From: Escherichia phage vB_EcoM_JB75
Sequence record: MH355584.1
Strand: one strand, 5' to 3'
Length of the DNA stretch: 64,000 nucleotides
Each line of letters starts with the position of its first letter. Positions within the stretch are counted from its first letter, which is position 1. This document shows, one piece after another, positions 1-64,000 of this stretch. Made by a program: the position numbers and the translations under genes. The notes under the pieces were generated by a model. The model saw only the letters and a program-made list of their open reading frames with translations, was not told the origin of the DNA and ran no database searches.

Positions 1-10
1 AAGGAAAATT

Positions 11-949
11 ATGTACAATATTAAATGCCTGACCAAAAACGAACAAGCTGAAATTGTTAAGCTGTATTCAAGTGGTAATTACACCCAACAGGAATTGGCT
101 GATTGGCAAGGTGTATCGGTTGACACAATCCGTCGTGTTTTGAAAAATGCTGAAGAAGCTAAACGCTCTAAAGTTACTATTAGCGGTGATATTACAGTTA
201 AAGTTAATAGCGATGCAGTTATTGCTCCAGTTGCTAAATCTGACATTATTTGGAATGCATCTAAAAAATTCATTTCAATTACTGTTGACGGTGTAACTTA
301 TAACGCAACTCCTAATACTCATTCAAACTTCCAGGAAATTCTTAATCTGCTTGTAGCGGATAAGTTGGAAGAAGCGGCACAAAAAATTAATGTTCGTCGC
401 GCTGTTGAAAAATATATTTCAGGCGATGTTCGAATTGAAGGTGGAAGCTTGTTCTATCAAAATATTGAATTGCGATCTGGTTTGGTTGATCGTATTCTTG
501 ACTCGATGGAAAAAGGCGAAAACTTTGAATTCTATTTTCCGTTCTTGGAAAATCTGTTGGAAAACCCAAGCCAAAAAGCGGTATCTCGACTCTTTGATTT
601 CTTGGTAGCAAACGATATTGAAATTACAGAAGACGGTTACTTCTATGCTTGGAAAGTAGTTCGCAGTAATTACTTTGACTGTCATTCAAATACTTTTGAT
701 AACAGCCCTGGTAAAGTAGTTAAAATGCCACGTACTCGTGTGAATGACGATGATACACAAACTTGTTCTCGCGGTCTGCATGTGTGTTCTAAATCTTATA
801 TTCGTCACTTTGGCAGTTCAACTAGCCGAGTTGTAAAAGTTAAAGTACATCCGCGTGATGTAGTATCAATTCCGATTGATTACAACGATGCTAAAATGCG
901 TACCTGCCAATACGAAGTAGTTGAAGACGTTACTGAACAATTTAAATAA
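11..949 (+). CDS. rIIB: rIIB membrane-associated protein (312 aa)
   Basis: Translation begins MYNIKCLTKNEQAEIVKLY, matching the T4 rIIB N-terminus as I recall it; length 312 aa equals T4 rIIB; SD aaggaaaatt upstream; position at end of the rII region. Confidence 0.92.
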   Translation: MYNIKCLTKNEQAEIVKLYSSGNYTQQELADWQGVSVDTIRRVLKNAEEAKRSKVTISGDITVKVNSDAVIAPVAKSDIIWNASKKFISITVDGVTYNATPNTHSNFQEILNLLVADKLEEAAQKINVRRAVEKYISGDVRIEGGSLFYQNIELRSGLVDRILDSMEKGENFEFYFPFLENLLENPSQKAVSRLFDFLVANDIEITEDGYFYAWKVVRSNYFDCHSNTFDNSPGKVVKMPRTRVNDDDTQTCSRGLHVCSKSYIRHFGSSTSRVVKVKVHPRDVVSIPIDYNDAKMRTCQYEVVEDVTEQFK

Positions 950-977
950 GGGCTTCGGCCCTTAACTGAGGAAAATT

Positions 978-1172
978 ATGTTAGGTTATCAAGCACGAGT
1001 AAAAGAAGAATACGATCAATTAATGCTCAAAATTAATGCACTGAGTAAATTTTTAGAAAGCGCAAAGTTTCTAACAGTTAGTGTAGTTGAGCAAGAACTG
1101 CTACTTTCACAGTTCATCTCAATGAAATCTTATGCTGAATGTCTAGAGAAAAGAATTGCACAATTCAAGTAA
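978..1172 (+). CDS. hypothetical early protein (64 aa), rIIB-denB nonessential region
   Basis: ORF with SD gaggaaaatt 6 nt upstream of ATG; flanked by GGGCTTCGGCCC hairpins on both sides. Confidence 0.55.
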   Translation: MLGYQARVKEEYDQLMLKINALSKFLESAKFLTVSVVEQELLLSQFISMKSYAECLEKRIAQFK

Positions 1173-1176
1173 AATA

Positions 1177-1199
1177 AAGGGCTTCGGCCCTTTTGTTTT
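1177..1199 (+). terminator. rho-independent terminator
   Basis: GGGCTTCGGCCC hairpin (UUCG tetraloop) followed by TTTTGTTTT. Confidence 0.7.
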
Positions 1200-1210
1200 A
1201 AGGAAAAATT

Positions 1211-1540
1211 ATGATTTATTGTATGAATATCGGTGATTCCGACATAAAAGAGATTAAACTGCACGGAAATCATCACGCTAATATTGTGTACTGTAATAAA
1301 TTTGAGTTTGGTCACGAAAAACTTGGGTTTCTTTACTGTAATGATGTTATAGTCATGGATAAAAAGGAGCTCGATGAACTTGACCGCGAGTCTTTAGATG
1401 AAAATGACCGAATTTATTACGGCACTCTTAAAGTATATAACGCTTATCTCAGTGGTAAAAAGGAAAGTCTAAATGCAGAAAACGAATCCGGGTTTACAGA
1501 GACTATTTCAGATTCCGACATTTACCCTATCGAACAGTGA
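1211..1540 (+). CDS. hypothetical protein (109 aa)
   Basis: ORF with SD aaggaaaaatt before ATG; follows a rho-independent terminator. Confidence 0.55.
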   Translation: MIYCMNIGDSDIKEIKLHGNHHANIVYCNKFEFGHEKLGFLYCNDVIVMDKKELDELDRESLDENDRIYYGTLKVYNAYLSGKKESLNAENESGFTETISDSDIYPIEQ

Positions 1541-2030
1541 CTTGACTAGTGAAATGAAGGTCAAAATTGCTGATACTGCAAGATACTCTTTAAAACAAAA
1601 CCCGAACCAGGATAAAGCAGAAGTTATTGAAAGATGTCGTATTGCTGTATACGCAGAGTTTTTTGTAGCAGATTGGCTAAGCGGGTATGTTAATAAAGGT
1701 CAAGAAGATGTCGATGATCCATATACATACGCGTGGGATGTTTTAGCACATCCAAAATACTGTGGGCTTCGTGTAGAAGTTAAGACACATCAAACTGGCT
1801 CACGTTGGATTTCTGTAACAACAGGATGCAGCGGAGAGTATCCATACGGTTCTGGAATAAATCTAGGGCCCATTCTAAATCATCAAGTCGCTGACTGTAT
1901 AATTATATTCAACACTAAAGAAATTCATCCAGGTGTCATCCAGTACACTCCGAAGTTCATCGGTGACAGAGAAGACCTTCGTAAGGTTGTAAGAAAAAGC
2001 AACTACAATGGATGGTATCTTTCCATTTAA
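1473..2030 (+). CDS. denB: putative endonuclease IV (denB-like), start uncertain
   Basis: Position between rIIB and ndd as in T4; the 185 aa ORF length equals T4 denB, but this start overlaps the upstream ORF by 68 nt; an alternative ATG at 1554 would give 158 aa. Sequence itself not recognised from memory. Confidence 0.55.
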   Translation: MQKTNPGLQRLFQIPTFTLSNSDLTSEMKVKIADTARYSLKQNPNQDKAEVIERCRIAVYAEFFVADWLSGYVNKGQEDVDDPYTYAWDVLAHPKYCGLRVEVKTHQTGSRWISVTTGCSGEYPYGSGINLGPILNHQVADCIIIFNTKEIHPGVIQYTPKFIGDREDLRKVVRKSNYNGWYLSI

Positions 2031-2047
2031 AAAATTTTCACAAAACA

Positions 2048-2080
2048 GTTTACATACCACAAGGACAGTGGTACTATACA
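2048..2080 (+). promoter_or_regulatory. early promoter (GTTTAC -35, TACTATAC extended -10)
   Basis: AAAATTTTCACAAAACAGTTTAC ... GTGGTACTATACA matches the T4 early promoter consensus, including the A-rich UP region. Confidence 0.7.
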
Positions 2081-2104
2081 ACTATCAGCTACGGAGGAGT
2101 AAAA

Positions 2105-2368
2105 ATGAAATTTAAATTTTATTACACTAAACATAAAATTACCGGTGAATTTATTGCATTTACGACTTCAACTACAGATGAAGAAGATATTTTTACTGCA
2201 GTATTTTTATCAAAATGGGAATCAGATCAACCTTACTTATCATCACGTGAAGATCTCCAACGATTAGTTAATGGAGAATATAATGATTCATGGTCATATT
2301 TAGTCCATGATTGTGTTAAAAAGGCAATAAAACAAAAACACTTGGAAATCGTTGAGATTGAACTATGA
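2105..2368 (+). CDS. hypothetical early protein (87 aa)
   Basis: ATG preceded by SD ggaggagt and an early promoter (GTTTAC ... TACTATAC); the longer 118 aa ORF in the track would start inside denB. Confidence 0.55.
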   Translation: MKFKFYYTKHKITGEFIAFTTSTTDEEDIFTAVFLSKWESDQPYLSSREDLQRLVNGEYNDSWSYLVHDCVKKAIKQKHLEIVEIEL

Positions 2369-2447
2369 GTTCATTATGTTGGTGTTTTGTTTGGTTAATT
2401 AGTATTCCAGTAATTTGTTTAACATTTACTTTTGTGATGAGGTTATT

Positions 2448-2546
2448 ATGAAAATTTTGAATTCTGTACTTATTGCGTGTGCATGGTGGGTTGCACAAGT
2501 TTCGGCAGTAGTGATTGGTATTCACATTTATTACGAATATTTTTAA
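2448..2546 (+). CDS. small hydrophobic peptide (32 aa)
   Basis: MKILNSVLIACAWWVAQVSAVVIGIHIYYEYF; SD gaggttatt; single predicted TM helix; below the ORF-track size cutoff. Confidence 0.4.
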   Translation: MKILNSVLIACAWWVAQVSAVVIGIHIYYEYF

Positions 2547-2612
2547 AAAAAGTTGTTTACAAGACTGTTCTTCCGTGGTACTATTACCCTATCAACTACG
2601 GAGGAACAGAAA

Positions 2613-2726
2613 ATGAAAAAGATTGTTAAAGCTATATGGAATGTAGTTATAATACTAATAGTTTTGAGTATATTCCCAATCGTTTTAATGATTGATGTAT
2701 TAAACGTTTACTTTGGATTTATGTGA
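2613..2726 (+). CDS. small hydrophobic peptide (37 aa)
   Basis: MKKIVKAIWNVVIILIVLSIFPIVLMIDVLNVYFGFM; SD ggaggaaca; preceded by an early promoter. Confidence 0.45.
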   Translation: MKKIVKAIWNVVIILIVLSIFPIVLMIDVLNVYFGFM

Positions 2727-2733
2727 GGAAAAT

Positions 2734-2931
2734 ATGAAGCGTAAAAGCACTGCGTTTACATTTATTGAATGGTTTTTCGATAATATTTTTCCGGCTTTAT
2801 TCATTTTCATGCTGATTTTTGCCTTAGGTTCAGTTGTAGTTGGAATTTATTTGATGACGGTAGTCGGAATGGATATTCATCAAAATGGTTTAAAATCCGT
2901 GGTTGAAACAATTTGGAATGGTGTAAAATGA
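2734..2931 (+). CDS. small membrane protein (65 aa)
   Basis: ATG with SD gaggaaaat; hydrophobic core FPALFIFMLIFALGSVVVGIYLMTVV. Confidence 0.5.
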   Translation: MKRKSTAFTFIEWFFDNIFPALFIFMLIFALGSVVVGIYLMTVVGMDIHQNGLKSVVETIWNGVK

Positions 2932-3038
2932 TGAATTTGCTGAGTGGTTGGTTTTATATTCTTATGTTTTACATTGGTGCAAATTTCCCATATTGGATGG
3001 GATGGTCAACAACTGCATTTGGATTTTATACTCCCTGA
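2928..3038 (+). CDS. small hydrophobic peptide (36 aa)
   Basis: MMNLLSGWFYILMFYIGANFPYWMGWSTTAFGFYTP; ATGA overlap with the upstream ORF. Confidence 0.4.
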   Translation: MMNLLSGWFYILMFYIGANFPYWMGWSTTAFGFYTP

Positions 3039-3046
3039 GGTGAATT

Positions 3047-3262
3047 ATGAAAATTTTTAAAGATGTAAAAGTTGGCGAAATTTTTTGCTTGGATAGTGGT
3101 GATCAGTTAATTCGTATTTCACCTCTTAAGAGCACCAGCGAGAAAATGACAGTTAACGCTACTTTAGCAAATAACAGTAATGAACGTTTCTGTATTGAAA
3201 ATGATACTGAAACTTATACCGTAGAAGAGTTTTGGGAATTGAGCGTCGACTGCGACGATTAA
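3047..3262 (+). CDS. hypothetical protein (71 aa)
   Basis: ORF with SD gaggtgaatt before ATG. Confidence 0.5.
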   Translation: MKIFKDVKVGEIFCLDSGDQLIRISPLKSTSEKMTVNATLANNSNERFCIENDTETYTVEEFWELSVDCDD

Positions 3263-3322
3263 TTTAATGGCCGCGTGTATTCATGCGGCCTTGGAGTAGA
3301 AAATAATTTAGAGGAAATTAAT

Positions 3323-3781
3323 ATGAAATACATGACTGTTACTGATCTGAATAATGCAGGCGCTACTGTTATTGGCACAATCAAGGGCGGTGAATGGTTT
3401 TTGGGAACTCCGCATAAAGACATTTTATCTAAACCTGGATTTTACTTTTTAGTAAGTAAATTAGATGGTCGTCCATTTAGTAATCCATGTGTGTCTGCAC
3501 GATTTTATGTAGGTAATCAGCGTTCTAAGCAAGGATTCAGTGCGGTTCTAAGTCATATTCGTCAGCGTCGGTCTCAGCTTGCGCGTACTATTGCAAATAA
3601 CAATGTTCCATACACAGTATTTTATCTTCCTGCTTCTAAGATGAAACCTCTGACGACAGGATTTGATAAAGGTCAGTTAGCGTTGGCGTTTACTCGTAAT
3701 CATCATTCTGAGTATCAAACACTTGAAGAAATGAACCGTATGTTGGCTGATAACTTTAAATTTGTTTTGCAGGCATATTAA
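3323..3781 (+). CDS. ndd: nucleoid disruption protein Ndd (151 aa)
   Basis: Starts [13 protein letters not shown] with SD gaggaaatta; 151 aa as in T4 Ndd; immediately upstream of stp as in T4. Confidence 0.8.
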
Positions 3782-3861
3782 TGAGTAATTTCCATAACGA
3801 ACATGTGATGCAGTTCTATCGTAACAATCTTAAAACTAAAGGCGTCTTCGGACGCCAGTGA
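3781..3861 (+). CDS. stp: Stp peptide (26 aa), activator of the host PrrC anticodon nuclease
   Basis: [26 protein letters not shown], recognised as T4 Stp; TAATG overlap with the ndd stop. Confidence 0.85.
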
Positions 3862-3868
3862 GGAAAAT

Positions 3869-4024
3869 ATGAATATCGCAAAATTATTAGGAGTTATTTC
3901 ATTTATTTGTTGGATAGTAGCATGTGTTTTAACTATCTGTATCGATGCCAGCAGTGTGTTTTCGCAGGCTTTAGCCCAAGGTATGTGTGCATATTTAACA
4001 TTTGTGTTGTTATCTAATGATTAA
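3869..4024 (+). CDS. ac: acriflavine-resistance membrane peptide Ac (51 aa)
   Basis: 51 aa hydrophobic ORF directly after stp with SD gaggaaaat; matches T4 ac in length and position. Confidence 0.7.
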   Translation: MNIAKLLGVISFICWIVACVLTICIDASSVFSQALAQGMCAYLTFVLLSND

Positions 4025-4157
4025 GAAAATCTTGGGCTATTCATTAGCCCTTGCTATTTTATTGATAGCGTTATATTACGGAATAATGTTCGGATTAATT
4101 CAAGTCGTGCTTTTCATTTCTGATGTTATTATGGCACTACATTCACTAGTATGGTAA
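4017..4157 (+). CDS. small membrane peptide (46 aa), 52.1-like
   Basis: MIKKILGYSLALAILLIALYYGIMFGLIQVVLFISDVIMALHSLVW; overlaps the ac stop; lies just upstream of gene 52. Confidence 0.45.
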   Translation: MIKKILGYSLALAILLIALYYGIMFGLIQVVLFISDVIMALHSLVW

Positions 4158-4161
4158 ATTT

Positions 4162-5490
4162 ATGCAACTGAATAATCGCGATTTAAAAAGTATCATTGAT
4201 AATGAAGCATTGGCTTATGCTATGTACACGGTTGAAAATCGTGCTATCCCAAATATGATTGATGGATTTAAGCCAGTTCAACGATTTGTTATTGCTCGAG
4301 CTCTTGATTTGGCACGAGGAAATAAAGATAAGTTTCACAAACTCGCTTCTATTGCAGGTGGTGTAGCGGACCTTGGATATCACCATGGCGAAAACTCTGC
4401 ACAAGACGCAGGCGCTTTGATGGCTAATACTTGGAATAATAATTTTCCTTTGTTAGATGGTCAAGGAAACTTCGGTTCTCGTACTGTCCAAAAGGCAGCA
4501 GCAAGTCGTTATATTTTTGCTCGTGTAAGTAAAAATTTCTATAACGTATATAAAGATACTGAATATGCTCCGGTACATCAAGATAAAGAACACATTCCGC
4601 CTGCTTTCTATTTGCCTATTATTCCTACTGTTCTTCTTAATGGCGTTTCCGGTATTGCAACTGGTTATGCAACTTACATTCTTCCTCATAGTGTTTCTTC
4701 TGTTAAGAAAGCTGTACTGCAAGCTCTTCAAGGAAAGAAAGTAACTAAACCGAAGGTAGAATTCCCAGAATTTCGTGGTGAAGTCGTTGAGATTGACGGT
4801 CAATATGAAATTCGTGGAACATATAAGTTTACTTCACGAACTCAAATGCATATCACTGAGATTCCGTATAAGTATGATCGTGAAACTTATGTGAGTAAAA
4901 TCTTAGACCCGCTTGAAGATAAAGGCTTCATTACATGGGATGATGCTTGTGGTGAGCATGGCTTTGGCTTCAAAGTTAAATTCCGAAAAGAATACTCTTT
5001 GAGCGATAATGAAGAAGAACGCCATGCAAAAATTATGAAAGACTTCGGGTTGATTGAGCGTCGTTCCCAGAATATTACCGTCATTAATGAGAAAGGAAAG
5101 CTGCAAGTTTACGATAATGTAGTTGATTTAATCAAAGACTTCGTTGAAGTTCGTAAAACTTATGTCCAAAAACGAATTGATAACAAAATCAAAGAAACTG
5201 AATCAGCATTTCGTTTAGCTTTTGCCAAGGCACATTTCATTAAGAAAGTAATTTCAGGTGAAATTGTTGTACAAGGTAAAACTCGCAAAGAACTGACCGA
5301 AGAACTTTCTAAAATTGATATGTATTCTTCTTATGTTGATAAACTAGTTGGAATGAACATTTTTCATATGACTTCCGACGAAGCAAAGAAACTTGCTGAA
5401 GAAGCTAAAGCCAAAAAAGAAGAAAACGAATATTGGAAAACTACTGATGTAGTTACAGAATACACCAAAGATTTAGAGGAAATCAAATGA
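4162..5490 (+). CDS. 52: DNA topoisomerase II medium subunit gp52 (442 aa)
   Basis: 442 aa as in T4 gp52; N-terminal region AYAMYTVENRAIPNMIDGFKPVQRFVI resembles the GyrA/ParC N-terminal motif; adjacent to motA. Confidence 0.85.
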   Translation: MQLNNRDLKSIIDNEALAYAMYTVENRAIPNMIDGFKPVQRFVIARALDLARGNKDKFHKLASIAGGVADLGYHHGENSAQDAGALMANTWNNNFPLLDGQGNFGSRTVQKAAASRYIFARVSKNFYNVYKDTEYAPVHQDKEHIPPAFYLPIIPTVLLNGVSGIATGYATYILPHSVSSVKKAVLQALQGKKVTKPKVEFPEFRGEVVEIDGQYEIRGTYKFTSRTQMHITEIPYKYDRETYVSKILDPLEDKGFITWDDACGEHGFGFKVKFRKEYSLSDNEEERHAKIMKDFGLIERRSQNITVINEKGKLQVYDNVVDLIKDFVEVRKTYVQKRIDNKIKETESAFRLAFAKAHFIKKVISGEIVVQGKTRKELTEELSKIDMYSSYVDKLVGMNIFHMTSDEAKKLAEEAKAKKEENEYWKTTDVVTEYTKDLEEIK

Positions 5491-5636
5491 GTCCATTCAT
5501 TGGTATCACAAGCGCTGCATTAGTATCTGGTGGCATTTTACTGGCGGGTTTAGGTGTTGTTCCTGCCGTAGCAGGAGGTCTTCTTGCGTTCGGAATTCAA
5601 CGTGTTATCATGACAGTTATCACAGTCATGCAGTAA
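5487..5636 (+). CDS. small membrane peptide (49 aa)
   Basis: MSPFIGITSAALVSGGILLAGLGVVPAVAGGLLAFGIQRVIMTVITVMQ; ATGA overlap with the gene 52 stop; followed by a strong terminator. Confidence 0.45.
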   Translation: MSPFIGITSAALVSGGILLAGLGVVPAVAGGLLAFGIQRVIMTVITVMQ

Positions 5637-5640
5637 TTTT

Positions 5641-5670
5641 AGGGAGAGCCTCGGCTCTCCCTTTTTTATT
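5641..5670 (+). terminator. rho-independent terminator after gene 52 and the small ORF
   Basis: AGGGAGAGCCTCGGCTCTCCCT hairpin followed by TTTTTTATT. Confidence 0.8.
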
Positions 5671-5692
5671 TCAAAAATTTTTTCACAAAACG

Positions 5693-5726
5693 GTTTACAA
5701 CCAAAGCATACTGTGGTACTATACAA
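5693..5726 (+). promoter_or_regulatory. early promoter
   Basis: GTTTACAACCAAAGCATACTGTGGTACTATACA; almost identical to the promoter at 22504. Confidence 0.7.
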
Positions 5727-5771
5727 CTATCAAATAAATGAACTGAAACAAACAACCCGGAGATACAAAAA

Positions 5772-5999
5772 ATGAAATTTAAAATCGAAAACGAAATCGT
5801 TAAAGCTAAAAATGCTCTGACTGCTAACAAACTGGTTGTAGATGGTATTGAATATGATATCTGTGGAGTTCGTGAAGAAAAACCTGGTGTTCTGACTTTC
5901 TTCACAATGATTTTTAAATTTAAAGGTGACACAGAATTCAAACAGTTTGATTTTGCCCATGAAGACGAAATCGAAGTTCGTAATCTGAACATTAAGTAA
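5772..5999 (+). CDS. hypothetical early protein (75 aa)
   Basis: ORF preceded by a consensus early promoter and SD-like ccggaga. Confidence 0.6.
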   Translation: MKFKIENEIVKAKNALTANKLVVDGIEYDICGVREEKPGVLTFFTMIFKFKGDTEFKQFDFAHEDEIEVRNLNIK

Positions 6000-6038
6000 G
6001 TACTTTATTAGAGCTCTTGAAAAAGAGTGCAAAAAAGT

Positions 6039-6070
6039 GTTTACTTCTGCTTTAAACATGATACTATAGA
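6039..6070 (+). promoter_or_regulatory. early promoter upstream of motA
   Basis: GTTTAC at 6039 and TACTATAG at 6062. Confidence 0.65.
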
Positions 6071-6104
6071 CCTATCAAATAAATGAACTGAAACGGAGAT
6101 TAAA

Positions 6105-6740
6105 ATGTCTAAAGTAACTTACATCATCAAAGCTTCTAACGATATTCTGAATGAAAAAACTGCTGCGATTTTAATTACCATTGCTAAGAAAGATTTCATT
6201 ACAGCTGCAGAAGTTCGTGAGGTGCATCCAGATTTAGGTAACGCAGTAGTTAATAGTAATATTGGGGTATTGATTAAAAAAGGCCTGGTGGAGAAATCTG
6301 GTGATGGATTAATCATTACTGGTGAAGCTCAGGATATTATTTCAAATGCGGCAACTTTATATGCACAGGAAAATGCTCCTGAACTACTGAAAAAACGAGC
6401 AACTCGTAAAGCTCGTGAGATTACTTCCGATATGGAAGAAGATAAAGACCTTATGCTAAAACTTTTAGATGAAAATGGATTTGTTCTTAAAAAGGTTGAA
6501 ACTTACCGCAGTAACTATCTTGCTATTTTAGAAAAACGCACTCACGGAATTCGTAATTTTGAAATTAATAACAATGGAAATATGCGAATTTTTGGATACA
6601 AAATGATGGAACACCATATTCAGAAATTTACTGATATTGGAATGTCATGTAAAATCGCTAAAAACGGCAATGTGTATCTTGACATTAAACGCTCGGCAGA
6701 AAACATTGAAGCAGTAATCACCGTAGCATCTGAACTGTGA
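6105..6740 (+). CDS. motA: middle-transcription activator MotA (211 aa)
   Basis: 211 aa as in T4 MotA; N-terminus MSKVTYIIKASND matches recalled MotA; early promoter upstream. Confidence 0.88.
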   Translation: MSKVTYIIKASNDILNEKTAAILITIAKKDFITAAEVREVHPDLGNAVVNSNIGVLIKKGLVEKSGDGLIITGEAQDIISNAATLYAQENAPELLKKRATRKAREITSDMEEDKDLMLKLLDENGFVLKKVETYRSNYLAILEKRTHGIRNFEINNNGNMRIFGYKMMEHHIQKFTDIGMSCKIAKNGNVYLDIKRSAENIEAVITVASEL

Positions 6741-6750
6741 GGAATAAATA

Positions 6751-7080
6751 ATGAACAAGTTAGAAATTGTTAATGAACTTCGTCGTTGTGCAGAACCCAC
6801 TCAAGAGGGGTGGGATATCTGGTATCATGGAGCTTATCTTGGAACTATCGTAAAGATTAAGACTGGTAAATACATGATTATTCGTGAAAGTAAAGATGCT
6901 CCAGTAGGTATTCGCAATAATTTTATGGCGGCGATAAGTTCATTTACGGATGCAGCTTACGAAATTTACCTTGCTGATTATAAAGAATTCCAGGAATCTC
7001 AACCAGTTATTCGTTCAATTGGTGTTAACAAAGCTCAACAGAAAACTTTATGGCAACGTATTAAAGGATGGTTTAAATGA
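6751..7080 (+). CDS. hypothetical protein (109 aa)
   Basis: ORF with SD gaggaataaataatg; in the motA-asiA cluster. Confidence 0.55.
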   Translation: MNKLEIVNELRRCAEPTQEGWDIWYHGAYLGTIVKIKTGKYMIIRESKDAPVGIRNNFMAAISSFTDAAYEIYLADYKEFQESQPVIRSIGVNKAQQKTLWQRIKGWFK

Positions 7081-7232
7081 AAACATTTAAAATTGTCGTA
7101 GAATTTTATAACGGCGAAGGTGTAGTCCATCTTAAAGCGGCCAACCAGTTTGATGCGGTAAGAGTATATTGTCAATGCTTTGAAAGTTCTAAACAAGCTA
7201 TAAAAATTAAAAGTGTTGAGGAAACCAAATGA
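7077..7232 (+). CDS. hypothetical small protein (51 aa)
   Basis: ATGA-coupled to the upstream ORF; [24 protein letters not shown]... Confidence 0.4.
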
Positions 7233-7696
7233 AAACATTCAAAGAGCGTCTTGAATTATTAGACCTGGCTTTATTACGTGAAACTCCAGAAAGTCTAGCA
7301 GCTAAATTACAGGCCTATGGCGACTACACCGAATATACGGAAGAGGATGTTTTAGAAGAGGTTCCTGAAATCTGTTGGCAAGTAGCTCATTGGAACAATA
7401 ATGAAAAATATCAACGTCGAATTGTGTGTGCAGCCAACCGCTTTAAGTTAAAAGATGGTGGGACTCTGGTTATTCCTGGTGCTCGTCATTATTCTAAAGA
7501 TATGGCTGAAGTTCTTGACCAGGTAAGTGATAAACTTGTATCAGACCATGTTTGTGGTGAAGACCAAGGATTTATTGACCAGTATAGCAATTACTGGACA
7601 CGTGAAGAAGCAATGATTATTGCAACTTACGCTGGACAAGTGCGTATTGAACGTGGTGGTAGTGAAAAAGAACTTTACTCTGAGGACCTTTACTAA
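7229..7696 (+). CDS. hypothetical protein (155 aa)
   Basis: ORF with SD gaggaaacc; translationally coupled on both sides. Confidence 0.6.
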
Positions 7697-7992
7697 TGAA
7701 TATTAAAAAGTTTCAAATTGATGGAATTAAGAATCAAATCCAGGCGTTGGAATATGCCAATAAAATGATGTCAACTAATTGGGGAATTTATGCCAATGAA
7801 CCGGCATTTCAGTTCTGTGATATGGAATTTACCAAAAAGCTCGTAGGAAAAGATTATGTATGTCCATTTAGTTCTCCAGTAAATGGAATGTTAAAACCTG
7901 CTTTACGCGATCTTTATATTGCGATGAACGAAGAAATGATAAAAGAACTAAAACGTCAACTGAAGGTGATTCAATTTGGCCAGGGAAATTAA
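7696..7992 (+). CDS. hypothetical protein (98 aa)
   Basis: ORF coupled by TAATG overlap to the upstream gene. Confidence 0.55.
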   Translation: MNIKKFQIDGIKNQIQALEYANKMMSTNWGIYANEPAFQFCDMEFTKKLVGKDYVCPFSSPVNGMLKPALRDLYIAMNEEMIKELKRQLKVIQFGQGN

Positions 7993-8200
7993 TTCAAAAT
8001 CCGATTATTTTAATTCTCTCAATGATAAAGATAAAAATCTAATAAGACATTTTATTGTTGAGATGGGATATACTGACACACGTGATTTAAGAGAACATAT
8101 ATTTGAATGTGGTGTAGCTAAAAAGTTTTCATTCACATGCAAGTGTTTGAGAGAGGTAATTCAGCACTATGAACAATTTAGTCGCAAAACACAATTTTAA
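7976..8200 (+). CDS. hypothetical protein (74 aa)
   Basis: ORF overlapping the upstream stop; cysteine-containing (CGVAKKFSFTCKC). Confidence 0.45.
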   Translation: MAREINSKSDYFNSLNDKDKNLIRHFIVEMGYTDTRDLREHIFECGVAKKFSFTCKCLREVIQHYEQFSRKTQF

Positions 8201-8277
8201 TAAAGCTTCTGTCCATAAGGATAAGAAGAAAGCGTTTAAAGAATCTAATCGCAAACAGAAACATAAGGGGAAGGTCT

Positions 8278-8556
8278 ATGATTATTGATTCTCAGTCCGT
8301 GGTTCAATACACAATCAAAATTGATATTCTAGAAAAGCTATATAAGTTTCTACCAAATTTATACCACTCAATTGTTAATGAATTAGTTGAAGAACTGCAT
8401 CTTGAGAATAATGATTTCTTGATTGGAACTTATAAAGACCTCTCAAAAGCAGGATATTTTTACGTAATTCCAGTTCCAGGAAAAAGTATTGATGATGTAT
8501 TAGAAACTATAATGATTTATGTCCATGATTACGAAATTGAAGATTATTTCGAATGA
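8278..8556 (+). CDS. arn: acidic 92 aa protein, possible Arn (anti-McrBC DNA mimic)
   Basis: 92 aa as in T4 Arn, acidic composition, located near asiA as in T4; SD aaggggaagg. Identity rests on length and position only. Confidence 0.4.
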   Translation: MIIDSQSVVQYTIKIDILEKLYKFLPNLYHSIVNELVEELHLENNDFLIGTYKDLSKAGYFYVIPVPGKSIDDVLETIMIYVHDYEIEDYFE

Positions 8557-8705
8557 GTCATAATCTTGAAATGGTAATCGAGCATAATGTAGCTCAGGAA
8601 CGCGAGTCGTTCAAGGAATTCGTAGAAAAAATTTTTCAAGAAAATAACACAGACCAGTTTACAAATCAAGTGTCTGATGATATTATAACAAAGTCAACTA
8701 ATTGA
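8553..8705 (+). CDS. hypothetical small protein (50 aa)
   Basis: ORF overlapping the upstream stop (ATGA). Confidence 0.4.
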   Translation: MSHNLEMVIEHNVAQERESFKEFVEKIFQENNTDQFTNQVSDDIITKSTN

Positions 8706-8717
8706 GTGGTATAGTTA

Positions 8718-8990
8718 ATGAATAAAAATATTGATACAGTTCGTGAAATTATTACTGTTGCGTCTATTTTGATTAAATTTTCCAGAGAAGATATTGTTGA
8801 AAATCGTGCTAATTTTATTGCATTTCTGAATGAGATTGGAGTAACGCATGAAGGTAGAAAGTTAAATCAGAATTCATTCCGTAAAATTGTTTCTGAATTA
8901 ACTCAAGAAGATAAGAAAACCCTCATCGACGAATTCAACGAGGGTTTTGAGAGTGTATATCGATATTTAGAGATGTATACGAACAAATAA
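8718..8990 (+). CDS. asiA: anti-sigma70 factor AsiA (90 aa)
   Basis: 90 aa; MNKNIDTVREIITVASILIKFSREDIVENRANFIAFLNEIGV matches recalled T4 AsiA. Confidence 0.9.
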   Translation: MNKNIDTVREIITVASILIKFSREDIVENRANFIAFLNEIGVTHEGRKLNQNSFRKIVSELTQEDKKTLIDEFNEGFESVYRYLEMYTNK

Positions 8991-9647
8991 TTATTTAGCC
9001 CTTCCTAATATTCTGGCCGCCTGAGCACATATTGATTCAAGGCGGTCATTACTTATATGATCATTTCTATACCAGTACATGGTTATCGTTCCAGCATAGA
9101 TATTATCCAAATTAAAATATGGACAACTGTACATGTAGTTTATTTCGGGAGTAGGCTTTTTAGTTGGTAAAAAAGCAAATTTTGAGTCGGAATAATAATG
9201 ACGTCCATTTAAATGAACTGTATATTCATCCATAGTTTTATCAACAGGATATCCTCCAAGTGATTTTTCAGTTATTGTTGAAGGTAATCTTCCTTCATAT
9301 GCTATAATATCAACAAAATAGTTTAAGTTTTTAGGGCGGAAAGAATACACCGCACTAAAGTCTGCCTCAGATGATATATGAACTATCTGGAGTTGTTCCA
9401 GGGCGACAGATTCAAAGCGTGCATTTCTTTCCTTTTCAATAATTTCACTATATGTTTCATACTTTGATTGCTTATAGTACTCAAAGAAACTATCTCCCCT
9501 ATACCAAACAATCGCCATCATAAATAAAAGAATTACGACAGCTACTCGGGAAGCAAGAACCTTCCCGGTAGCGTTATCTTTGAACAAGCGATCTAGAACA
9601 CCAAACAGAATATCAGAGGGCGAAAATGATATTCTAGGTGCTGCCAT
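8991..9647 (-). CDS. t: holin T (218 aa)
   Basis: 218 aa as in the T4 holin; one N-terminal TM helix (VAVVILLFMMAIVWY) and a large periplasmic domain; follows gene 38 on the same strand. Confidence 0.88.
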   Translation of the reverse strand: MAAPRISFSPSDILFGVLDRLFKDNATGKVLASRVAVVILLFMMAIVWYRGDSFFEYYKQSKYETYSEIIEKERNARFESVALEQLQIVHISSEADFSAVYSFRPKNLNYFVDIIAYEGRLPSTITEKSLGGYPVDKTMDEYTVHLNGRHYYSDSKFAFLPTKKPTPEINYMYSCPYFNLDNIYAGTITMYWYRNDHISNDRLESICAQAARILGRAK

Positions 9648-9677
9648 AGACCCTCCTTTTAAGGGTATTTATTCACA

Positions 9678-10460
9678 TTATACTCTTGGACCATATATTG
9701 CTCCAACATTTTGCCACGTTGGAGCAGACCCTATGACAGCATAACCAGCAGCGCCGCCATTATATTCAGATCCTTGACCGCGAATATTGCATCTACCTCC
9801 CGCGGAACCTACTTCACCACCGTTTCCACCATTATAGATACCATTCACGGATCCTGAGCCAGGTGCAGAAATAGTACCAGCAGTTGCGCCTGATTGCATA
9901 TCAATAGATCCGCCAGGTGCACCAAACGGACGCCCACCACCACCGCCAAAGGTTAATCTCATTTGTGAAAAAGGAGAATAATATCCGCCGCCACCGCCAC
10001 CGCCACCGCCAGCAATAGCTCCACCATTATTAATTCTTAGTCTCCCACCAATATCGTTTTGAATACAATGACCTCCAGCTGAGCCAGGACTATTGCTACC
10101 ACCATTACCGCCACGTCCATACATCGTTACGCCATGTATATTTAACTGAACATATTCATTTGGTGTATCTCCGTACATGAAGAATAAAGGAACATCTTTA
10201 GAATATGATACTAAATCACCTGTAATATTAAACACTATAGGTGCACTACCTGCCTCAAAACATCTATCTCGGAACCACTGACCATTAAAATTGTGGTTTG
10301 CTGTTACGGTATGAATAATCTCTTTTGAGCGTCCGGCGAATTGGCTCATCCAGCAAGGAACACCCAATCTTAATTGACCAGCCGCTTGACTCATCCATCG
10401 TTGTCCTGTTTCATTTACGGATGAACTACCAATCCAACCAGGAACACCAACTACTGCCAT
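9678..10460 (-). CDS. 38: tail-fibre tip adhesin gp38, T2-type (260 aa)
   Basis: Downstream of gene 37; conserved N-terminus [13 protein letters not shown] followed by glycine-rich blocks ([18 protein letters not shown]) typical of T2-like gp38; much longer than the 183 aa T4-type gp38. Confidence 0.85.
9986..10011 (-). repeat. GC-rich hexamer-like repeat encoding the poly-Gly tract of gp38
   Basis: ccgccgccaccgccaccgccaccgcc on the + strand encodes nine consecutive Gly in gp38. Confidence 0.8.
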
Positions 10461-10474
10461 AATTTATCTCCAAA

Positions 10475-10490
10475 GGGGGCGTTGCCCCTT
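10475..10490 (-). terminator. hairpin between genes 37 and 38
   Basis: GGGGCGTTGCCCC hairpin in the 34 nt gap between 37 and 38. Confidence 0.45.
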
Positions 10491-10494
10491 GTTG

Positions 10495-13443
10495 TTAGAA
10501 TTTAAAATATTTACTAATTTTGCGAGTAATTTTAGTAAAGAAAGGAGTTTTCAATTCTTTAATTTCTTCGCTCATTTCTTGGATAGCCTTAATTAAAAGA
10601 GCATTTACAGCGGAGTTAGAAATTGTCAGAACATCAGATCCATCAACTTCAACTTTAGATACAGCTTCCGGTAATTCCTTTTCAAGGTCCTGAGCAATAA
10701 TACCAACTTCACGTTTAATAACACTACGGTCTTTAATAGACTTAACTTTATCGTAAATATAAACTTTCAGTCGACATACTTTTTCAAGTGCTCCGTTTTC
10801 TAGCTCTTTTTTATTAATCTTAAGACGACCATCGGAACGAATATACACATCGTTAAAGTTACCATTACCAGGAGAATAGAAAGTACCGTCGTAATGAAAT
10901 TCAAATACCGCGTTAGGGTGTCCAGCCGCTGGCGATGCCTCTGCAGATCCAACACGAATAATTGCTTGCCCCCAATTGTTAGGGACACGACGAATACCAA
11001 GATCGACGGCAGTTACAAACCCTTGATTGGTGATTACACTTTTTCCTTTAATAATTGGATAATAACAATCCTGTGAAACATAACCATGATCGACGAATAA
11101 TGGAGCTTCTACTCGCCATTGGTTGCCCCAATCACCCGGTTGTCTAGCAATCCATCCAGAACCGTTAATGTGTACACGATCGCGGTTAACGTTAACCATT
11201 GCGATATTTTGTGGATTTAGCGAAATCTCACCATTGTTTGTGATATGTACTGCCGCCTGAGTAGCATAGCTATAAAATGCTAGCGAATTATCAGCACCAC
11301 CCTTGCCAATATACCAGTTACCAGCCCCGTCTATGTCACCGCGAATATGCAAAGAATTACTAGCAGTTGTTGATAATACGATAGAATCATTAGGTGCATT
11401 GATTGTTAACCGACCTGTCATCGTATCACCGCCTTTACCTAGGCGAGTATTCAAGGCAGCATCTAAATTGGTTGCATCGTTGTATTTCTTCCAGATTGAA
11501 CCAGCAATGTTACCATCAGTGTTCAAGAATGCTGCGCCAGCATAAACTCGGCTTTGTGACATGAATCGGCCAGACGGCAAGAAACGCCATATAGCTAATT
11601 CAGTGGCTGTAGTTCCAGTAGCGGATAAATCACCCTGAGCAACGATACGATATTCTGAACTAGCAATATCCATACCAGAAGCCATAGTAATATTTGTTAC
11701 AGTGTTTTTCTGTTTAACAATTGGCGCAAACTGGTTTTTATTTGAATCGTCAATGGCCTGATATAATGGTGCAATGGTAGTATTCTGATTCGCGTAAGTA
11801 TTAGAACCAGAACCGCTAGCAGGGGCTTGAATATATGCTCCTGGAGCAAGTGAAATTTTCTGATTAGCACCAAGATTAACAGCAGCAGTGATATTCAACA
11901 ATCCCCTAAAGTTTTGTTGAGCAGTCCAAGTATGTGATCCATCTTCAAGAACAACACGGCGAACTGTGCAAGTTCTATTTCCAGAATTACCGAACACACG
12001 AACGACAAAATAACGATAGTTTGTCTGGGATACAGTTCCACGCCAAACCTGAACAGTACGTCCTGTGCTGGTGTGCTCGCTAGGACCAACAGAAAACATA
12101 ATTAAGTTTCCGTCAATCGTGCCCCAATTCATATTAGCTGGCATGTTCTTTATTTTGTTCAAAGGAACGCTAAACATACTACCAGGAACAAAATCAAATG
12201 TTTGCCAATCTAGCTCCGCTAATTGAGTTTTAATACCACCCATACCTAAAGTAATTGGCAGAGAGTAAGATGTATATACTTCGTTCCATGCACCCCACAC
12301 ACCACCAGTATATGCACGCTCAAAAATACGATCGCGAGTAGTTGCACCCGTTCCGGCAGTAGTAAATTTTTGGAAAATAGCACCGCCAGAAGCACGTTGT
12401 TTAACTTCCAGCAAACCAACAATAACAGTCGGCAAACCTTCACCTGTAGGACAGTTAATAACGGCATCAGTGCCTAAAATATTATATAACCCAGGGGTTT
12501 TAAAATCATTCAGATCTCCGTCATAGAAAGTCGCTGGTGTGACATTACCGACTTGTTGCCACGGTCCCCATTTAGGCGCGGAAGCATCCCACGCGGCAGC
12601 AAGACAACGAGTATATACAACACCAAATCTGGTTGTATATCTTTGTGTACGAGAATAGTTTCCACCTTCATATACTTCCAAAAGACCTTGAGCTGACGAC
12701 CCCTCTTCTGGGAAATTTCTGTCAAAGGTAGCAATGGAATTTGAACTATTTCGCCACAAACCAAAGTGTTCAGCGCCTCCTAGATCATTAAGATCAATTG
12801 TTGTTGACAGTGGACGAGTACCGGATTGAATATTTCGCCACACACTCCACGGACCATTTACTCCGTTCCATGTAGCAGTCAAGGAACGAATATAAACATT
12901 TCCGTATCTAGTTGTATATCTCTGAGTACCAGCAAATTGACCGGCCACAAATACTTCTAGCACACCTACAGCATTTTCTTCTGGAAATTTATTTGCTGGT
13001 TGAGCGTTGGTTGAAGTTGCTTTCGACCAAACTCCAAGATATTCTTCAACAGGCCCATACGTATCTAAATTAGCATCAACAGGTAATTCGCCATTATTTT
13101 TTATAAACGTTGTGCTATTGACATTTATGTCAGATGGAGTTAGCGTGATATCTTTTGACCCATCAAAGGATATACCATTAATTTTTCGTGCTGTTTTTAA
13201 TTTCGTTGCAGTTGCAGCGTTACCTGTTAAATTTCCAATTATATTTCCATTAACAGTTAAAGAACCATCAATTGTTCCTCCATATTTTAAACCTAATTCT
13301 ATAACACTGCCTGAGTCATCTTTTGTGAAAATTGTTTTATCTTTTAAGTTTATAGCCAATTCACCTTCGGCTAATACTGAAGCAGCAGGACGTTGACCTG
13401 CAGTTTTGCTTCTTTTAAATTGTATTTGTTTTAAAGTAGCCAT
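10495..13443 (-). CDS. 37: long tail fibre distal subunit gp37 (982 aa)
   Basis: Large ORF between 36 and 38; N-terminus [35 protein letters not shown] is the conserved 34/37 fibre N-terminal motif. Confidence 0.9.
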
Positions 13444-13451
13444 AAGTCCTC

Positions 13452-14102
13452 TTAATAATAGCCGAAATCTTGAACAGAATCCTTAATTACGATTTGGTCA
13501 AATCGTGGAACGTGTGAAGGTTGAGATGCAGGATTCTGTGAAAAAAGGTTTGGCGCAGTTAAATTTCCTGTCATAGTGTCTCCAGAGCGTAATACCCTAG
13601 AGTTTGCATTTGCTGTAACAGTATTTATTGCTCCATCAACATAATCTTTGCGAGTAACATCAGATGCTGCGGAAGGAGTAGATGTAACAGTTACAGATGG
13701 AGCCGTTACAGCTTTGGTAAATGTTGTCAAACCTTCTGGCGTAATAGTAATTTGTCCAGTAGTGATTTCACTACCTGCTGGTCTAAAACTAATACCGCCA
13801 GAAGAGCCACCAACTACAAGAGTATTACCAGTGCCGCCACCAGAACGAATTCGGATGGGGGTTTCATTATTACTTAATTGAAGATAACTATTTACCCCGT
13901 AATTAATAGTAATTGGACCGGTGTAAGTACCACCATTAGCTTTAGAAACGAAATCGTTATCAGCTGCCTGCGGTTTATTATATTCTGAATATATTTTAAA
14001 TGATTTGTAGAGTACATCGTCACCGGCTGAATTCAATGGAAAATTTCCTTGATGCCAAATGACAGATCCACCTACAGTTGAACCTACTTTTAAATCAGCC
14101 AT
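13452..14102 (-). CDS. 36: long tail fibre distal connector gp36 (216 aa)
   Basis: Synteny (35-36-37), length close to T4 gp36 (221 aa), late promoter upstream. Confidence 0.82.
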
Positions 14103-14125
14103 TATATGCCCCTTTATTTTAATAT

Positions 14126-14133
14126 TATTTATA
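14126..14133 (-). promoter_or_regulatory. late promoter for gene 36
   Basis: TATAAATA on the minus strand about 25 nt upstream of the gene 36 start. Confidence 0.6.
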
Positions 14134-14140
14134 AAGAAAA

Positions 14141-14160
14141 AGGGAACCCGAAGGCTCCCT
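14141..14160 (-). terminator. hairpin after gene 35
   Basis: AGGGAACCCGAAGGCTCCCT imperfect hairpin in the 35-36 gap on the minus strand. Confidence 0.5.
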
Positions 14161-14164
14161 CAGT

Positions 14165-15280
14165 TTAAACTTCTCTAAATTCCTGTCCAAACACTTTGCC
14201 AGTTTTAGAAGAGGCTTGTGTAGGAAGTACCATTATATCTGGAGGTGAAGCCGATTCACAGACATAATTAACGCGAATACCGTTGACGCCAAATTCGGCA
14301 GGTTTTGAAATGCCGCCATTTCTTGATACTTCAGAAAAACTTAAATTTCTCATGCCGCCTTGACCTGCTTGAGCAGTTCTTTGTGCATATATCGTAAATC
14401 CTACGGCGTTTTCTGGAACAACTACATAGTCTTCTTTTAATTCCCAAGACCCAGCTTGCCCAGTAAACTCAGCTTGGGTCGAGGAAATATATCCATTTGA
14501 TGCATCATAAAAACGAATGGATATGTTTGTAGTTCCAAGATCAAGTAAATCAGCATCAGCATATAACTGTGCTTTAAGATAAAGAACATCACCAGGAATT
14601 AAATTATAGTCAGAAAGTTTACTTATAGCAGCTGAAGTTGGCAATCGCGCAATTTCGTTATTAGTTCCACCAACTGCTGACATGAATTGCTCGACACTTT
14701 CATAAGTTCTTTTTGGAAATCCTGTCGCTCCGACGTCTTCTAAACTATCAAATACAACATCTAAAATAGTTTGATAATCATCTGTGCTTTTTCTATTACT
14801 TAGTTTAACATGCTCTAATGCAATAGCTCTTTTAGAAGAAGTATAAAAAGCAGCATATGATACGTCAAATCTTGACAATACTGAATCTGATGGAAAAACT
14901 GAAGTTCCTGTTCCCCTTAACCAAGATACCACTTCAGGAGGAAAATTAACCTTTCCGCTAGTTAATATAGCAACAAGTCTATTGTTTGACAAAGAATTCA
15001 TGAAACTGACAAAAGCGGCAGATGTTGTATTGTTTGAAGCAGAAAAAGCATATGACTTGCTATCAACTAATGCTCCCGTAGAAGGGTCAAAAACTCTTAA
15101 ATGAAGACCTGCACTAAATGTTTGATTTCCAACGGGATTATCCTGAAATTTAACATATGGCCCCGCAGTAGAAAGCGGGCAAGAACCCGCTATGCTTATT
15201 TTATATCTTACTGAATTGCTTTCCGATAAAAATGGCGTTTGGACATATCCTTGTCCAAACTCTGCCATAAATTTTTCCAT
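14165..15280 (-). CDS. 35: long tail fibre hinge protein gp35 (371 aa)
   Basis: Synteny and length (T4 gp35 372 aa). Confidence 0.82.
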   Translation of the reverse strand: MEKFMAEFGQGYVQTPFLSESNSVRYKISIAGSCPLSTAGPYVKFQDNPVGNQTFSAGLHLRVFDPSTGALVDSKSYAFSASNNTTSAAFVSFMNSLSNNRLVAILTSGKVNFPPEVVSWLRGTGTSVFPSDSVLSRFDVSYAAFYTSSKRAIALEHVKLSNRKSTDDYQTILDVVFDSLEDVGATGFPKRTYESVEQFMSAVGGTNNEIARLPTSAAISKLSDYNLIPGDVLYLKAQLYADADLLDLGTTNISIRFYDASNGYISSTQAEFTGQAGSWELKEDYVVVPENAVGFTIYAQRTAQAGQGGMRNLSFSEVSRNGGISKPAEFGVNGIRVNYVCESASPPDIMVLPTQASSKTGKVFGQEFREV

Positions 15281-15288
15281 AATACCTC

Positions 15289-18200
15289 TTATTCAATCCA
15301 CTCAAATTTAACAGTTTTATTCACTGGGTCAGGAATAATGCGAACATTACCAATTCGCAAGAAATCGCGAATAGTAAGATTACCTATTATTCCATTATCA
15401 GATGGGATCGCTCCTATATCTGAAGGTTGAGGAGGGTTACCTCCGTCAAATACCTGAACAAAACTTGACCAAGAGTTTTTGGTTTTCTGCCATGTACGTG
15501 TCCAGCGAGTGGTACGTGCTTCTGGGGTCGTTGGATAAGTAATCCAATCTTGGTAAAGTGAATCAAGTGTGTTACCAAACTGAGTCAATGTACCAGGAGA
15601 TTTAACTTCTTCGCCACGTTCTAAATATGGAAGACCAGTCACTTCATTAGTTTTTTCAACCATTTTAAAATAACCAGGGAATTGATTATAAGTGGCTGAA
15701 TCATTAATATCAATTGACCAGAATCCTACTGTATCAGATGTTGGTGCGCGAGTGTATAAATCAGAAGTTTTAGTACCTTGAGAACGAATTCTCGAGTTAA
15801 CAGTTAAACCGCCTGAACTTATAGTAGCACCTTTTGCAATGATTAAGCTTTCACCAATTGTAACCTGACCAGATTGATTATTAATTGATACTGGACGTAA
15901 TCCATTAAATCCACCAGTCTGATCACCCGATGCAGTAAGCATAAAATTCGTTACTGATCCATCATTGCGAACAATGAAACCATAATTTCCGTTAATAGCA
16001 CGGAAAGCATTTGCGCTTCGAGAAATAATTTCACCAGTTGCAGTGACTGAATTACCAAATGTTGCTACACCATTTGCATTCAATGTTCCTGAAGCATTAA
16101 CATTTATCGGTGTTACTGTACCGTTGATATTAAATGTTATATTTCCAGCTTTATTACGCTGAGAATAAAAATGACTAGACGTTTCATCACTAACTTCAAA
16201 TACGGTAGAACGTGTTGTGTCTGATTCCCCGCTAAATTGATTTCCCCACACTCTGACTGTCATCGTTTGAGCCGGGTTTGTTCCAGTTTGAGGTCCTTTC
16301 TCAAAAATCAGACGAGTTGCCGTTCCAGTATTAGAAATAGTTAATGTACTATTTGCTGAAACTGATCCACCGAATGTAGCAGTACTAGATGATACAAGAG
16401 GGGCACCCAGATTCGTTTGTTGGGTTAAGGTTAGTGAACCATTAACTGTTTGTGCAATGTCCCTACGAATGAACTGGAGCGAATCTAGACCATCTAATAA
16501 ATTACTATCTACGGCTTTTGCTTTTAATGGCAAATAATTTGCTAATACGCGATTTAATTCATATGGTGATACTGCATAACCATTTTTCTCATATGATTCT
16601 AATGGCTGTGTTGAACCAGCTGTATCATTACCAACGAATGTAATTGAACCAGACGAAGTTTTAACAAAACCTCTTATCGCAGTAGTCGCTGCCCAAGTAG
16701 GTTCACTCTGCACAATCCATTTTAAATTTTTTGGAGATACAGCAGTATTTGCTGACGTTCCAGCTACAGTTTCAGATCGAGTTGCAACTTTAATAACGCC
16801 TTCCTGTGCTTCAGTAGATTTAGTACCTAAAAGCTTTTTAGGAGTTATTAGAACATTATCCAATGTTCCTGCAGCAGCTTCAACTTGTGTAGCTACACGA
16901 AGTGTACCACGCTGTGTCTCATTTGCTTCAAGAATATTAAGGGTATAATGGTCCCAGAGAGTTCCTGATTCAACTAATCCAGATAGAGCAACAACAGAAG
17001 TACGATCAGTACTATTAAATCTGGTTTTAATTTTTAATGGTGTAGAGATACGAGTATCGTCGACGCCTGCGTCGAATTCAACTTGCGTAGCAATTTCAGC
17101 TATACCACTTAAACTTTCAGTTGCTCTACGGTCATTTAAAGTTTTAGGAGTGACTGCGCGAGTATAATCAGTTCCTGTATTAACTTCGCTTTGCGTAGCA
17201 ATTTCAATTAAACCAATTCTTCCATCAGTTGATGTCTTTTTATGTAACGTTTCTGGTGTTACAACCGCATTTGCCCATCCTTCTTGGCTTTGTCCAGCAA
17301 TTACTTCACTTTCAACTGCTAAAATTACTGCGCCTTGTTGCGTTGGAGTAGCTTTATACTGATCCAAAGCTTTAGGTGAAACAACTAAATTATTAGTGTT
17401 TTTATTATAAACATTCGTACCATTTAATTCACGACTAGAAGCTGGAGTAGCTCCTGCGGTAGATACAAAAGTTACAATACCAGATAATGATTCAGAACCT
17501 TGGCGAGCTTGAAGCTTTTTAGGAGTAATGATTGTAGTATCATCAGTACCTGTATTAGTTTCCTGCTGCGTAGCAATTTCAGCGACACCTCTGCGAGTTT
17601 CTGTAGCAGTTCTTTCATTCAGCTTTTTAGGAGTGATGATAAGGTCATCTGCAAAAGAGAATGTGGTGTTCTGATTTACTTGAGCAGTAGTTGCTATTCT
17701 TGCAATACCTCTGCGAGTTTCAGTAGCAGTACGATTAGCTAACGTTTCTGGAGTAATTGCTAATTCTTTTTGTGGAGAATTTTCTAAATCAGCATTTGCT
17801 TGAGCTTGTGTAGCTAAAGCAATTACGCCTAATCTTGCTCTAGTAGAATTATTTAAAGAATCGACTCTTTCAACTGTTGGAACGTTTTGCTGTACAACCC
17901 AGTATTTTCCATCAGAATCTTCTATATAAGCAAGTTGCAAAACTGGTACATAATTAGTTTCACCATTAAAAACTAATTCTTGAACTGTTACCCATTCAGC
18001 TTCAGGCGGATATTCTGAACGTTTTGGGAATTGCAGCAATTGAACTGAAGAAGCAATTTTATCTTCACCAGCAGCTTTGATTTTAACTGTTTGTCCTTTT
18101 CTCATGTAATTCATGGAAATTTTAACAGTATCACCAACAGAAATATCAGTCGGAAGCTGAAGTTCAATTGTTTGGGTTGTTCCATTATTCGCGCCAAATA

Positions 18201-19158
18201 CCATGACTTCTTCATTTGGACGAATATTTGAATTAGTTGTTATAATGCGTAAACGTGCTTTACTATCCCCGTCAAACAATCTCCACAATTTCTCATTATC
18301 GTCAAACATCAAGAAACCGTCAATCGATGTACGGCCTTCAATGGAATGAGTTCCAACTTCTTGTACTGAAGTCGTTTCATCGTATGTAGTAACAATTGTA
18401 TGATAAAGTGGATTCAGTTTATCTAAATCAACGAAATTAATAATATCGCCATGATTAGCAAATCTCGGAAGTTTAACATTAATTGGTGCAGCAGAAGTAA
18501 ATCTACGTACGATAAAATCATTAGATTGTGCTTGATACGCAGTCGATGGAGTAACAATCGCAGCTTCTCTGCTATAATCAGCAACATACATTTGCCACAA
18601 ACGATTATTAAAAATGAATATCATCTGTGACTTTGGATGAGTCATTAAAACTGAACGTACCTGTTCACCTCTAAAATTGACAATACTCTGATTTGAAGAA
18701 TTTATTTTAACCTGATTTATGCCAGGTTTTCCACCGATATCTTGAATTATTACGGTTTCTCCATCAAGCGGAGAAGGTGGTAAAGTAAACTCAATGTCAT
18801 TGCCAACTGATGTATCTACTGAAATTGCTTCTCCGGATTTTAATTGATATGGTCCAGATGATACAGTTGTATATACGGCATCAGTACGTAATGCTTTCCA
18901 ACGAATTCTATTAAAATTTCCAGCAGGTTTTGGAATATTATCCGTTGCTGCCCAAAAACGATTATTATAAATGATTACAAAATCTTTTAAATATCCACGA
19001 GTTGGATCATATTGCTGAACTGTGTTTTCTTGAATTAAGTAATCAACGTTAACACCGTCAGTTCCTACGGTACGATCAGCTAAAGCTACGTTGATTATTT
19101 TATCGCCACCTGCGTCCAGACCATCTTCTGCTCTGAACTTTCTTTTAATCTCGGCCAT
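15289..19158 (-). CDS. 34: long tail fibre proximal subunit gp34 (1289 aa)
   Basis: 1289 aa, the same length as T4 gp34; internal roughly 40 aa repeats (ITPKKL...RG...IAT); late promoter upstream. Confidence 0.9.
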   Translation of the reverse strand: MAEIKRKFRAEDGLDAGGDKIINVALADRTVGTDGVNVDYLIQENTVQQYDPTRGYLKDFVIIYNNRFWAATDNIPKPAGNFNRIRWKALRTDAVYTTVSSGPYQLKSGEAISVDTSVGNDIEFTLPPSPLDGETVIIQDIGGKPGINQVKINSSNQSIVNFRGEQVRSVLMTHPKSQMIFIFNNRLWQMYVADYSREAAIVTPSTAYQAQSNDFIVRRFTSAAPINVKLPRFANHGDIINFVDLDKLNPLYHTIVTTYDETTSVQEVGTHSIEGRTSIDGFLMFDDNEKLWRLFDGDSKARLRIITTNSNIRPNEEVMVFGANNGTTQTIELQLPTDISVGDTVKISMNYMRKGQTVKIKAAGEDKIASSVQLLQFPKRSEYPPEAEWVTVQELVFNGETNYVPVLQLAYIEDSDGKYWVVQQNVPTVERVDSLNNSTRARLGVIALATQAQANADLENSPQKELAITPETLANRTATETRRGIARIATTAQVNQNTTFSFADDLIITPKKLNERTATETRRGVAEIATQQETNTGTDDTTIITPKKLQARQGSESLSGIVTFVSTAGATPASSRELNGTNVYNKNTNNLVVSPKALDQYKATPTQQGAVILAVESEVIAGQSQEGWANAVVTPETLHKKTSTDGRIGLIEIATQSEVNTGTDYTRAVTPKTLNDRRATESLSGIAEIATQVEFDAGVDDTRISTPLKIKTRFNSTDRTSVVALSGLVESGTLWDHYTLNILEANETQRGTLRVATQVEAAAGTLDNVLITPKKLLGTKSTEAQEGVIKVATRSETVAGTSANTAVSPKNLKWIVQSEPTWAATTAIRGFVKTSSGSITFVGNDTAGSTQPLESYEKNGYAVSPYELNRVLANYLPLKAKAVDSNLLDGLDSLQFIRRDIAQTVNGSLTLTQQTNLGAPLVSSSTATFGGSVSANSTLTISNTGTATRLIFEKGPQTGTNPAQTMTVRVWGNQFSGESDTTRSTVFEVSDETSSHFYSQRNKAGNITFNINGTVTPINVNASGTLNANGVATFGNSVTATGEIISRSANAFRAINGNYGFIVRNDGSVTNFMLTASGDQTGGFNGLRPVSINNQSGQVTIGESLIIAKGATISSGGLTVNSRIRSQGTKTSDLYTRAPTSDTVGFWSIDINDSATYNQFPGYFKMVEKTNEVTGLPYLERGEEVKSPGTLTQFGNTLDSLYQDWITYPTTPEARTTRWTRTWQKTKNSWSSFVQVFDGGNPPQPSDIGAIPSDNGIIGNLTIRDFLRIGNVRIIPDPVNKTVKFEWIE
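16880..17750 (-). repeat. tandem coding repeats within gene 34
   Basis: A roughly 40 aa unit (ITPKKL...T.T.RG...IAT) recurs about seven times; DNA copies share near-identical 24 nt segments, e.g. acctctgcgagtttc(t/a)gtagcagt at about 17595 and 17710. Confidence 0.7.
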
Positions 19159-19192
19159 TCTCCCGGGCTCCTATTGTGTTTTCAATAATAAG

Positions 19193-19200
19193 TATTTATA
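19193..19200 (-). promoter_or_regulatory. late promoter for gene 34
   Basis: TATAAATA on the minus strand about 35 nt upstream of the gene 34 start. Confidence 0.65.
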
Positions 19201-19203
19201 CCT

Positions 19204-19233
19204 GTTTACTTTAAGATTTAGATAGTATATAAT
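19204..19233 (+). promoter_or_regulatory. early promoter upstream of rnh
   Basis: GTTTAC at 19204 and TATATAAT at 19226. Confidence 0.6.
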
Positions 19234-19262
19234 AGAAATCTCACTAATTGAACGAGGTTCAT

Positions 19263-20180
19263 ATGGATTTAGAAATGATGCTGGATGAAGATTACAAAGA
19301 AGGAATTTGCTTTATTGACTTTAGTCAAATTGCTCTTTCAACTGCTCTGGTAAACTTCCCAGATAAAGAAAAAATTAATTTATCGATGGTTCGTCATTTG
19401 ATATTGAACTCAATTAAGTTTAATGTCAAAAAAGCAAAAACGCTTGGATACACTAAAATTGTATTATGTATTGATAACGCGAAATCTGGATACTGGCGTC
19501 GTGATTTCGCTTATTATTATAAGAAAAACCGTGGAAAAGCACGAGAAGAATCTACTTGGGACTGGGAAGGTTATTTTGAATCCAGTCATAAAGTTATAGA
19601 TGAATTGAAAGCTTATATGCCATACATTGTTATGGATATTGATAAGTATGAAGCAGATGACCACATTGCTGTTCTTGTTAAAAAGTTCTCTTTAGAAGGA
19701 CATAAGATTTTAATCATTTCATCGGACGGTGACTTTACTCAACTTCACAAATATCCAAATGTTAAGCAATGGTCACCGATGCACAAGAAATGGGTTAAAA
19801 TTAAAAGCGGTTCTGCTGAAATTGATTGTATGACTAAAATTCTTAAGGGTGACAAAAAGGATAACGTTGCTTCAGTTAAAGTACGTTCTGACTTTTGGTT
19901 TACCAGAGTTGAAGGTGAACGAACTCCTTCAATGAAAACTTCAATCGTTGAAGCTATTGCTAATGACCGGGAGCAAGCTAAGGTGCTTCTCACAGAATCT
20001 GAATATAATCGTTATAAAGAAAATTTAGTTCTAATTGATTTTGATTATATTCCTGATAATATTGCTTCAAACATTGTGAATTACTATAATTCATATAAAT
20101 TACCACCGCGTGGCAAAATTTATTCATATTTTGTAAAAGCGGGTCTTTCTAAATTAACTAATAGCATTAATGAATTTTGA
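19263..20180 (+). CDS. rnh: RNase H / 5'-3' exonuclease (305 aa)
   Basis: From ATG 19263 the product is 305 aa, as in T4 RNase H; position upstream of dsbA-33-59-32; early promoter upstream. Confidence 0.85.
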   Translation: MDLEMMLDEDYKEGICFIDFSQIALSTALVNFPDKEKINLSMVRHLILNSIKFNVKKAKTLGYTKIVLCIDNAKSGYWRRDFAYYYKKNRGKAREESTWDWEGYFESSHKVIDELKAYMPYIVMDIDKYEADDHIAVLVKKFSLEGHKILIISSDGDFTQLHKYPNVKQWSPMHKKWVKIKSGSAEIDCMTKILKGDKKDNVASVKVRSDFWFTRVEGERTPSMKTSIVEAIANDREQAKVLLTESEYNRYKENLVLIDFDYIPDNIASNIVNYYNSYKLPPRGKIYSYFVKAGLSKLTNSINEF

Positions 20181-20188
20181 GGTGAATA

Positions 20189-20458
20189 ATGGCTAAAAAA
20201 GAAATGGTTGAATTTGATGAAGCTATCCATGGCGAAGACTTGGCTAAATTTATTAAAGAAGCATCTGATCATAAACTGAAAATTTCCGGTTATAATGAAC
20301 TGATTAAAGATATTCGAATTCGTGCCAAAGATGAACTTGGCGTTGATGGTAAGATGTTTAATCGTCTATTAGCTTTGTATCATAAAGATAATCGTGATGT
20401 GTTTGAAGCTGAAACTGAAGAGGTAGTTGAACTTTATGACACAGTTTTCTCTAAATGA
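20189..20458 (+). CDS. dsbA: dsDNA-binding late-transcription enhancer DsbA (89 aa)
   Basis: 89 aa, position between rnh and 33 as in T4. Confidence 0.7.
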   Translation: MAKKEMVEFDEAIHGEDLAKFIKEASDHKLKISGYNELIKDIRIRAKDELGVDGKMFNRLLALYHKDNRDVFEAETEEVVELYDTVFSK

Positions 20459-20774
20459 TATTCGTCCGGTCGATGAGACCGGTCTTTCAGAAAAAGAACT
20501 TTCAATCAAGAAAGAAAAGGATGAAATAGCAAAGCTTCTTGATCGTCAAGAAAACGGATTTATTATTGAAAAAATGATAGAAGAGTTTGGAATGAGTTAT
20601 CTTGAAGCTACAACAGCATTCTTGGAAGAAAACTCTATTCCTGAAACTCAATTTGCTAAATTTATTCCTTCGGGTATAATTGAAAAAATTCAGTCAGAAG
20701 CCATTGACGAAAATCTTTTACGTCCTTCTGTTGTTCGTTGTGAAAAAACTAATACATTAGATTTTCTACTATGA
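20436..20774 (+). CDS. 33: late transcription co-activator gp33 (112 aa)
   Basis: From ATG 20436 the product is 112 aa, as T4 gp33; lies between dsbA and 59. Confidence 0.7.
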   Translation: MTQFSLNDIRPVDETGLSEKELSIKKEKDEIAKLLDRQENGFIIEKMIEEFGMSYLEATTAFLEENSIPETQFAKFIPSGIIEKIQSEAIDENLLRPSVVRCEKTNTLDFLL

Positions 20775-21424
20775 TTAAACTCCGCATGCCTGCTGGTGGT
20801 GAAAGATACATTGATGGTAAATCAGTTTATAAATTATACTTAATGATAAAACAACATATGAATGGAAAGTATGATGTTATTAAGTATAATTGGTGCATGC
20901 GGGTGTCTGATGCCGCTTATCAAAAGCGAAGGGATAAGTATTTTTTCCAAAAGCTATCAGAAAAGTATAAATTAAAAGAATTAACTTTAATTTTTATTAG
21001 CAATCTTGTAGCTAACCAAGATGCTTGGATTGGTGATATCTCTGACGCTGATGCATTAGTATTTTATCGTGAATATATCGGACGCTTAAAGCAAATTAAA
21101 TTTAAGTTTGAAGAAGATATTAGGAATATCTATTATTTTAGTAAAAAAGTTGAAGTTTCTGCTTTTAAAGAAATCTTTGAGTATAATCCAAAAGTTCAGT
21201 CGAGTTATATTTTTAAACTACTTCAATCGAATATAATTTCGTTTGAGACGTTTATCTTGCTTGATTCGTTTTTAAATATAATCGATAAACATGATGAACA
21301 GACTGATAATTTAGTTTGGAACAATTATTCTATAAAGTTAAAAGCTTATAGAAAAATTTTAAATATTGATTCACAGAAAGCTAAAAGTGTTTTCATTGAA
21401 ACTGTGAAATCTTGTAAGTATTAA
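20771..21424 (+). CDS. 59: helicase loader gp59 (217 aa)
   Basis: 217 aa as in T4 gp59; immediately upstream of gene 32. Confidence 0.82.
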   Translation: MIKLRMPAGGERYIDGKSVYKLYLMIKQHMNGKYDVIKYNWCMRVSDAAYQKRRDKYFFQKLSEKYKLKELTLIFISNLVANQDAWIGDISDADALVFYREYIGRLKQIKFKFEEDIRNIYYFSKKVEVSAFKEIFEYNPKVQSSYIFKLLQSNIISFETFILLDSFLNIIDKHDEQTDNLVWNNYSIKLKAYRKILNIDSQKAKSVFIETVKSCKY

Positions 21425-21433
21425 TTGCTTATT

Positions 21434-21441
21434 ATAAATAG
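21434..21441 (+). promoter_or_regulatory. late promoter (TATAAATA) for gene 32
   Basis: Exact TATAAATA about 85 nt upstream of the gene 32 start. Confidence 0.6.
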
Positions 21442-21457
21442 ATTATAATTATTTCAC

Positions 21458-21526
21458 TGACCAGCTATGAGGTCATACATCGTCATAGCACCAACTGTTA
21501 ATTAAATTAAAAAGGAAATAAAAATG
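21458..21526 (+). promoter_or_regulatory. gene 32 translational operator: H-type pseudoknot plus AU-rich gp32 binding leader
   Basis: UGACC/GGUCA and GCUAUGA/UCAUAGC pairings at 21458-21489, followed by an A/U-rich unstructured tract to the start codon; matches the known autoregulatory operator. Confidence 0.8.
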
Positions 21527-22432
21527 TTTAAACGTAAATCTACTGCTGAACTCGCTGCACAAATGGCTAAACTGGCTGGAAATAAAGGTGGTTTTTCTTC
21601 TGAAGATAAAGGCGAGTGGAAACTGAAACTCGACAATGCGGGTAACGGTCAAGCAGTAATTCGTTTTCTTCCGTCTAAAAATGATGAACAAGCACCATTT
21701 GCAATTCTTGTAAATCACGGTTTCAAGAAAAATGGTAAATGGTATATTGAAAACTGTTCATCTACCCACGGTGATTACGATTCTTGCCCAGTATGTCAAT
21801 ACATCAGTAAAAATGATCTGTACAACACTGATAATAAAGAGTACAGCCTTGTTAAACGTAAAACTTCTTACTGGGCTAACATTCTTGTTGTAAAAGACCC
21901 GGCTGCTCCAGAAAACGAAGGTAAAGTATTTAAATACCGTTTCGGTAAGAAAATCTGGGATAAAATCAATGCAATGATTGCGGTTGATGTCGAAATGGGT
22001 GAAACTCCGGTTGATGTAACTTGCCCGTGGGAAGGTGCTAACTTTGTACTGAAAGTTAAACAAGTTTCCGGATTTAGTAACTACGATGAATCTAAATTCC
22101 TGAATCAATCTGCGATTCCAAACATTGACGATGAATCTTTCCAGAAAGAACTGTTCGAACAAATGGTTGACCTTTCTGAAATGACTTCTAAAGATAAATT
22201 CAAATCGTTTGAAGAACTGAATACTAAATTCGGTCAAGTTATGGGAACTGCTGCTATGGGTGGTGCCGCAGCAACTGCCGCTAAGAAAGCTGATAAAGTT
22301 GCTGATGATTTGGATGCATTCAATGTTGATGACTTCAAAACAAAAACTGAAGATGATTTTATGAGCTCAAGCTCTGGCAGTTCATCTAGTGCTGATGACA
22401 CGGACCTGGATGACCTTTTGAATGACCTTTAA
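21524..22432 (+). CDS. 32: ssDNA-binding protein gp32
   Basis: [52 protein letters not shown] matches recalled T4 gp32; zinc ligands (H...CPVC) and acidic Ser/Asp-rich C-terminus present. Confidence 0.96.
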
Positions 22433-22454
22433 TAGATTATATTACTAATTAATT

Positions 22455-22484
22455 GGGGACCTCTAGGGTCCCCTTTTTTATTTT
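22455..22484 (+). terminator. rho-independent terminator after gene 32
   Basis: GGGGACCTCTAGGGTCCCC hairpin followed by a T-run. Confidence 0.8.
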
Positions 22485-22503
22485 AAAAATTTTTCACAAA
22501 ACT

Positions 22504-22536
22504 GTTTACAACCAAAGCATACTATGGTACTATACA
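22504..22536 (+). promoter_or_regulatory. early promoter
   Basis: GTTTACAACCAAAGCATACTATGGTACTATACA. Confidence 0.7.
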
Positions 22537-22576
22537 ACTATCGGCAATACTGCTGATAATTAAAGAGGAAAATAAT

Positions 22577-22804
22577 ATGGCTAAAATTGATATTGATGTT
22601 ATTGATTTTGAATATATTGAAGAAATTATTCGTAATCGTTATCCTGAACTTAGTATCATAAGCGCACTAAATGATCCTAATTGTAATGTTTCAGTTGTTA
22701 TTGAAGGTCCTTTAAATCGTCTTAAACAGTTTATGGTTAATGAATACTGCGACGGTATGGATGCTGAAGATGTAGAATTTTACACAGGATTTATTGAACA
22801 GTAA
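22577..22804 (+). CDS. hypothetical early protein (75 aa)
   Basis: ORF with SD agaggaaaat and a consensus early promoter upstream. Confidence 0.55.
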
Positions 22805-22848
22805 TTATCAAGGGGCTATCAAGCCCCTATTAAAATGAGGAAAACGTA

Positions 22849-23214
22849 ATGTATACCGGTAAAAAGTATGAACTTGTTCCAAGACTTATTGATACATTTA
22901 TTAATTATCGCCCACGTTCTAATTCATCAATAGTTAAAATTATTCAAGAAAATGGCGGATGGTTTGAAGTTAAAGAAGCTTTCTTTGTTGATGGATTTAG
23001 AGTAATAAAACACATTGAATGCGCAAATGGAAAGCATTTTTACTTTAACGTTTGTGAAGACGAATTTCATTGTTTTCGCGAGTATAAAGAACCGACTTCT
23101 GAAGAAGATGGAGCCGAAGACATAGTTTCTGGCGTAACAAAAATTCACTGCGTTGTTGACGAAAACAATGTAGACGAAATCATTGAACTTTTGCGAAAAA
23201 CTTTCAAAAAGTAG
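22849..23214 (+). CDS. hypothetical protein (121 aa)
   Basis: ORF with SD gaggaaaacg. Confidence 0.55.
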   Translation: MYTGKKYELVPRLIDTFINYRPRSNSSIVKIIQENGGWFEVKEAFFVDGFRVIKHIECANGKHFYFNVCEDEFHCFREYKEPTSEEDGAEDIVSGVTKIHCVVDENNVDEIIELLRKTFKK

Positions 23215-23271
23215 TTTACAGAAGGGTAGTAGTGTGATACTATTACCCTATCAACTACTGAGGAGAATAAA

Positions 23272-23514
23272 ATGAGATTACAACGTCAGAGCATCAAAGA
23301 TTCAGAAGTTAGAGGTAAATGGTATTTTAATATCATTGGTAAAGATTCTGAACTTGTTGAAAAAGCTGAACATCTTTTACGTGACATGGGATGGGAAGAT
23401 GAATGTGATGGATGCCCTCTTTATGAGGATGGAGAAAGCGCAGGATTCTGGATTTACCATTCTGACGTCGAGCAGTTTAAAGCTGATTGGAAAATTGTGA
23501 AAAAGTCTGTTTAA
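23272..23514 (+). CDS. hypothetical protein (80 aa)
   Basis: ORF with SD gaggagaat and an early promoter. Confidence 0.55.
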   Translation: MRLQRQSIKDSEVRGKWYFNIIGKDSELVEKAEHLLRDMGWEDECDGCPLYEDGESAGFWIYHSDVEQFKADWKIVKKSV

Positions 23515-23524
23515 GGAAAATAAT

Positions 23525-24721
<1,197 letters not shown>

Positions 24722-24725
24722 TTAT

Positions 24726-24750
24726 TTAGCTTCATAAAATGTATTATAAT
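24726..24750 (+). promoter_or_regulatory. possible middle promoter for td
   Basis: Mot-box-like TTAGCTTCA, 10 nt spacer, TATAAT, in the 45 nt gap before td. Confidence 0.4.
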
Positions 24751-24766
24751 TTATATAAGGTACTAA

Positions 24767-25627
24767 ATGAAACAATACCAAGATTTAATTAAAGACATTT
24801 TTGAAAATGGCTATGAAACCGATGACCGAACAGGCACAGGAACAATTGCTTTGTTCGGTACTAAATTACGCTGGGATTTAACTAAAGGTTTTCCTGCGGT
24901 AACAACTAAGAAGCTCGCCTGGAAAGCTTGCATTGCTGAGCTGCTTTGGTTTTTATCAGGAAGCACAAATGTCAATGATTTACGATTAATTCAACATGAT
25001 TCATTAATTCAAGGCAAAACAGTCTGGGATGAAAATTACGAAAATCAAGCAAAAGATTTAGGATACCATAGCGGTGAACTTGGTCCAATTTATGGAAAAC
25101 AGTGGCGTGATTTTGGTGGTGTAGACCAAATTGTAGAAGTTATTGATCGTATTAAAAAACTGCCGAATGATAGGCGTCAAATTGTGTCGGCGTGGAATCC
25201 AGCTGAACTTAAATATATGGCATTACCGCCTTGTCATATGTTCTATCAGTTTAATGTGCGTAATGGCTATTTGGATTTGCAGTGGTATCAACGATCAGTA
25301 GATGTTTTTCTCGGCCTTCCATTTAATATTGCATCATATGCTGCGTTAGTTCATATTGTAGCTAAGATGTGTAATCTTACTCCAGGAGATTTGATATTTT
25401 CTGGTGGTAATACTCATATCTATATGAATCATGTAGAACAGTGCAAAGAAATTTTGCGTCGTGAACCTAAAGAGCTTTGTGAACTGGTAATAGGCGGATT
25501 GCCTTATAAATTCCGTTATCTTTCTACTAAAGAACAATTGGAATATGTTCTTAAACTCAGGCCTAAAGATTTCGTTCTCAAAGATTATCAGTCCCACGGT
25601 GTCTTGAAAGGAAAAATGGCGGTATAA
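24767..25627 (+). CDS. td: thymidylate synthase (286 aa), uninterrupted
   Basis: Full-length 286 aa ORF matching recalled T4 TS (MKQYQDLIKDIFENGYETDDRTGTGT, active-site PPCH); no group I intron. Confidence 0.95.
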   Translation: MKQYQDLIKDIFENGYETDDRTGTGTIALFGTKLRWDLTKGFPAVTTKKLAWKACIAELLWFLSGSTNVNDLRLIQHDSLIQGKTVWDENYENQAKDLGYHSGELGPIYGKQWRDFGGVDQIVEVIDRIKKLPNDRRQIVSAWNPAELKYMALPPCHMFYQFNVRNGYLDLQWYQRSVDVFLGLPFNIASYAALVHIVAKMCNLTPGDLIFSGGNTHIYMNHVEQCKEILRREPKELCELVIGGLPYKFRYLSTKEQLEYVLKLRPKDFVLKDYQSHGVLKGKMAV

Positions 25628-25650
25628 TTTTAATTTAATTGCGAGGATAT

Positions 25651-25914
25651 ATGATTTTACGATTTAAAGATACTTCTGGTGTAGTTCTTTTTACACTTCC
25701 TAATCCAAGTGAGCTAGAAGTTCCAGGACCAAATCAGCCTATTATCATTTATGGCAAAAAATATTATACTCATAAAATGACTCGTGAGTATTTTGATAAT
25801 AAAATTTCTACAGTTAAAACTTCTTCTGATTGTTACTATGATATTACTGTTTTAACGGAAAAACAATATGACGAATTATCACCGCGCGGGCCGTCTATGC
25901 CAGGTAGTGAATAA
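25651..25914 (+). CDS. hypothetical protein (about 87 aa)
   Basis: ORF between td and nrdA; start could be 25639 or 25651. Confidence 0.45.
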
Positions 25915-26194
25915 ATATAAATCCGACTTTGATGTTAATATTCACCGTGGTACATTTTGGGGAAATTACGTCGGTAAAGATGCTGGCAGCCGGGAGGCTG
26001 CCATTGAATTATTCAAAAAAGATTTTATACGTCGAATTAAATCCGGAGAAATAACTAAAGCACATTTAGAGCCTTTACGTGGAATGAGGCTAGGATGCAC
26101 ATGTAAACCAAAGCCGTGTCATGGTGATATAATAGCTCATATAGTTAACCGACTGTTTAAAGACGATTTTCAAGTTGAGGACTTATGCAATTAA
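25868..26194 (+). CDS. hypothetical protein (108 aa), DUF4326-like
   Basis: C-terminal [15 protein letters not shown] resembles the recalled DUF4326 signature (CxC-P-x-x-CHGD); overlaps the upstream ORF by 47 nt, so the start is uncertain. Confidence 0.45.
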
Positions 26195-28449
26195 TTAATG
26201 TTATCAAAAGTAGTGGTGTTTCTCAGAGCTTTGACCCGCAAAAAATTATTAAAGTTTTATCTTGGGCAGCTGAAGGAACATCAGTAGATCCTTATGAATT
26301 ATATGAAAATATTAAATCTTATCTCCGTGATGGAATGACAACTGATGATATTCAGACTATTGTCATTAAGGCCGCTGCGAATTCTATTTCGGTTGAAGAG
26401 CCTGATTATCAATATGTAGCTGCACGCTGTTTAATGTTCGCTCTTCGTAAGCATGTTTATGGGCAGTATGAACCACGTTCATTTATTGACCATATTTCTT
26501 ACTGTGTAAATGAAGGTAAATATGACCCTGAATTGTTGTCAAAATATTCAGCAGAAGAAATTACATTTTTAGAATCAAAAATTAAGCACGAACGGGATAT
26601 GGAATTTACTTATTCCGGGGCGATGCAATTAAAAGAAAAATATTTAGTTAAAGATAAAACCACTGGTCAAATTTATGAAACTCCACAGTTTGCATTTATG
26701 ACTATTGGAATGGCATTGCATCAAGATGAACCTGTTGATAGATTAAAACATGTTATTCGTTTTTATGAAGCAGTATCTACTCGACAGATTTCATTGCCAA
26801 CTCCTATTATGGCCGGTTGTCGTACTCCAACTCGGCAATTTAGTTCATGCGTTGTTATTGAGGCAGGTGATTCGCTGAAGTCTATCAACAAGGCTTCCGC
26901 TTCAATTGTTGAATATATCTCCAAACGTGCTGGAATTGGTATTAACGTTGGTATGATTCGTGCCGAAGGTTCTAAGATTGGCATGGGTGAAGTGCGTCAT
27001 ACTGGTGTTATTCCTTTTTGGAAACATTTTCAGACTGCTGTTAAATCATGCTCACAGGGTGGAATTCGTGGCGGCGCTGCTACTGCTTATTATCCTATTT
27101 GGCATTTGGAAGTTGAAAATCTTCTCGTTTTGAAAAATAACAAAGGCGTAGAAGAAAACCGCATTCGTCATATGGATTATGGTGTTCAGCTGAATGATTT
27201 GATGATGGAACGATTCGGAAAGAACGATTACATTACTTTGTTCAGTCCGCATGAAATGGGTGGCGAGCTTTATTATTCTTATTTTAAAGACCAAAACCGT
27301 TTCCGTGAATTATACGAAGCAGCAGAAAAAGACCCTAATATTCGTAAAAAGCGTATTAAAGCCCGTGAACTATTTGAATTGCTCATGACTGAACGTTCAG
27401 GAACCGCAAGGATTTATGTGCAGTTCATTGATAATACGAATAACTATACTCCGTTTATTCGTGAAAAGGCGCCTATTCGTCAGAGTAACTTGTGTTGTGA
27501 AATTGCTATTCCAACAAATGATGTGAATAGTCCTGATGCTGAAATTGGATTGTGTACTCTCTCTGCATTCGTACTAGATAATTTTGACTGGCAAGACCAA
27601 GATAAAATTAATGAATTGGCAGAAGTTCAAGTTCGTGCTCTTGATAATCTGTTGGATTACCAAGGATATCCAGTTCCTGAAGCAGAAAAAGCTAAAAAGC
27701 GTCGTAACCTCGGTGTAGGTGTTACCAACTATGCAGCTTGGCTGGCAAGTAACTTTGCTTCTTATGAAGATGCTAATGATTTAACACATGAACTATTTGA
27801 GAGATTACAGTATGGACTCATTAAAGCATCCATTAAGCTCGCCAAAGAAAAAGGACCTTGCGAATATTATTCAGACACTCGTTGGTCTCGAGGCGAATTA
27901 CCTATCGACTGGTACAATAAAAAGATTGACCAAATCGCAGCTCCAAAATACGTTTGTGATTGGTCGTCGCTGCGGGAAGACCTTAAGCTCTTTGGCATCC
28001 GTAATAGCACATTATCAGCACTTATGCCATGTGAGTCATCTTCCCAAGTTTCTAACAGTACAAACGGTATCGAGCCTCCACGTGGACCAGTCTCTGTTAA
28101 AGAATCAAAAGAGGGTTCCTTTAATCAAGTCGTGCCCAATATTGAGCATAACATAGACCTCTATGATTATACATGGAAATTAGCTAAGAAAGGTAATAAA
28201 CCTTATCTTACGCAGGTAGCTATTATGCTGAAATGGGTATGTCAATCAGCTTCAGCGAATACATATTATGACCCACAGATTTTTCCAAAAGGAAAGGTTC
28301 CAATGTCAATAATGATTGATGACCTTTTGTATTTTTGGTATTTTGGCGGAAAAAATTTCTATTATCATAATACCCGTGATGGTTCTGGTACTGATGATTA
28401 TGAAATAGAAACTCCAAAAGCTGAAGATTGTTCATCCTGTAAATTATGA
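26185..28449 (+). CDS. nrdA: ribonucleotide reductase large subunit (754 aa)
   Basis: 754 aa as in T4 NrdA; N-terminal ATP-cone-like region; adjacent to nrdB. Confidence 0.9.
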   Translation: MQLINVIKSSGVSQSFDPQKIIKVLSWAAEGTSVDPYELYENIKSYLRDGMTTDDIQTIVIKAAANSISVEEPDYQYVAARCLMFALRKHVYGQYEPRSFIDHISYCVNEGKYDPELLSKYSAEEITFLESKIKHERDMEFTYSGAMQLKEKYLVKDKTTGQIYETPQFAFMTIGMALHQDEPVDRLKHVIRFYEAVSTRQISLPTPIMAGCRTPTRQFSSCVVIEAGDSLKSINKASASIVEYISKRAGIGINVGMIRAEGSKIGMGEVRHTGVIPFWKHFQTAVKSCSQGGIRGGAATAYYPIWHLEVENLLVLKNNKGVEENRIRHMDYGVQLNDLMMERFGKNDYITLFSPHEMGGELYYSYFKDQNRFRELYEAAEKDPNIRKKRIKARELFELLMTERSGTARIYVQFIDNTNNYTPFIREKAPIRQSNLCCEIAIPTNDVNSPDAEIGLCTLSAFVLDNFDWQDQDKINELAEVQVRALDNLLDYQGYPVPEAEKAKKRRNLGVGVTNYAAWLASNFASYEDANDLTHELFERLQYGLIKASIKLAKEKGPCEYYSDTRWSRGELPIDWYNKKIDQIAAPKYVCDWSSLREDLKLFGIRNSTLSALMPCESSSQVSNSTNGIEPPRGPVSVKESKEGSFNQVVPNIEHNIDLYDYTWKLAKKGNKPYLTQVAIMLKWVCQSASANTYYDPQIFPKGKVPMSIMIDDLLYFWYFGGKNFYYHNTRDGSGTDDYEIETPKAEDCSSCKL

Positions 28450-28500
28450 TATAATTTGACTCATGGACGAGTCACTATCTATTAACTAAGTGGAAAATTT

Positions 28501-29679
28501 ATGAGCACAGTTTTTAATACAAATCCAGTTGATGTTTTAAAAGAACCTATGTTTTTTGGTTCAGGTCTTGGTATTGCGCGTTATGATATTCAACGTCATA
28601 AAGTTTTTGAAGATTTAACCGAAAAGCAGTTGTCATTTTTCTGGCGTCCTGAAGAAGTAAACTTAATGATGGATGCTGCACAGTTTAATAAGCTTCCTCA
28701 GTACCAGCAAAATATTTTTACTAACAACCTGAAGTATCAATCACTTTTAGATAGCATTCAGGGTCGTGCGCCGTCTGCTGTACTTATGTCATTAATTTCA
28801 GACCCAAGTCTTGATACATGGGTTGCTACATGGACTTTTAGTGAAACTATTCACAGTCGTTCATATACTCATATCATGCGAAATCTTTATACTGATCCAT
28901 CGAAGGTATTTGATGAGATTGTATTAGATGAAGCTATTATGAAACGTGCTGAATCCATTGGACGTTATTATGATGATGTTCTGATTAAAACTCGTTATTG
29001 GGAAAACGCTAAAGCTGATATCGAATACCAAAAAGAAATTAATGCAGACGAAGACGTTATTGAAGATGCTATTGAGCATGAGACATATTGGAAGCGTGAG
29101 CTAATGAAATCTCTTTACCTCTGTTTGCATGTAATCAACGCATTGGAAGCTATTCGTTTTTATGTATCTTTTGCATGTACCTTTAACTTCCATAAGAACA
29201 TGGAAATCATGGAAGGTAATGCCAAGATTATGAAGTTCATTGCACGCGATGAACAGCTTCACCTTAAAGGCACCCAATATATTATTCGTCAACTTCAATC
29301 TGGTACTGATGGCGATGAATGGGTTAAAATTGCTCAAGAGTGTGAACAAGAAGCAGTTGATATTTTCATGGAAGTTAACCGCCAAGAAAAAGATTGGGCA
29401 GTTCATTTATTTAAAGATGGAGATGTTCCTGGATTAAATACAAATAGCATGTGGAGCTTTATTGATTACTTAACTGTATCTCGTATGAAGCAGTGTGGTC
29501 TTCCATGCCCAATTACCGATGCTCCGGTTAAACATCCATATCCTTGGATTCGTGAATATCTTAATTCTGATAATGTTCAATCTGCGCCACAAGAAGTAGA
29601 ATTGTCATCTTACCTTGTTGCACAGATTGATAATGATGTTGATGATAAAGTTATGATGAGTTTTAAAAAATACTTTTAA
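28501..29679 (+). CDS. nrdB: ribonucleotide reductase small subunit (392 aa), uninterrupted
   Basis: Ferritin-like R2-length protein directly after nrdA; continuous ORF with no intron and no intervening homing endonuclease gene. Confidence 0.9.
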   Translation: MSTVFNTNPVDVLKEPMFFGSGLGIARYDIQRHKVFEDLTEKQLSFFWRPEEVNLMMDAAQFNKLPQYQQNIFTNNLKYQSLLDSIQGRAPSAVLMSLISDPSLDTWVATWTFSETIHSRSYTHIMRNLYTDPSKVFDEIVLDEAIMKRAESIGRYYDDVLIKTRYWENAKADIEYQKEINADEDVIEDAIEHETYWKRELMKSLYLCLHVINALEAIRFYVSFACTFNFHKNMEIMEGNAKIMKFIARDEQLHLKGTQYIIRQLQSGTDGDEWVKIAQECEQEAVDIFMEVNRQEKDWAVHLFKDGDVPGLNTNSMWSFIDYLTVSRMKQCGLPCPITDAPVKHPYPWIREYLNSDNVQSAPQEVELSSYLVAQIDNDVDDKVMMSFKKYF

Positions 29680-29683
29680 GGAG

Positions 29684-29705
29684 TGGGCCGCAAGGCCCAT
29701 TTTAT
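29684..29705 (+). terminator. hairpin terminator or attenuator after nrdB
   Basis: TGGGCCGCAAGGCCCA hairpin followed by TTTTATT. Confidence 0.6.
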
Positions 29706-29706
29706 T

Positions 29707-31294
<1,588 letters not shown>

Positions 31295-31297
31295 GCT

Positions 31298-31351
31298 GTT
31301 TACACGTTCCTTATGTTGTGTTATAGTAGTCTTACTGACATAACATGAGGA
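31298..31351 (+). promoter_or_regulatory. early promoter cassette (PeSL-like) upstream of alc
   Basis: GTTTAC -35, then the 37 nt block GTTGTGTTATAGTAGTCTTACTGACATAACATGAGGA that is identical to 47244-47280. Confidence 0.65.
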
Positions 31352-31355
31352 CTTT

Positions 31356-31862
31356 ATGATGGATTTGCAGCTTATTACTACTGAAATGGTCGTTGAAGCA
31401 TACGGTGATACTACAGATGGGATTTCTGTATTCAAAGGAAATCGTCGAGTTGGATATATCACTGATCTTAAGAAAGATTTAGCTAAGCAAGTCAAGCGGA
31501 AAACGACCATTAAAGAATATCGAAATCGTCGTCTTGAGCAAGCCCGTGATATGCTTCCTGATGCGGTTGAGGAGATGAAAGTCTTTTTAGAAAATCAACT
31601 CGCTAAGTATGATTGTGAAGTGTTCATTAATCAGACTCAACCTAATGTTCATATCAATAGTTGTAAATGCTATATCATCGTTAATCCTTTGACTGGAAAG
31701 CATCGTCTTGGAATTAGTAATCCAAATCGTAGTGCATCGGATATGGCAGAAGATGTTGAGGCATGCTTTAAAATTTCTAAATCTCCAGCTGAACATCATA
31801 TTTTAATTAACGGTCTTTCTCAAGACGATATTATAGAGGTTATTAAAACTTTATGCAATTAA
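31356..31862 (+). CDS. alc: Alc, host transcription unfolding/termination protein (about 167 aa)
   Basis: Length and position (downstream of rnlA) as in T4; early promoter cassette upstream. Confidence 0.7.
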   Translation: MMDLQLITTEMVVEAYGDTTDGISVFKGNRRVGYITDLKKDLAKQVKRKTTIKEYRNRRLEQARDMLPDAVEEMKVFLENQLAKYDCEVFINQTQPNVHINSCKCYIIVNPLTGKHRLGISNPNRSASDMAEDVEACFKISKSPAEHHILINGLSQDDIIEVIKTLCN

Positions 31863-32206
31863 GTAATACAACAGCTGGATTGCTATTACTTGTAATAGCA
31901 TTTGGCGGAACATCTATTATTTTAAAAAATAAGGTAGAAAGATTAGAAACATCAGTTACTGAAATTACAAAAACGGCCAATGAAAACGCCTTAGCATTAA
32001 ATAATTTGCGAATTCAGTATAATTATATTGATGCGATGAATAATAAAAATCGTGAGGCGATTGCTGCTATTGAGCGTGAAAATGAAAAACTGCGCAAAGA
32101 TGCAAAGAAGGCGGATGTGGTGGCTCGTAAGCCAGGATTGGTTGAAAAACAAATCAACAACTCCTTCAACAAGTTCGCAGAAGACATCCAGGACCTTTCT
32201 AAATGA
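31853..32206 (+). CDS. i-spanin (Rz-like, pseT.3 equivalent), 117 aa
   Basis: N-terminal TM helix (GLLLLVIAFGGTSIIL) followed by a charged coiled-coil periplasmic domain; directly followed by a lipoprotein gene. Confidence 0.65.
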   Translation: MQLSNTTAGLLLLVIAFGGTSIILKNKVERLETSVTEITKTANENALALNNLRIQYNYIDAMNNKNREAIAAIERENEKLRKDAKKADVVARKPGLVEKQINNSFNKFAEDIQDLSK

Positions 32207-32502
32207 TTAAACTATCAGCAGTAATATTATCTATTGGTCTTCTAGTTGGTTGTTCGACAAAGCCTCTAGAAGTAAAGAAAGAAACAGTTCATCCTAATTG
32301 GCCTGTACAAATAAAGTCATATGACGAAGCTAAATTATCTTGGCAAGTTAAAGTTATTGATGGTAAAGCTTGGGTCGGTATGCCATTTGAAGATTCTCAG
32401 GAATTTCGTATTTGGCTTAATGATGTAAAACGATATGTACACGACCAGAAAACTATGATATGTTATTATCGTCAAGAGTTAAAAGAGGATAAATGTAAAT
32501 GA
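32203..32502 (+). CDS. o-spanin lipoprotein (Rz1-like, pseT.2 equivalent), 99 aa
   Basis: Signal peptide with lipobox LLVGC (MIKLSAVILSIGLLVGCSTK); ATGA-coupled to the i-spanin. Confidence 0.65.
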   Translation: MIKLSAVILSIGLLVGCSTKPLEVKKETVHPNWPVQIKSYDEAKLSWQVKVIDGKAWVGMPFEDSQEFRIWLNDVKRYVHDQKTMICYYRQELKEDKCK

Positions 32503-32725
32503 TTTCATGGCATCAATTTGAACATCTCAAAGGATTGATTTATGAATCCGAGATGGCTGCAATGATTTATGGACGCCAGATTCAGCGATTAGAATCTTTA
32601 CCTCCAACTAATGATGTTTTATTAGCTCAATCACGTGCTAATCTTAAAAATGAATACCAAAATAAGTGGGGCAAAGCATCTAAAGACCTGCATGATTATA
32701 TTCAATCATTGGTTGAGAAAAATAA

Positions 32726-32729
<4 letters not shown>
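32499..32729 (+). CDS. hypothetical protein (76 aa)
   Basis: ORF translationally coupled to neighbours. Confidence 0.5.
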
Positions 32730-33947
<1,218 letters not shown>

Positions 33948-33948
<1 letters not shown>

Positions 33949-34145
33949 TGGCTTGGCACCATGAAACTTGGGCTATTGTTATTGTAAATAGCGGTTTAGT
34001 TGGTACTAGTAATGGGCAATTTTGTGTATTTACTAGTGAAAATAGAGCATGGGAGGAATGCCTTAAATTAAGAGAAAAGAATCCTGATGTTGAACTAGTA
34101 GTAAAGAAAACTAAACTGCCTTTACCATGGAAAACGTATGAATAA
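33948..34145 (+). CDS. hypothetical protein (65 aa)
   Basis: ORF with TAATG overlap to pseT. Confidence 0.45.
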
Positions 34146-34338
34146 CCTAGAAAAGATTTATCGTCTTTGTGATAAAATTGAAAAAGAAAAGAAATATCTA
34201 TTTTGTCTATGGCCTATTGTTGACGGAAGAGTAGGCCTAGATGTTCTTGATTATGAAACAGAAGACAAAGTAGATGGCGCAACTTTTGATAACGCTTTGG
34301 ATGTTATTGATTGGCTTGAAGAAAATTATGTGAGGTAA
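34138..34338 (+). CDS. hypothetical protein (66 aa)
   Basis: ORF coupled to the upstream ORF. Confidence 0.45.
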   Translation: MNNLEKIYRLCDKIEKEKKYLFCLWPIVDGRVGLDVLDYETEDKVDGATFDNALDVIDWLEENYVR

Positions 34339-34340
34339 AT

Positions 34341-34616
34341 ATGTTTCCGACTTACTCTAAAATCGTAGAAGTAGTGTTTAGCCAAATTATCGCTAATAAT
34401 ATGTTTGAAAAACTTGATAACGCAGCTGAGCTTCGAATCCATGCTCAAGTGACTCATGTATTGAACACTTTGCTTCCAGACCAGGTGGATTCTGTTGCCA
34501 TCACGTTGTATCCAGGTTCCGCGCATATCATTGTCGTATTCGGTCTTGATGCTGAGCTAGTCATCAAAGGCGATATTCGCTTTGAATCTCAAACTGCGGA
34601 ATTCAAAGCGATTTAA
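34341..34616 (+). CDS. hypothetical protein (91 aa)
   Basis: ORF with SD gaggtaaat. Confidence 0.5.
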   Translation: MFPTYSKIVEVVFSQIIANNMFEKLDNAAELRIHAQVTHVLNTLLPDQVDSVAITLYPGSAHIIVVFGLDAELVIKGDIRFESQTAEFKAI

Positions 34617-34618
34617 TG

Positions 34619-34657
34619 GTTTACTTTACGGTAGAGTTGTGATATTATAGCTCTACC
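34619..34657 (+). promoter_or_regulatory. early promoter with stem-loop around the -10
   Basis: GTTTAC at 34619; inverted repeat GGTAGAG...CTCTACC brackets GATATTAT. Confidence 0.6.
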
Positions 34658-34678
34658 AAAACAAATGAGGAAATTGAA

Positions 34679-35206
34679 ATGAGCGAATGGTTTGAAGAAG
34701 ATAAGGTTTATCGCTTTAAAACTGGGTATAAAGATATTTTTAATGAAACTTGCGGGGCTAATAAACGAATTGCCCAGTTTATTGGGGAAAATTCATTTAA
34801 AGTAAAAATAGATCCTGCGAAAAATGTTATTAGCATTAAACGCGAAATTGATGACTGCTGGTATAAAGCTGTTGATGTAATGGGCGAATCCTATAAAGTT
34901 AGCCCGTTATTTTCAATTGCTTATATGTTAGAATATTCTTTTTTCGAAGAAGTTCAAAAAGATGATTCTGCCAGTAAATTTGAAATTAAAACTGATAAAG
35001 AAATTAAGTGGAAAGTAGTAGGTATTACTGGTTGTATGTTTTATATCTATGCTCAAACTGATACGAAGGAAGAAGCTAAAAATAAAGCTCTAGAATATCT
35101 TGAAGAGTATGAAGAAGGTCCGGTAATGATTACTCAAGATGCTGAATTAGTTTCTGTCAAATTAGTTAAAAACGTTGAAAGTAAGGAGCTGGGATCAACA
35201 TGCTAA
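34679..35206 (+). CDS. hypothetical protein (175 aa)
   Basis: ORF with SD gaggaaatt and an early promoter with stem-loop upstream. Confidence 0.6.
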   Translation: MSEWFEEDKVYRFKTGYKDIFNETCGANKRIAQFIGENSFKVKIDPAKNVISIKREIDDCWYKAVDVMGESYKVSPLFSIAYMLEYSFFEEVQKDDSASKFEIKTDKEIKWKVVGITGCMFYIYAQTDTKEEAKNKALEYLEEYEEGPVMITQDAELVSVKLVKNVESKELGSTC

Positions 35207-35436
35207 GTGAAAAACCAATTACTGTTAAAGAATTCCAAGAAAAAGTTAAACTATTTGCACAGGAATTAGTAAATAAGGTTTCTGAACGATTTCCTGAAAC
35301 GTCGGTTCGTGTTATTACCGAAACTCCTCGTTCAGTATTAGTAATTGTGAATCCAGGTGATGGCGATCAAATATCGCATCTTAAACTGGATTTTGATGGA
35401 TTAGTTGAAGCACAAAGGGTGTATGGCGTACTATGA
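35200..35436 (+). CDS. hypothetical protein (78 aa)
   Basis: Translationally coupled ORF. Confidence 0.5.
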   Translation: MLSEKPITVKEFQEKVKLFAQELVNKVSERFPETSVRVITETPRSVLVIVNPGDGDQISHLKLDFDGLVEAQRVYGVL

Positions 35437-35771
35437 TGAATTTAACTGATATAATTGATAATTGTCTTGAAAATGATACTGGCGATCATAGAGCGCTTGA
35501 CTCTGAAACAGCACAGTTCATTAGAATAACTTTAATGAATGACACTCTAGTGAATAGTATTCATCCTTCTGTGTATGATGCTATTATTGTGACGAAGTAT
35601 CCAGTTGAGCTTCACAAAAAGATGGTTGGCGCAATTTTTATTGATAAGAAAAACCGCTTTAAAGATGGGCAGAATATAATTAGTTCTGTTATTAAAAGTA
35701 TAACTAAACTTCGTCACGAAATTTATCGTGTTGAAACTGCTAAATCTGCTTATCTGGTGATTATGAAATGA
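35433..35771 (+). CDS. hypothetical protein (112 aa)
   Basis: Translationally coupled ORF upstream of cd. Confidence 0.5.
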   Translation: MMNLTDIIDNCLENDTGDHRALDSETAQFIRITLMNDTLVNSIHPSVYDAIIVTKYPVELHKKMVGAIFIDKKNRFKDGQNIISSVIKSITKLRHEIYRVETAKSAYLVIMK

Positions 35772-36349
35772 AAGCGAGTACAGTACTTCAAATTGCATAT
35801 TTAGTATCACAAGAATCAAAATGTTGCTCCTGGAAGGTAGGAGCAGTAATTGAAAAGAATGGACGTATTATTTCTACTGGGTATAATGGTTCACCCGCAG
35901 GGGGTGTGAACTGTTGTGATTATGCTGCTGAGCAAGGTTGGTTATTGAATAAGCCTAAACATACTATCATTCAAGGTCATAAGCCTGAATGCGTATCATT
36001 TGGTTCAACTGATCGTTTTGTCTTGGCGAAAGAACATCGTAGTGCTCACTCGGAATGGTCATCTAAAAATGAAATTCATGCTGAACTAAATGCGATTTTG
36101 TTTGCTGCACGAAATGGCTCTTCTATTGAAGGTGCTACTATGTATGTAACACTTTCTCCTTGTCCAGATTGTGCAAAAGCGATAGCTCAATCTGGTATTA
36201 AAAAGCTGGTTTATTGCGAAACATATGATAAAAATAAACCTGGCTGGGATGATATTCTGCGAAATGCAGGTATTGAAGTGTTTAATGTTCCTAAGAAAAA
36301 CTTGAATAAGTTAAACTGGGAAAATATCAACGAATTCTGTGGTGAATAA
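35768..36349 (+). CDS. cd: dCMP deaminase (193 aa)
   Basis: 193 aa; zinc-binding deaminase motifs HAELNAI and SPCPDCAKAI. Confidence 0.88.
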   Translation: MKASTVLQIAYLVSQESKCCSWKVGAVIEKNGRIISTGYNGSPAGGVNCCDYAAEQGWLLNKPKHTIIQGHKPECVSFGSTDRFVLAKEHRSAHSEWSSKNEIHAELNAILFAARNGSSIEGATMYVTLSPCPDCAKAIAQSGIKKLVYCETYDKNKPGWDDILRNAGIEVFNVPKKNLNKLNWENINEFCGE

Positions 36350-36585
36350 TGAAATTTCGTTTGGTACAACTCACAGCAATTAGTTCTTATTCCAACGAGA
36401 ACATTTCATTTGCTGTAGAGTATAAGAAATATTTTTTCTCTAAATGGAAGCAGTATTATAAGTCAGAATGGGTTTGTATTGATAGACCATATAGTTGGAA
36501 ATCTGATTTAGAAAAATGCCAAAAATTACTTTCCACCCTTAAAGAACGTGGAACAACTCATATTAAAACTGTAATAGGTAAATAA
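36349..36585 (+). CDS. hypothetical protein (78 aa)
   Basis: ATGA-coupled to cd. Confidence 0.5.
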   Translation: MKFRLVQLTAISSYSNENISFAVEYKKYFFSKWKQYYKSEWVCIDRPYSWKSDLEKCQKLLSTLKERGTTHIKTVIGK

Positions 36586-36894
36586 ATGAAACTGACAACT
36601 GAGCAGAAAGTAGCAATTCGTGAAATTTTGAAAACTAAATTGTCCATGGGTGTTTCAAACGTAGTTTTTGAAAAGTCTGACGGTACTATTCGTGTTATGA
36701 AAGGTACTCGCGATGCTGACTTTATGCCAACCATGCAAACTGGTAAATTGACTGAATCTACTCGGAAAGAATCTACTGATATGATTCCAGTATTTGATGT
36801 TGAACTTGGTGCATGGCGAGGTTTTTCTATTGACAAATTGATTTCCGTTAATGGTATGAAAGTTGAGCATTTGCTCCAATTTATTGGTAAATAA
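36586..36894 (+). CDS. hypothetical protein (102 aa)
   Basis: ORF coupled to the upstream ORF. Confidence 0.5.
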   Translation: MKLTTEQKVAIREILKTKLSMGVSNVVFEKSDGTIRVMKGTRDADFMPTMQTGKLTESTRKESTDMIPVFDVELGAWRGFSIDKLISVNGMKVEHLLQFIGK

Positions 36895-36921
36895 ATGCTT
36901 TAAGAATTATTTGTTATTATT
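36893..36921 (+). promoter_or_regulatory. MotA-dependent middle promoter for gene 31
   Basis: MotA box AATGCTTTA, about 12 nt spacer, TATTAT. Confidence 0.55.
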
Positions 36922-36950
36922 AATTCATCTGTTAACAAAAAGGAAAAACG

Positions 36951-37286
36951 ATGTCTGAAGTACAACAGCTACCAATTCGTGCTGTCGGTGAATATGTTAT
37001 TTTAGTTTCTGAACCTGCACAAGCCGGTGATGAAGAAGTTACAGAATCAGGACTTATTATCGGTAAACGTGTTCAAGGTGAAGTTCCTGAACTGTGTGTA
37101 GTTCACTCTGTCGGTCCTGATGTTCCTGAAGGTTTCTGTGAAGTTGGTGATTTGACTTCTCTTCCAGTTGGTCAAATTCGAAATGTTCCGCATCCTTTTG
37201 TAGCTCTGGGTCTTAAGCAGCCAAAAGAAATTAAACAAAAATTCGTTACTTGTCACTATAAAGCTATTCCGTGTCTTTATAAGTGA
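36951..37286 (+). CDS. 31: co-chaperonin gp31 (GroES analogue), 111 aa
   Basis: 111 aa; [44 protein letters not shown] matches recalled T4 gp31; MotA-box middle promoter upstream. Confidence 0.9.
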
Positions 37287-37294
37287 TATAAATA
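37287..37294 (+). promoter_or_regulatory. late promoter upstream of rIII
   Basis: TATAAATA immediately after gene 31. Confidence 0.5.
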
Positions 37295-37433
37295 ATAATA
37301 TGAATTGGGTGTCGGAATAATAAGTTAACCGAACAATTCTATGTGGTAGTCTACAACTGAGAGATCTGTCGAAAGAAGATGAAATTCAGAAGAACGTGAC
37401 TACCGAGTTTTAATCTCTAACGAGAATTTTTAA

Positions 37434-37682
37434 ATGATTAAACAATTACAACACGCTCTTGAACTGCAACGAAACGCATGGAATAATGGTCACGAAAACT
37501 ATGGCGCATCTATTGATGTTGAAGCCGAAGCTCTTGAAATCCTGCGTTATTTCAAACATCTGAATCCTGCTCAAACTGCATTAGCTGCTGAGCTTCAGGA
37601 AAAAGATGAACTTAAATATGCTAAGCCTCTGGCTTCTGCTGCACGAAAAGCAGTTCGTCACTTTGTGGTAACACTGAAGTAA
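37434..37682 (+). CDS. rIII: lysis-inhibition accessory protein rIII (82 aa)
   Basis: 82 aa as in T4 rIII; downstream of gene 31; late promoter TATAAATA upstream. Confidence 0.78.
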   Translation: MIKQLQHALELQRNAWNNGHENYGASIDVEAEALEILRYFKHLNPAQTALAAELQEKDELKYAKPLASAARKAVRHFVVTLK

Positions 37683-38080
37683 TTTATTGGAGAGTCACTG
37701 CCTTAGTGTGAAGTTAAAACGAGGAGCCGTCGAACTGTCTGATTAATGATTTGCGAATCATTATAGTTTTAAGACCCCGGCAGTTTTACGGTGTACCTCT
37801 TGAATGTTATTCTTATAGCGGCAAGTGCATGCTACCCCGAGGTGATGGCCAATCGGGAGTACGCCTCAAGGCCTATATATCCATCAGTATATATCTTATC
37901 CTCGAGAAATCGAACCCGGAACCTTTAAGCTAACGGTGTGCAACAGATAAGAGCTATAAGGTATGATGACGGGTTTATAGTTATCCTGGTCGTTAAATAT
38001 CCAAAAACCTATGTTCCCCTTGAGGGCTTGCGCAGGCAATGCCAATAAGTCCTGCATTTTCATTTAAAAGAGAATTTATA

Positions 38081-38257
38081 ATGGCAAAACAAGCTAAAGC
38101 AAAGAAAGCAGTTGAAAAGAAAGTTGGTGATTCTAAACGCGCTGGCTACAAGCGTGGGTCGAACTCTCGTATCAATCAAACTGTTGAGAAGATCATGCGC
38201 CGAGCACGTGCGGTTCTTCGAGATGATGCTTCTCGTTTTGGTAAGCAGAAAGCATAA
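38081..38257 (+). CDS. small basic protein (58 aa)
   Basis: MAKQAKAKKAVEKKVGDSKRAGYKRGSNSRINQTVEKIMRRARAVLRDDASRFGKQKA; strongly Lys/Arg-rich; followed by a strong terminator. Confidence 0.5.
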   Translation: MAKQAKAKKAVEKKVGDSKRAGYKRGSNSRINQTVEKIMRRARAVLRDDASRFGKQKA

Positions 38258-38262
38258 GTTGA

Positions 38263-38291
38263 GGACTCCTTCGGGAGTCCTTTTTTATTTT
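38263..38291 (+). terminator. rho-independent terminator
   Basis: GGACTCCTTCGGGAGTCC hairpin followed by TTTTTTATTTT. Confidence 0.8.
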
Positions 38292-38310
38292 CCAAAGATT
38301 GCATAAAGTT

Positions 38311-38359
38311 GTTTACAGTATGGTTCCTTTGTGATAGTATTATCTTACACAAACAAAGG
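38311..38359 (+). promoter_or_regulatory. early promoter with stem-loop
   Basis: GTTTAC at 38311; inverted repeat CCTTTGTG...CACAAACAAAGG around TAGTATTAT. Confidence 0.6.
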
Positions 38360-38367
38360 AGAATAAA

Positions 38368-38700
38368 ATGAAAACGATTAATCTGAACGCTGCAGTTAAA
38401 ACTAAATGCTTCAATGGTAAATATGATGAAACTATGTGGTTCTTAATGGCAGTTGAAGGTGATATTATTGAAGTAGAAACAACAGAAGGTATGGGAACAG
38501 ATTTCACCTTTACAATTCAAGTTCATAATTTCTTTACTGGTTGGATTTATGAATTGAATACAGTAATCGTTGGAAAAATTGAACAAAATGAATTAGGTGA
38601 ATGGTATTATGTTACAGCTCGCCAACGTGCCGAACGCTTAATTGAGAAGATGAAAAAAGTTGGTAAACTTGACATGCAGCATTGGAAAGTAGTAAAATAA
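38368..38700 (+). CDS. hypothetical protein (110 aa)
   Basis: ORF with SD aaggagaat and an early promoter. Confidence 0.6.
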   Translation: MKTINLNAAVKTKCFNGKYDETMWFLMAVEGDIIEVETTEGMGTDFTFTIQVHNFFTGWIYELNTVIVGKIEQNELGEWYYVTARQRAERLIEKMKKVGKLDMQHWKVVK

Positions 38701-38702
38701 TT

Positions 38703-38742
38703 GTTTACTTTGGTACAGGATATGATATTATATACCTGTACC
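38703..38742 (+). promoter_or_regulatory. early promoter with stem-loop
   Basis: GTTTAC at 38703; inverted repeat GGTACAGG...CCTGTACC around GATATTATAT. Confidence 0.6.
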
Positions 38743-38767
38743 GCAATTAAACATCTTGGAGAATAAA

Positions 38768-39133
38768 ATGAACTACATCAACTTTGAACGTAAATATGTT
38801 TCTAATGGTATTGCAGGTTCTATTGATACTATTTGCCTTTGGAAACATCAAAATGGATCAGTATGCGAAATTGAGCAGTATATGACTCCTAATTACGTTT
38901 ATATGCGATTTGAAAACGGTATCACGGTTTCAATCACGATGGAAGGTTCCAACTTTAAAATCGCTCTGGATGATGATTTCCGTGAACGCGATTTAGGGAC
39001 TCATCCTTGCTGGAATGGCGTTAATCGCAAGCTTTTGGTTAAAACTTGGATTCGTCATATTCTGAGTAACAGAGCTAAACCTGAGCATCTTGAAGCAATC
39101 TTTGATGTAGTTCTTAACGAATTTGATATTTAA
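38768..39133 (+). CDS. hypothetical protein (121 aa)
   Basis: ATG with SD ggagaataaa and an early promoter; the ORF-track start at 38756 is a TTG. Confidence 0.6.
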   Translation: MNYINFERKYVSNGIAGSIDTICLWKHQNGSVCEIEQYMTPNYVYMRFENGITVSITMEGSNFKIALDDDFRERDLGTHPCWNGVNRKLLVKTWIRHILSNRAKPEHLEAIFDVVLNEFDI

Positions 39134-39173
39134 AATAAATGAGGGGCTTTGGCCCCTTACTGAGGAAAATGTT

Positions 39174-39461
39174 ATGTTTATGACTACTTATTTTGATACC
39201 CGTAAAAACTTCTGCGAAGTAGTTTTCTCAAAGGCGCCTAAAGACCTTCCTGCACATTTGCAACCTACCAGTGAATCGATTAAAAACTACGTTAATGTAG
39301 TCTGCCCTTTAGAGTTCCGTACTGTAAATGGGCGCGATACTTTAGCTATCACTAAACTCAATCGTGAAATTGACATTGACCCTTCAATTGCGCGCGAAAT
39401 TAATATTTCTGATATTGGTGGAGGTAATGTTAAATCGCATGGTTTTCAGATGAGGTTCTAA
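39174..39461 (+). CDS. hypothetical protein (95 aa)
   Basis: ATG with SD gaggaaaatgtt; follows a terminator hairpin that the longer track ORF would run through. Confidence 0.55.
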   Translation: MFMTTYFDTRKNFCEVVFSKAPKDLPAHLQPTSESIKNYVNVVCPLEFRTVNGRDTLAITKLNREIDIDPSIAREINISDIGGGNVKSHGFQMRF

Positions 39462-39658
39462 TGAAATTCTTTTTAGATCAAACCGTTGAATTAAAGGGAG
39501 TTGGTATACCTGGATTAATTTCTAAGGTTTTACCTGCATTTAAATTGGGAGATGTTCAAGTAAAAGAGGCTTATATTGTTTCTTGGGTAGATGGAAATGA
39601 AGACCTTCGTATGGGTGATGAATTATCTCCTATCTACGGATTAAAGGAATTAGTATGA
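39461..39658 (+). CDS. hypothetical protein (65 aa)
   Basis: Translationally coupled ORF. Confidence 0.5.
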   Translation: MKFFLDQTVELKGVGIPGLISKVLPAFKLGDVQVKEAYIVSWVDGNEDLRMGDELSPIYGLKELV

Positions 39659-39861
39659 ATATAATTAATAAGATTTTTGGAATTCAGTACATTAAGGTCA
39701 CATATAAAGTAACAGATAAAAATCCATATACCGATGAACATGAAGAACCACAAATTGAGTCTATTATATTAGAAAAAGGCAGTGACTGGCCAGTTGAATT
39801 TCGTCTACCAAACTATGGTCATTGGGCTGATGTTGAAATTATAAGCATTGAAAATGTCTGA
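39655..39861 (+). CDS. hypothetical protein (68 aa)
   Basis: Translationally coupled ORF. Confidence 0.5.
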   Translation: MNIINKIFGIQYIKVTYKVTDKNPYTDEHEEPQIESIILEKGSDWPVEFRLPNYGHWADVEIISIENV

Positions 39862-40312
39862 GTTAGAGATTAGAAGTAATTTTAGGTGGCCATCATGTGC
39901 ATTAAGTAATTTCGCCCATTGGCCTTTCGTTATGGATGGTATTCAATTTGGAGGTCTTGAAGGATTCCTCCAAGGATGCAAGGTGAAAAACGTTGAACAA
40001 CAACGTCGTATATTTGGGTTATCCGGGCTTGCCGCTCAACAAGCTGGAAGGTCTTATGCTAGAGCTCAGGACCGTGGGACCCTCTTCTGGCTTGGAGTTC
40101 CATTTTCAAGATACTCCCCGGCGTGGAAAGAATTATGCACAAATGCATATTTTGAAGCAGCGATTCAAAACAAGGGCTTTCGTGATGCATTACAAGCCTC
40201 GAAAGGAAAAGTTTTGAAGCACAGCATGGCTAGTGGTCTAACAAAAGATGATACAATACTAACCGAAGCTGAATTTATTGATGTGTTAAACCTATTAAGA
40301 GACTCTCTATGA
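39854..40312 (+). CDS. NADAR/YbiA-like (DUF1768) protein (152 aa)
   Basis: LSNFAHWPFVMDGIQFGGLEGFLQGCK resembles the N-terminal signature of the NADAR/YbiA family as I recall it; assignment is from motif memory, not a search. Confidence 0.5.
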   Translation: MSELEIRSNFRWPSCALSNFAHWPFVMDGIQFGGLEGFLQGCKVKNVEQQRRIFGLSGLAAQQAGRSYARAQDRGTLFWLGVPFSRYSPAWKELCTNAYFEAAIQNKGFRDALQASKGKVLKHSMASGLTKDDTILTEAEFIDVLNLLRDSL

Positions 40313-41145
40313 AGCCTACTATTTTAACTGATATTGATGGAGTATGTTTAAGCTGGCAATCAGGTCTTCCTTATTTTGCTCAGAAATATAATCTTCCGTT
40401 AGAACATATTTTAAAAATGATCCAGGATGAGAAATTTATTTCTCCAGGTAAACTCTTTAATTGTGACGAAGAACTTGGCGTCAAGCTAATTGAAAAATAC
40501 AATCGTTCAGATTTTATTCGTTACTTGTCTCCATATAAAGATGCTCTGTGTGTAATTAACAAATTAAAAGAAGATTATAATTTTGTAGCTGTTACAGCAT
40601 TGGGTGATTCTATTGACGCTCTGCTGAATCGTCAATTTAATTTGAACGCTCTTTTTCCTGGTGCCTTCTCAGAAGTACTGATGTGTGGTCATGATTCTTC
40701 AAAAGAAGAGTTGTTTAAAAAGGCAAAAGAGAAATATAACGTGATTTGTTATATTGACGATCTCGCTCACCATTGCGATCATGCGAGTGAAATATTAAAT
40801 GTTCCTGTTTATTGGATGGCTCGAGGAGAGCGTGACAATATTCCAAAAACTGCTCAGCGAGTTTATACATGGAATGATGTAGAGAATAAGCTTTTTCCAC
40901 CGAAGGAAAATAAAGAAAGTTTTGATCGTGAAAAAGCTATAAAAGATGTAATTGAAAAGATGATTAAAAACGATTCTTTTCCTTGGAACACTACCTGGAG
41001 AACTCCTGGATTTAATCCTTATAATCCATATCATCCATATCAGACGCATCCGTTTCAGACATGGAACTATATTAAACCCGGTGGCATAGAGTATTTGTAT
41101 AATAGACCTACTGGTGCTAATAATATTTTCCAAGGAGCATTCTAA
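40309..41145 (+). CDS. HAD-like hydrolase-fold protein with Pro/Tyr-rich C-terminal tail (278 aa)
   Basis: N-terminal ILTDIDGV fits HAD motif I (DxDGx); C-terminus has NPYNPYHPYQTHPFQTWNY repeats. Confidence 0.5.
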   Translation: MKPTILTDIDGVCLSWQSGLPYFAQKYNLPLEHILKMIQDEKFISPGKLFNCDEELGVKLIEKYNRSDFIRYLSPYKDALCVINKLKEDYNFVAVTALGDSIDALLNRQFNLNALFPGAFSEVLMCGHDSSKEELFKKAKEKYNVICYIDDLAHHCDHASEILNVPVYWMARGERDNIPKTAQRVYTWNDVENKLFPPKENKESFDREKAIKDVIEKMIKNDSFPWNTTWRTPGFNPYNPYHPYQTHPFQTWNYIKPGGIEYLYNRPTGANNIFQGAF

Positions 41146-41414
41146 TGTTTGTTGTTCACACTATTTATGAAAATGAAGGTAATACTACGCGTGATTACGG
41201 TCACGTAAATCAATTTTTTAGATGCAATCCAGAATTCCGAGCTCAAAAAGACGAACGAATTTTTAAAAAATGTGTAGAGCAAGGTTTCATTTACGTCAAG
41301 CACTGGATGCAAGGAAATAAAGTTAGAACCACGTACCACAGGTCTTTGACTGAGCTTAATGATGAATTGATTTATAATAGAGCTGTAAACCAAACTCTAA
41401 AGGATGAACAATGA
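41145..41414 (+). CDS. hypothetical protein (89 aa)
   Basis: ORF coupled to gene 30. Confidence 0.5.
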   Translation: MFVVHTIYENEGNTTRDYGHVNQFFRCNPEFRAQKDERIFKKCVEQGFIYVKHWMQGNKVRTTYHRSLTELNDELIYNRAVNQTLKDEQ

Positions 41415-42874
41415 TTCTTAAAATTCTGAACGAAATAGCATCTATTGGTTCAACTAAGCAGAAGCAAGCAATTCTTGAAAAGAATAAAGATAATGAATTG
41501 CTTAAACGAGTATATCGTCTGACTTATTCTCGTGGGTTACAGTATTATATCAAGAAATGGCCTAAACCTGGTATTGCTACCCAGAGTTTTGGAATGTTGA
41601 CTCTTACTGATATGCTTGACTTCATTGAATTCACGTTAGCTACTCGGAAATTGACTGGAAATGCGGCAATTGAAGAATTAATTGGTTATATTACTGACGG
41701 TAAAAAAGATGATGTTGAAGTTTTGCGTCGAGTGATGATGCGAGACCTTGAATGTGGTGCTTCAGTATCTATTGCAAACAAAGTTTGGCCAGGTTTAATT
41801 CCTGAACAACCTCAAATGCTCGCAAGTTCTTATGATGAAAAAGGCATTAATAAGAATATCAAATTTCCAGCCTTTGCCCAGTTAAAAGCTGATGGAGCTC
41901 GGTGCTTTGCCGAAGTCAGAGGTGATGAATTAGATGACGTTCGTCTTTTATCACGAGCTGGTAATGAATATCTAGGATTAGATCTTCTTAAGGAAGAATT
42001 AATCAAAATGACCGCTGAAGCCCGCCAGATTCATCCAGAAGGCGTGTTAATTGATGGCGAATTGGTATACCATGAGCAAGTTGAAAAGGAGCCAGAAGGC
42101 CTAGATTTTCTTTTTGATGCTTATCCTGAAAACAGTAAAGCTAAAGAATTCGCCGAAGTAGCTGAATCACGTACTGCATCTAATGGCATCGCCAATAAAT
42201 CTTTAAAGGGAACCATTTCTGAAAAAGAAGCACAATGCATGAAGTTTCAGGTCTGGGATTATGTACCGTTGGTAGAAATATACGGTCTTCCTGCATTTCG
42301 TTTGAAATATGATGTACGTTTTTCTAAACTAGAACAAATGACATCAGGCTATGATAAAGTAATTTTAATTGAAAACCAGGTAGTAAATAACCTAGACGAA
42401 GCCAAGGTAATTTATAAAAAGTATATTGACCAAGGTCTTGAAGGTATTATTCTCAAAAATATCGATGGATTATGGGAAAATGCTCGTTCAAAAAATCTCT
42501 ATAAATTTAAAGAAGTAATTGATGTTGATTTAAAAATTGTAGGAATTTATCCTCACCGTAAAGACCCTACTAAAGCAGGTGGATTTATTCTTGAGTCAGA
42601 GTGTGGAAAAATTAAAGTAAATGCTGGTTCAGGCTTAAAAGATAAAGCCGGTGTAAAATCGCATGAACTTGACCGTACTCGCATTATGGAAAACCAAAAT
42701 TATTATATTGGAAAAATTCTAGAGTGCGAATGCAACGGTTGGTTAAAATCTGATGGCCGCACTGATTACGTTAAATTATTTCTTCCGATTGCGATTCGTT
42801 TGCGTGAAGATAAAACTAAAGCTAATACATTCGAGGATGTATTTGGTGATTTTCATGAGGTAACTGGTTTATGA
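41411..42874 (+). CDS. 30: ATP-dependent DNA ligase gp30 (487 aa)
   Basis: 487 aa as T4 DNA ligase; N-terminus MILKILNEIASIGSTKQKQAIL; adenylation motif KADGAR. Confidence 0.93.
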   Translation: MILKILNEIASIGSTKQKQAILEKNKDNELLKRVYRLTYSRGLQYYIKKWPKPGIATQSFGMLTLTDMLDFIEFTLATRKLTGNAAIEELIGYITDGKKDDVEVLRRVMMRDLECGASVSIANKVWPGLIPEQPQMLASSYDEKGINKNIKFPAFAQLKADGARCFAEVRGDELDDVRLLSRAGNEYLGLDLLKEELIKMTAEARQIHPEGVLIDGELVYHEQVEKEPEGLDFLFDAYPENSKAKEFAEVAESRTASNGIANKSLKGTISEKEAQCMKFQVWDYVPLVEIYGLPAFRLKYDVRFSKLEQMTSGYDKVILIENQVVNNLDEAKVIYKKYIDQGLEGIILKNIDGLWENARSKNLYKFKEVIDVDLKIVGIYPHRKDPTKAGGFILESECGKIKVNAGSGLKDKAGVKSHELDRTRIMENQNYYIGKILECECNGWLKSDGRTDYVKLFLPIAIRLREDKTKANTFEDVFGDFHEVTGL

Positions 42875-43059
42875 AAGCTTACTTAGAAACAATTGTCATT
42901 GCTCAAAAAGAAGGTGGAGATGTTTCTACTTCTGTATCACAAGTCATTCTCGAATTTGTAGATGCATACGCTTATAATAAATTCACAGAAACATTTGATG
43001 CCTATGAAAAAGGTCCAAAGTTTGAAATATACCGTACTCTCTTACCACTAGATTATTAA
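42871..43059 (+). CDS. hypothetical protein (62 aa)
   Basis: ATGA-coupled to gene 30; followed by a terminator hairpin. Confidence 0.45.
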   Translation: MKAYLETIVIAQKEGGDVSTSVSQVILEFVDAYAYNKFTETFDAYEKGPKFEIYRTLLPLDY

Positions 43060-43080
43060 AGGCCTTCGGGCCTTTAATTT
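43060..43080 (+). terminator. hairpin terminator upstream of alt
   Basis: AGGCCTTCGGGCCT hairpin followed by a T-rich tract. Confidence 0.6.
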
Positions 43081-43108
43081 TATAAATAGAATAAACACTA
43101 GAGAGGCT

Positions 43109-45166
43109 ATGATGGAACTTATTACAGAATTATTTGACGAAGATACTACTCTTCCGATTACAAACTTAAATCCAAAGAAGAAAATACCGCAAATTTTTTC
43201 AGTTCATGTTGATGATGCAATTGAACAACCAGGCTTTCGTTTATGTACCTATACATCTGGAGGTGATACTAATCGCGATTTAAAGATGGGCGATAAAATG
43301 ATGCATATTGTTCCTTTTACATTAACTGCTAAAGGTTCAATTGCTAAATTAAAAGGTCTTGGTCCAAGCCCAATTAATTATATCAATTCAGTTTTTACTG
43401 TTGCGATGCAAACAATGCGTCAGTATAAAATTGATGCCTGTATGCTTCGTATTCTTAAGTCTAAAACCGCTGGTCAAGCTCGACAAATTCAAGTTATTGC
43501 TGATAGACTTATCCGTAGTCGTTCAGGTGGCAGATACGTCCTTCTTAAGGAACTCTGGGATTACGATAAAAAGTATGCATATATTCTTATACATCGCAAA
43601 AATGTATCACTAGAAGACATTCCGGGAGTTCCGGAAATTAGTACTGAGCTCTTTACTAAAGTTGAATCGAAGGTCGGTGATGTTTATATCAATAAAGATA
43701 CTGGAGCTCAAGTAACTAAAAATGAGGCAATTGCAGCATCTATTGCGCAAGAAAATGATAAACGTTCTGACCAAGCTGTAATCGTTAAAGTTAAAATTTC
43801 CCGTAGAGCAATTGCGCAAAGTCAATCATTGGAATCTTCTAGATTTGAAACGCCGATGTTTCAAAAATTTGAGGCTTCAGCAGCAGAATTAAATAAACCT
43901 GCTGACGCTCCTTTAATTTCTGACGCTAATGAATTAACTGTTATTTCTACTTCAGGATTTGCATTAGAGAATGCTCTTAGTAGTGTTACAGCTGGAATGG
44001 CATTCAGAGAAGCTTCTATAATTCCTGAAGATAAAGAATCTGATGTTAATGCAGAAATAAAAAATAAAGCTTTAGAAAGATTACGAAAAGAATCTATTAC
44101 TTCAATAAAAACTTTAGAAACTATTGCTTCTATAGTTGATGATACTTTAGAAAAATATAAAGGTGCTTGGTTAGAAAGAAACATTAACAAGCATTCGCAT
44201 TTAAATCAAGATGCTGCGAATGAGTTAGTACAAAATTCTTGGAATGCAATAAAAACAAAGATTATTCGAAGAGAATTGCGTGGATATGCTCTTACCGCTG
44301 GATGGTCACTACATCCTATAGTCGAAAATAAAGATTCATCTAAATACACACCGGCACAAAAACGCGGAATTCGTGAATACGTAAGTTCAGGATATGTAGA
44401 CATAAATAACGCTCTTTTGGGATTATATAATCCAGATGAGCGTACAAGTATTTTGACAGCATCTGATATAGAAAAAGCTATTGATAATTTAGATTCTGCC
44501 TTTAAAAATGGTGAACGATTACCAAAAGGTATTACTTTGTATCGTTCACAACGAATGTTACCTTCAATATATGAAGCACTGGTAAAAAATCGAGTTTTTT
44601 ATTTTAGAAATTTTGTGTCAACATCATTATATCCAAATATTTTTGGTACCTGGATGACTGATTCATCTGTGGGTGTTTTACCAGACGAAAAGCGTTTAAG
44701 TGTTTCTATTGATAAAACTGATGAAGGACTAGTAAATTCTAGCGATAATTTAGTTGGAATTGGATGGGTTATTACTGGGGCTGATAAAGTCAATGTTGTT
44801 TTACCAGGTGGAAGTTTAGCACCTTCAAATGAAATGGAAGTCATTTTGCCACGTGGATTAATGGTCAAAGTTAATAAAATAACCGATGCATCTTACAATG
44901 ATGGAACAGTTAAAACTAACAACAAGCTTATTCAAGCTGAAGTTATGACCACAGAAGAACTCACCGAATCGGTAATTTATGACGGTGACCGTCTAATGGA
45001 AACCGGCGAAGTAGTTACAATGACAGGTGATATTGAAATAGAAGACAGAGTTGATTTTGCATCATTTGTTTCATCAAATGTTAAACAGAAAGTAGAATCA
45101 TCTCTTGGAATTATTGCGTCTTGTATAGATATTGCAAACATGCCTTACAAGTTCGTTCAAGGATAA
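43109..45166 (+). CDS. alt: Alt-family ADP-ribosyltransferase paralog 1 (685 aa)
   Basis: N-terminus MELITELFD conserved with the adjacent paralog; R-S-E motifs (LYRSQ, FVSTSL, EVILPRG); size close to T4 Alt (682 aa). Confidence 0.8.
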   Translation: MMELITELFDEDTTLPITNLNPKKKIPQIFSVHVDDAIEQPGFRLCTYTSGGDTNRDLKMGDKMMHIVPFTLTAKGSIAKLKGLGPSPINYINSVFTVAMQTMRQYKIDACMLRILKSKTAGQARQIQVIADRLIRSRSGGRYVLLKELWDYDKKYAYILIHRKNVSLEDIPGVPEISTELFTKVESKVGDVYINKDTGAQVTKNEAIAASIAQENDKRSDQAVIVKVKISRRAIAQSQSLESSRFETPMFQKFEASAAELNKPADAPLISDANELTVISTSGFALENALSSVTAGMAFREASIIPEDKESDVNAEIKNKALERLRKESITSIKTLETIASIVDDTLEKYKGAWLERNINKHSHLNQDAANELVQNSWNAIKTKIIRRELRGYALTAGWSLHPIVENKDSSKYTPAQKRGIREYVSSGYVDINNALLGLYNPDERTSILTASDIEKAIDNLDSAFKNGERLPKGITLYRSQRMLPSIYEALVKNRVFYFRNFVSTSLYPNIFGTWMTDSSVGVLPDEKRLSVSIDKTDEGLVNSSDNLVGIGWVITGADKVNVVLPGGSLAPSNEMEVILPRGLMVKVNKITDASYNDGTVKTNNKLIQAEVMTTEELTESVIYDGDRLMETGEVVTMTGDIEIEDRVDFASFVSSNVKQKVESSLGIIASCIDIANMPYKFVQG

Positions 45167-45169
45167 ATC

Positions 45170-47227
45170 ATGGAACTTATTACAGAATTATTTGACGGCG
45201 CTTCGGCGCCGGTTGTTAACTTAAATCCTAAGCATAAAATACCACAAATTTTTGCTATTCAAGCCGGCGAAGAAAGCGTGCTTCCTGGATTTAGATTTTG
45301 TACATACACCTCTGGTGGTGATACGAATAAAAACGTTAAGCCAGGCGATAAAATGATGCATATCGTAATGATAGGTGTTAATGAGAAACTATCATTAGTT
45401 AAGCTTAAAAACTTGGGTGGAAATCCAATTGGTGTCATTAATGCCGTTTTTGATACTGCTCTTCAAACAATGAAACAGTATAAAATCGACGCATGCCTAT
45501 TCCGCGTACTAAAAAGTAAAACAAATGGCGCAGCTCGTCAAATGCAAGTTATTGCTGACCGTTTAGTACGTACTAAAGGAGCAGGTCGATATGTTCTTTT
45601 AAAGGAAATCTGGGACTATGATAAGAAATATGCATATATTATGGTTTACCGTAAAAATGCCAATTTAGAAGACATTCCAGGTGTACCTCCTATTTCAACT
45701 GAGTTATTCACAAAAGTTGAATCAAAGGTCGGTGATGTTTATGTAGACGTTAAAACAGGAAATGCTGTTCCTAAAGCTGTCGCTGTTGCTGCTTCTATTG
45801 CTTTAGAAAATGATAAGCGCACGGACCAAGCTGTTATTCAGAAAACTAAAATCAGTCGTCGATTAGCAGCACAAGCTCAATATTCTACTGTTGATGCTTC
45901 ACTTCAGGGTGATAGCTTTGCTGCCAAGAAATATCAAGAGTTTGAATCTAAAGTTCCGGTATATAAAGCAGAAGGTCCGATGAACTCTGGCGTTATCCAG
46001 ATTGGTTCAAACTTCAGCAAAGGAGCTATCGGTGGTATGAGAAGTGCTTCTCGTTTTAAATCTAACGATTATGAACTAGAAAGCTTCCGAAATCATATTG
46101 CATTGGCCCATGCACGTTTACGTGATCCATCTATCAAGTTGCAGAGCGATATAACATATCAAGGTTCTCAAGAATATTTAAAGAATAAAGAATTCTTTGA
46201 TTATAAAACTGATAAAATTTTAAGCGATCTTGCTGACATTAATATTTCTAATAGCTTTGATGTTATTAAGAAAATTATCAATGATTTGGTTAAAGGTTCT
46301 AAAGCCACGCCAGATGAAAAGACAGCTATTATTCAATTTGTAATGAATGGCATTTATAAATTGATTAATGAATCTGCTGCCCAGGCATATGAATACGCAA
46401 GCACCGAAGTAGCTCCAAAAGGACTGACTCAGGCTGAATCTGATGTAATTGAAGATTATTGTGCAGATTCATATGTTGAAATGAACTCGTTCCTTTTGGG
46501 TAAACCAGATTCTACCCGTGAAGAATACATGGAACGAGCTATTAAGCACATCGAGACGTTAGATTCTGCCTTTGCCAAAGGATCAGTTCTTCCTCCAGGA
46601 ACTACACTTTACCGTGGGCAAGAAGTTACCTTTAAAACTTTGCGTCATAACATTGAAAATAAAATGTTCTATTTCAAGAACTTCGTATCCACATCGCTTA
46701 AACCAAATATCTTCGGTGAGCATGGTAAAAACTATATGGCTCTAGATGATTCTGGCGCAGTATTTTCTGGCGAAGGAGAAGGTTCCGTTGATACAGAAGA
46801 TTTGATGCATATGGGTAGTCATTCTACATATGCTAATGAAGATGCTGAAACTAGCGTGGGTATGGTAATTAAAGGAGCTGAGCGAATCAAAGTTATCGTT
46901 CCAGGTCATTTATCAGGATTTCCATCAGAAGCTGAAGTTATTCTACCACGTGGAATTTTACTGAAGATTAATAAAGTAAGTACGTACTTTATGAAAGAAA
47001 CTGCTTATAACAAGTATCTAATCGAAGGTACAATCGTTCCTCCTTCTGAACAATTAGAAGAATCAGTATATGATGGAGACCATCTAATGGAAACTGGTGA
47101 AGTTCGTCCAATGGCTGGATTTAATCAATTCCTTGTAGAAGAATCAAAAGAAGAGGAAAATGAAGTTTCTCAAATCTTGGCTTCTTTGGTTAACATCAAC
47201 GGAATGTCTAAAAAGTTCAAAATGTAG
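45170..47227 (+). CDS. Alt-family ADP-ribosyltransferase paralog 2 (685 aa)
   Basis: Tandem paralog with the same N-terminal about 200 aa and R-S-E motifs (LYRGQ, FVSTSL, EVILPRG) but a diverged central region. Confidence 0.8.
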   Translation: MELITELFDGASAPVVNLNPKHKIPQIFAIQAGEESVLPGFRFCTYTSGGDTNKNVKPGDKMMHIVMIGVNEKLSLVKLKNLGGNPIGVINAVFDTALQTMKQYKIDACLFRVLKSKTNGAARQMQVIADRLVRTKGAGRYVLLKEIWDYDKKYAYIMVYRKNANLEDIPGVPPISTELFTKVESKVGDVYVDVKTGNAVPKAVAVAASIALENDKRTDQAVIQKTKISRRLAAQAQYSTVDASLQGDSFAAKKYQEFESKVPVYKAEGPMNSGVIQIGSNFSKGAIGGMRSASRFKSNDYELESFRNHIALAHARLRDPSIKLQSDITYQGSQEYLKNKEFFDYKTDKILSDLADINISNSFDVIKKIINDLVKGSKATPDEKTAIIQFVMNGIYKLINESAAQAYEYASTEVAPKGLTQAESDVIEDYCADSYVEMNSFLLGKPDSTREEYMERAIKHIETLDSAFAKGSVLPPGTTLYRGQEVTFKTLRHNIENKMFYFKNFVSTSLKPNIFGEHGKNYMALDDSGAVFSGEGEGSVDTEDLMHMGSHSTYANEDAETSVGMVIKGAERIKVIVPGHLSGFPSEAEVILPRGILLKINKVSTYFMKETAYNKYLIEGTIVPPSEQLEESVYDGDHLMETGEVRPMAGFNQFLVEESKEEENEVSQILASLVNINGMSKKFKM

Positions 47228-47280
47228 TTTACAAGTCCCTCGTGTTGTGTTATAGTAGTCTTACTGACATAACATGAGGA
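47227..47280 (+). promoter_or_regulatory. early promoter cassette (PeSL-like), second copy
   Basis: GTTTAC -35, then the same 37 nt block as 31315-31351, including the SD. Confidence 0.65.
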
Positions 47281-47287
47281 ACACAAA

Positions 47288-47578
47288 ATGAAATCTTCTT
47301 TGCGCTTTTTAGGTCAAGAACTTGTAGTTGAAGGAGTTATTCCTGCTGATAATGCTTTTAATGAAGCAGTTTACGATGAATTTATCAAAATTTTTGGAAC
47401 AGATAAAAAGTTCGGAATTTTTCCTTCTGAAAATTTTTCAAAGCCAGAACAGACTGAAAGTATTTTCCAAGGTGTAGTAACAGGTAAATTTGAGTCAGAA
47501 GCTCCGGTAAAAATTGAAGTTTATATTGAAGACAGTTTAGTTGCTTCAGTTTCTGCTTTCATTTCATTCCGTAAATAA
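47288..47578 (+). CDS. hypothetical protein (96 aa)
   Basis: ORF with SD gaggaacac, preceded by the repeated promoter cassette; followed by a bidirectional terminator. Confidence 0.55.
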   Translation: MKSSLRFLGQELVVEGVIPADNAFNEAVYDEFIKIFGTDKKFGIFPSENFSKPEQTESIFQGVVTGKFESEAPVKIEVYIEDSLVASVSAFISFRK

Positions 47579-47584
47579 AAATAT

Positions 47585-47602
47585 GGGGACCGAAAGGTCC
47601 CC
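47585..47602. terminator. bidirectional terminator between converging transcription units
   Basis: GGGGACCGAAAGGTCCCC hairpin between a + strand ORF and gene 54 (-). Confidence 0.7.
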
Positions 47603-47606
47603 ATTG

Positions 47607-48572
47607 TTATATTGCTCCTAATATTTTACTCTGCGAATTGACAATTCCTGTCATAGTATTAATATTTGAAATGCTTCCTGTAGTTCCCCCTAATCTACTA
47701 AGTCGTGAAAGCGAATTAGATAGTCCAGTAACACCTCCACTATTTCCGAGAACGCTTTGAATACCATTTATAGTAGCAGATTCAAGCCATTCAAGGGCAG
47801 CTTGTCTATCAACTGCTCCAGCCTGCATCACTCTATACGCAAAAGTAACATCAAATGTAGTTATTTGGTTATCTCCATCATATGATAACTCAGGAGCGCT
47901 TACGGACACTGGAATGCATCCAGTGAACATCACCGCAGTATGTGGTAATCCATTGCGAGAATGAAGATTAACCTGAATATCTGCCTCGACATCTTGCGGC
48001 AAAGCACGCAATCCAGTTACTGGGTCTTGAACAGCGTTAACCCAGTCTTGCATTGCACGATAGTTACAAGCTTCTGAATCCATTCTGAATGAAATAACCA
48101 AAGGGTCTAATTCTCTCCCAGTTATACGAATATTAGGAGAATTATAGTTCCAGTCAGTTTCATAGGATAATCTATTCTCTGGCATTTTTACAGAGTATAT
48201 CATCAATCCAGATGAGTTATATGCCACGTTAAAGAAGTCAATTAAATATGTACCAACTGTAAATGAGCCTAATAAACTTTGAACTGTACGTTGACTCATG
48301 GCACCAATAAGATATTTACTAACCCCTGATTTTCTTATCAGTTTTTGTGTGCCAGCTGTAATTAGCGTAGTAATTCCCTGATTAATATCGCCTTGAGTTA
48401 ATCCTAACCAATCTGAATTTAGGCCCAAGTTATTATAAGAAAAGTTGCTAATTGAACTTATCAACGAAGAGCTTTTAGTTGATGGAGTTGTAGCAAAAAC
48501 ACAGCTGAACATATTATTACGTTGGAAATCTGCGTTTATTGCTTGATTATTAAATTCCTCTAAAGAATACAT
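47607..48572 (-). CDS. 54: baseplate tail-tube initiator gp54 (321 aa)
   Basis: Synteny (29-48-54) and length (T4 gp54 320 aa). Confidence 0.8.
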   Translation of the reverse strand: MYSLEEFNNQAINADFQRNNMFSCVFATTPSTKSSSLISSISNFSYNNLGLNSDWLGLTQGDINQGITTLITAGTQKLIRKSGVSKYLIGAMSQRTVQSLLGSFTVGTYLIDFFNVAYNSSGLMIYSVKMPENRLSYETDWNYNSPNIRITGRELDPLVISFRMDSEACNYRAMQDWVNAVQDPVTGLRALPQDVEADIQVNLHSRNGLPHTAVMFTGCIPVSVSAPELSYDGDNQITTFDVTFAYRVMQAGAVDRQAALEWLESATINGIQSVLGNSGGVTGLSNSLSRLSRLGGTTGSISNINTMTGIVNSQSKILGAI

Positions 48573-49666
48573 TAAAAAGTCCCCGCATATAAAGAAGCAC
48601 GGTTTAACGTGATAATTTCTCTCATAGTAATCTCGAGAGTAAATGTACTAGGGAGATTTGGAGCAATAGCTAATCCGTTAAAGTTACCATTAGGTGTTTT
48701 ATCAAATCTGATACTCTGGATTTGACATGGACCGAATATTTCCGTTTTTCCATCAAACTTAGATGTTGCACCAAAGTTTTTCACCATCCAAATTGTCGGG
48801 TTTGAAACTACAAGAACGTTAGTTAAACTCGATGTCATTTTCTCAAATAACGTCTTATTTTTAACTGCATCTTCTGGAGTTAACGGCTCAATAAAAGTAG
48901 AACGGTACCACTCATCTAAATATCCTTTTATTTCAGCAGCATATTGAGATTTACCAGTTTCACCGTAAGAAAAATAGTTAAAATACTGATAGATATTAAT
49001 AATAGCCATTAAATCTTCTGTTGAGCGCGGAGTCAAATCCCAAGTGAACACTTTAGTTCTATTTTCAGCACCGCCGTACATGCTTCTGGCTGTCGTATAA
49101 ATCTGTTCATTATTATCAGCCATTATACCTTGTGTTATACTTTCCAGCGCTCCAAATACTGCGGTTGAAGCCATATTGCTTAGCACACCAGTAGCAGTAC
49201 CTCCACCTTTTGTAATAAGACTATCTTGAACATCATTAAATCTATGTGATGACGTATCGACGTCAGATTTAGATCTAGGTAAAAGAATATTTGCAACAGG
49301 AACTTTACTTATTGTTCCTGAATTATTATCTGATATTAGTCCATTTGATAGTTTTGATACTGTATTACTGATAGTGTTTCTGGCTGTACGTAAAATACTC
49401 GAAGATGAAGAAGAGTAGTTAGATCTCATCGTTCTAAGACTTCCAGAATCCCTAGATGACATATTGTATGCAGTAAATAATAATCCATTCTTATATAGAT
49501 CTGTTACCTGGAAGTCCCCTGTAGTGTCATTACCACTAGCACGCCCAGTTGGAAACTGGGCTGTGTATGTTTTAGTTCCTACTTCTGATTTAGTACTCTG
49601 TCCGGCTGAAATTGTTTCACCGGACTTTTTAATTAAATCAGCAGTTATTTCTTTAACAATTGCCAT
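48572..49666 (-). CDS. 48: baseplate tail-tube cap gp48 (364 aa)
   Basis: 364 aa as in T4 gp48; synteny. Confidence 0.8.
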   Translation of the reverse strand: MAIVKEITADLIKKSGETISAGQSTKSEVGTKTYTAQFPTGRASGNDTTGDFQVTDLYKNGLLFTAYNMSSRDSGSLRTMRSNYSSSSSSILRTARNTISNTVSKLSNGLISDNNSGTISKVPVANILLPRSKSDVDTSSHRFNDVQDSLITKGGGTATGVLSNMASTAVFGALESITQGIMADNNEQIYTTARSMYGGAENRTKVFTWDLTPRSTEDLMAIINIYQYFNYFSYGETGKSQYAAEIKGYLDEWYRSTFIEPLTPEDAVKNKTLFEKMTSSLTNVLVVSNPTIWMVKNFGATSKFDGKTEIFGPCQIQSIRFDKTPNGNFNGLAIAPNLPSTFTLEITMREIITLNRASLYAGTF

Positions 49667-49674
49667 ATTATTCC

Positions 49675-51447
49675 TTAATTAACTCCCGTCGCACCAAATA
49701 CACCAGGAGCAGTTGTGCTTGTGACAGGTGTCATATTATGAACGACAGTATTTTTCTTAATAACATTATTAGTATTATTGATTGAAGGAGATGCTTGTTG
49801 AACAGGAGCTTGTTGTGCTTTGTTCTTTTCAATCACCTGGACCTGTTTTGCTTCTGGTGATTTAGCAGAAGTTTCAGGTTTTGCTTCAGGTTGATTTTTC
49901 TTGAGCTCTTGATAAGTGGCATCAATTTTAGCAAATCTAGAAGCAAGTTCTTTTTTAACTGCTGGTGAATTATTTAAATCCGGATCATTCATTCGTTTTT
50001 TAAGGTCTTCATGAGCAGCTTCAATTGATTTAACTGTCGAGTCTTTGCTCATATCAGCTGAATCAGCGTATTTTTCAAAACGAATCATCGCAGCACGAGC
50101 TTCATTAGCTTTCATTAAAGCATTTTTTCTTTCTTCCGGTGAAAGTTGTTTTAATTTTTCTTCTTCTGCTGCACGTTCTTCGTCAGTAGTCAATGCTTCT
50201 TTATTATCTACACCACGAATCCAGTTAGATGCACGAGTTTTCCAGTTCGCAATTTTGTCTAATCCTTTTGCTATTGGGCCAAGATCATCATTCATTCGTT
50301 TATCTTGATAATTTGCTACTTTTTCTTGGTCTTCTTTATTAAGAGATGCTCCAGTAGAATTTTGGAAATTTTCTAATGCTCTTCCTTCTACTTCATCAGC
50401 AGTATCCTTCATGCCAGGAATGACTCGAAGAATTGCTGCAGATAATTTAGCCATACCTAATTGAATAAGCTCTCCTAAATTATAAAGAACACTTCCAAGC
50501 CCTTCAACAATAGCTACTGTTAATCCGCCCCAATCTCCAGCTTCCCAGAACTTTTTAATTTCATCAATAGATTCAAAGATGCTTTGTAATAAAGGGCCCC
50601 AAGTTCCTGTTTCGCTTGAGAAAGTTTTAAAATCAGTGCTAAATAAATCCCAGGCTTTTGAAAATTTATCTGACCAGTATTTAAAATGAACCATCAGCAG
50701 GTCTATTCCAATAACAACAGCCATTATCAATGCAACCATTTTAGCAGCTTCAATAGCAGCACTGACGGTATACTTAAATAGCATGCTAGATATTTTATCA
50801 GTAATTGAAATAGATTTCTTAAATCCGAAATCAACTGTCTTTGTTAATTTATCTAAAGCTTGAGATAATTTTAAGTTAAATGCGTCTCTTTTTTGCTTCT
50901 CTTCTGGAGACTCTTGTTTTGGTTCAATTGGCTGAGGAGTAGGGAAAAAATCAGCATCAGGATCATTATTAACTGCTTCAGGAGCCGGTAATAAAGGACC
51001 CACAGATTCAGCTGTATCATCCTCGACGACTTTAACAGGAATAGCATTTTCGACTACTGCTAAACTCGTTCCAGTCTGTTGAATTCCAGCTGTTTGAATT
51101 TTTTGTTCTAATAAACTCGTTAATTTATCTAATTTGCTTCCGAGTGATTCGCCTATTTCTTTATTGATATTATTGCCAATTTCAACAGTCTCGGCAATTA
51201 ACTCAGAACCGGCAGTAGTATCACTCACTGCGCTTTCAACGTTATCAATTGCTCCAACTATTTCATTTGATTTTTCTTCAACAGTCTGAGCTATTAATTC
51301 AGAGGCAGCTTGAGCATCATCTAATTTTGTAGAAATGTCATTAAGACCAGATAAAGTATTAGAAGCGGATTTAGCCGCTTCCTGTGTTGGTTTATTATCT
51401 GAAATAACTTTTCTACGCATCGTTTGCATTTCTTGTGGCTTTTTCAT
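49675..51447 (-). CDS. 29: tail length tape-measure / hub protein gp29 (590 aa)
   Basis: 590 aa as in T4 gp29; synteny; low-complexity Ala/Glu/Lys-rich segments. Confidence 0.85.
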   Translation of the reverse strand: MKKPQEMQTMRRKVISDNKPTQEAAKSASNTLSGLNDISTKLDDAQAASELIAQTVEEKSNEIVGAIDNVESAVSDTTAGSELIAETVEIGNNINKEIGESLGSKLDKLTSLLEQKIQTAGIQQTGTSLAVVENAIPVKVVEDDTAESVGPLLPAPEAVNNDPDADFFPTPQPIEPKQESPEEKQKRDAFNLKLSQALDKLTKTVDFGFKKSISITDKISSMLFKYTVSAAIEAAKMVALIMAVVIGIDLLMVHFKYWSDKFSKAWDLFSTDFKTFSSETGTWGPLLQSIFESIDEIKKFWEAGDWGGLTVAIVEGLGSVLYNLGELIQLGMAKLSAAILRVIPGMKDTADEVEGRALENFQNSTGASLNKEDQEKVANYQDKRMNDDLGPIAKGLDKIANWKTRASNWIRGVDNKEALTTDEERAAEEEKLKQLSPEERKNALMKANEARAAMIRFEKYADSADMSKDSTVKSIEAAHEDLKKRMNDPDLNNSPAVKKELASRFAKIDATYQELKKNQPEAKPETSAKSPEAKQVQVIEKNKAQQAPVQQASPSINNTNNVIKKNTVVHNMTPVTSTTAPGVFGATGVN

Positions 51448-51977
51448 TCAAATAATCCAATAATATTGCCAATTCCGGTTATTGGACCATTAGGGCCAGG
51501 AATTGCTAAAGTTGTAGAAATATCATTTGCCCATTTTAAAACAAATGCTGGCATCTCAAGAAAATTAATTTCTTTAACTTCATCATTGACCTTAAGCAAG
51601 CATTTGGATAACATATCGCTTACAGTTAAAAATTGTTCAAATTTTCCAGGAGGTCTAAAATAAAATGTATTTCCTTGGTATTGAAATTCCAATCTTTGAC
51701 ATACATAAACGTCATTAATATCATAAGTATAACCATCTATTTCTTTACGAGATTTAATCTTTCCATTAAATTCCAATAAATGAATAGAAACGAAATCAAC
51801 TTCTGCCGGTGATAAATTCGGACAAATAGAATCAATAAGAAGTTTTAAATTTTCATCAGGACCTTTAACATCTTTTAAAATGTTATAATGTTTAAGACCC
51901 ATCTTAGGAATAGAAACTTCTTTATTACTTATTGGAAGAACTACTTTCTTCAGTGGTAGTATCAGATTTAAATTCAT
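51444..51977 (-). CDS. 28: baseplate hub distal subunit gp28 (177 aa)
   Basis: 177 aa as in T4 gp28; synteny. Confidence 0.75.
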
Positions 51978-53097
51978 TTTTAACCTTAACTGGGTCTATT
52001 GTTTCCAGTTTCGTCGCATTAGTGAACATATATAGATGAGTTACTGAATTATTATTTGATAATTCATGGATAACTTCATCAACGTAAAATTCTGTTTTAA
52101 ATTGGTTTTTACTATCATTAAAAATAATTTTAACACCAGGAGTCAAGTTAAAATTACCGACAGTAGAACATTTAGCATAGCCATCATATTGCGCCATAGT
52201 TTGAAGACGAATAGCTTCTTCATAGCCATTTCTATAAGTCATTTCAGAATAAGCACCTGACCTTGACACTACAATAGAGTTTTCACCCTTTCCTGTAGTA
52301 ATCATTGGCAGTGAAGAATCTAAAAACGAATGAGCATAGATAGTAGCATTTTTCATTGGATCACGTTTATGCGGGTTTGATTTAGTCAACCAAACAAAAT
52401 CATATGCTAATGGATATTTCAATTCTTGGACGAATTGACCTATTAAAGTTGGCTCACCTACAATCATTGGATATGGTTCTTGATTTATCATCATATCATA
52501 GTCCATCATGTTAACTCCCATGATGTCTTGCCATACAAATACGAACTTATCGCTTCCTACCGCTAGAGCAACTTCTCTTACATAGGACAAATAATTTTCA
52601 AATGTACTAGTCCATGGAATATCAGGAACATAAGCATTTATAGCATTTATTGCTGGAGTTAATAATGTGCGGTCTTGATAAATGACACCAAGCATTTCTT
52701 TTATAGATTCACCTGCATCAGGGAAAAATGGTCTACCAAATTTAAGATTTTCTATAGAATGAATAGTTCCCAATTCAATAGCAATGATGTTATCGCCTTT
52801 TGAATCTACTGACACGGAAAAATGCTTGCATCCATAAATTCGTGTTTTAACATTATTAATATCATTTGCATTAGCTACAGAAATCTGAATTATTTCATTT
52901 CCATCCATTTTTGTATGGATGTTTTTAGAATCATAAAATTGTAGCATTCCTTCATTTCGACCATAAAGAGAGTCACGCATAGTTAATGTGGTAATAGTAG
53001 CAGCTAATTCAACAAATCTATTATTACTCCAAGCGTCATAACTCTCAAATAATTTAACGCTGAGATTTGGATATCCAGGACGTTGTAACATACTCAT
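51925..53097 (-). CDS. 27: baseplate hub subunit gp27 (390 aa)
   Basis: Length (T4 gp27 391 aa) and synteny; its 3' end overlaps the gene 28 start by 53 nt. Confidence 0.8.
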
Positions 53098-53846
53098 TGA
53101 TGTTTATCCTTCTCAATCAGTTTTAATACGAATCCGCGCTCGGCAGGAATCATTTTCATTATTGAATTTAAGCTATAATTACTTTTTACAAGCGTGTGAT
53201 TAATTTGATAAAAAGTAAATATCTCATCTGGATTAACTAATAGCTTAAACACATCTACTATATCAGTGTATTTTTTAATGTACTTATCACAACACGACAT
53301 GTGCAATGTTAAATTAATAGGATTCATTGCATCGAGAATTTTTTCTAATGTTTCTATCTCGATGGCGTCAACTAGTTCTATTTGACTGGACTCGCTAATT
53401 TCCTTCCAATCATACCATATTTCATCTACTTGAACAGAATGAATATTTTCAGTAATCATCTTTGCTTTATTTTCATAAAACTCAGAAGGAAACTTTAATT
53501 TAATTTTAACATTAGCTACATCAAAAACAGGTTCCTTTAATTCTTTTTGATATATTTCAAATGGAACTGTCTTTTCTTTTTTACATTTTGGACATACAAA
53601 TGTGACCGGTACTTTAGTTTTACCTATTGAACCTACAAATACCTGCAAAAATATAAATGGTTGCCAAGTCTTTGGATAGTCTCCAAAATAATCATCAATT
53701 AAATCAGTAATTATTTCTTTTTGTTCTTGTGATGACCGATGTTCTATATCGTTTCGAACTAACAAAAAATCTCGATAATCTTCTACCGTAAATGGTTTAA
53801 AACGATGAACACCATCTGGTAATTTACAACGAATAATGTTTGCCAT
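53094..53846 (-). CDS. 51: baseplate hub assembly catalyst gp51 (250 aa)
   Basis: Length (T4 gp51 249 aa), synteny, late promoter upstream; Cys pairs (CPKC, CC) suggest a zinc site. Confidence 0.75.
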
Positions 53847-53861
53847 AGATGCTCCTTTTAT

Positions 53862-53873
53862 TCTATTTATAAA
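53862..53873. promoter_or_regulatory. overlapping divergent late promoters for genes 51 (-) and 26 (+)
   Basis: TATTTATAAATA contains TATAAATA on both strands between the divergent gene 51 and 26 starts. Confidence 0.7.
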
Positions 53874-53896
53874 TATGATAAATAAAGGAGCTAAAT

Positions 53897-54523
53897 ATGT
53901 ATGAATACAAATTTGATGTGAGAGTTGGTTCTAAAATAATCAACTGTCGCGCATTTACTCTTAAAGAATATCTAGAACTTATTACTGCTAAAAAGAATGG
54001 TTCAGTAGAAGAGATTGTTAAAAAGCTAATCAAAGACTGTACAAATGCAAAAGATTTAAACCGCCAAGAATCAGAACTATTGTTGATTCATTTATGGGCG
54101 CATTCTCTTGGAGAAGTTAATCACGAAAACTCCTGGAAGTGCACCTGCGGAACTGAAATACCAACCCATATAAATCTATTACATACACAAATAGATGCAC
54201 CAGAAGACCTCTGGTATACACTGGGTGACATTAAAATTAAATTCCATTACCCTAAAATTTTTGATGATAAAAATATAGCCCACATGATAGTATCATGTAT
54301 AGAAACGATTCATGCTAACGGTGAAAGCATTCCAGTTGAAGACTTAAATGAAAAAGAACTGGAAGATTTATATTCTATCATCACAGAGTCAGATATTGTA
54401 GCTATAAAAGATATGCTTTTAAAGCCTACTGTTTATTTGGCTGTTCCAATTAAATGTCCAGAGTGTGGAAAAACTCACGCTCATGTAATAAGAGGACTCA
54501 AAGAATTCTTTGAGCTATTGTAA
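53897..54523 (+). CDS. 26: baseplate hub subunit gp26 (208 aa)
   Basis: 208 aa as in T4 gp26; divergent from gene 51; late promoter upstream. Confidence 0.75.
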
Positions 54524-54921
54524 TGGCAAATATTAATAAGCTTTATTCTGATATTGACCCAGAGATGAAAATGGATTGGAACAAAGACGTTTCAAGATCA
54601 CTTGGATTAAGGTCAATTAAAAATAGTCTTTTAGGAATTATTACAACAAGAAAAGGTTCAAGACCGTTTGACCCTGAATTTGGATGCGATTTATCTGACC
54701 AACTTTTTGAGAATATGACTCCTCTTACTGCTGACACGGTTGAGCGTAATATCGAAAGCGCAGTAAGAAACTATGAGCCACGTATTGATAAATTAGCAGT
54801 TAATGTAATACCGGTTTATGATGATTATACTTTGATAGTAGAAATACGCTTTTCAGTCATCGATAACCCTGATGATATTGAGCAAATAAAACTACAACTG
54901 GCTTCCAGTAATAGAGTATAA
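54523..54921 (+). CDS. 25: baseplate wedge protein gp25 (132 aa)
   Basis: 132 aa as in T4 gp25; ATGA-coupled to gene 26. Confidence 0.8.
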   Translation: MANINKLYSDIDPEMKMDWNKDVSRSLGLRSIKNSLLGIITTRKGSRPFDPEFGCDLSDQLFENMTPLTADTVERNIESAVRNYEPRIDKLAVNVIPVYDDYTLIVEIRFSVIDNPDDIEQIKLQLASSNRV

Positions 54922-54947
54922 TGCTTCACGTATAAACGTGGTATAAT
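54922..54947 (+). promoter_or_regulatory. MotA-dependent middle promoter for uvsY
   Basis: MotA box TGCTTCA, 13 nt spacer, TATAAT. Confidence 0.7.
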
Positions 54948-54987
54948 GAATCTAAGTCCATCCAATAACAATTGAATAGAGAACAAT

Positions 54988-55401
54988 ATGAGATTAGAAG
55001 ATCTTCAAGAAGAATTGAAGAAAGATGTGTTTATAGATTCGACTAAATTACAGTATGAAGCAGCTAATAATGTGATGTTATATAGTAAATGGCTTAATAA
55101 GCATTCAAGTATTAAAAAGGAAATGCTTAGAATTGACGCCCAGAAAAAAGTTGCTCTTAAAGCTAAATTAGACTACTACTCGGGACGAGGAGATGGTGAT
55201 GAATTTAGTATGGATCGTTACGAGAAATCAGAAATGAAGACAGTTCTATCAGCTGATAAGGATGTTTTAAAGGTTGATACCTCGTTACAGTATTGGGGGA
55301 TTTTATTAGATTTCTGTAGCGGAGCTCTTGATGCTATTAAATCACGTGGATTTGCTATTAAGCATATTCAAGACATGCGAGCATTTGAGGCTGGAAAATA
55401 A
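54988..55401 (+). CDS. uvsY: recombination mediator UvsY (137 aa)
   Basis: 137 aa as T4 UvsY; MotA-box middle promoter (TGCTTCA, then TATAAT) upstream. Confidence 0.82.
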   Translation: MRLEDLQEELKKDVFIDSTKLQYEAANNVMLYSKWLNKHSSIKKEMLRIDAQKKVALKAKLDYYSGRGDGDEFSMDRYEKSEMKTVLSADKDVLKVDTSLQYWGILLDFCSGALDAIKSRGFAIKHIQDMRAFEAGK

Positions 55402-55625
55402 TGAGATATAGCATTGATGATGCTTTTAATTATGAAGAAGAATTTGAAACGGAAATTCAATTCTTAATGAAAAAGCATAATCTTAAGCGTCAGGATATTC
55501 GTATCCTGGCCGATCACCCGTGTGGTGAAGATGTCCTTTATATTAAAGGAAAATTTGCCGGATATCTTGATGAATATTTTTATTCTAAAGATATGGGCAT
55601 TGATATGCATATGAGAGTTGTATAA
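55401..55625 (+). CDS. hypothetical protein (74 aa), uvsY.-1 position
   Basis: ATGA-coupled to uvsY. Confidence 0.55.
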   Translation: MRYSIDDAFNYEEEFETEIQFLMKKHNLKRQDIRILADHPCGEDVLYIKGKFAGYLDEYFYSKDMGIDMHMRVV

Positions 55626-55653
55626 ATAGATATATAATTCAGAGGAGACAATC

Positions 55654-55821
55654 ATGTCAGATAAGATTTGTGTTGTCTGTAAAACTCCAATCGATTCTGC
55701 ATTGGTTGTTGAAACAGACAAAGGTCCTGTACATCCTGGGCCTTGCTATAATTACATTAAAGAACTACCAGTTTCAGAAAGTTCGGAAGAACAATTAAAT
55801 GAAACACAACTTTTGCTATAG
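55654..55821 (+). CDS. small Cys-rich protein (55 aa), possible zinc ribbon
   Basis: MSDKICVVCKTPIDS...HPGPCYNY has a CxxC pair plus distal Cys/His; SD gaggagaca. Confidence 0.45.
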   Translation: MSDKICVVCKTPIDSALVVETDKGPVHPGPCYNYIKELPVSESSEEQLNETQLLL

Positions 55822-55876
55822 TGTGACCTTTAGTCTATAGTTTTGGCCCTTCCTTTTTGGTTGGGCCTTTTTTAAT

Positions 55877-56107
55877 TTAAAAGCTTTCTTCTACTTCATC
55901 GTCTGAATCTTCTAATTCAGCTCTTTTTCCTGCCAAAGCATCTCTCACAGAGATGTCATCAGTATCTTTTAATTCAGTTTCTTTGACTCTTTTCTTATAA
56001 TAAGCTTCAAGTTCTTCTAAACCTTCTAATGTTTGACAAGAGGCAATTTTACCCATAAATTCATCAATAGAAGCTTCATAAAGAAATTGTTTAAATTCTA
56101 GTAACAT
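55877..56107 (-). CDS. UvsW.1 small protein (76 aa)
   Basis: From the minus-strand ATG at 56107 (SD ggagaaaaag) the product is 76 aa, as T4 UvsW.1; the track's 80 aa version uses a TTG start. Confidence 0.6.
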   Translation of the reverse strand: MLLEFKQFLYEASIDEFMGKIASCQTLEGLEELEAYYKKRVKETELKDTDDISVRDALAGKRAELEDSDDEVEESF

Positions 56108-56132
56108 CTTTTTCTCCAAAGGGCCGAAGCCC

Positions 56133-57644
56133 TTATAAATTAACTGTTTTCATTACGTAATTGAATTTTTCATCTGCGTAGCGCTGAATACGATCAATGC
56201 CGTGTTTTAAAAGATAGTTCAAATGAACATATTTCTTTTTCGTATTAGCAGATTTTGGCTTAACACCACAATCATCTATGAGGTCCCAGACGGTTGCTAT
56301 TGTCTTAGAACCATGCTTACGTAATACACGACCGATTGTTTGTAATACAATGATTTTTGATTTAACACCGTGCGCTAAAACAACGTGATGCAGATTTTTA
56401 ACTGAAATACCAGTAGAAAATACACCATAACTAGCTACTATAATTATTCCTTTACCGTTTTCAGCTAAGGTTTTCATTATATTGCGGGTTTCGGTATCAA
56501 CTTCCCCTGATACGTAATAAACTTTATCGTATTCATTTTTAATTAAATCGAAAATAGCTTTACCATGCGATACATGTTTAAACATGACAAAAGCGTTTTC
56601 ATCTTTTTGCGCAAGCTTAATAGCTAATTTAGCGATCCATTTATTTCTTTTACTAAGCCCAGTAATAATTTTTATTTCTTCTTGATAAGTTTTTCCCTTT
56701 AATTTAGTAGTGAACTCATCGGGATAGCGAAGAAAAATACTATTAATTTTTAGCTCAGTTACTTGTCCATCTTCCATTAATTTAGAAGTCGTTACTGGCT
56801 TAAATATTTCACCAAACATTCCAACATACTGCATGATATTGGCTTTGCCATCACGTAATGAACCAGACAAACCGAATTTGAACATGCAGTTATTTAAACC
56901 TGATATGATAGATGAAATACTTTTTCCTGTAGCAAGATGGCATTCATCATTCATCATCATTCCAAACTGTGAGAACCATTCTTTCGGTTGTTTAACTACA
57001 GTTTGCCATGTACCAACAACGACTGGTGCATCATTTTTATATTTATCATCTTTTGATGCTCCGCCGCCAATTTTCTTTATCATTGCATGACTGAATAAAC
57101 GATAGTCGACGAAGTCATCAGCCATCTGAGTTGTCAGAGCAGTTGTTGGAACAATGATAAGAATTTTACCTTCATAATTTTCCAAATAATATCGCGCAAG
57201 CAAAGCTTGAATTAACGATTTACCAGCGGATGTTGGAAGATTAAGAATTCTACGACGATTAACTAATCCTTCGAACACTGCATCTTTTTGATACCAGTGT
57301 GGTTCAATTCTTTTATTTCCTGAATAGATTTCTAATTTAGAAAGCCATTCATCAAAATCTTTTCTTGATAATTCTTCTTTTTCGTTAATTTGCGGGTCAA
57401 TCCAGGCTTTATAGCCAAAGTTATCACAGAACTTTTTAATTTGCCCGACTAAGCCGAATGGAAGAAGACGATTATAATCTAAAAGACGGATTCGTCCATC
57501 CCAGTGGCCATATTTGTATTTCGGATTAAAACGATACCCATCAGCTTCAAAGCTAAAGAAATCACGGAGTTCATGAAATGTACTTTCTTCACAATCAATT
57601 CTCACGTGACTAAAATCATAAAAATGTACTTTAATGTCAGTCAT
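56133..57644 (-). CDS. uvsW: UvsW SF2 helicase (503 aa)
   Basis: Walker A PTSAGKS and DECH box (MNDECHLATGK); length as T4 UvsW; late promoter upstream. Confidence 0.9.
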   Translation of the reverse strand: MTDIKVHFYDFSHVRIDCEESTFHELRDFFSFEADGYRFNPKYKYGHWDGRIRLLDYNRLLPFGLVGQIKKFCDNFGYKAWIDPQINEKEELSRKDFDEWLSKLEIYSGNKRIEPHWYQKDAVFEGLVNRRRILNLPTSAGKSLIQALLARYYLENYEGKILIIVPTTALTTQMADDFVDYRLFSHAMIKKIGGGASKDDKYKNDAPVVVGTWQTVVKQPKEWFSQFGMMMNDECHLATGKSISSIISGLNNCMFKFGLSGSLRDGKANIMQYVGMFGEIFKPVTTSKLMEDGQVTELKINSIFLRYPDEFTTKLKGKTYQEEIKIITGLSKRNKWIAKLAIKLAQKDENAFVMFKHVSHGKAIFDLIKNEYDKVYYVSGEVDTETRNIMKTLAENGKGIIIVASYGVFSTGISVKNLHHVVLAHGVKSKIIVLQTIGRVLRKHGSKTIATVWDLIDDCGVKPKSANTKKKYVHLNYLLKHGIDRIQRYADEKFNYVMKTVNL

Positions 57645-57673
57645 GTCTAAATACCATGTAATAAATATATCTA

Positions 57674-57681
57674 TATTTATA
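57674..57681 (-). promoter_or_regulatory. late promoter for uvsW
   Basis: TATAAATA on the minus strand about 30 nt upstream of the uvsW start. Confidence 0.6.
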
Positions 57682-57694
57682 CTGAGGAAATATT

Positions 57695-58375
57695 ATGATA
57701 GATAAAGATTATATTGCAGAGCTGAAGGCTCTTGATGATAACAAAGAAGCTAAAGCTAAATTAGCTGAATATGCTGAACAGTTTGGTATAAAGGTCAAAA
57801 AGAATAAATCTTTTGATAATATCGTTGTTGATATTGAAGAAGCCCTCCAGAAGCTCGCTAGTGAACCTATGCCGGAGACTGATGGGTTATCTATTAAAGA
57901 CTTAATTGATGCTGCTGATGCTGCAGAGGGGTTAAAATATGACGATGAAGAAGTCAATCCAGAAGCAGCACTTTTGATTGATTCTCCGGTTAAATCTGAC
58001 ATTAAAATTGAAGTAGTAGAAACAGATAAAATTCCTAAAAATACCGATGTTTTGATTGAAGATACTCCTTTTGTTGAAGAAAAATTTGAACAGGCTGTAG
58101 CTGAGATTATTGAATCTGAAAAGCCGTCTGTATTTACTCTTCCGGAAAACTTTAGCCCGAATCTTCAGTTGATTGGAAAAAATCCAGGATTCTGTACTGT
58201 TCCTTGGTGGATTTATCAATGGATTGCTGAAACTCCTGATTGGAAATCTCACCCAACAAGTTTTGAGCATGCGTCAGCACACCAAACTTTATTTAGCTTA
58301 ATTTATTACATTAATCGCGATGGATCGGTTTTAATTCGTGAAACACGCAATTCTTCTTTCGTAACATTAAAATAA
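57695..58375 (+). CDS. inh: putative Inh, inhibitor of the prohead protease (226 aa)
   Basis: Position between uvsW and hoc as in T4; acidic protein; identity from synteny only. Confidence 0.5.
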   Translation: MIDKDYIAELKALDDNKEAKAKLAEYAEQFGIKVKKNKSFDNIVVDIEEALQKLASEPMPETDGLSIKDLIDAADAAEGLKYDDEEVNPEAALLIDSPVKSDIKIEVVETDKIPKNTDVLIEDTPFVEEKFEQAVAEIIESEKPSVFTLPENFSPNLQLIGKNPGFCTVPWWIYQWIAETPDWKSHPTSFEHASAHQTLFSLIYYINRDGSVLIRETRNSSFVTLK

Positions 58376-58384
58376 GGATAACTT

Positions 58385-59515
58385 ATGGCTTTTACAGTTG
58401 ATATAACTCCTAAAACACCGACAGGGGTTATTGATGAAACTAAGCAGTTTACTGCTACACCCAGTGGTCAAACTGGAGATGGACCTATTACATATGCTTG
58501 GACTGTAGATGATGTTCCACAAGATGGAGCTGAAGCAACTTTTAATTATGTATTAAAAGGACCTGCCGGTCAAAAGACTATTAAAGTAGTTGCAACAAAC
58601 CCAGTCCCAGATACTGATGCTGAAACAGCAGAAGCTACTACAACTATCACAGTTCAAAATAAGACACAAACAACTACTCTGGCAGTAACTCCTGGTAGCC
58701 CTGATGCTGGAGTGATTGGAACTCCAATTGAATTTACCGCTGCCTTAGCTTCACAGCCATCAGGTGCAAACGCTACGTATCAATGGTACGTTGACGGTTC
58801 TCCTGTGGGCGAAGCAACTAGCACTACATTCAATTACACTCCTGACGCAAGCGGAGTTAAAACAATTAAGTGCGTAGCTCAAGTAACCGCGACAGATTAT
58901 GATACAAAGGAAGTTACTTCCAATGAAGTGTCACTGACTGTTAATAAAAAGACAATGAATCCACAGGTTACATTGACTCCTCCTTCTATTAACGTTCAGC
59001 AAGATGCTTCGGCTACATTTACGGCTAATGTTACGGGTGCTCCAGAAGAAGCACAAATTACTTACTCATGGAAGAAAGATTCTTCTCCTGTAGAAGGGTC
59101 AACTAACGTATATACTGTCGATACGTCATCTGTTGGAAGCCAAACTATTGAAGTTACGGCAATTGTTACTGCTACTGACTATGATAGTAAAACTATTACA
59201 GCAGAAGGTCAAGTTCAAGTGACTGATAAAGTTGCTCCAGAACCAGAAGGTGAATTACCTTATGTTCATCCTCTTCCACATCGTACTTCAGCTTACATCT
59301 GGTGCGGTTGGTGGGTTATGGATGAAATTCAAAAAATGACTGAAGAAGGTAAAGATTGGAAAACTGAAGATCCAGATAGTAAATACTACCTGCATCGTTA
59401 CACTCTTCAGAAGATGATGAAAGACTATCCAGAAGTTGATGTTCAAGAATCACGTAATGGATACATCATTCATAAAACTGCTTTAGAAACTGGTATCATC
59501 TATACCTATCCATAA
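58385..59515 (+). CDS. hoc: outer capsid decoration protein Hoc (376 aa)
   Basis: 376 aa as T4 Hoc; repeated Ig-like segments (TATDYD... appears three times). Confidence 0.85.
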   Translation: MAFTVDITPKTPTGVIDETKQFTATPSGQTGDGPITYAWTVDDVPQDGAEATFNYVLKGPAGQKTIKVVATNPVPDTDAETAEATTTITVQNKTQTTTLAVTPGSPDAGVIGTPIEFTAALASQPSGANATYQWYVDGSPVGEATSTTFNYTPDASGVKTIKCVAQVTATDYDTKEVTSNEVSLTVNKKTMNPQVTLTPPSINVQQDASATFTANVTGAPEEAQITYSWKKDSSPVEGSTNVYTVDTSSVGSQTIEVTAIVTATDYDSKTITAEGQVQVTDKVAPEPEGELPYVHPLPHRTSAYIWCGWWVMDEIQKMTEEGKDWKTEDPDSKYYLHRYTLQKMMKDYPEVDVQESRNGYIIHKTALETGIIYTYP

Positions 59516-59520
59516 TCATA

Positions 59521-59545
59521 AGGGGCTTCGGCCCCTTTCTTCATT
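59521..59545 (+). terminator. rho-independent terminator after hoc
   Basis: AGGGGCTTCGGCCCCT hairpin followed by a T-rich tract. Confidence 0.75.
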
Positions 59546-59604
59546 TTGAAAGCACACAAAACACAATCAGAAAATGATGTATATAATGGCACCAACTCGA
59601 TAAC

Positions 59605-59820
59605 ATGAGATTGATTATGAGAACTGAGGTTGTGGTGTTTACTCTTCATGAGTCTGGAAAGTCATTCATTGAAATTGCTCGTGAATTAAACTTACAGGCA
59701 AAAGAAGTGGCTGTATTATGGGCTCGAGCTATGACTGCTAAGAATAAATTTGAAACTCGAGAAAAAGTTGTCTATAGAAAAAGACATATCAATAAAAAGG
59801 TGAAAAATGGAACAGTATGA
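59605..59820 (+). CDS. hypothetical protein (71 aa)
   Basis: ORF between hoc and rnlB; possible helix-turn-helix (ESGKSFIEIARELNL). Confidence 0.45.
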   Translation: MRLIMRTEVVVFTLHESGKSFIEIARELNLQAKEVAVLWARAMTAKNKFETREKVVYRKRHINKKVKNGTV

Positions 59821-60085
59821 TCTTTATGAAAATGAATCTTTTGCTAATCAATTACGCGAAAAAGCATTCAAAAGTAAACAGTTTAAGCTAGAGTGTTTTA
59901 TTAAAGATTTTTCGGAACTTGCTAATAAAGCAGCTGAACAAGGTAAAACACATTTTAATTATTATTGTATTGCTCGTGATAAATTGATTACTGAAGAAAT
60001 TGGTGATTGGCTGAGAAAAGAAGGATTCAGCTTTAAAGTCAATAGTGATCAGCGTGATGGTGATTGGTTAGAAATTACATTTTGA
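59807..60085 (+). CDS. hypothetical protein (92 aa)
   Basis: ORF overlapping the upstream ORF, upstream of rnlB. Confidence 0.5.
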   Translation: MEQYDLYENESFANQLREKAFKSKQFKLECFIKDFSELANKAAEQGKTHFNYYCIARDKLITEEIGDWLRKEGFSFKVNSDQRDGDWLEITF

Positions 60086-60094
60086 GGATTAATT

Positions 60095-61099
60095 ATGTTT
60101 AAAAAGTATAGCAGTCTTGAAAATCATTACAACTCTAAATTTATTGAAAAACTTTATAGCTTGGGATTGACTGGCGGCGAATGGGTAGCTCGTGAAAAGA
60201 TTCACGGCACAAATTTCTCATTGATTATTGAGCGTGATAAAGTAACTTGCGCTAAACGTACTGGACCGATTCTTCCTGCTGAAGATTTCTTTGGGTATGA
60301 AATTATTCTAAAGAATTACGAAGATTCTATTAAAGCAGTACAAGATATTATGGAAACCTCAGCGGTTGTATCTTATCAAGTCTTTGGCGAATTCGCTGGA
60401 CCTGGCATTCAGAAGAATGTCGATTATGGCGATAAAGATTTTTATGTATTTGACATTATTGTCACTACAGAAAGTGGTGATGTGACTTATGTCGACGATT
60501 ATATGATGGAATCATTCTGTAATACATTTAAATTTAAAATGGCTCCACTTTTAGGTCGCGGTAAATTTGAAGAGCTTATTAAATTGCCAAATGATTTAGA
60601 TTCTGTCGTCCAAGATTATAATTTTACAGTAGACCATGCTGGATTAGTTGATGCAAATAAATGCGTTTGGAATGCCGAAGCAAAAGGCGAAGTATTTACC
60701 GCTGAAGGATATGTATTGAAACCTTGTTATCCTTCTTGGCTGCCTAATCGCAATCGTGTAGCCATCAAATGTAAGAATTCTAAATTTAGTGAAAAGAAAA
60801 AGTCTGATAAGCCTATTAAAGCTAAAGTTGAACTGTCAGAAGCTGATAACAAATTGGTGGGGATTTTAGCTTGTTACGTTACACTGAACCGAGTAAATAA
60901 CGTTATTTCTAAAATTGGTGAAATTGGTCCAAAAGATTTTGGAAAGGTGATGGGGCTAACTGTTCAAGATATTTTGGAAGAAACTTCTCGTGAAGGTATT
61001 ACTCTAACTCAAGCGGATAATCCTTCTTTGATTAAGAAGGAATTAGTTAAAATGGTACAAGATGTACTTCGTCCGGCTTGGATTGAATTGGTAAGTTAA
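60095..61099 (+). CDS. rnlB: RNA ligase 2 (334 aa)
   Basis: 334 aa as T4 Rnl2; nucleotidyltransferase motif I KIHGTN; N-terminus [20 protein letters not shown]. Confidence 0.9.
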
Positions 61100-61106
61100 A
61101 TAAAAA

Positions 61107-61130
61107 GGGACCTTTCGGTCCCTTTGTTTT
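61107..61130. terminator. bidirectional terminator between rnlB (+) and gene 24 (-)
   Basis: GGGACCTTTCGGTCCC hairpin flanked by A-run and T-run. Confidence 0.75.
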
Positions 61131-62412
61131 ATTCATCAATGATAATTTTTGGTAGCTTAACACCTAATAAAACAGACAAATCTGAACGACCCGCCATTTT
61201 ATCCATATCTCCACCATCAATTACTCTTGCTTCTTTTTCATCTTTTGCTACAGTGTAAGGATTTGCAGATAAAGCATATCTAACTAATAAACCGATAGAT
61301 GGCTGCAAACTTTCTGGATCAACTACAACTTTAAATGCACCTACATGTTCAGGGTCATCTAAGTCAAGACCTTCTGTATACGGAGCATAGAAAATTGATC
61401 CAACAATTTCTTTTTCACCAATATTTTCTACTACGCCAACGATTACATAATCTAATGGACTGTTGGTATCGCAATAAAGCGGTAAACCATTAGCTAAGAA
61501 CCCGTAGGCATTTTGTGAAAGATATTTGTCATCTTCTGGTTTATGTTTTAACCAACCTGATGCAGCAAGAATCGCAGCGGCACGAGCTGAAGCAACACAG
61601 AACGTTGCTGTATAAGTTGATTCTTTCTGGATATGTGAAACCATTTCACACACCATTCGGTATAATGAACGACCAGCTTCAGGTGCAGATGCATAACTCA
61701 AATCAATGAATCCAGTATCAGTAATTCCTGTAACTTTATAGCGTTTTGATACTGTAATCAAAGACTGCAGAATATCTTTATTGATTTCATCCGCCATTTC
61801 AGTTGCAAGCAAATCTTCCAAGAAATTAGGAGCATCGAATCCGTTTGCTTCTAAATCTTGTGCTAATTCAACTGTGATGCCAGTTTTAAGTTTACGAGAT
61901 TTAACTGCGGTTTGCCATTTATTAATCTGGAATCTAGCATCCGCAATTTCGCTATCAGAGTTTTCAAATTTGCTTGTTACTGCAGCATCAGAAAATAGAC
62001 GAACCTTTAAAAGAACGATTGCAATCTGAAGAGCTAATTCTAAATCGCTTTCTTCAATATCAGCAAATGGTGTATCTTCTAATACTTTATAAACGATATT
62101 ATTATATTTGAATAAATCGCCTTTATTGAGAGTTAATTTAGACTCTTCTGTTAATTCTGTGATTTGTTCTCGGTCTACATACCCAGCTTCGCCAGCGTAA
62201 GTAGCACCAGTTTTAAATGTAAATTCGTTATCCGGGTTAAGGTATTTGATACCATAAAAAGCAGCAACAGGTTGATTAGTTCTTTGCGTTGCTACAATGT
62301 CAGAATATATTAATTTAGTGGTAGCGCGAGTCAAAGCAACGAGATTTGGGCGACCGATTGAGTTGCTATTCGTTGTGGTTGATTCGCGCAGAAGTTCGTT
62401 GATTTTAGCCAT
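61129..62412 (-). CDS. 24: capsid vertex protein gp24 (427 aa)
   Basis: 427 aa as T4 gp24; paralogous to the gp23 fold; directly downstream of gene 23; late promoter upstream. Confidence 0.85.
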   Translation of the reverse strand: MAKINELLRESTTTNSNSIGRPNLVALTRATTKLIYSDIVATQRTNQPVAAFYGIKYLNPDNEFTFKTGATYAGEAGYVDREQITELTEESKLTLNKGDLFKYNNIVYKVLEDTPFADIEESDLELALQIAIVLLKVRLFSDAAVTSKFENSDSEIADARFQINKWQTAVKSRKLKTGITVELAQDLEANGFDAPNFLEDLLATEMADEINKDILQSLITVSKRYKVTGITDTGFIDLSYASAPEAGRSLYRMVCEMVSHIQKESTYTATFCVASARAAAILAASGWLKHKPEDDKYLSQNAYGFLANGLPLYCDTNSPLDYVIVGVVENIGEKEIVGSIFYAPYTEGLDLDDPEHVGAFKVVVDPESLQPSIGLLVRYALSANPYTVAKDEKEARVIDGGDMDKMAGRSDLSVLLGVKLPKIIIDE

Positions 62413-62439
62413 TGCGCTTTCCTTTTGGTTTATATGATT

Positions 62440-62447
62440 TATTTATA
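62440..62447 (-). promoter_or_regulatory. late promoter for gene 24
   Basis: TATAAATA on the minus strand about 28 nt upstream of the gene 24 start. Confidence 0.6.
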
Positions 62448-62464
62448 CCATAAAAACAACTAAA

Positions 62465-62480
62465 GGGACCCGAAGGTCCC
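62465..62480 (-). terminator. hairpin between genes 23 and 24 (terminator/attenuator)
   Basis: GGGACCCGAAGGTCCC hairpin in the 23-24 intergenic region. Confidence 0.65.
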
Positions 62481-62495
62481 TTAAATCGTCAAAGA

Positions 62496-64000
62496 TTAGA
62501 TACCTTTAACATATACACGGCGGAAGTAAGCGTTTTTACCAAGGCTATTCAGAATAGAAGGCATACCGCTCTGGATGCGAGAAGCCGGAGCCTGAGCAGC
62601 GGATTCTGCAAATGGGTTGATACCGATACCGTAACGAGTTTTGAATCCCATTACCGGTTGGAAGTTCTTCGGATCGGAACCACGCAGCGGAGTCAGAGCT
62701 ACATATGGAGCATAGTAAATACCAGCATCCATTTCGTTCGGACCTTTATAACCTACGGTGAAATAATCCTGTTTAGCATACTGGTCGATATATACACGGT
62801 ATTTACCACCCAGAACACCAGCAAATACTGACTTGGTAGTATCAGTGTTAAAGCCAGTAGCCAGACCTTGTGCAGCATAAGAAATGCCGGTATCAACTGA
62901 AGCCAGAACGTTAACTACGTTACGGGAAGCGATAATGAAGTTACCTTCGCCGCGACCAGTCTGACGAGCAATTTCAACTGCTTCTTTGTCAATCTGGAAC
63001 AACAGAGCTTTAAAGGATTCACCTGCCCAGCGAGCACCACGAATATCGATTGGGTCCTGGAAGTCAAATACACCAGCTTTAGAACCCGGAGTCAGGGTCA
63101 TACCAGATTTACCAACCTGAGCGGAGTAGTTAATCCAATCAACAACTTCGCGGTTGATTTCCAGCATAATTTCGGTAGCCAGAATACCAGACAGTTCAGC
63201 ATCAGCATCCATACCGTGAACAGCGCGAAGGTCTTGTGCTAATTCAATAGAGTAAGCAGCTTTCAGCTGACGAGATTTAGCTTCGATAACTTGCTTATCG
63301 ATACGGAAGCCCATTTCATTCCATGGGTTATCGGTAGAACCGTTAAAACCTTCCTGAAGTTCAGCGATAGAAGTAGCCATACCTTCAGCGATTTCTACCA
63401 GTACACCAGCTTCCATTTGTTTCTTAATTTCAGCATCTAATTTGTCTGCGTCAGATGCGCCTGAATCAATTTGTTTAACTTCTGTAGCTTGCAGATATAC
63501 TGTACCAGTTTCCTGGAAGAAGTGAGTGTAAATAGTTCCGACTTCAAGAGTATCACTTGCTTTCAAAGCAGCGAATTTCTTAGCAGCACCCTGACCAGAG
63601 AACATTGCATCTGGACCATACATTGGGTGGAATGCTTCTTTAGCACCGGAAGCGATTGGGTCTTTACCATATACTGCGCGCAGTGCGAATACTTGGCCAG
63701 TCGGGCTGTTCATTGGCTGAACACCACAAATATCGAAAGCAATCAGGTTAGGAATAGCACGACGTACCATACCCATAACAGCTGGGCCAATCTGAGTTAC
63801 TGCTCCAGAAGTCTGACCTGCAGCGATGTTGGTAGCATTGTAACCGTGGTCACCACCGATTTCAGCTTCTGTTAAGAAAGAACCGAATGCCTGAGCAATT
63901 TTTTCGTCTTTATATTCCGGAGCTGTCTGGAAATCTTTTTCCTGGTTTTCAAAGATTTTAGCGATAATCGCTTGTTTGCTATTAGCAATTTCCGGTAAAC
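62496..64000 (-). CDS. 23: major capsid protein gp23 (partial; N-terminus lies beyond the window end)
   Basis: Reverse-strand frame stays open to the window edge and reads LPEIANSKQAIIAKIFENQ...MGMVRRAIPNLIAFDICGVQPMNSPTGQVF, matching recalled T4 gp23; the track's Met is internal. Confidence 0.95.
   Translation of the reverse strand, partial: LPEIANSKQAIIAKIFENQEKDFQTAPEYKDEKIAQAFGSFLTEAEIGGDHGYNATNIAAGQTSGAVTQIGPAVMGMVRRAIPNLIAFDICGVQPMNSPTGQVFALRAVYGKDPIASGAKEAFHPMYGPDAMFSGQGAAKKFAALKASDTLEVGTIYTHFFQETGTVYLQATEVKQIDSGASDADKLDAEIKKQMEAGVLVEIAEGMATSIAELQEGFNGSTDNPWNEMGFRIDKQVIEAKSRQLKAAYSIELAQDLRAVHGMDADAELSGILATEIMLEINREVVDWINYSAQVGKSGMTLTPGSKAGVFDFQDPIDIRGARWAGESFKALLFQIDKEAVEIARQTGRGEGNFIIASRNVVNVLASVDTGISYAAQGLATGFNTDTTKSVFAGVLGGKYRVYIDQYAKQDYFTVGYKGPNEMDAGIYYAPYVALTPLRGSDPKNFQPVMGFKTRYGIGINPFAESAAQAPASRIQSGMPSILNSLGKNAYFRRVYVKGI

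Follow-up and report, generated by a model that had tools for sequence, protein, structure and literature searches.

The locus between gene 30 and gene 54 of Escherichia phage vB_EcoM_JB75 raises the question of which of two adjacent genes for Alt-type ADP-ribosyltransferases is the canonical alt and what the other one does. The window, the 64,000-nucleotide stretch that we analyzed (MH355584.1), is that of a Tequatrovirus. Based on the list of open reading frames (ORFs), it contains two ORFs of 685 aa each on the + strand (43109..45166 and 45170..47227; copy 1 and copy 2 from here on). BLASTP aligned them as paralogs at 41% identity, well beyond what chance would give (E = 1e-158), and PF03496 (ADPrib_exo_Tox) was matched by each of them (120.9 and 72.1 bits, respectively, at a gathering cut-off of 23.4 bits). 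A first-pass annotation that had described two adjacent 685-aa paralogs at 43109-47227 was exact in this respect. The flanking features are as follows.

41411..42874, DNA ligase gene 30, preceding the alt.1 homolog
42871..43059, + strand, alt.1 homolog, 62 aa, upstream neighbor (ORF list; T4/T2 annotation synteny; phrog_1976, E 1.3e-34)
47228-47256, early-type promoter belonging to the alt.-3 homolog
47288..47578, + strand, alt.-3 homolog, 96 aa, downstream neighbor (ORF list; PHROG match; synteny)
47583-47604, bidirectional hairpin ahead of the convergent gene 54

The order gene 30/alt.1, gene pair, alt.-3/gene 54 is that of the T4, T2, Bas36, phiD1, Dhakavirus, and Mosigvirus loci. The pair is already in the databases with annotation, either as two Alt-like proteins or, in the BASEL phage Bas36, as "Alt" and "Alt2", and it is present in phage T2 too.

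Copy 1 and the T4 alt gene

The first-pass annotation had left the choice of the canonical alt to an alignment with T4 Alt. That alignment settled the matter: copy 1 is identical to T4 Alt in 672 of 684 positions (98%), and we conclude from this identity that copy 1 is the canonical alt, the ortholog of T4 Alt at the same locus. Given the 98% identity, the biochemistry of T4 Alt, which ADP-ribosylates Arg265 of RNA polymerase alpha as well as other proteins, can be assumed to carry over to copy 1. The mechanically called ORF opens at 43109, one ATG before 43112. The second ATG is probably the true start (MELITE..., 684 aa), because T4 Alt is annotated from this position (682 aa, MELITE...) and the upstream ATG aligns with an ATC in front of copy 2. 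With this start, copy 1 has the following features.

43112..45166, + strand, copy 1 (alt), 684 aa from the second ATG (PF03496, 5.6e-35; phrog_802, 9.6e-262)
43112-43828, + strand, N-domain, counterpart of copy 2 aa 1-238
43121..43129, + strand, N-terminal gp21 cleavage motif ITE-6, matching a T4 Alt site known from mass spectrometry (PMC5694885)
43829 to about 44338, + strand, middle region
44537..44857, + strand, catalytic core: LYR (R478) at 44537-44545, STS at 44618-44626, ARTT loop and EME/VILPRG at 44831-44857
44960..44968, + strand, C-terminal gp21 cleavage motif LTE-619

Copy 2 and the remnant in T4

A gap of 3 nt separates the copy 1 stop codon from the ATG of copy 2, which AAGGA precedes by 7 nt. 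The features of copy 2, including two direct repeats that mark the ends of a deletion in T4, are as follows.

45170..47227, + strand, copy 2 ("Alt2"), full-length Alt paralog, 685 aa (phrog_802, 2.5e-256)
45170..45883, + strand, N-terminal alpha/beta domain, aa 1-238, with ITE-6 at 45179-45187
45884..46429, + strand, middle region, aa about 239-420, entirely helical in the AF2 model
46430..47044, + strand, ART domain, aa about 421-625, with LYR (R482) at 46607-46615 and STS at 46688-46696
46928-46954, + strand, ARTT loop LSGFPS and EAE/VILPRG (E587/E589)
47054..47062, + strand, C-terminal gp21-type motif LEE-631
45509..45517, + strand, 9-bp direct repeat CTAAAAAGT, left copy, left end of the T4 deletion
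47208..47216, + strand, 9-bp direct repeat CTAAAAAGT, right copy, right end of the T4 deletion

T4 has lost 1699 bp of copy 2 between these repeats. What remains in T4 corresponds to 348 nt at the 5' end of copy 2, with 96.8% DNA identity versus 67.4% for copy 1. It has also lost 1 nt from an A-run (window 45325-45329), which shifts the frame, and past the 9-bp repeat it jumps to the alt.-3 upstream region. PHROGs 23015 and 15247 also fit copy 2 much more closely than they fit copy 1. Based on these comparisons, we conclude that T4 alt.-1/alt.-2 (NP_049810, NP_049809) are what is left of a gene that copy 2 represents in its intact form. The annotation of alt.-1/alt.-2 as "an old duplication of the first part of gene alt", i.e., as a partial duplication, was rejected; the 9-bp repeats and the 1-nt loss identify a deletion remnant. 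We also rejected the idea that copy 2 is itself a pseudogene of the alt.-1/alt.-2 type, as neither the 1699 bp nor the A-run base is missing from its full-length ORF and its dN/dS is about 0.03.

The deletion junction of the T4 type is found in 91 phage records (T4 and 90 others), which shows that phages can do without copy 2, at least when grown on laboratory hosts. Intact copy 2 is present at at least 90% identity in about 401 phage records, T2 included, and a comparison of four phages gave dN/dS values of 0.024-0.038 at dS 0.10-0.17, from which we conclude that purifying selection on copy 2 is strong. Its orthologs include the second, "Alt-like" gene of T2 (YP_010073850), with 98-100% protein identity by region and the same place before alt.-3, as well as "Alt2" of Bas36 (bas36_0031) and g200 of Yersinia phage phiD1, in which the gene is essentially unchanged. 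The first gene in T2 and phiD1 is a T2-type alt with a middle and ART module unlike that of T4-type Alt. The literature that we searched yielded neither virion proteomics nor expression or enzyme studies of copy 2, with one candidate proteome table (fD1) being illegible for g190-g202, and no functional study of the T2, Bas36, or phiD1 orthologs.

Domains, processing, and evolution of the two paralogs

The N-terminal regions of the two copies, which had been described as almost identical, are less similar than that: they share 68% identity over about 238 aa, only the first 9 residues are identical, and synonymous sites in the N-domain are saturated (dS 1.47). The proposed divergence of the central regions was borne out, with 9% identity over 160 aligned positions, so that the middle regions are effectively unalignable; this region is also the least conserved part across the Alt family. 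The ART domains are 35% identical. The copies diverge most in the helical middle region and in the substrate-recognition ARTT loop. Compared to T4 gpAlt (NP_049811), an NAD+:arginine mono-ADP-ribosyltransferase that is packaged in the head and injected, copy 2 is alike in length, domain order, R/S-T-S/E-x-E, ITE-6, and a C-terminal L-x-E, but differs in sequence (41% identity overall; N-domain, 68%; middle region, 9%; ART domain, 35%). The phrog_802 matches of copies 1 and 2 both extend over the full length.

Both copies carry the R-S-E signature, as first read from the sequence, with LYR, STS, and E-x-E followed by VILPRG. Careful alignment revealed the full catalytic set in each: R478, S503-T-S, and E574-M-E576 in copy 1 and R482, S507-T-S, and E587-A-E589 in copy 2. 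In a family alignment of 61 sequences, the catalytic columns R482, S507, E587, and E589 (copy 2 numbering) are among the invariant ones. In ARTT turn 1, the position three residues ahead of the first E/Q is aromatic (Y, F, or H) in most of the family; copy 2 has F584 (LSGFPSEAE), whereas the aromatic is missing from T4 Alt, copy 1 (SLAPSNEME), and T2-type Alt (LGI-ATEAE). This residue modulates specificity and does not decide R-S-E membership.

The family profile matches C3cer (5.4e-11) and Certhrax, with E-x-E aligned to their Q-x-E. The AF2 model of copy 2 (pLDDT 81.6) predicts an ART fold: the Foldseek comparison to the PDB matched Vis (4xzk; E 1.3e-7, TM 0.65 normalized to the target) and also C3bot, Certhrax, CDTa, and VIP2. 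R-S-E ARTs (C3bot/C3cer, Vis, Certhrax, VIP2, iota Ia, and CDTa; PF03496) share with Alt the ART fold, the R, the S-T-S, and (Q/E)-x-E on the ARTT loop followed by LPR. Unlike the C3 and binary toxins, the Alt proteins have an added N-terminal domain of ~240 aa, a helical region of ~180 aa, a variable insert between STS and ARTT, and a cleavable C-terminal tail; and while C3-like and binary toxins are secreted, Alt is delivered from the phage head.

In T4 Alt, gp21 cleaves at ITE-6 and LTE-619, leaving a mature protein of 68.2 kDa (PMC5694885), in line with the L/I-X-E rule for gp21 cleavage (PMC9026906). Because just 6 N-terminal and 63 C-terminal residues are lost (PMC5694885), the N-domain remains in the mature protein, and the suggestion that the N-terminal ~200 aa are the processing part does not hold. 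Among the 61 family representatives, the N-terminal column is [LI]xE in 55, with ITE at residues 4-6 in both copies, and the C-terminal column is [LI]xE in 53, with a nearly invariant P1 Glu (E631). Mature copy 1 is predicted to comprise residues 7-619 (68.1 kDa), the 65 residues after LTE-619 being a propeptide; mature copy 2 is predicted to comprise residues 7-631 (69.1 kDa), with a C-propeptide of 54 aa. It is plausible that the N-domain serves capsid targeting or ejection. Its fold recurs on other large phage effector-like proteins. In a comparison with phage ARTs fused to MuF (Alt/VIP2 ARTs plus the head protein MuF; PMC9503650), we found no N-terminal MuF (SPP1 gp7-like) domain.

In the ART-domain tree, ART domains group by paralog class, and copies 1 and 2 fall in different cross-genus classes, while N-domains cluster by genome and not by ART class. 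Based on these groupings, copy 2 belongs to a separate, old paralog class, which it has in common with the last-position Alt gene of the Dhakaviruses (ART-domain ortholog, 54% identity) and which is present in T2. A module swap between T2 and Dhakavirus is visible, effector modules move between genera, and module exchange lies behind the lineage-specific ends at the Alt locus. The alt copy number at the locus ranges from 1 to 3. Nolan et al. 2006 (PMC1524935) were the first to note tandem alt arrays in other T4-like genera, examples of which are 44RR (ORF187c and alt), the Dhakaviruses dhabil (two copies) and PSD9 and MX01 (three copies each), and JSE (alt and a short ART). These arrays share the locus and the tight head-to-tail order but vary in copy number and effector modules. 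The tight junction between copies 1 and 2 is conserved, and Dhakaviruses share it as CAAGG(A/G)TAAAT(C/A)ATGGAA.

Expression, delivery, and targets

Two candidate signals lie upstream of copy 1.

43058..43075, + strand, G+C-rich hairpin AAAGGCCTTCGGGCCTTT between alt.1 and copy 1 (direct sequence reading)
43081..43088, + strand, T4 late-promoter-type motif TATAAATA, 23 nt upstream of the ATG at 43112

The hairpin was not picked up by a simple terminator scan. It is kept in T4, T2, Bas36, and phiD1, Dhakavirus and Mosigvirus have one like it, and it likely acts as a terminator that ends upstream early transcripts. The alt region contains no further late-promoter motif, including between copies 1 and 2. 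Because such motifs are not above chance across the window (11 seen versus 8.5 expected), it is position and conservation that carry weight: TATAAATA is also present in T4, T2, Bas36, and phiD1, and CATAAATA in Dhakavirus, Mosigvirus, and JSE.

The explanation that we favor, and consider reasonably likely, is that the locus encodes two T4 Alt-family mono-ADP-ribosyltransferases that probably share a delivery route and probably differ in host targets. Both copies would be transcribed late as one unit from the motif at 43081, and translation of copy 2 would start at its own AAGGA site, 3 nt past the copy 1 stop. The proteins would enter the prohead core, where gp21 would trim both ends at L/I-x-E (ITE-6 and LTE-619 or LEE-631), as shown for T4 Alt (sites, PMC5694885), leaving basic enzymes of 68-69 kDa in the head. 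Copy 2 would then be ejected with the DNA into the cell and ADP-ribosylate arginines using NAD+, arginine being suggested by the E-x-E motif. Of the original proposal of two injected transferases, the part concerning two R-S-E paralogs with intact catalytic residues stands, and injection of copy 2 is supported indirectly by the gp21 motifs, the N-domain, the late-promoter unit, and purifying selection.

Based on the unrelated helical middle regions and the different ARTT loops, the substrate set of copy 2 probably differs from that of copy 1. Copy 2 could instead be a redundant copy that does Alt's job, modifying Arg265 of RNA polymerase alpha along with Alt's side targets, and raising the injected dose or buffering loss; family, catalytic residues, and predicted delivery route are all shared, and T4 manages without copy 2. 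We consider this unlikely given the 35% and 9% identities of the ART domains and middle regions and the different ARTT loop, the maintenance by Tequatrovirus and Dhakavirus of both classes as distinct lines of orthologs that evolve under purifying selection, which is unexpected for redundant genes, and the finding that even closer Alt variants, T4 Alt and Bas37 Alt, cannot replace each other against Mokosh I (bioRxiv 10.1101/2025.11.20.689424). About equally improbable, in our estimate, is that copy 2, as an active transferase, stays out of the head and works late inside the producing cell. Virion association of copy 2 is a prediction, and late expression would also fit an intracellular late function, but the N-domain and both gp21-type motifs, with the nearly invariant P1 Glu at the C-terminal site, have no obvious use outside the prohead, and other large effector-like proteins of phages carry the N-domain fold too. 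That copy 2 is decaying or has lost catalysis, on its way to the T4 state, is very improbable: T4 and 90 other records do hold only a frameshifted deletion remnant, but the 685-aa ORF is intact with every invariant catalytic residue, and the dN/dS values (0.024-0.038 at dS 0.10-0.17) and the about 401 records at at least 90% identity argue against decay.

T4 Alt also ADP-ribosylates MazF, and a comparable action is implied for Mokosh I. Copy 2 might, as a tentative refinement of the favored explanation that does not contradict it, be mainly an anti-defense effector that modifies a component of host immunity and not the transcription machinery. The variation in copy number from 1 to 3, effector modules that cross genera, the requirement for T4 Alt against Mokosh I, for which a variant Alt is no substitute (bioRxiv 10.1101/2025.11.20.689424), and mutations in the neighboring alt.-3 that escape CmdTAC (PMC11618068) are consistent with such a role. 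However, copy 2 has no direct tie to any defense system, and the evolutionary pattern also fits host-range tuning of the takeover of transcription or translation.

The favored reading of two Alt enzymes with a common delivery route has parallels in the T4 internal proteins IPI-III. These non-essential proteins are packaged in the head, processed by gp21, and injected, and their diverse cargo follows a targeting element that is conserved (PMC9026906, PMC3012670). IPI-III use an N-terminal targeting peptide of 10-19 residues, while Alt has a 6-residue N-propeptide, a C-propeptide of ~60 residues, and a large retained N-domain (PMC5694885). The Alt locus likewise exchanges modules, following the logic of IPI-III and polymorphic toxins in which a constant delivery part is combined with a variable effector part. 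The gene pair is of a known kind that has been annotated before, and copy 2 is the full sister of the gene left as a remnant in T4.

The two genes at the alt locus

The window belongs to a T4-like phage genome (Tequatrovirus), and several Escherichia phages on deposit, vB_EcoM-CHD2BS1 among them, match its region 43000-47300 at 100% identity, with at least 80% of this region covered in 134 phage records. Gene 30 (DNA ligase) is followed by alt.1, copy 1, copy 2 and alt.-3, and then by the convergent genes 54, 48 and 29; judged by sequence, this is the order of the T4 alt locus. The two adjacent open reading frames (ORFs) that the first-pass annotation had described as tandem paralogs were confirmed, and the copies are 41% identical (E 1e-158, BLASTP).

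Features of the alt locus
43058-43075: hairpin, upstream of copy 1
43081-43088: late-promoter-type motif TATAAATA, after the hairpin and upstream of copy 1
43109-45166, plus strand: ORF of copy 1, 685 aa
45170-47227, plus strand: ORF of copy 2, 685 aa
45509-45517 and 47208-47216: 9-bp direct repeat CTAAAAAGT, within which the T4 deletion junction falls
47228-47256: early-type promoter of the alt.-3 homolog itself (TTTACA-17-TATAGT with TG)
47288-47578: alt.-3 homolog, 96 aa
47583-47604: bidirectional hairpin after the alt.-3 homolog, ahead of convergent gene 54

The assignment of both proteins to the Alt family of ADP-ribosyltransferases (ARTs) was right, in that copies 1 and 2 match Pfam PF03496 far over threshold and each have a full-length match to phrog_802 ("Alt-like RNA polymerase ADP-ribosyltransferase"). 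In precomputed annotation, database relatives are assigned PF26846 in addition to PF03496, and our guess is that PF26846 represents the N-terminal domain. Which copy is the canonical alt had been left to an alignment with T4 Alt, and this alignment identifies copy 1, with 98% identity (672/684). The annotated start of T4 Alt (MELITE...) corresponds to the second ATG of copy 1, at 43112, and the upstream ATG lies opposite an ATC ahead of copy 2; we therefore took 43112 as the start. Copy 1 (43112-45163) differs from T4 Alt (5458-7503, minus strand, in the T4 locus extract L001) by 10 substitutions and a 2-aa insertion in the C-terminal propeptide (GDIEIEDR versus GD--IEDR in T4), and the longer form is also present in T2 alt. 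An RNA family search of 42500-47800 found none, and minus-strand ORFs inside both genes, which are short (at most 109 aa), were treated as spurious.

Among 61 diverse family members, R482, S507, E587 and E589 (copy-2 numbering) and the following P-R-G are invariant columns; the first-pass annotation had reported the R-S-E signature in both copies, and a check of this alignment for lost catalytic residues found the invariant R, S, E and E in copy 1 as well as in copy 2. In the R-S-E clade, E-x-E is associated with arginine as acceptor. Among the copies 2 of the window, T2, Bas36 and phiD1, dS is 0.10-0.17 and dN/dS 0.024-0.038, which indicates strong purifying selection. The AlphaFold2 model of copy 2 (pLDDT 81.6, pTM 0.74) has four parts.

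Parts of the copy 2 model (approximate residues)
1-200: N-terminal alpha/beta domain
200-470: long helical region
475-622: ART core
after 622: partly disordered tail

The closest solved structures to this model are Vis, Certhrax, C3 exoenzymes, CDTa and VIP2. The family profile matches C3cer (E 5.4e-11), with E587-x-E589 placed over the Q-x-E of the ARTT loop. A sequence-only PDB search returned nothing for copy 2 and one weak match for copy 1; the PDB relatives were detected using the family profile and the structural model, beyond what single-sequence search reached.

Predicted delivery and substrate differences

T4 Alt is a prohead-core protein present in about 40 copies that leaves the head with the DNA (PMC9958956, PMC9026906). 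The prohead protease gp21 cleaves after Glu in L/I-x-E motifs (PMC9026906), and mass spectrometry located the cuts in T4 Alt at ITE-6 and LTE-619, so that the mature protein has 68.2 kDa (PMC5694885).

Predicted gp21 processing
Copy 1: N-site ITE-6, C-site LTE-619, mature protein 7-619, 68.1 kDa
Copy 2: N-site ITE-6, C-site LEE-631, mature protein 7-631, 69.1 kDa

An [LI]xE stands at the N-site in 55 of the 61 family representatives and at the C-site in 53, with the C-site P1 Glu nearly invariant. Once the propeptides are removed, the predicted pI is 7.3-8.2 instead of about 6. The hairpin followed by TATAAATA is kept in T4, T2, Bas36 and phiD1, and the motif takes the form CATAAATA in Dhakavirus, Mosigvirus and JSE, with a similar hairpin in Dhakavirus and Mosigvirus. 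No further TATAAATA-type motif was found between or within copies 1 and 2. Copy 2 starts 3 nt past the copy 1 stop, behind AAGGA, and this junction sequence is conserved in Dhakaviruses. Together, the gp21-type motifs and the expression signals make it likely that copy 2 is co-expressed late, packaged in the head and processed by gp21, and the expression signals agree with joint delivery of both copies. The published list of "particle-associated" proteins of fD1 contains many non-structural enzymes, so that an entry in it would be weak evidence for copy 2 in the virion; the fPS-65 paper reports no proteome.

The best-conserved stretch of the C-terminal propeptide, YDGDxLMETGEV (44978-45027 and 47069-47118; 78% DNA identity between the copies), sits right after the gp21 site and holds a further L-x-E (LME). 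We dropped this conserved LME as the C-terminal gp21 site, the mapped T4 site LTE-619 lying just upstream (PMC5694885); the stretch might be cut as a second site, act as a tether or keep the enzyme inhibited until it matures.

Identity between copy 1 and copy 2 by region
N-domain (the N-terminal region ahead of the helical middle region): 68%
Helical middle region: 9%
ART domain: 35%
C-terminal tail: 42%

Conservation within the family is lowest in the middle region and in an insert that separates STS from the ARTT loop. Most family members have an ARTT aromatic three positions ahead of the first Glu, as do C3cer (LTAYPGQYE) and Certhrax (MSEYPGQYE); in copy 2, it is F584 (LSGFPSEAE), while copy 1 and T4 Alt (SLAPSNEME), as well as T2-type Alt, are without it. 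In C3-like enzymes, ARTT turn 1 contributes to substrate recognition. Koch and Ruger reportedly worked on the Alt proteins of T2, T4 and T6 in 1994. The differences in the middle region and the ARTT loop point to, but fall short of proving, action of the two copies on different substrates. Independent support that Alt substrates differ comes from a 2025 preprint, in which evasion of Mokosh type I requires T4 Alt and Bas37 Alt, which may be a T2-type Alt or Alt2 (as copy 2 is called), does not substitute for it (bioRxiv 10.1101/2025.11.20.689424).

T4 alt.-1 and alt.-2 and the second gene

In the T4 annotation, the small ORFs alt.-1 and alt.-2 after alt are described as "an old duplication of the first part of gene alt". 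Past the alt stop, T4 DNA is 97% identical to window 45101-45517 and then resumes at window 47208-47622; the junction lies inside the 9-bp repeat, so that 1699 bp are absent from T4. In addition, T4 has one A fewer in the A-run at 45325-45329, resulting in a frameshift. The T4 remnant DNA is 96.8% identical to copy 2 and only 67.4% to copy 1, and copy 2 is also by far the better match of the two copies to the PHROG families derived from alt.-1 and alt.-2. A partial duplication of alt is ruled out by the deletion junction and the closer match to copy 2. Rather, junction, frameshift, identity and PHROG evidence show that alt.-1 and alt.-2 are what a microhomology deletion has left of a second, full-length alt gene.

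The T4-type junction is present in 91 phage records, and a copy 2 protein at 90% identity or more in about 401; carriers of an intact copy 2 include T2, RB6, Yersinia phage phiD1 and the BASEL phage Bas36, in whose annotation the pair is named "Alt" and "Alt2". Nolan et al. 2006 had earlier pointed out both the T4 fragments and the existence of alt paralogs in RB49 and 44RR (PMC1524935). A literature search on the function of the second gene found no paper. The T4 deletion of copy 2 stops just upstream of the alt.-3 promoter, and C-terminal extensions of Alt.-3 allow T4 to escape the CmdTAC defence (PMC11618068).

Domain histories and the Alt effector array

The number of full-length Alt genes at the locus varies from one to three by lineage.

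Alt genes at the locus
Mosigvirus ATK47: one
T4: one and the remnant
Window phage, T2, Bas36 and phiD1: two each
Dhakavirus dhabil: two
Dhakavirus PSD9 and MX01: three each
44RR: two
JSE: one and a short ART

The three tandem full-length paralogs span 512-6624 in the locus extract of Shigella phage PSD9 (L006) and 3787-10047 in that of Escherichia phage MX01 (L007).

Domain-by-domain neighbour-joining trees conflict between the ART domain and the N-domain. In the ART-domain tree, copy 2 and the last-position Dhakavirus gene form one group (54% identity), and copy 1 falls together with T2 alt, Dhakavirus dhabil_260, PSD9_7 and MX01_196 (63-64%) and Mosigvirus Alt (53%); this cross-genus grouping implies that both Alt classes are older than these genera. 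In the N-domain tree, paralogs cluster by genome, with within-genome identities of 68% in the window phage, 64-88% in Dhakaviruses and 55% in 44RR, and only 42-47% between ART-orthologs of different genera. On these trees, the N-domain and the ART domain have different evolutionary histories. One cause is directly visible in the mosaic T2 alt (3287-5380 in the T2 extract L002). Compared to T4 Alt, its N-domain is 99-100% and its tail 94-97% identical; its ART domain has 95% protein identity to PSD9_7 (L006 2416-4497) and MX01_196 (L007 3787-5871), and its DNA is about 80% identical to Dhakavirus alt over positions 681-1937. This mosaic indicates that effector modules have moved from genus to genus while the ends stayed lineage-specific.

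Recent gene conversion as the source of the similarity between the N-domains of copies 1 and 2 is rejected based on a dS of 1.47, with only about half of the identical residues using the same codon; older homogenisation or module swapping is possible. Two MX01 paralogs, with N-domains 88% identical and ART domains only 33%, suggest more recent homogenisation or module insertion there. Around both start codons (43109-43139 versus 45167-45197; AT[G/C]ATGGAACTTATTACAGAATTATTTGACG), 30 of 31 nt are identical, although the N-domain is otherwise saturated at synonymous sites; this suggests constraint at the nucleotide level, such as from translation initiation or from coding for the propeptide, or else conversion over a very short tract.

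Using the model of the N-domain (copy 2 aa 1-240) against predicted viral structures (Foldseek, BFVD), we obtained two groups of matches (E 1e-7 to 4e-4), i.e., Alt proteins and large uncharacterised proteins (in their N-terminal parts) encoded by unrelated big myoviruses. The fold matches include a zeta-toxin-domain protein of Agrobacterium phage Atu_ph07 and, from uncultured phages, one protein with a deaminase domain and one ParB/Srx protein. Some sequence relatives, metagenomic ones included, are without a recognisable ART. The N-domain may thus be a portable virion-delivery or ejection module, perhaps for head delivery in general.

The gene pair is not new, since hundreds of deposited genomes already have it annotated and alt paralogs were first described in print in 2006. 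What the analysis adds is that copy 1 is the canonical alt, that T4 alt.-1 and alt.-2 are the remnant of an otherwise widespread, selected gene, that both mapped gp21 sites have conserved counterpart motifs in copy 2, that the copies differ specifically in the ARTT loop, and that N-domain and ART domain have separate histories. A tentative reading, to which we give a rather low probability, is that the alt locus is a polymorphic array of injected effectors with lineage-specific chassis and interchangeable modules, and that Alt2 is an anti-defence enzyme. The chassis would be the lineage-specific N-domain and the two gp21-cleaved propeptides, the cargo would be middle-plus-ART modules moving between T-even genera, and the target of Alt2 would be a component of host immunity, or perhaps a nucleic acid, instead of RNA polymerase.

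What is known about the enzymatic step that opens a T-even infection ("alteration") comes almost entirely from T4, which is a deletion mutant for a second, predicted injected, transferase. Because T4 lost Alt2, the activity of this protein has received no study, although its gene seems to be present in about four in five of the Tequatroviruses sequenced. The preprint on T4 Alt and Mokosh I gives Alt2 a concrete hypothesis, namely that it is a further injected effector acting on a target different from that of Alt, which is testable now since T4 Alt counters Mokosh I and Alt variants are not interchangeable. This has practical relevance for the host range of therapeutic T4-like phages, and the domain-wise mosaic of lineage-specific ends and a swappable effector core suggests a natural chassis for protein delivery from phage heads.
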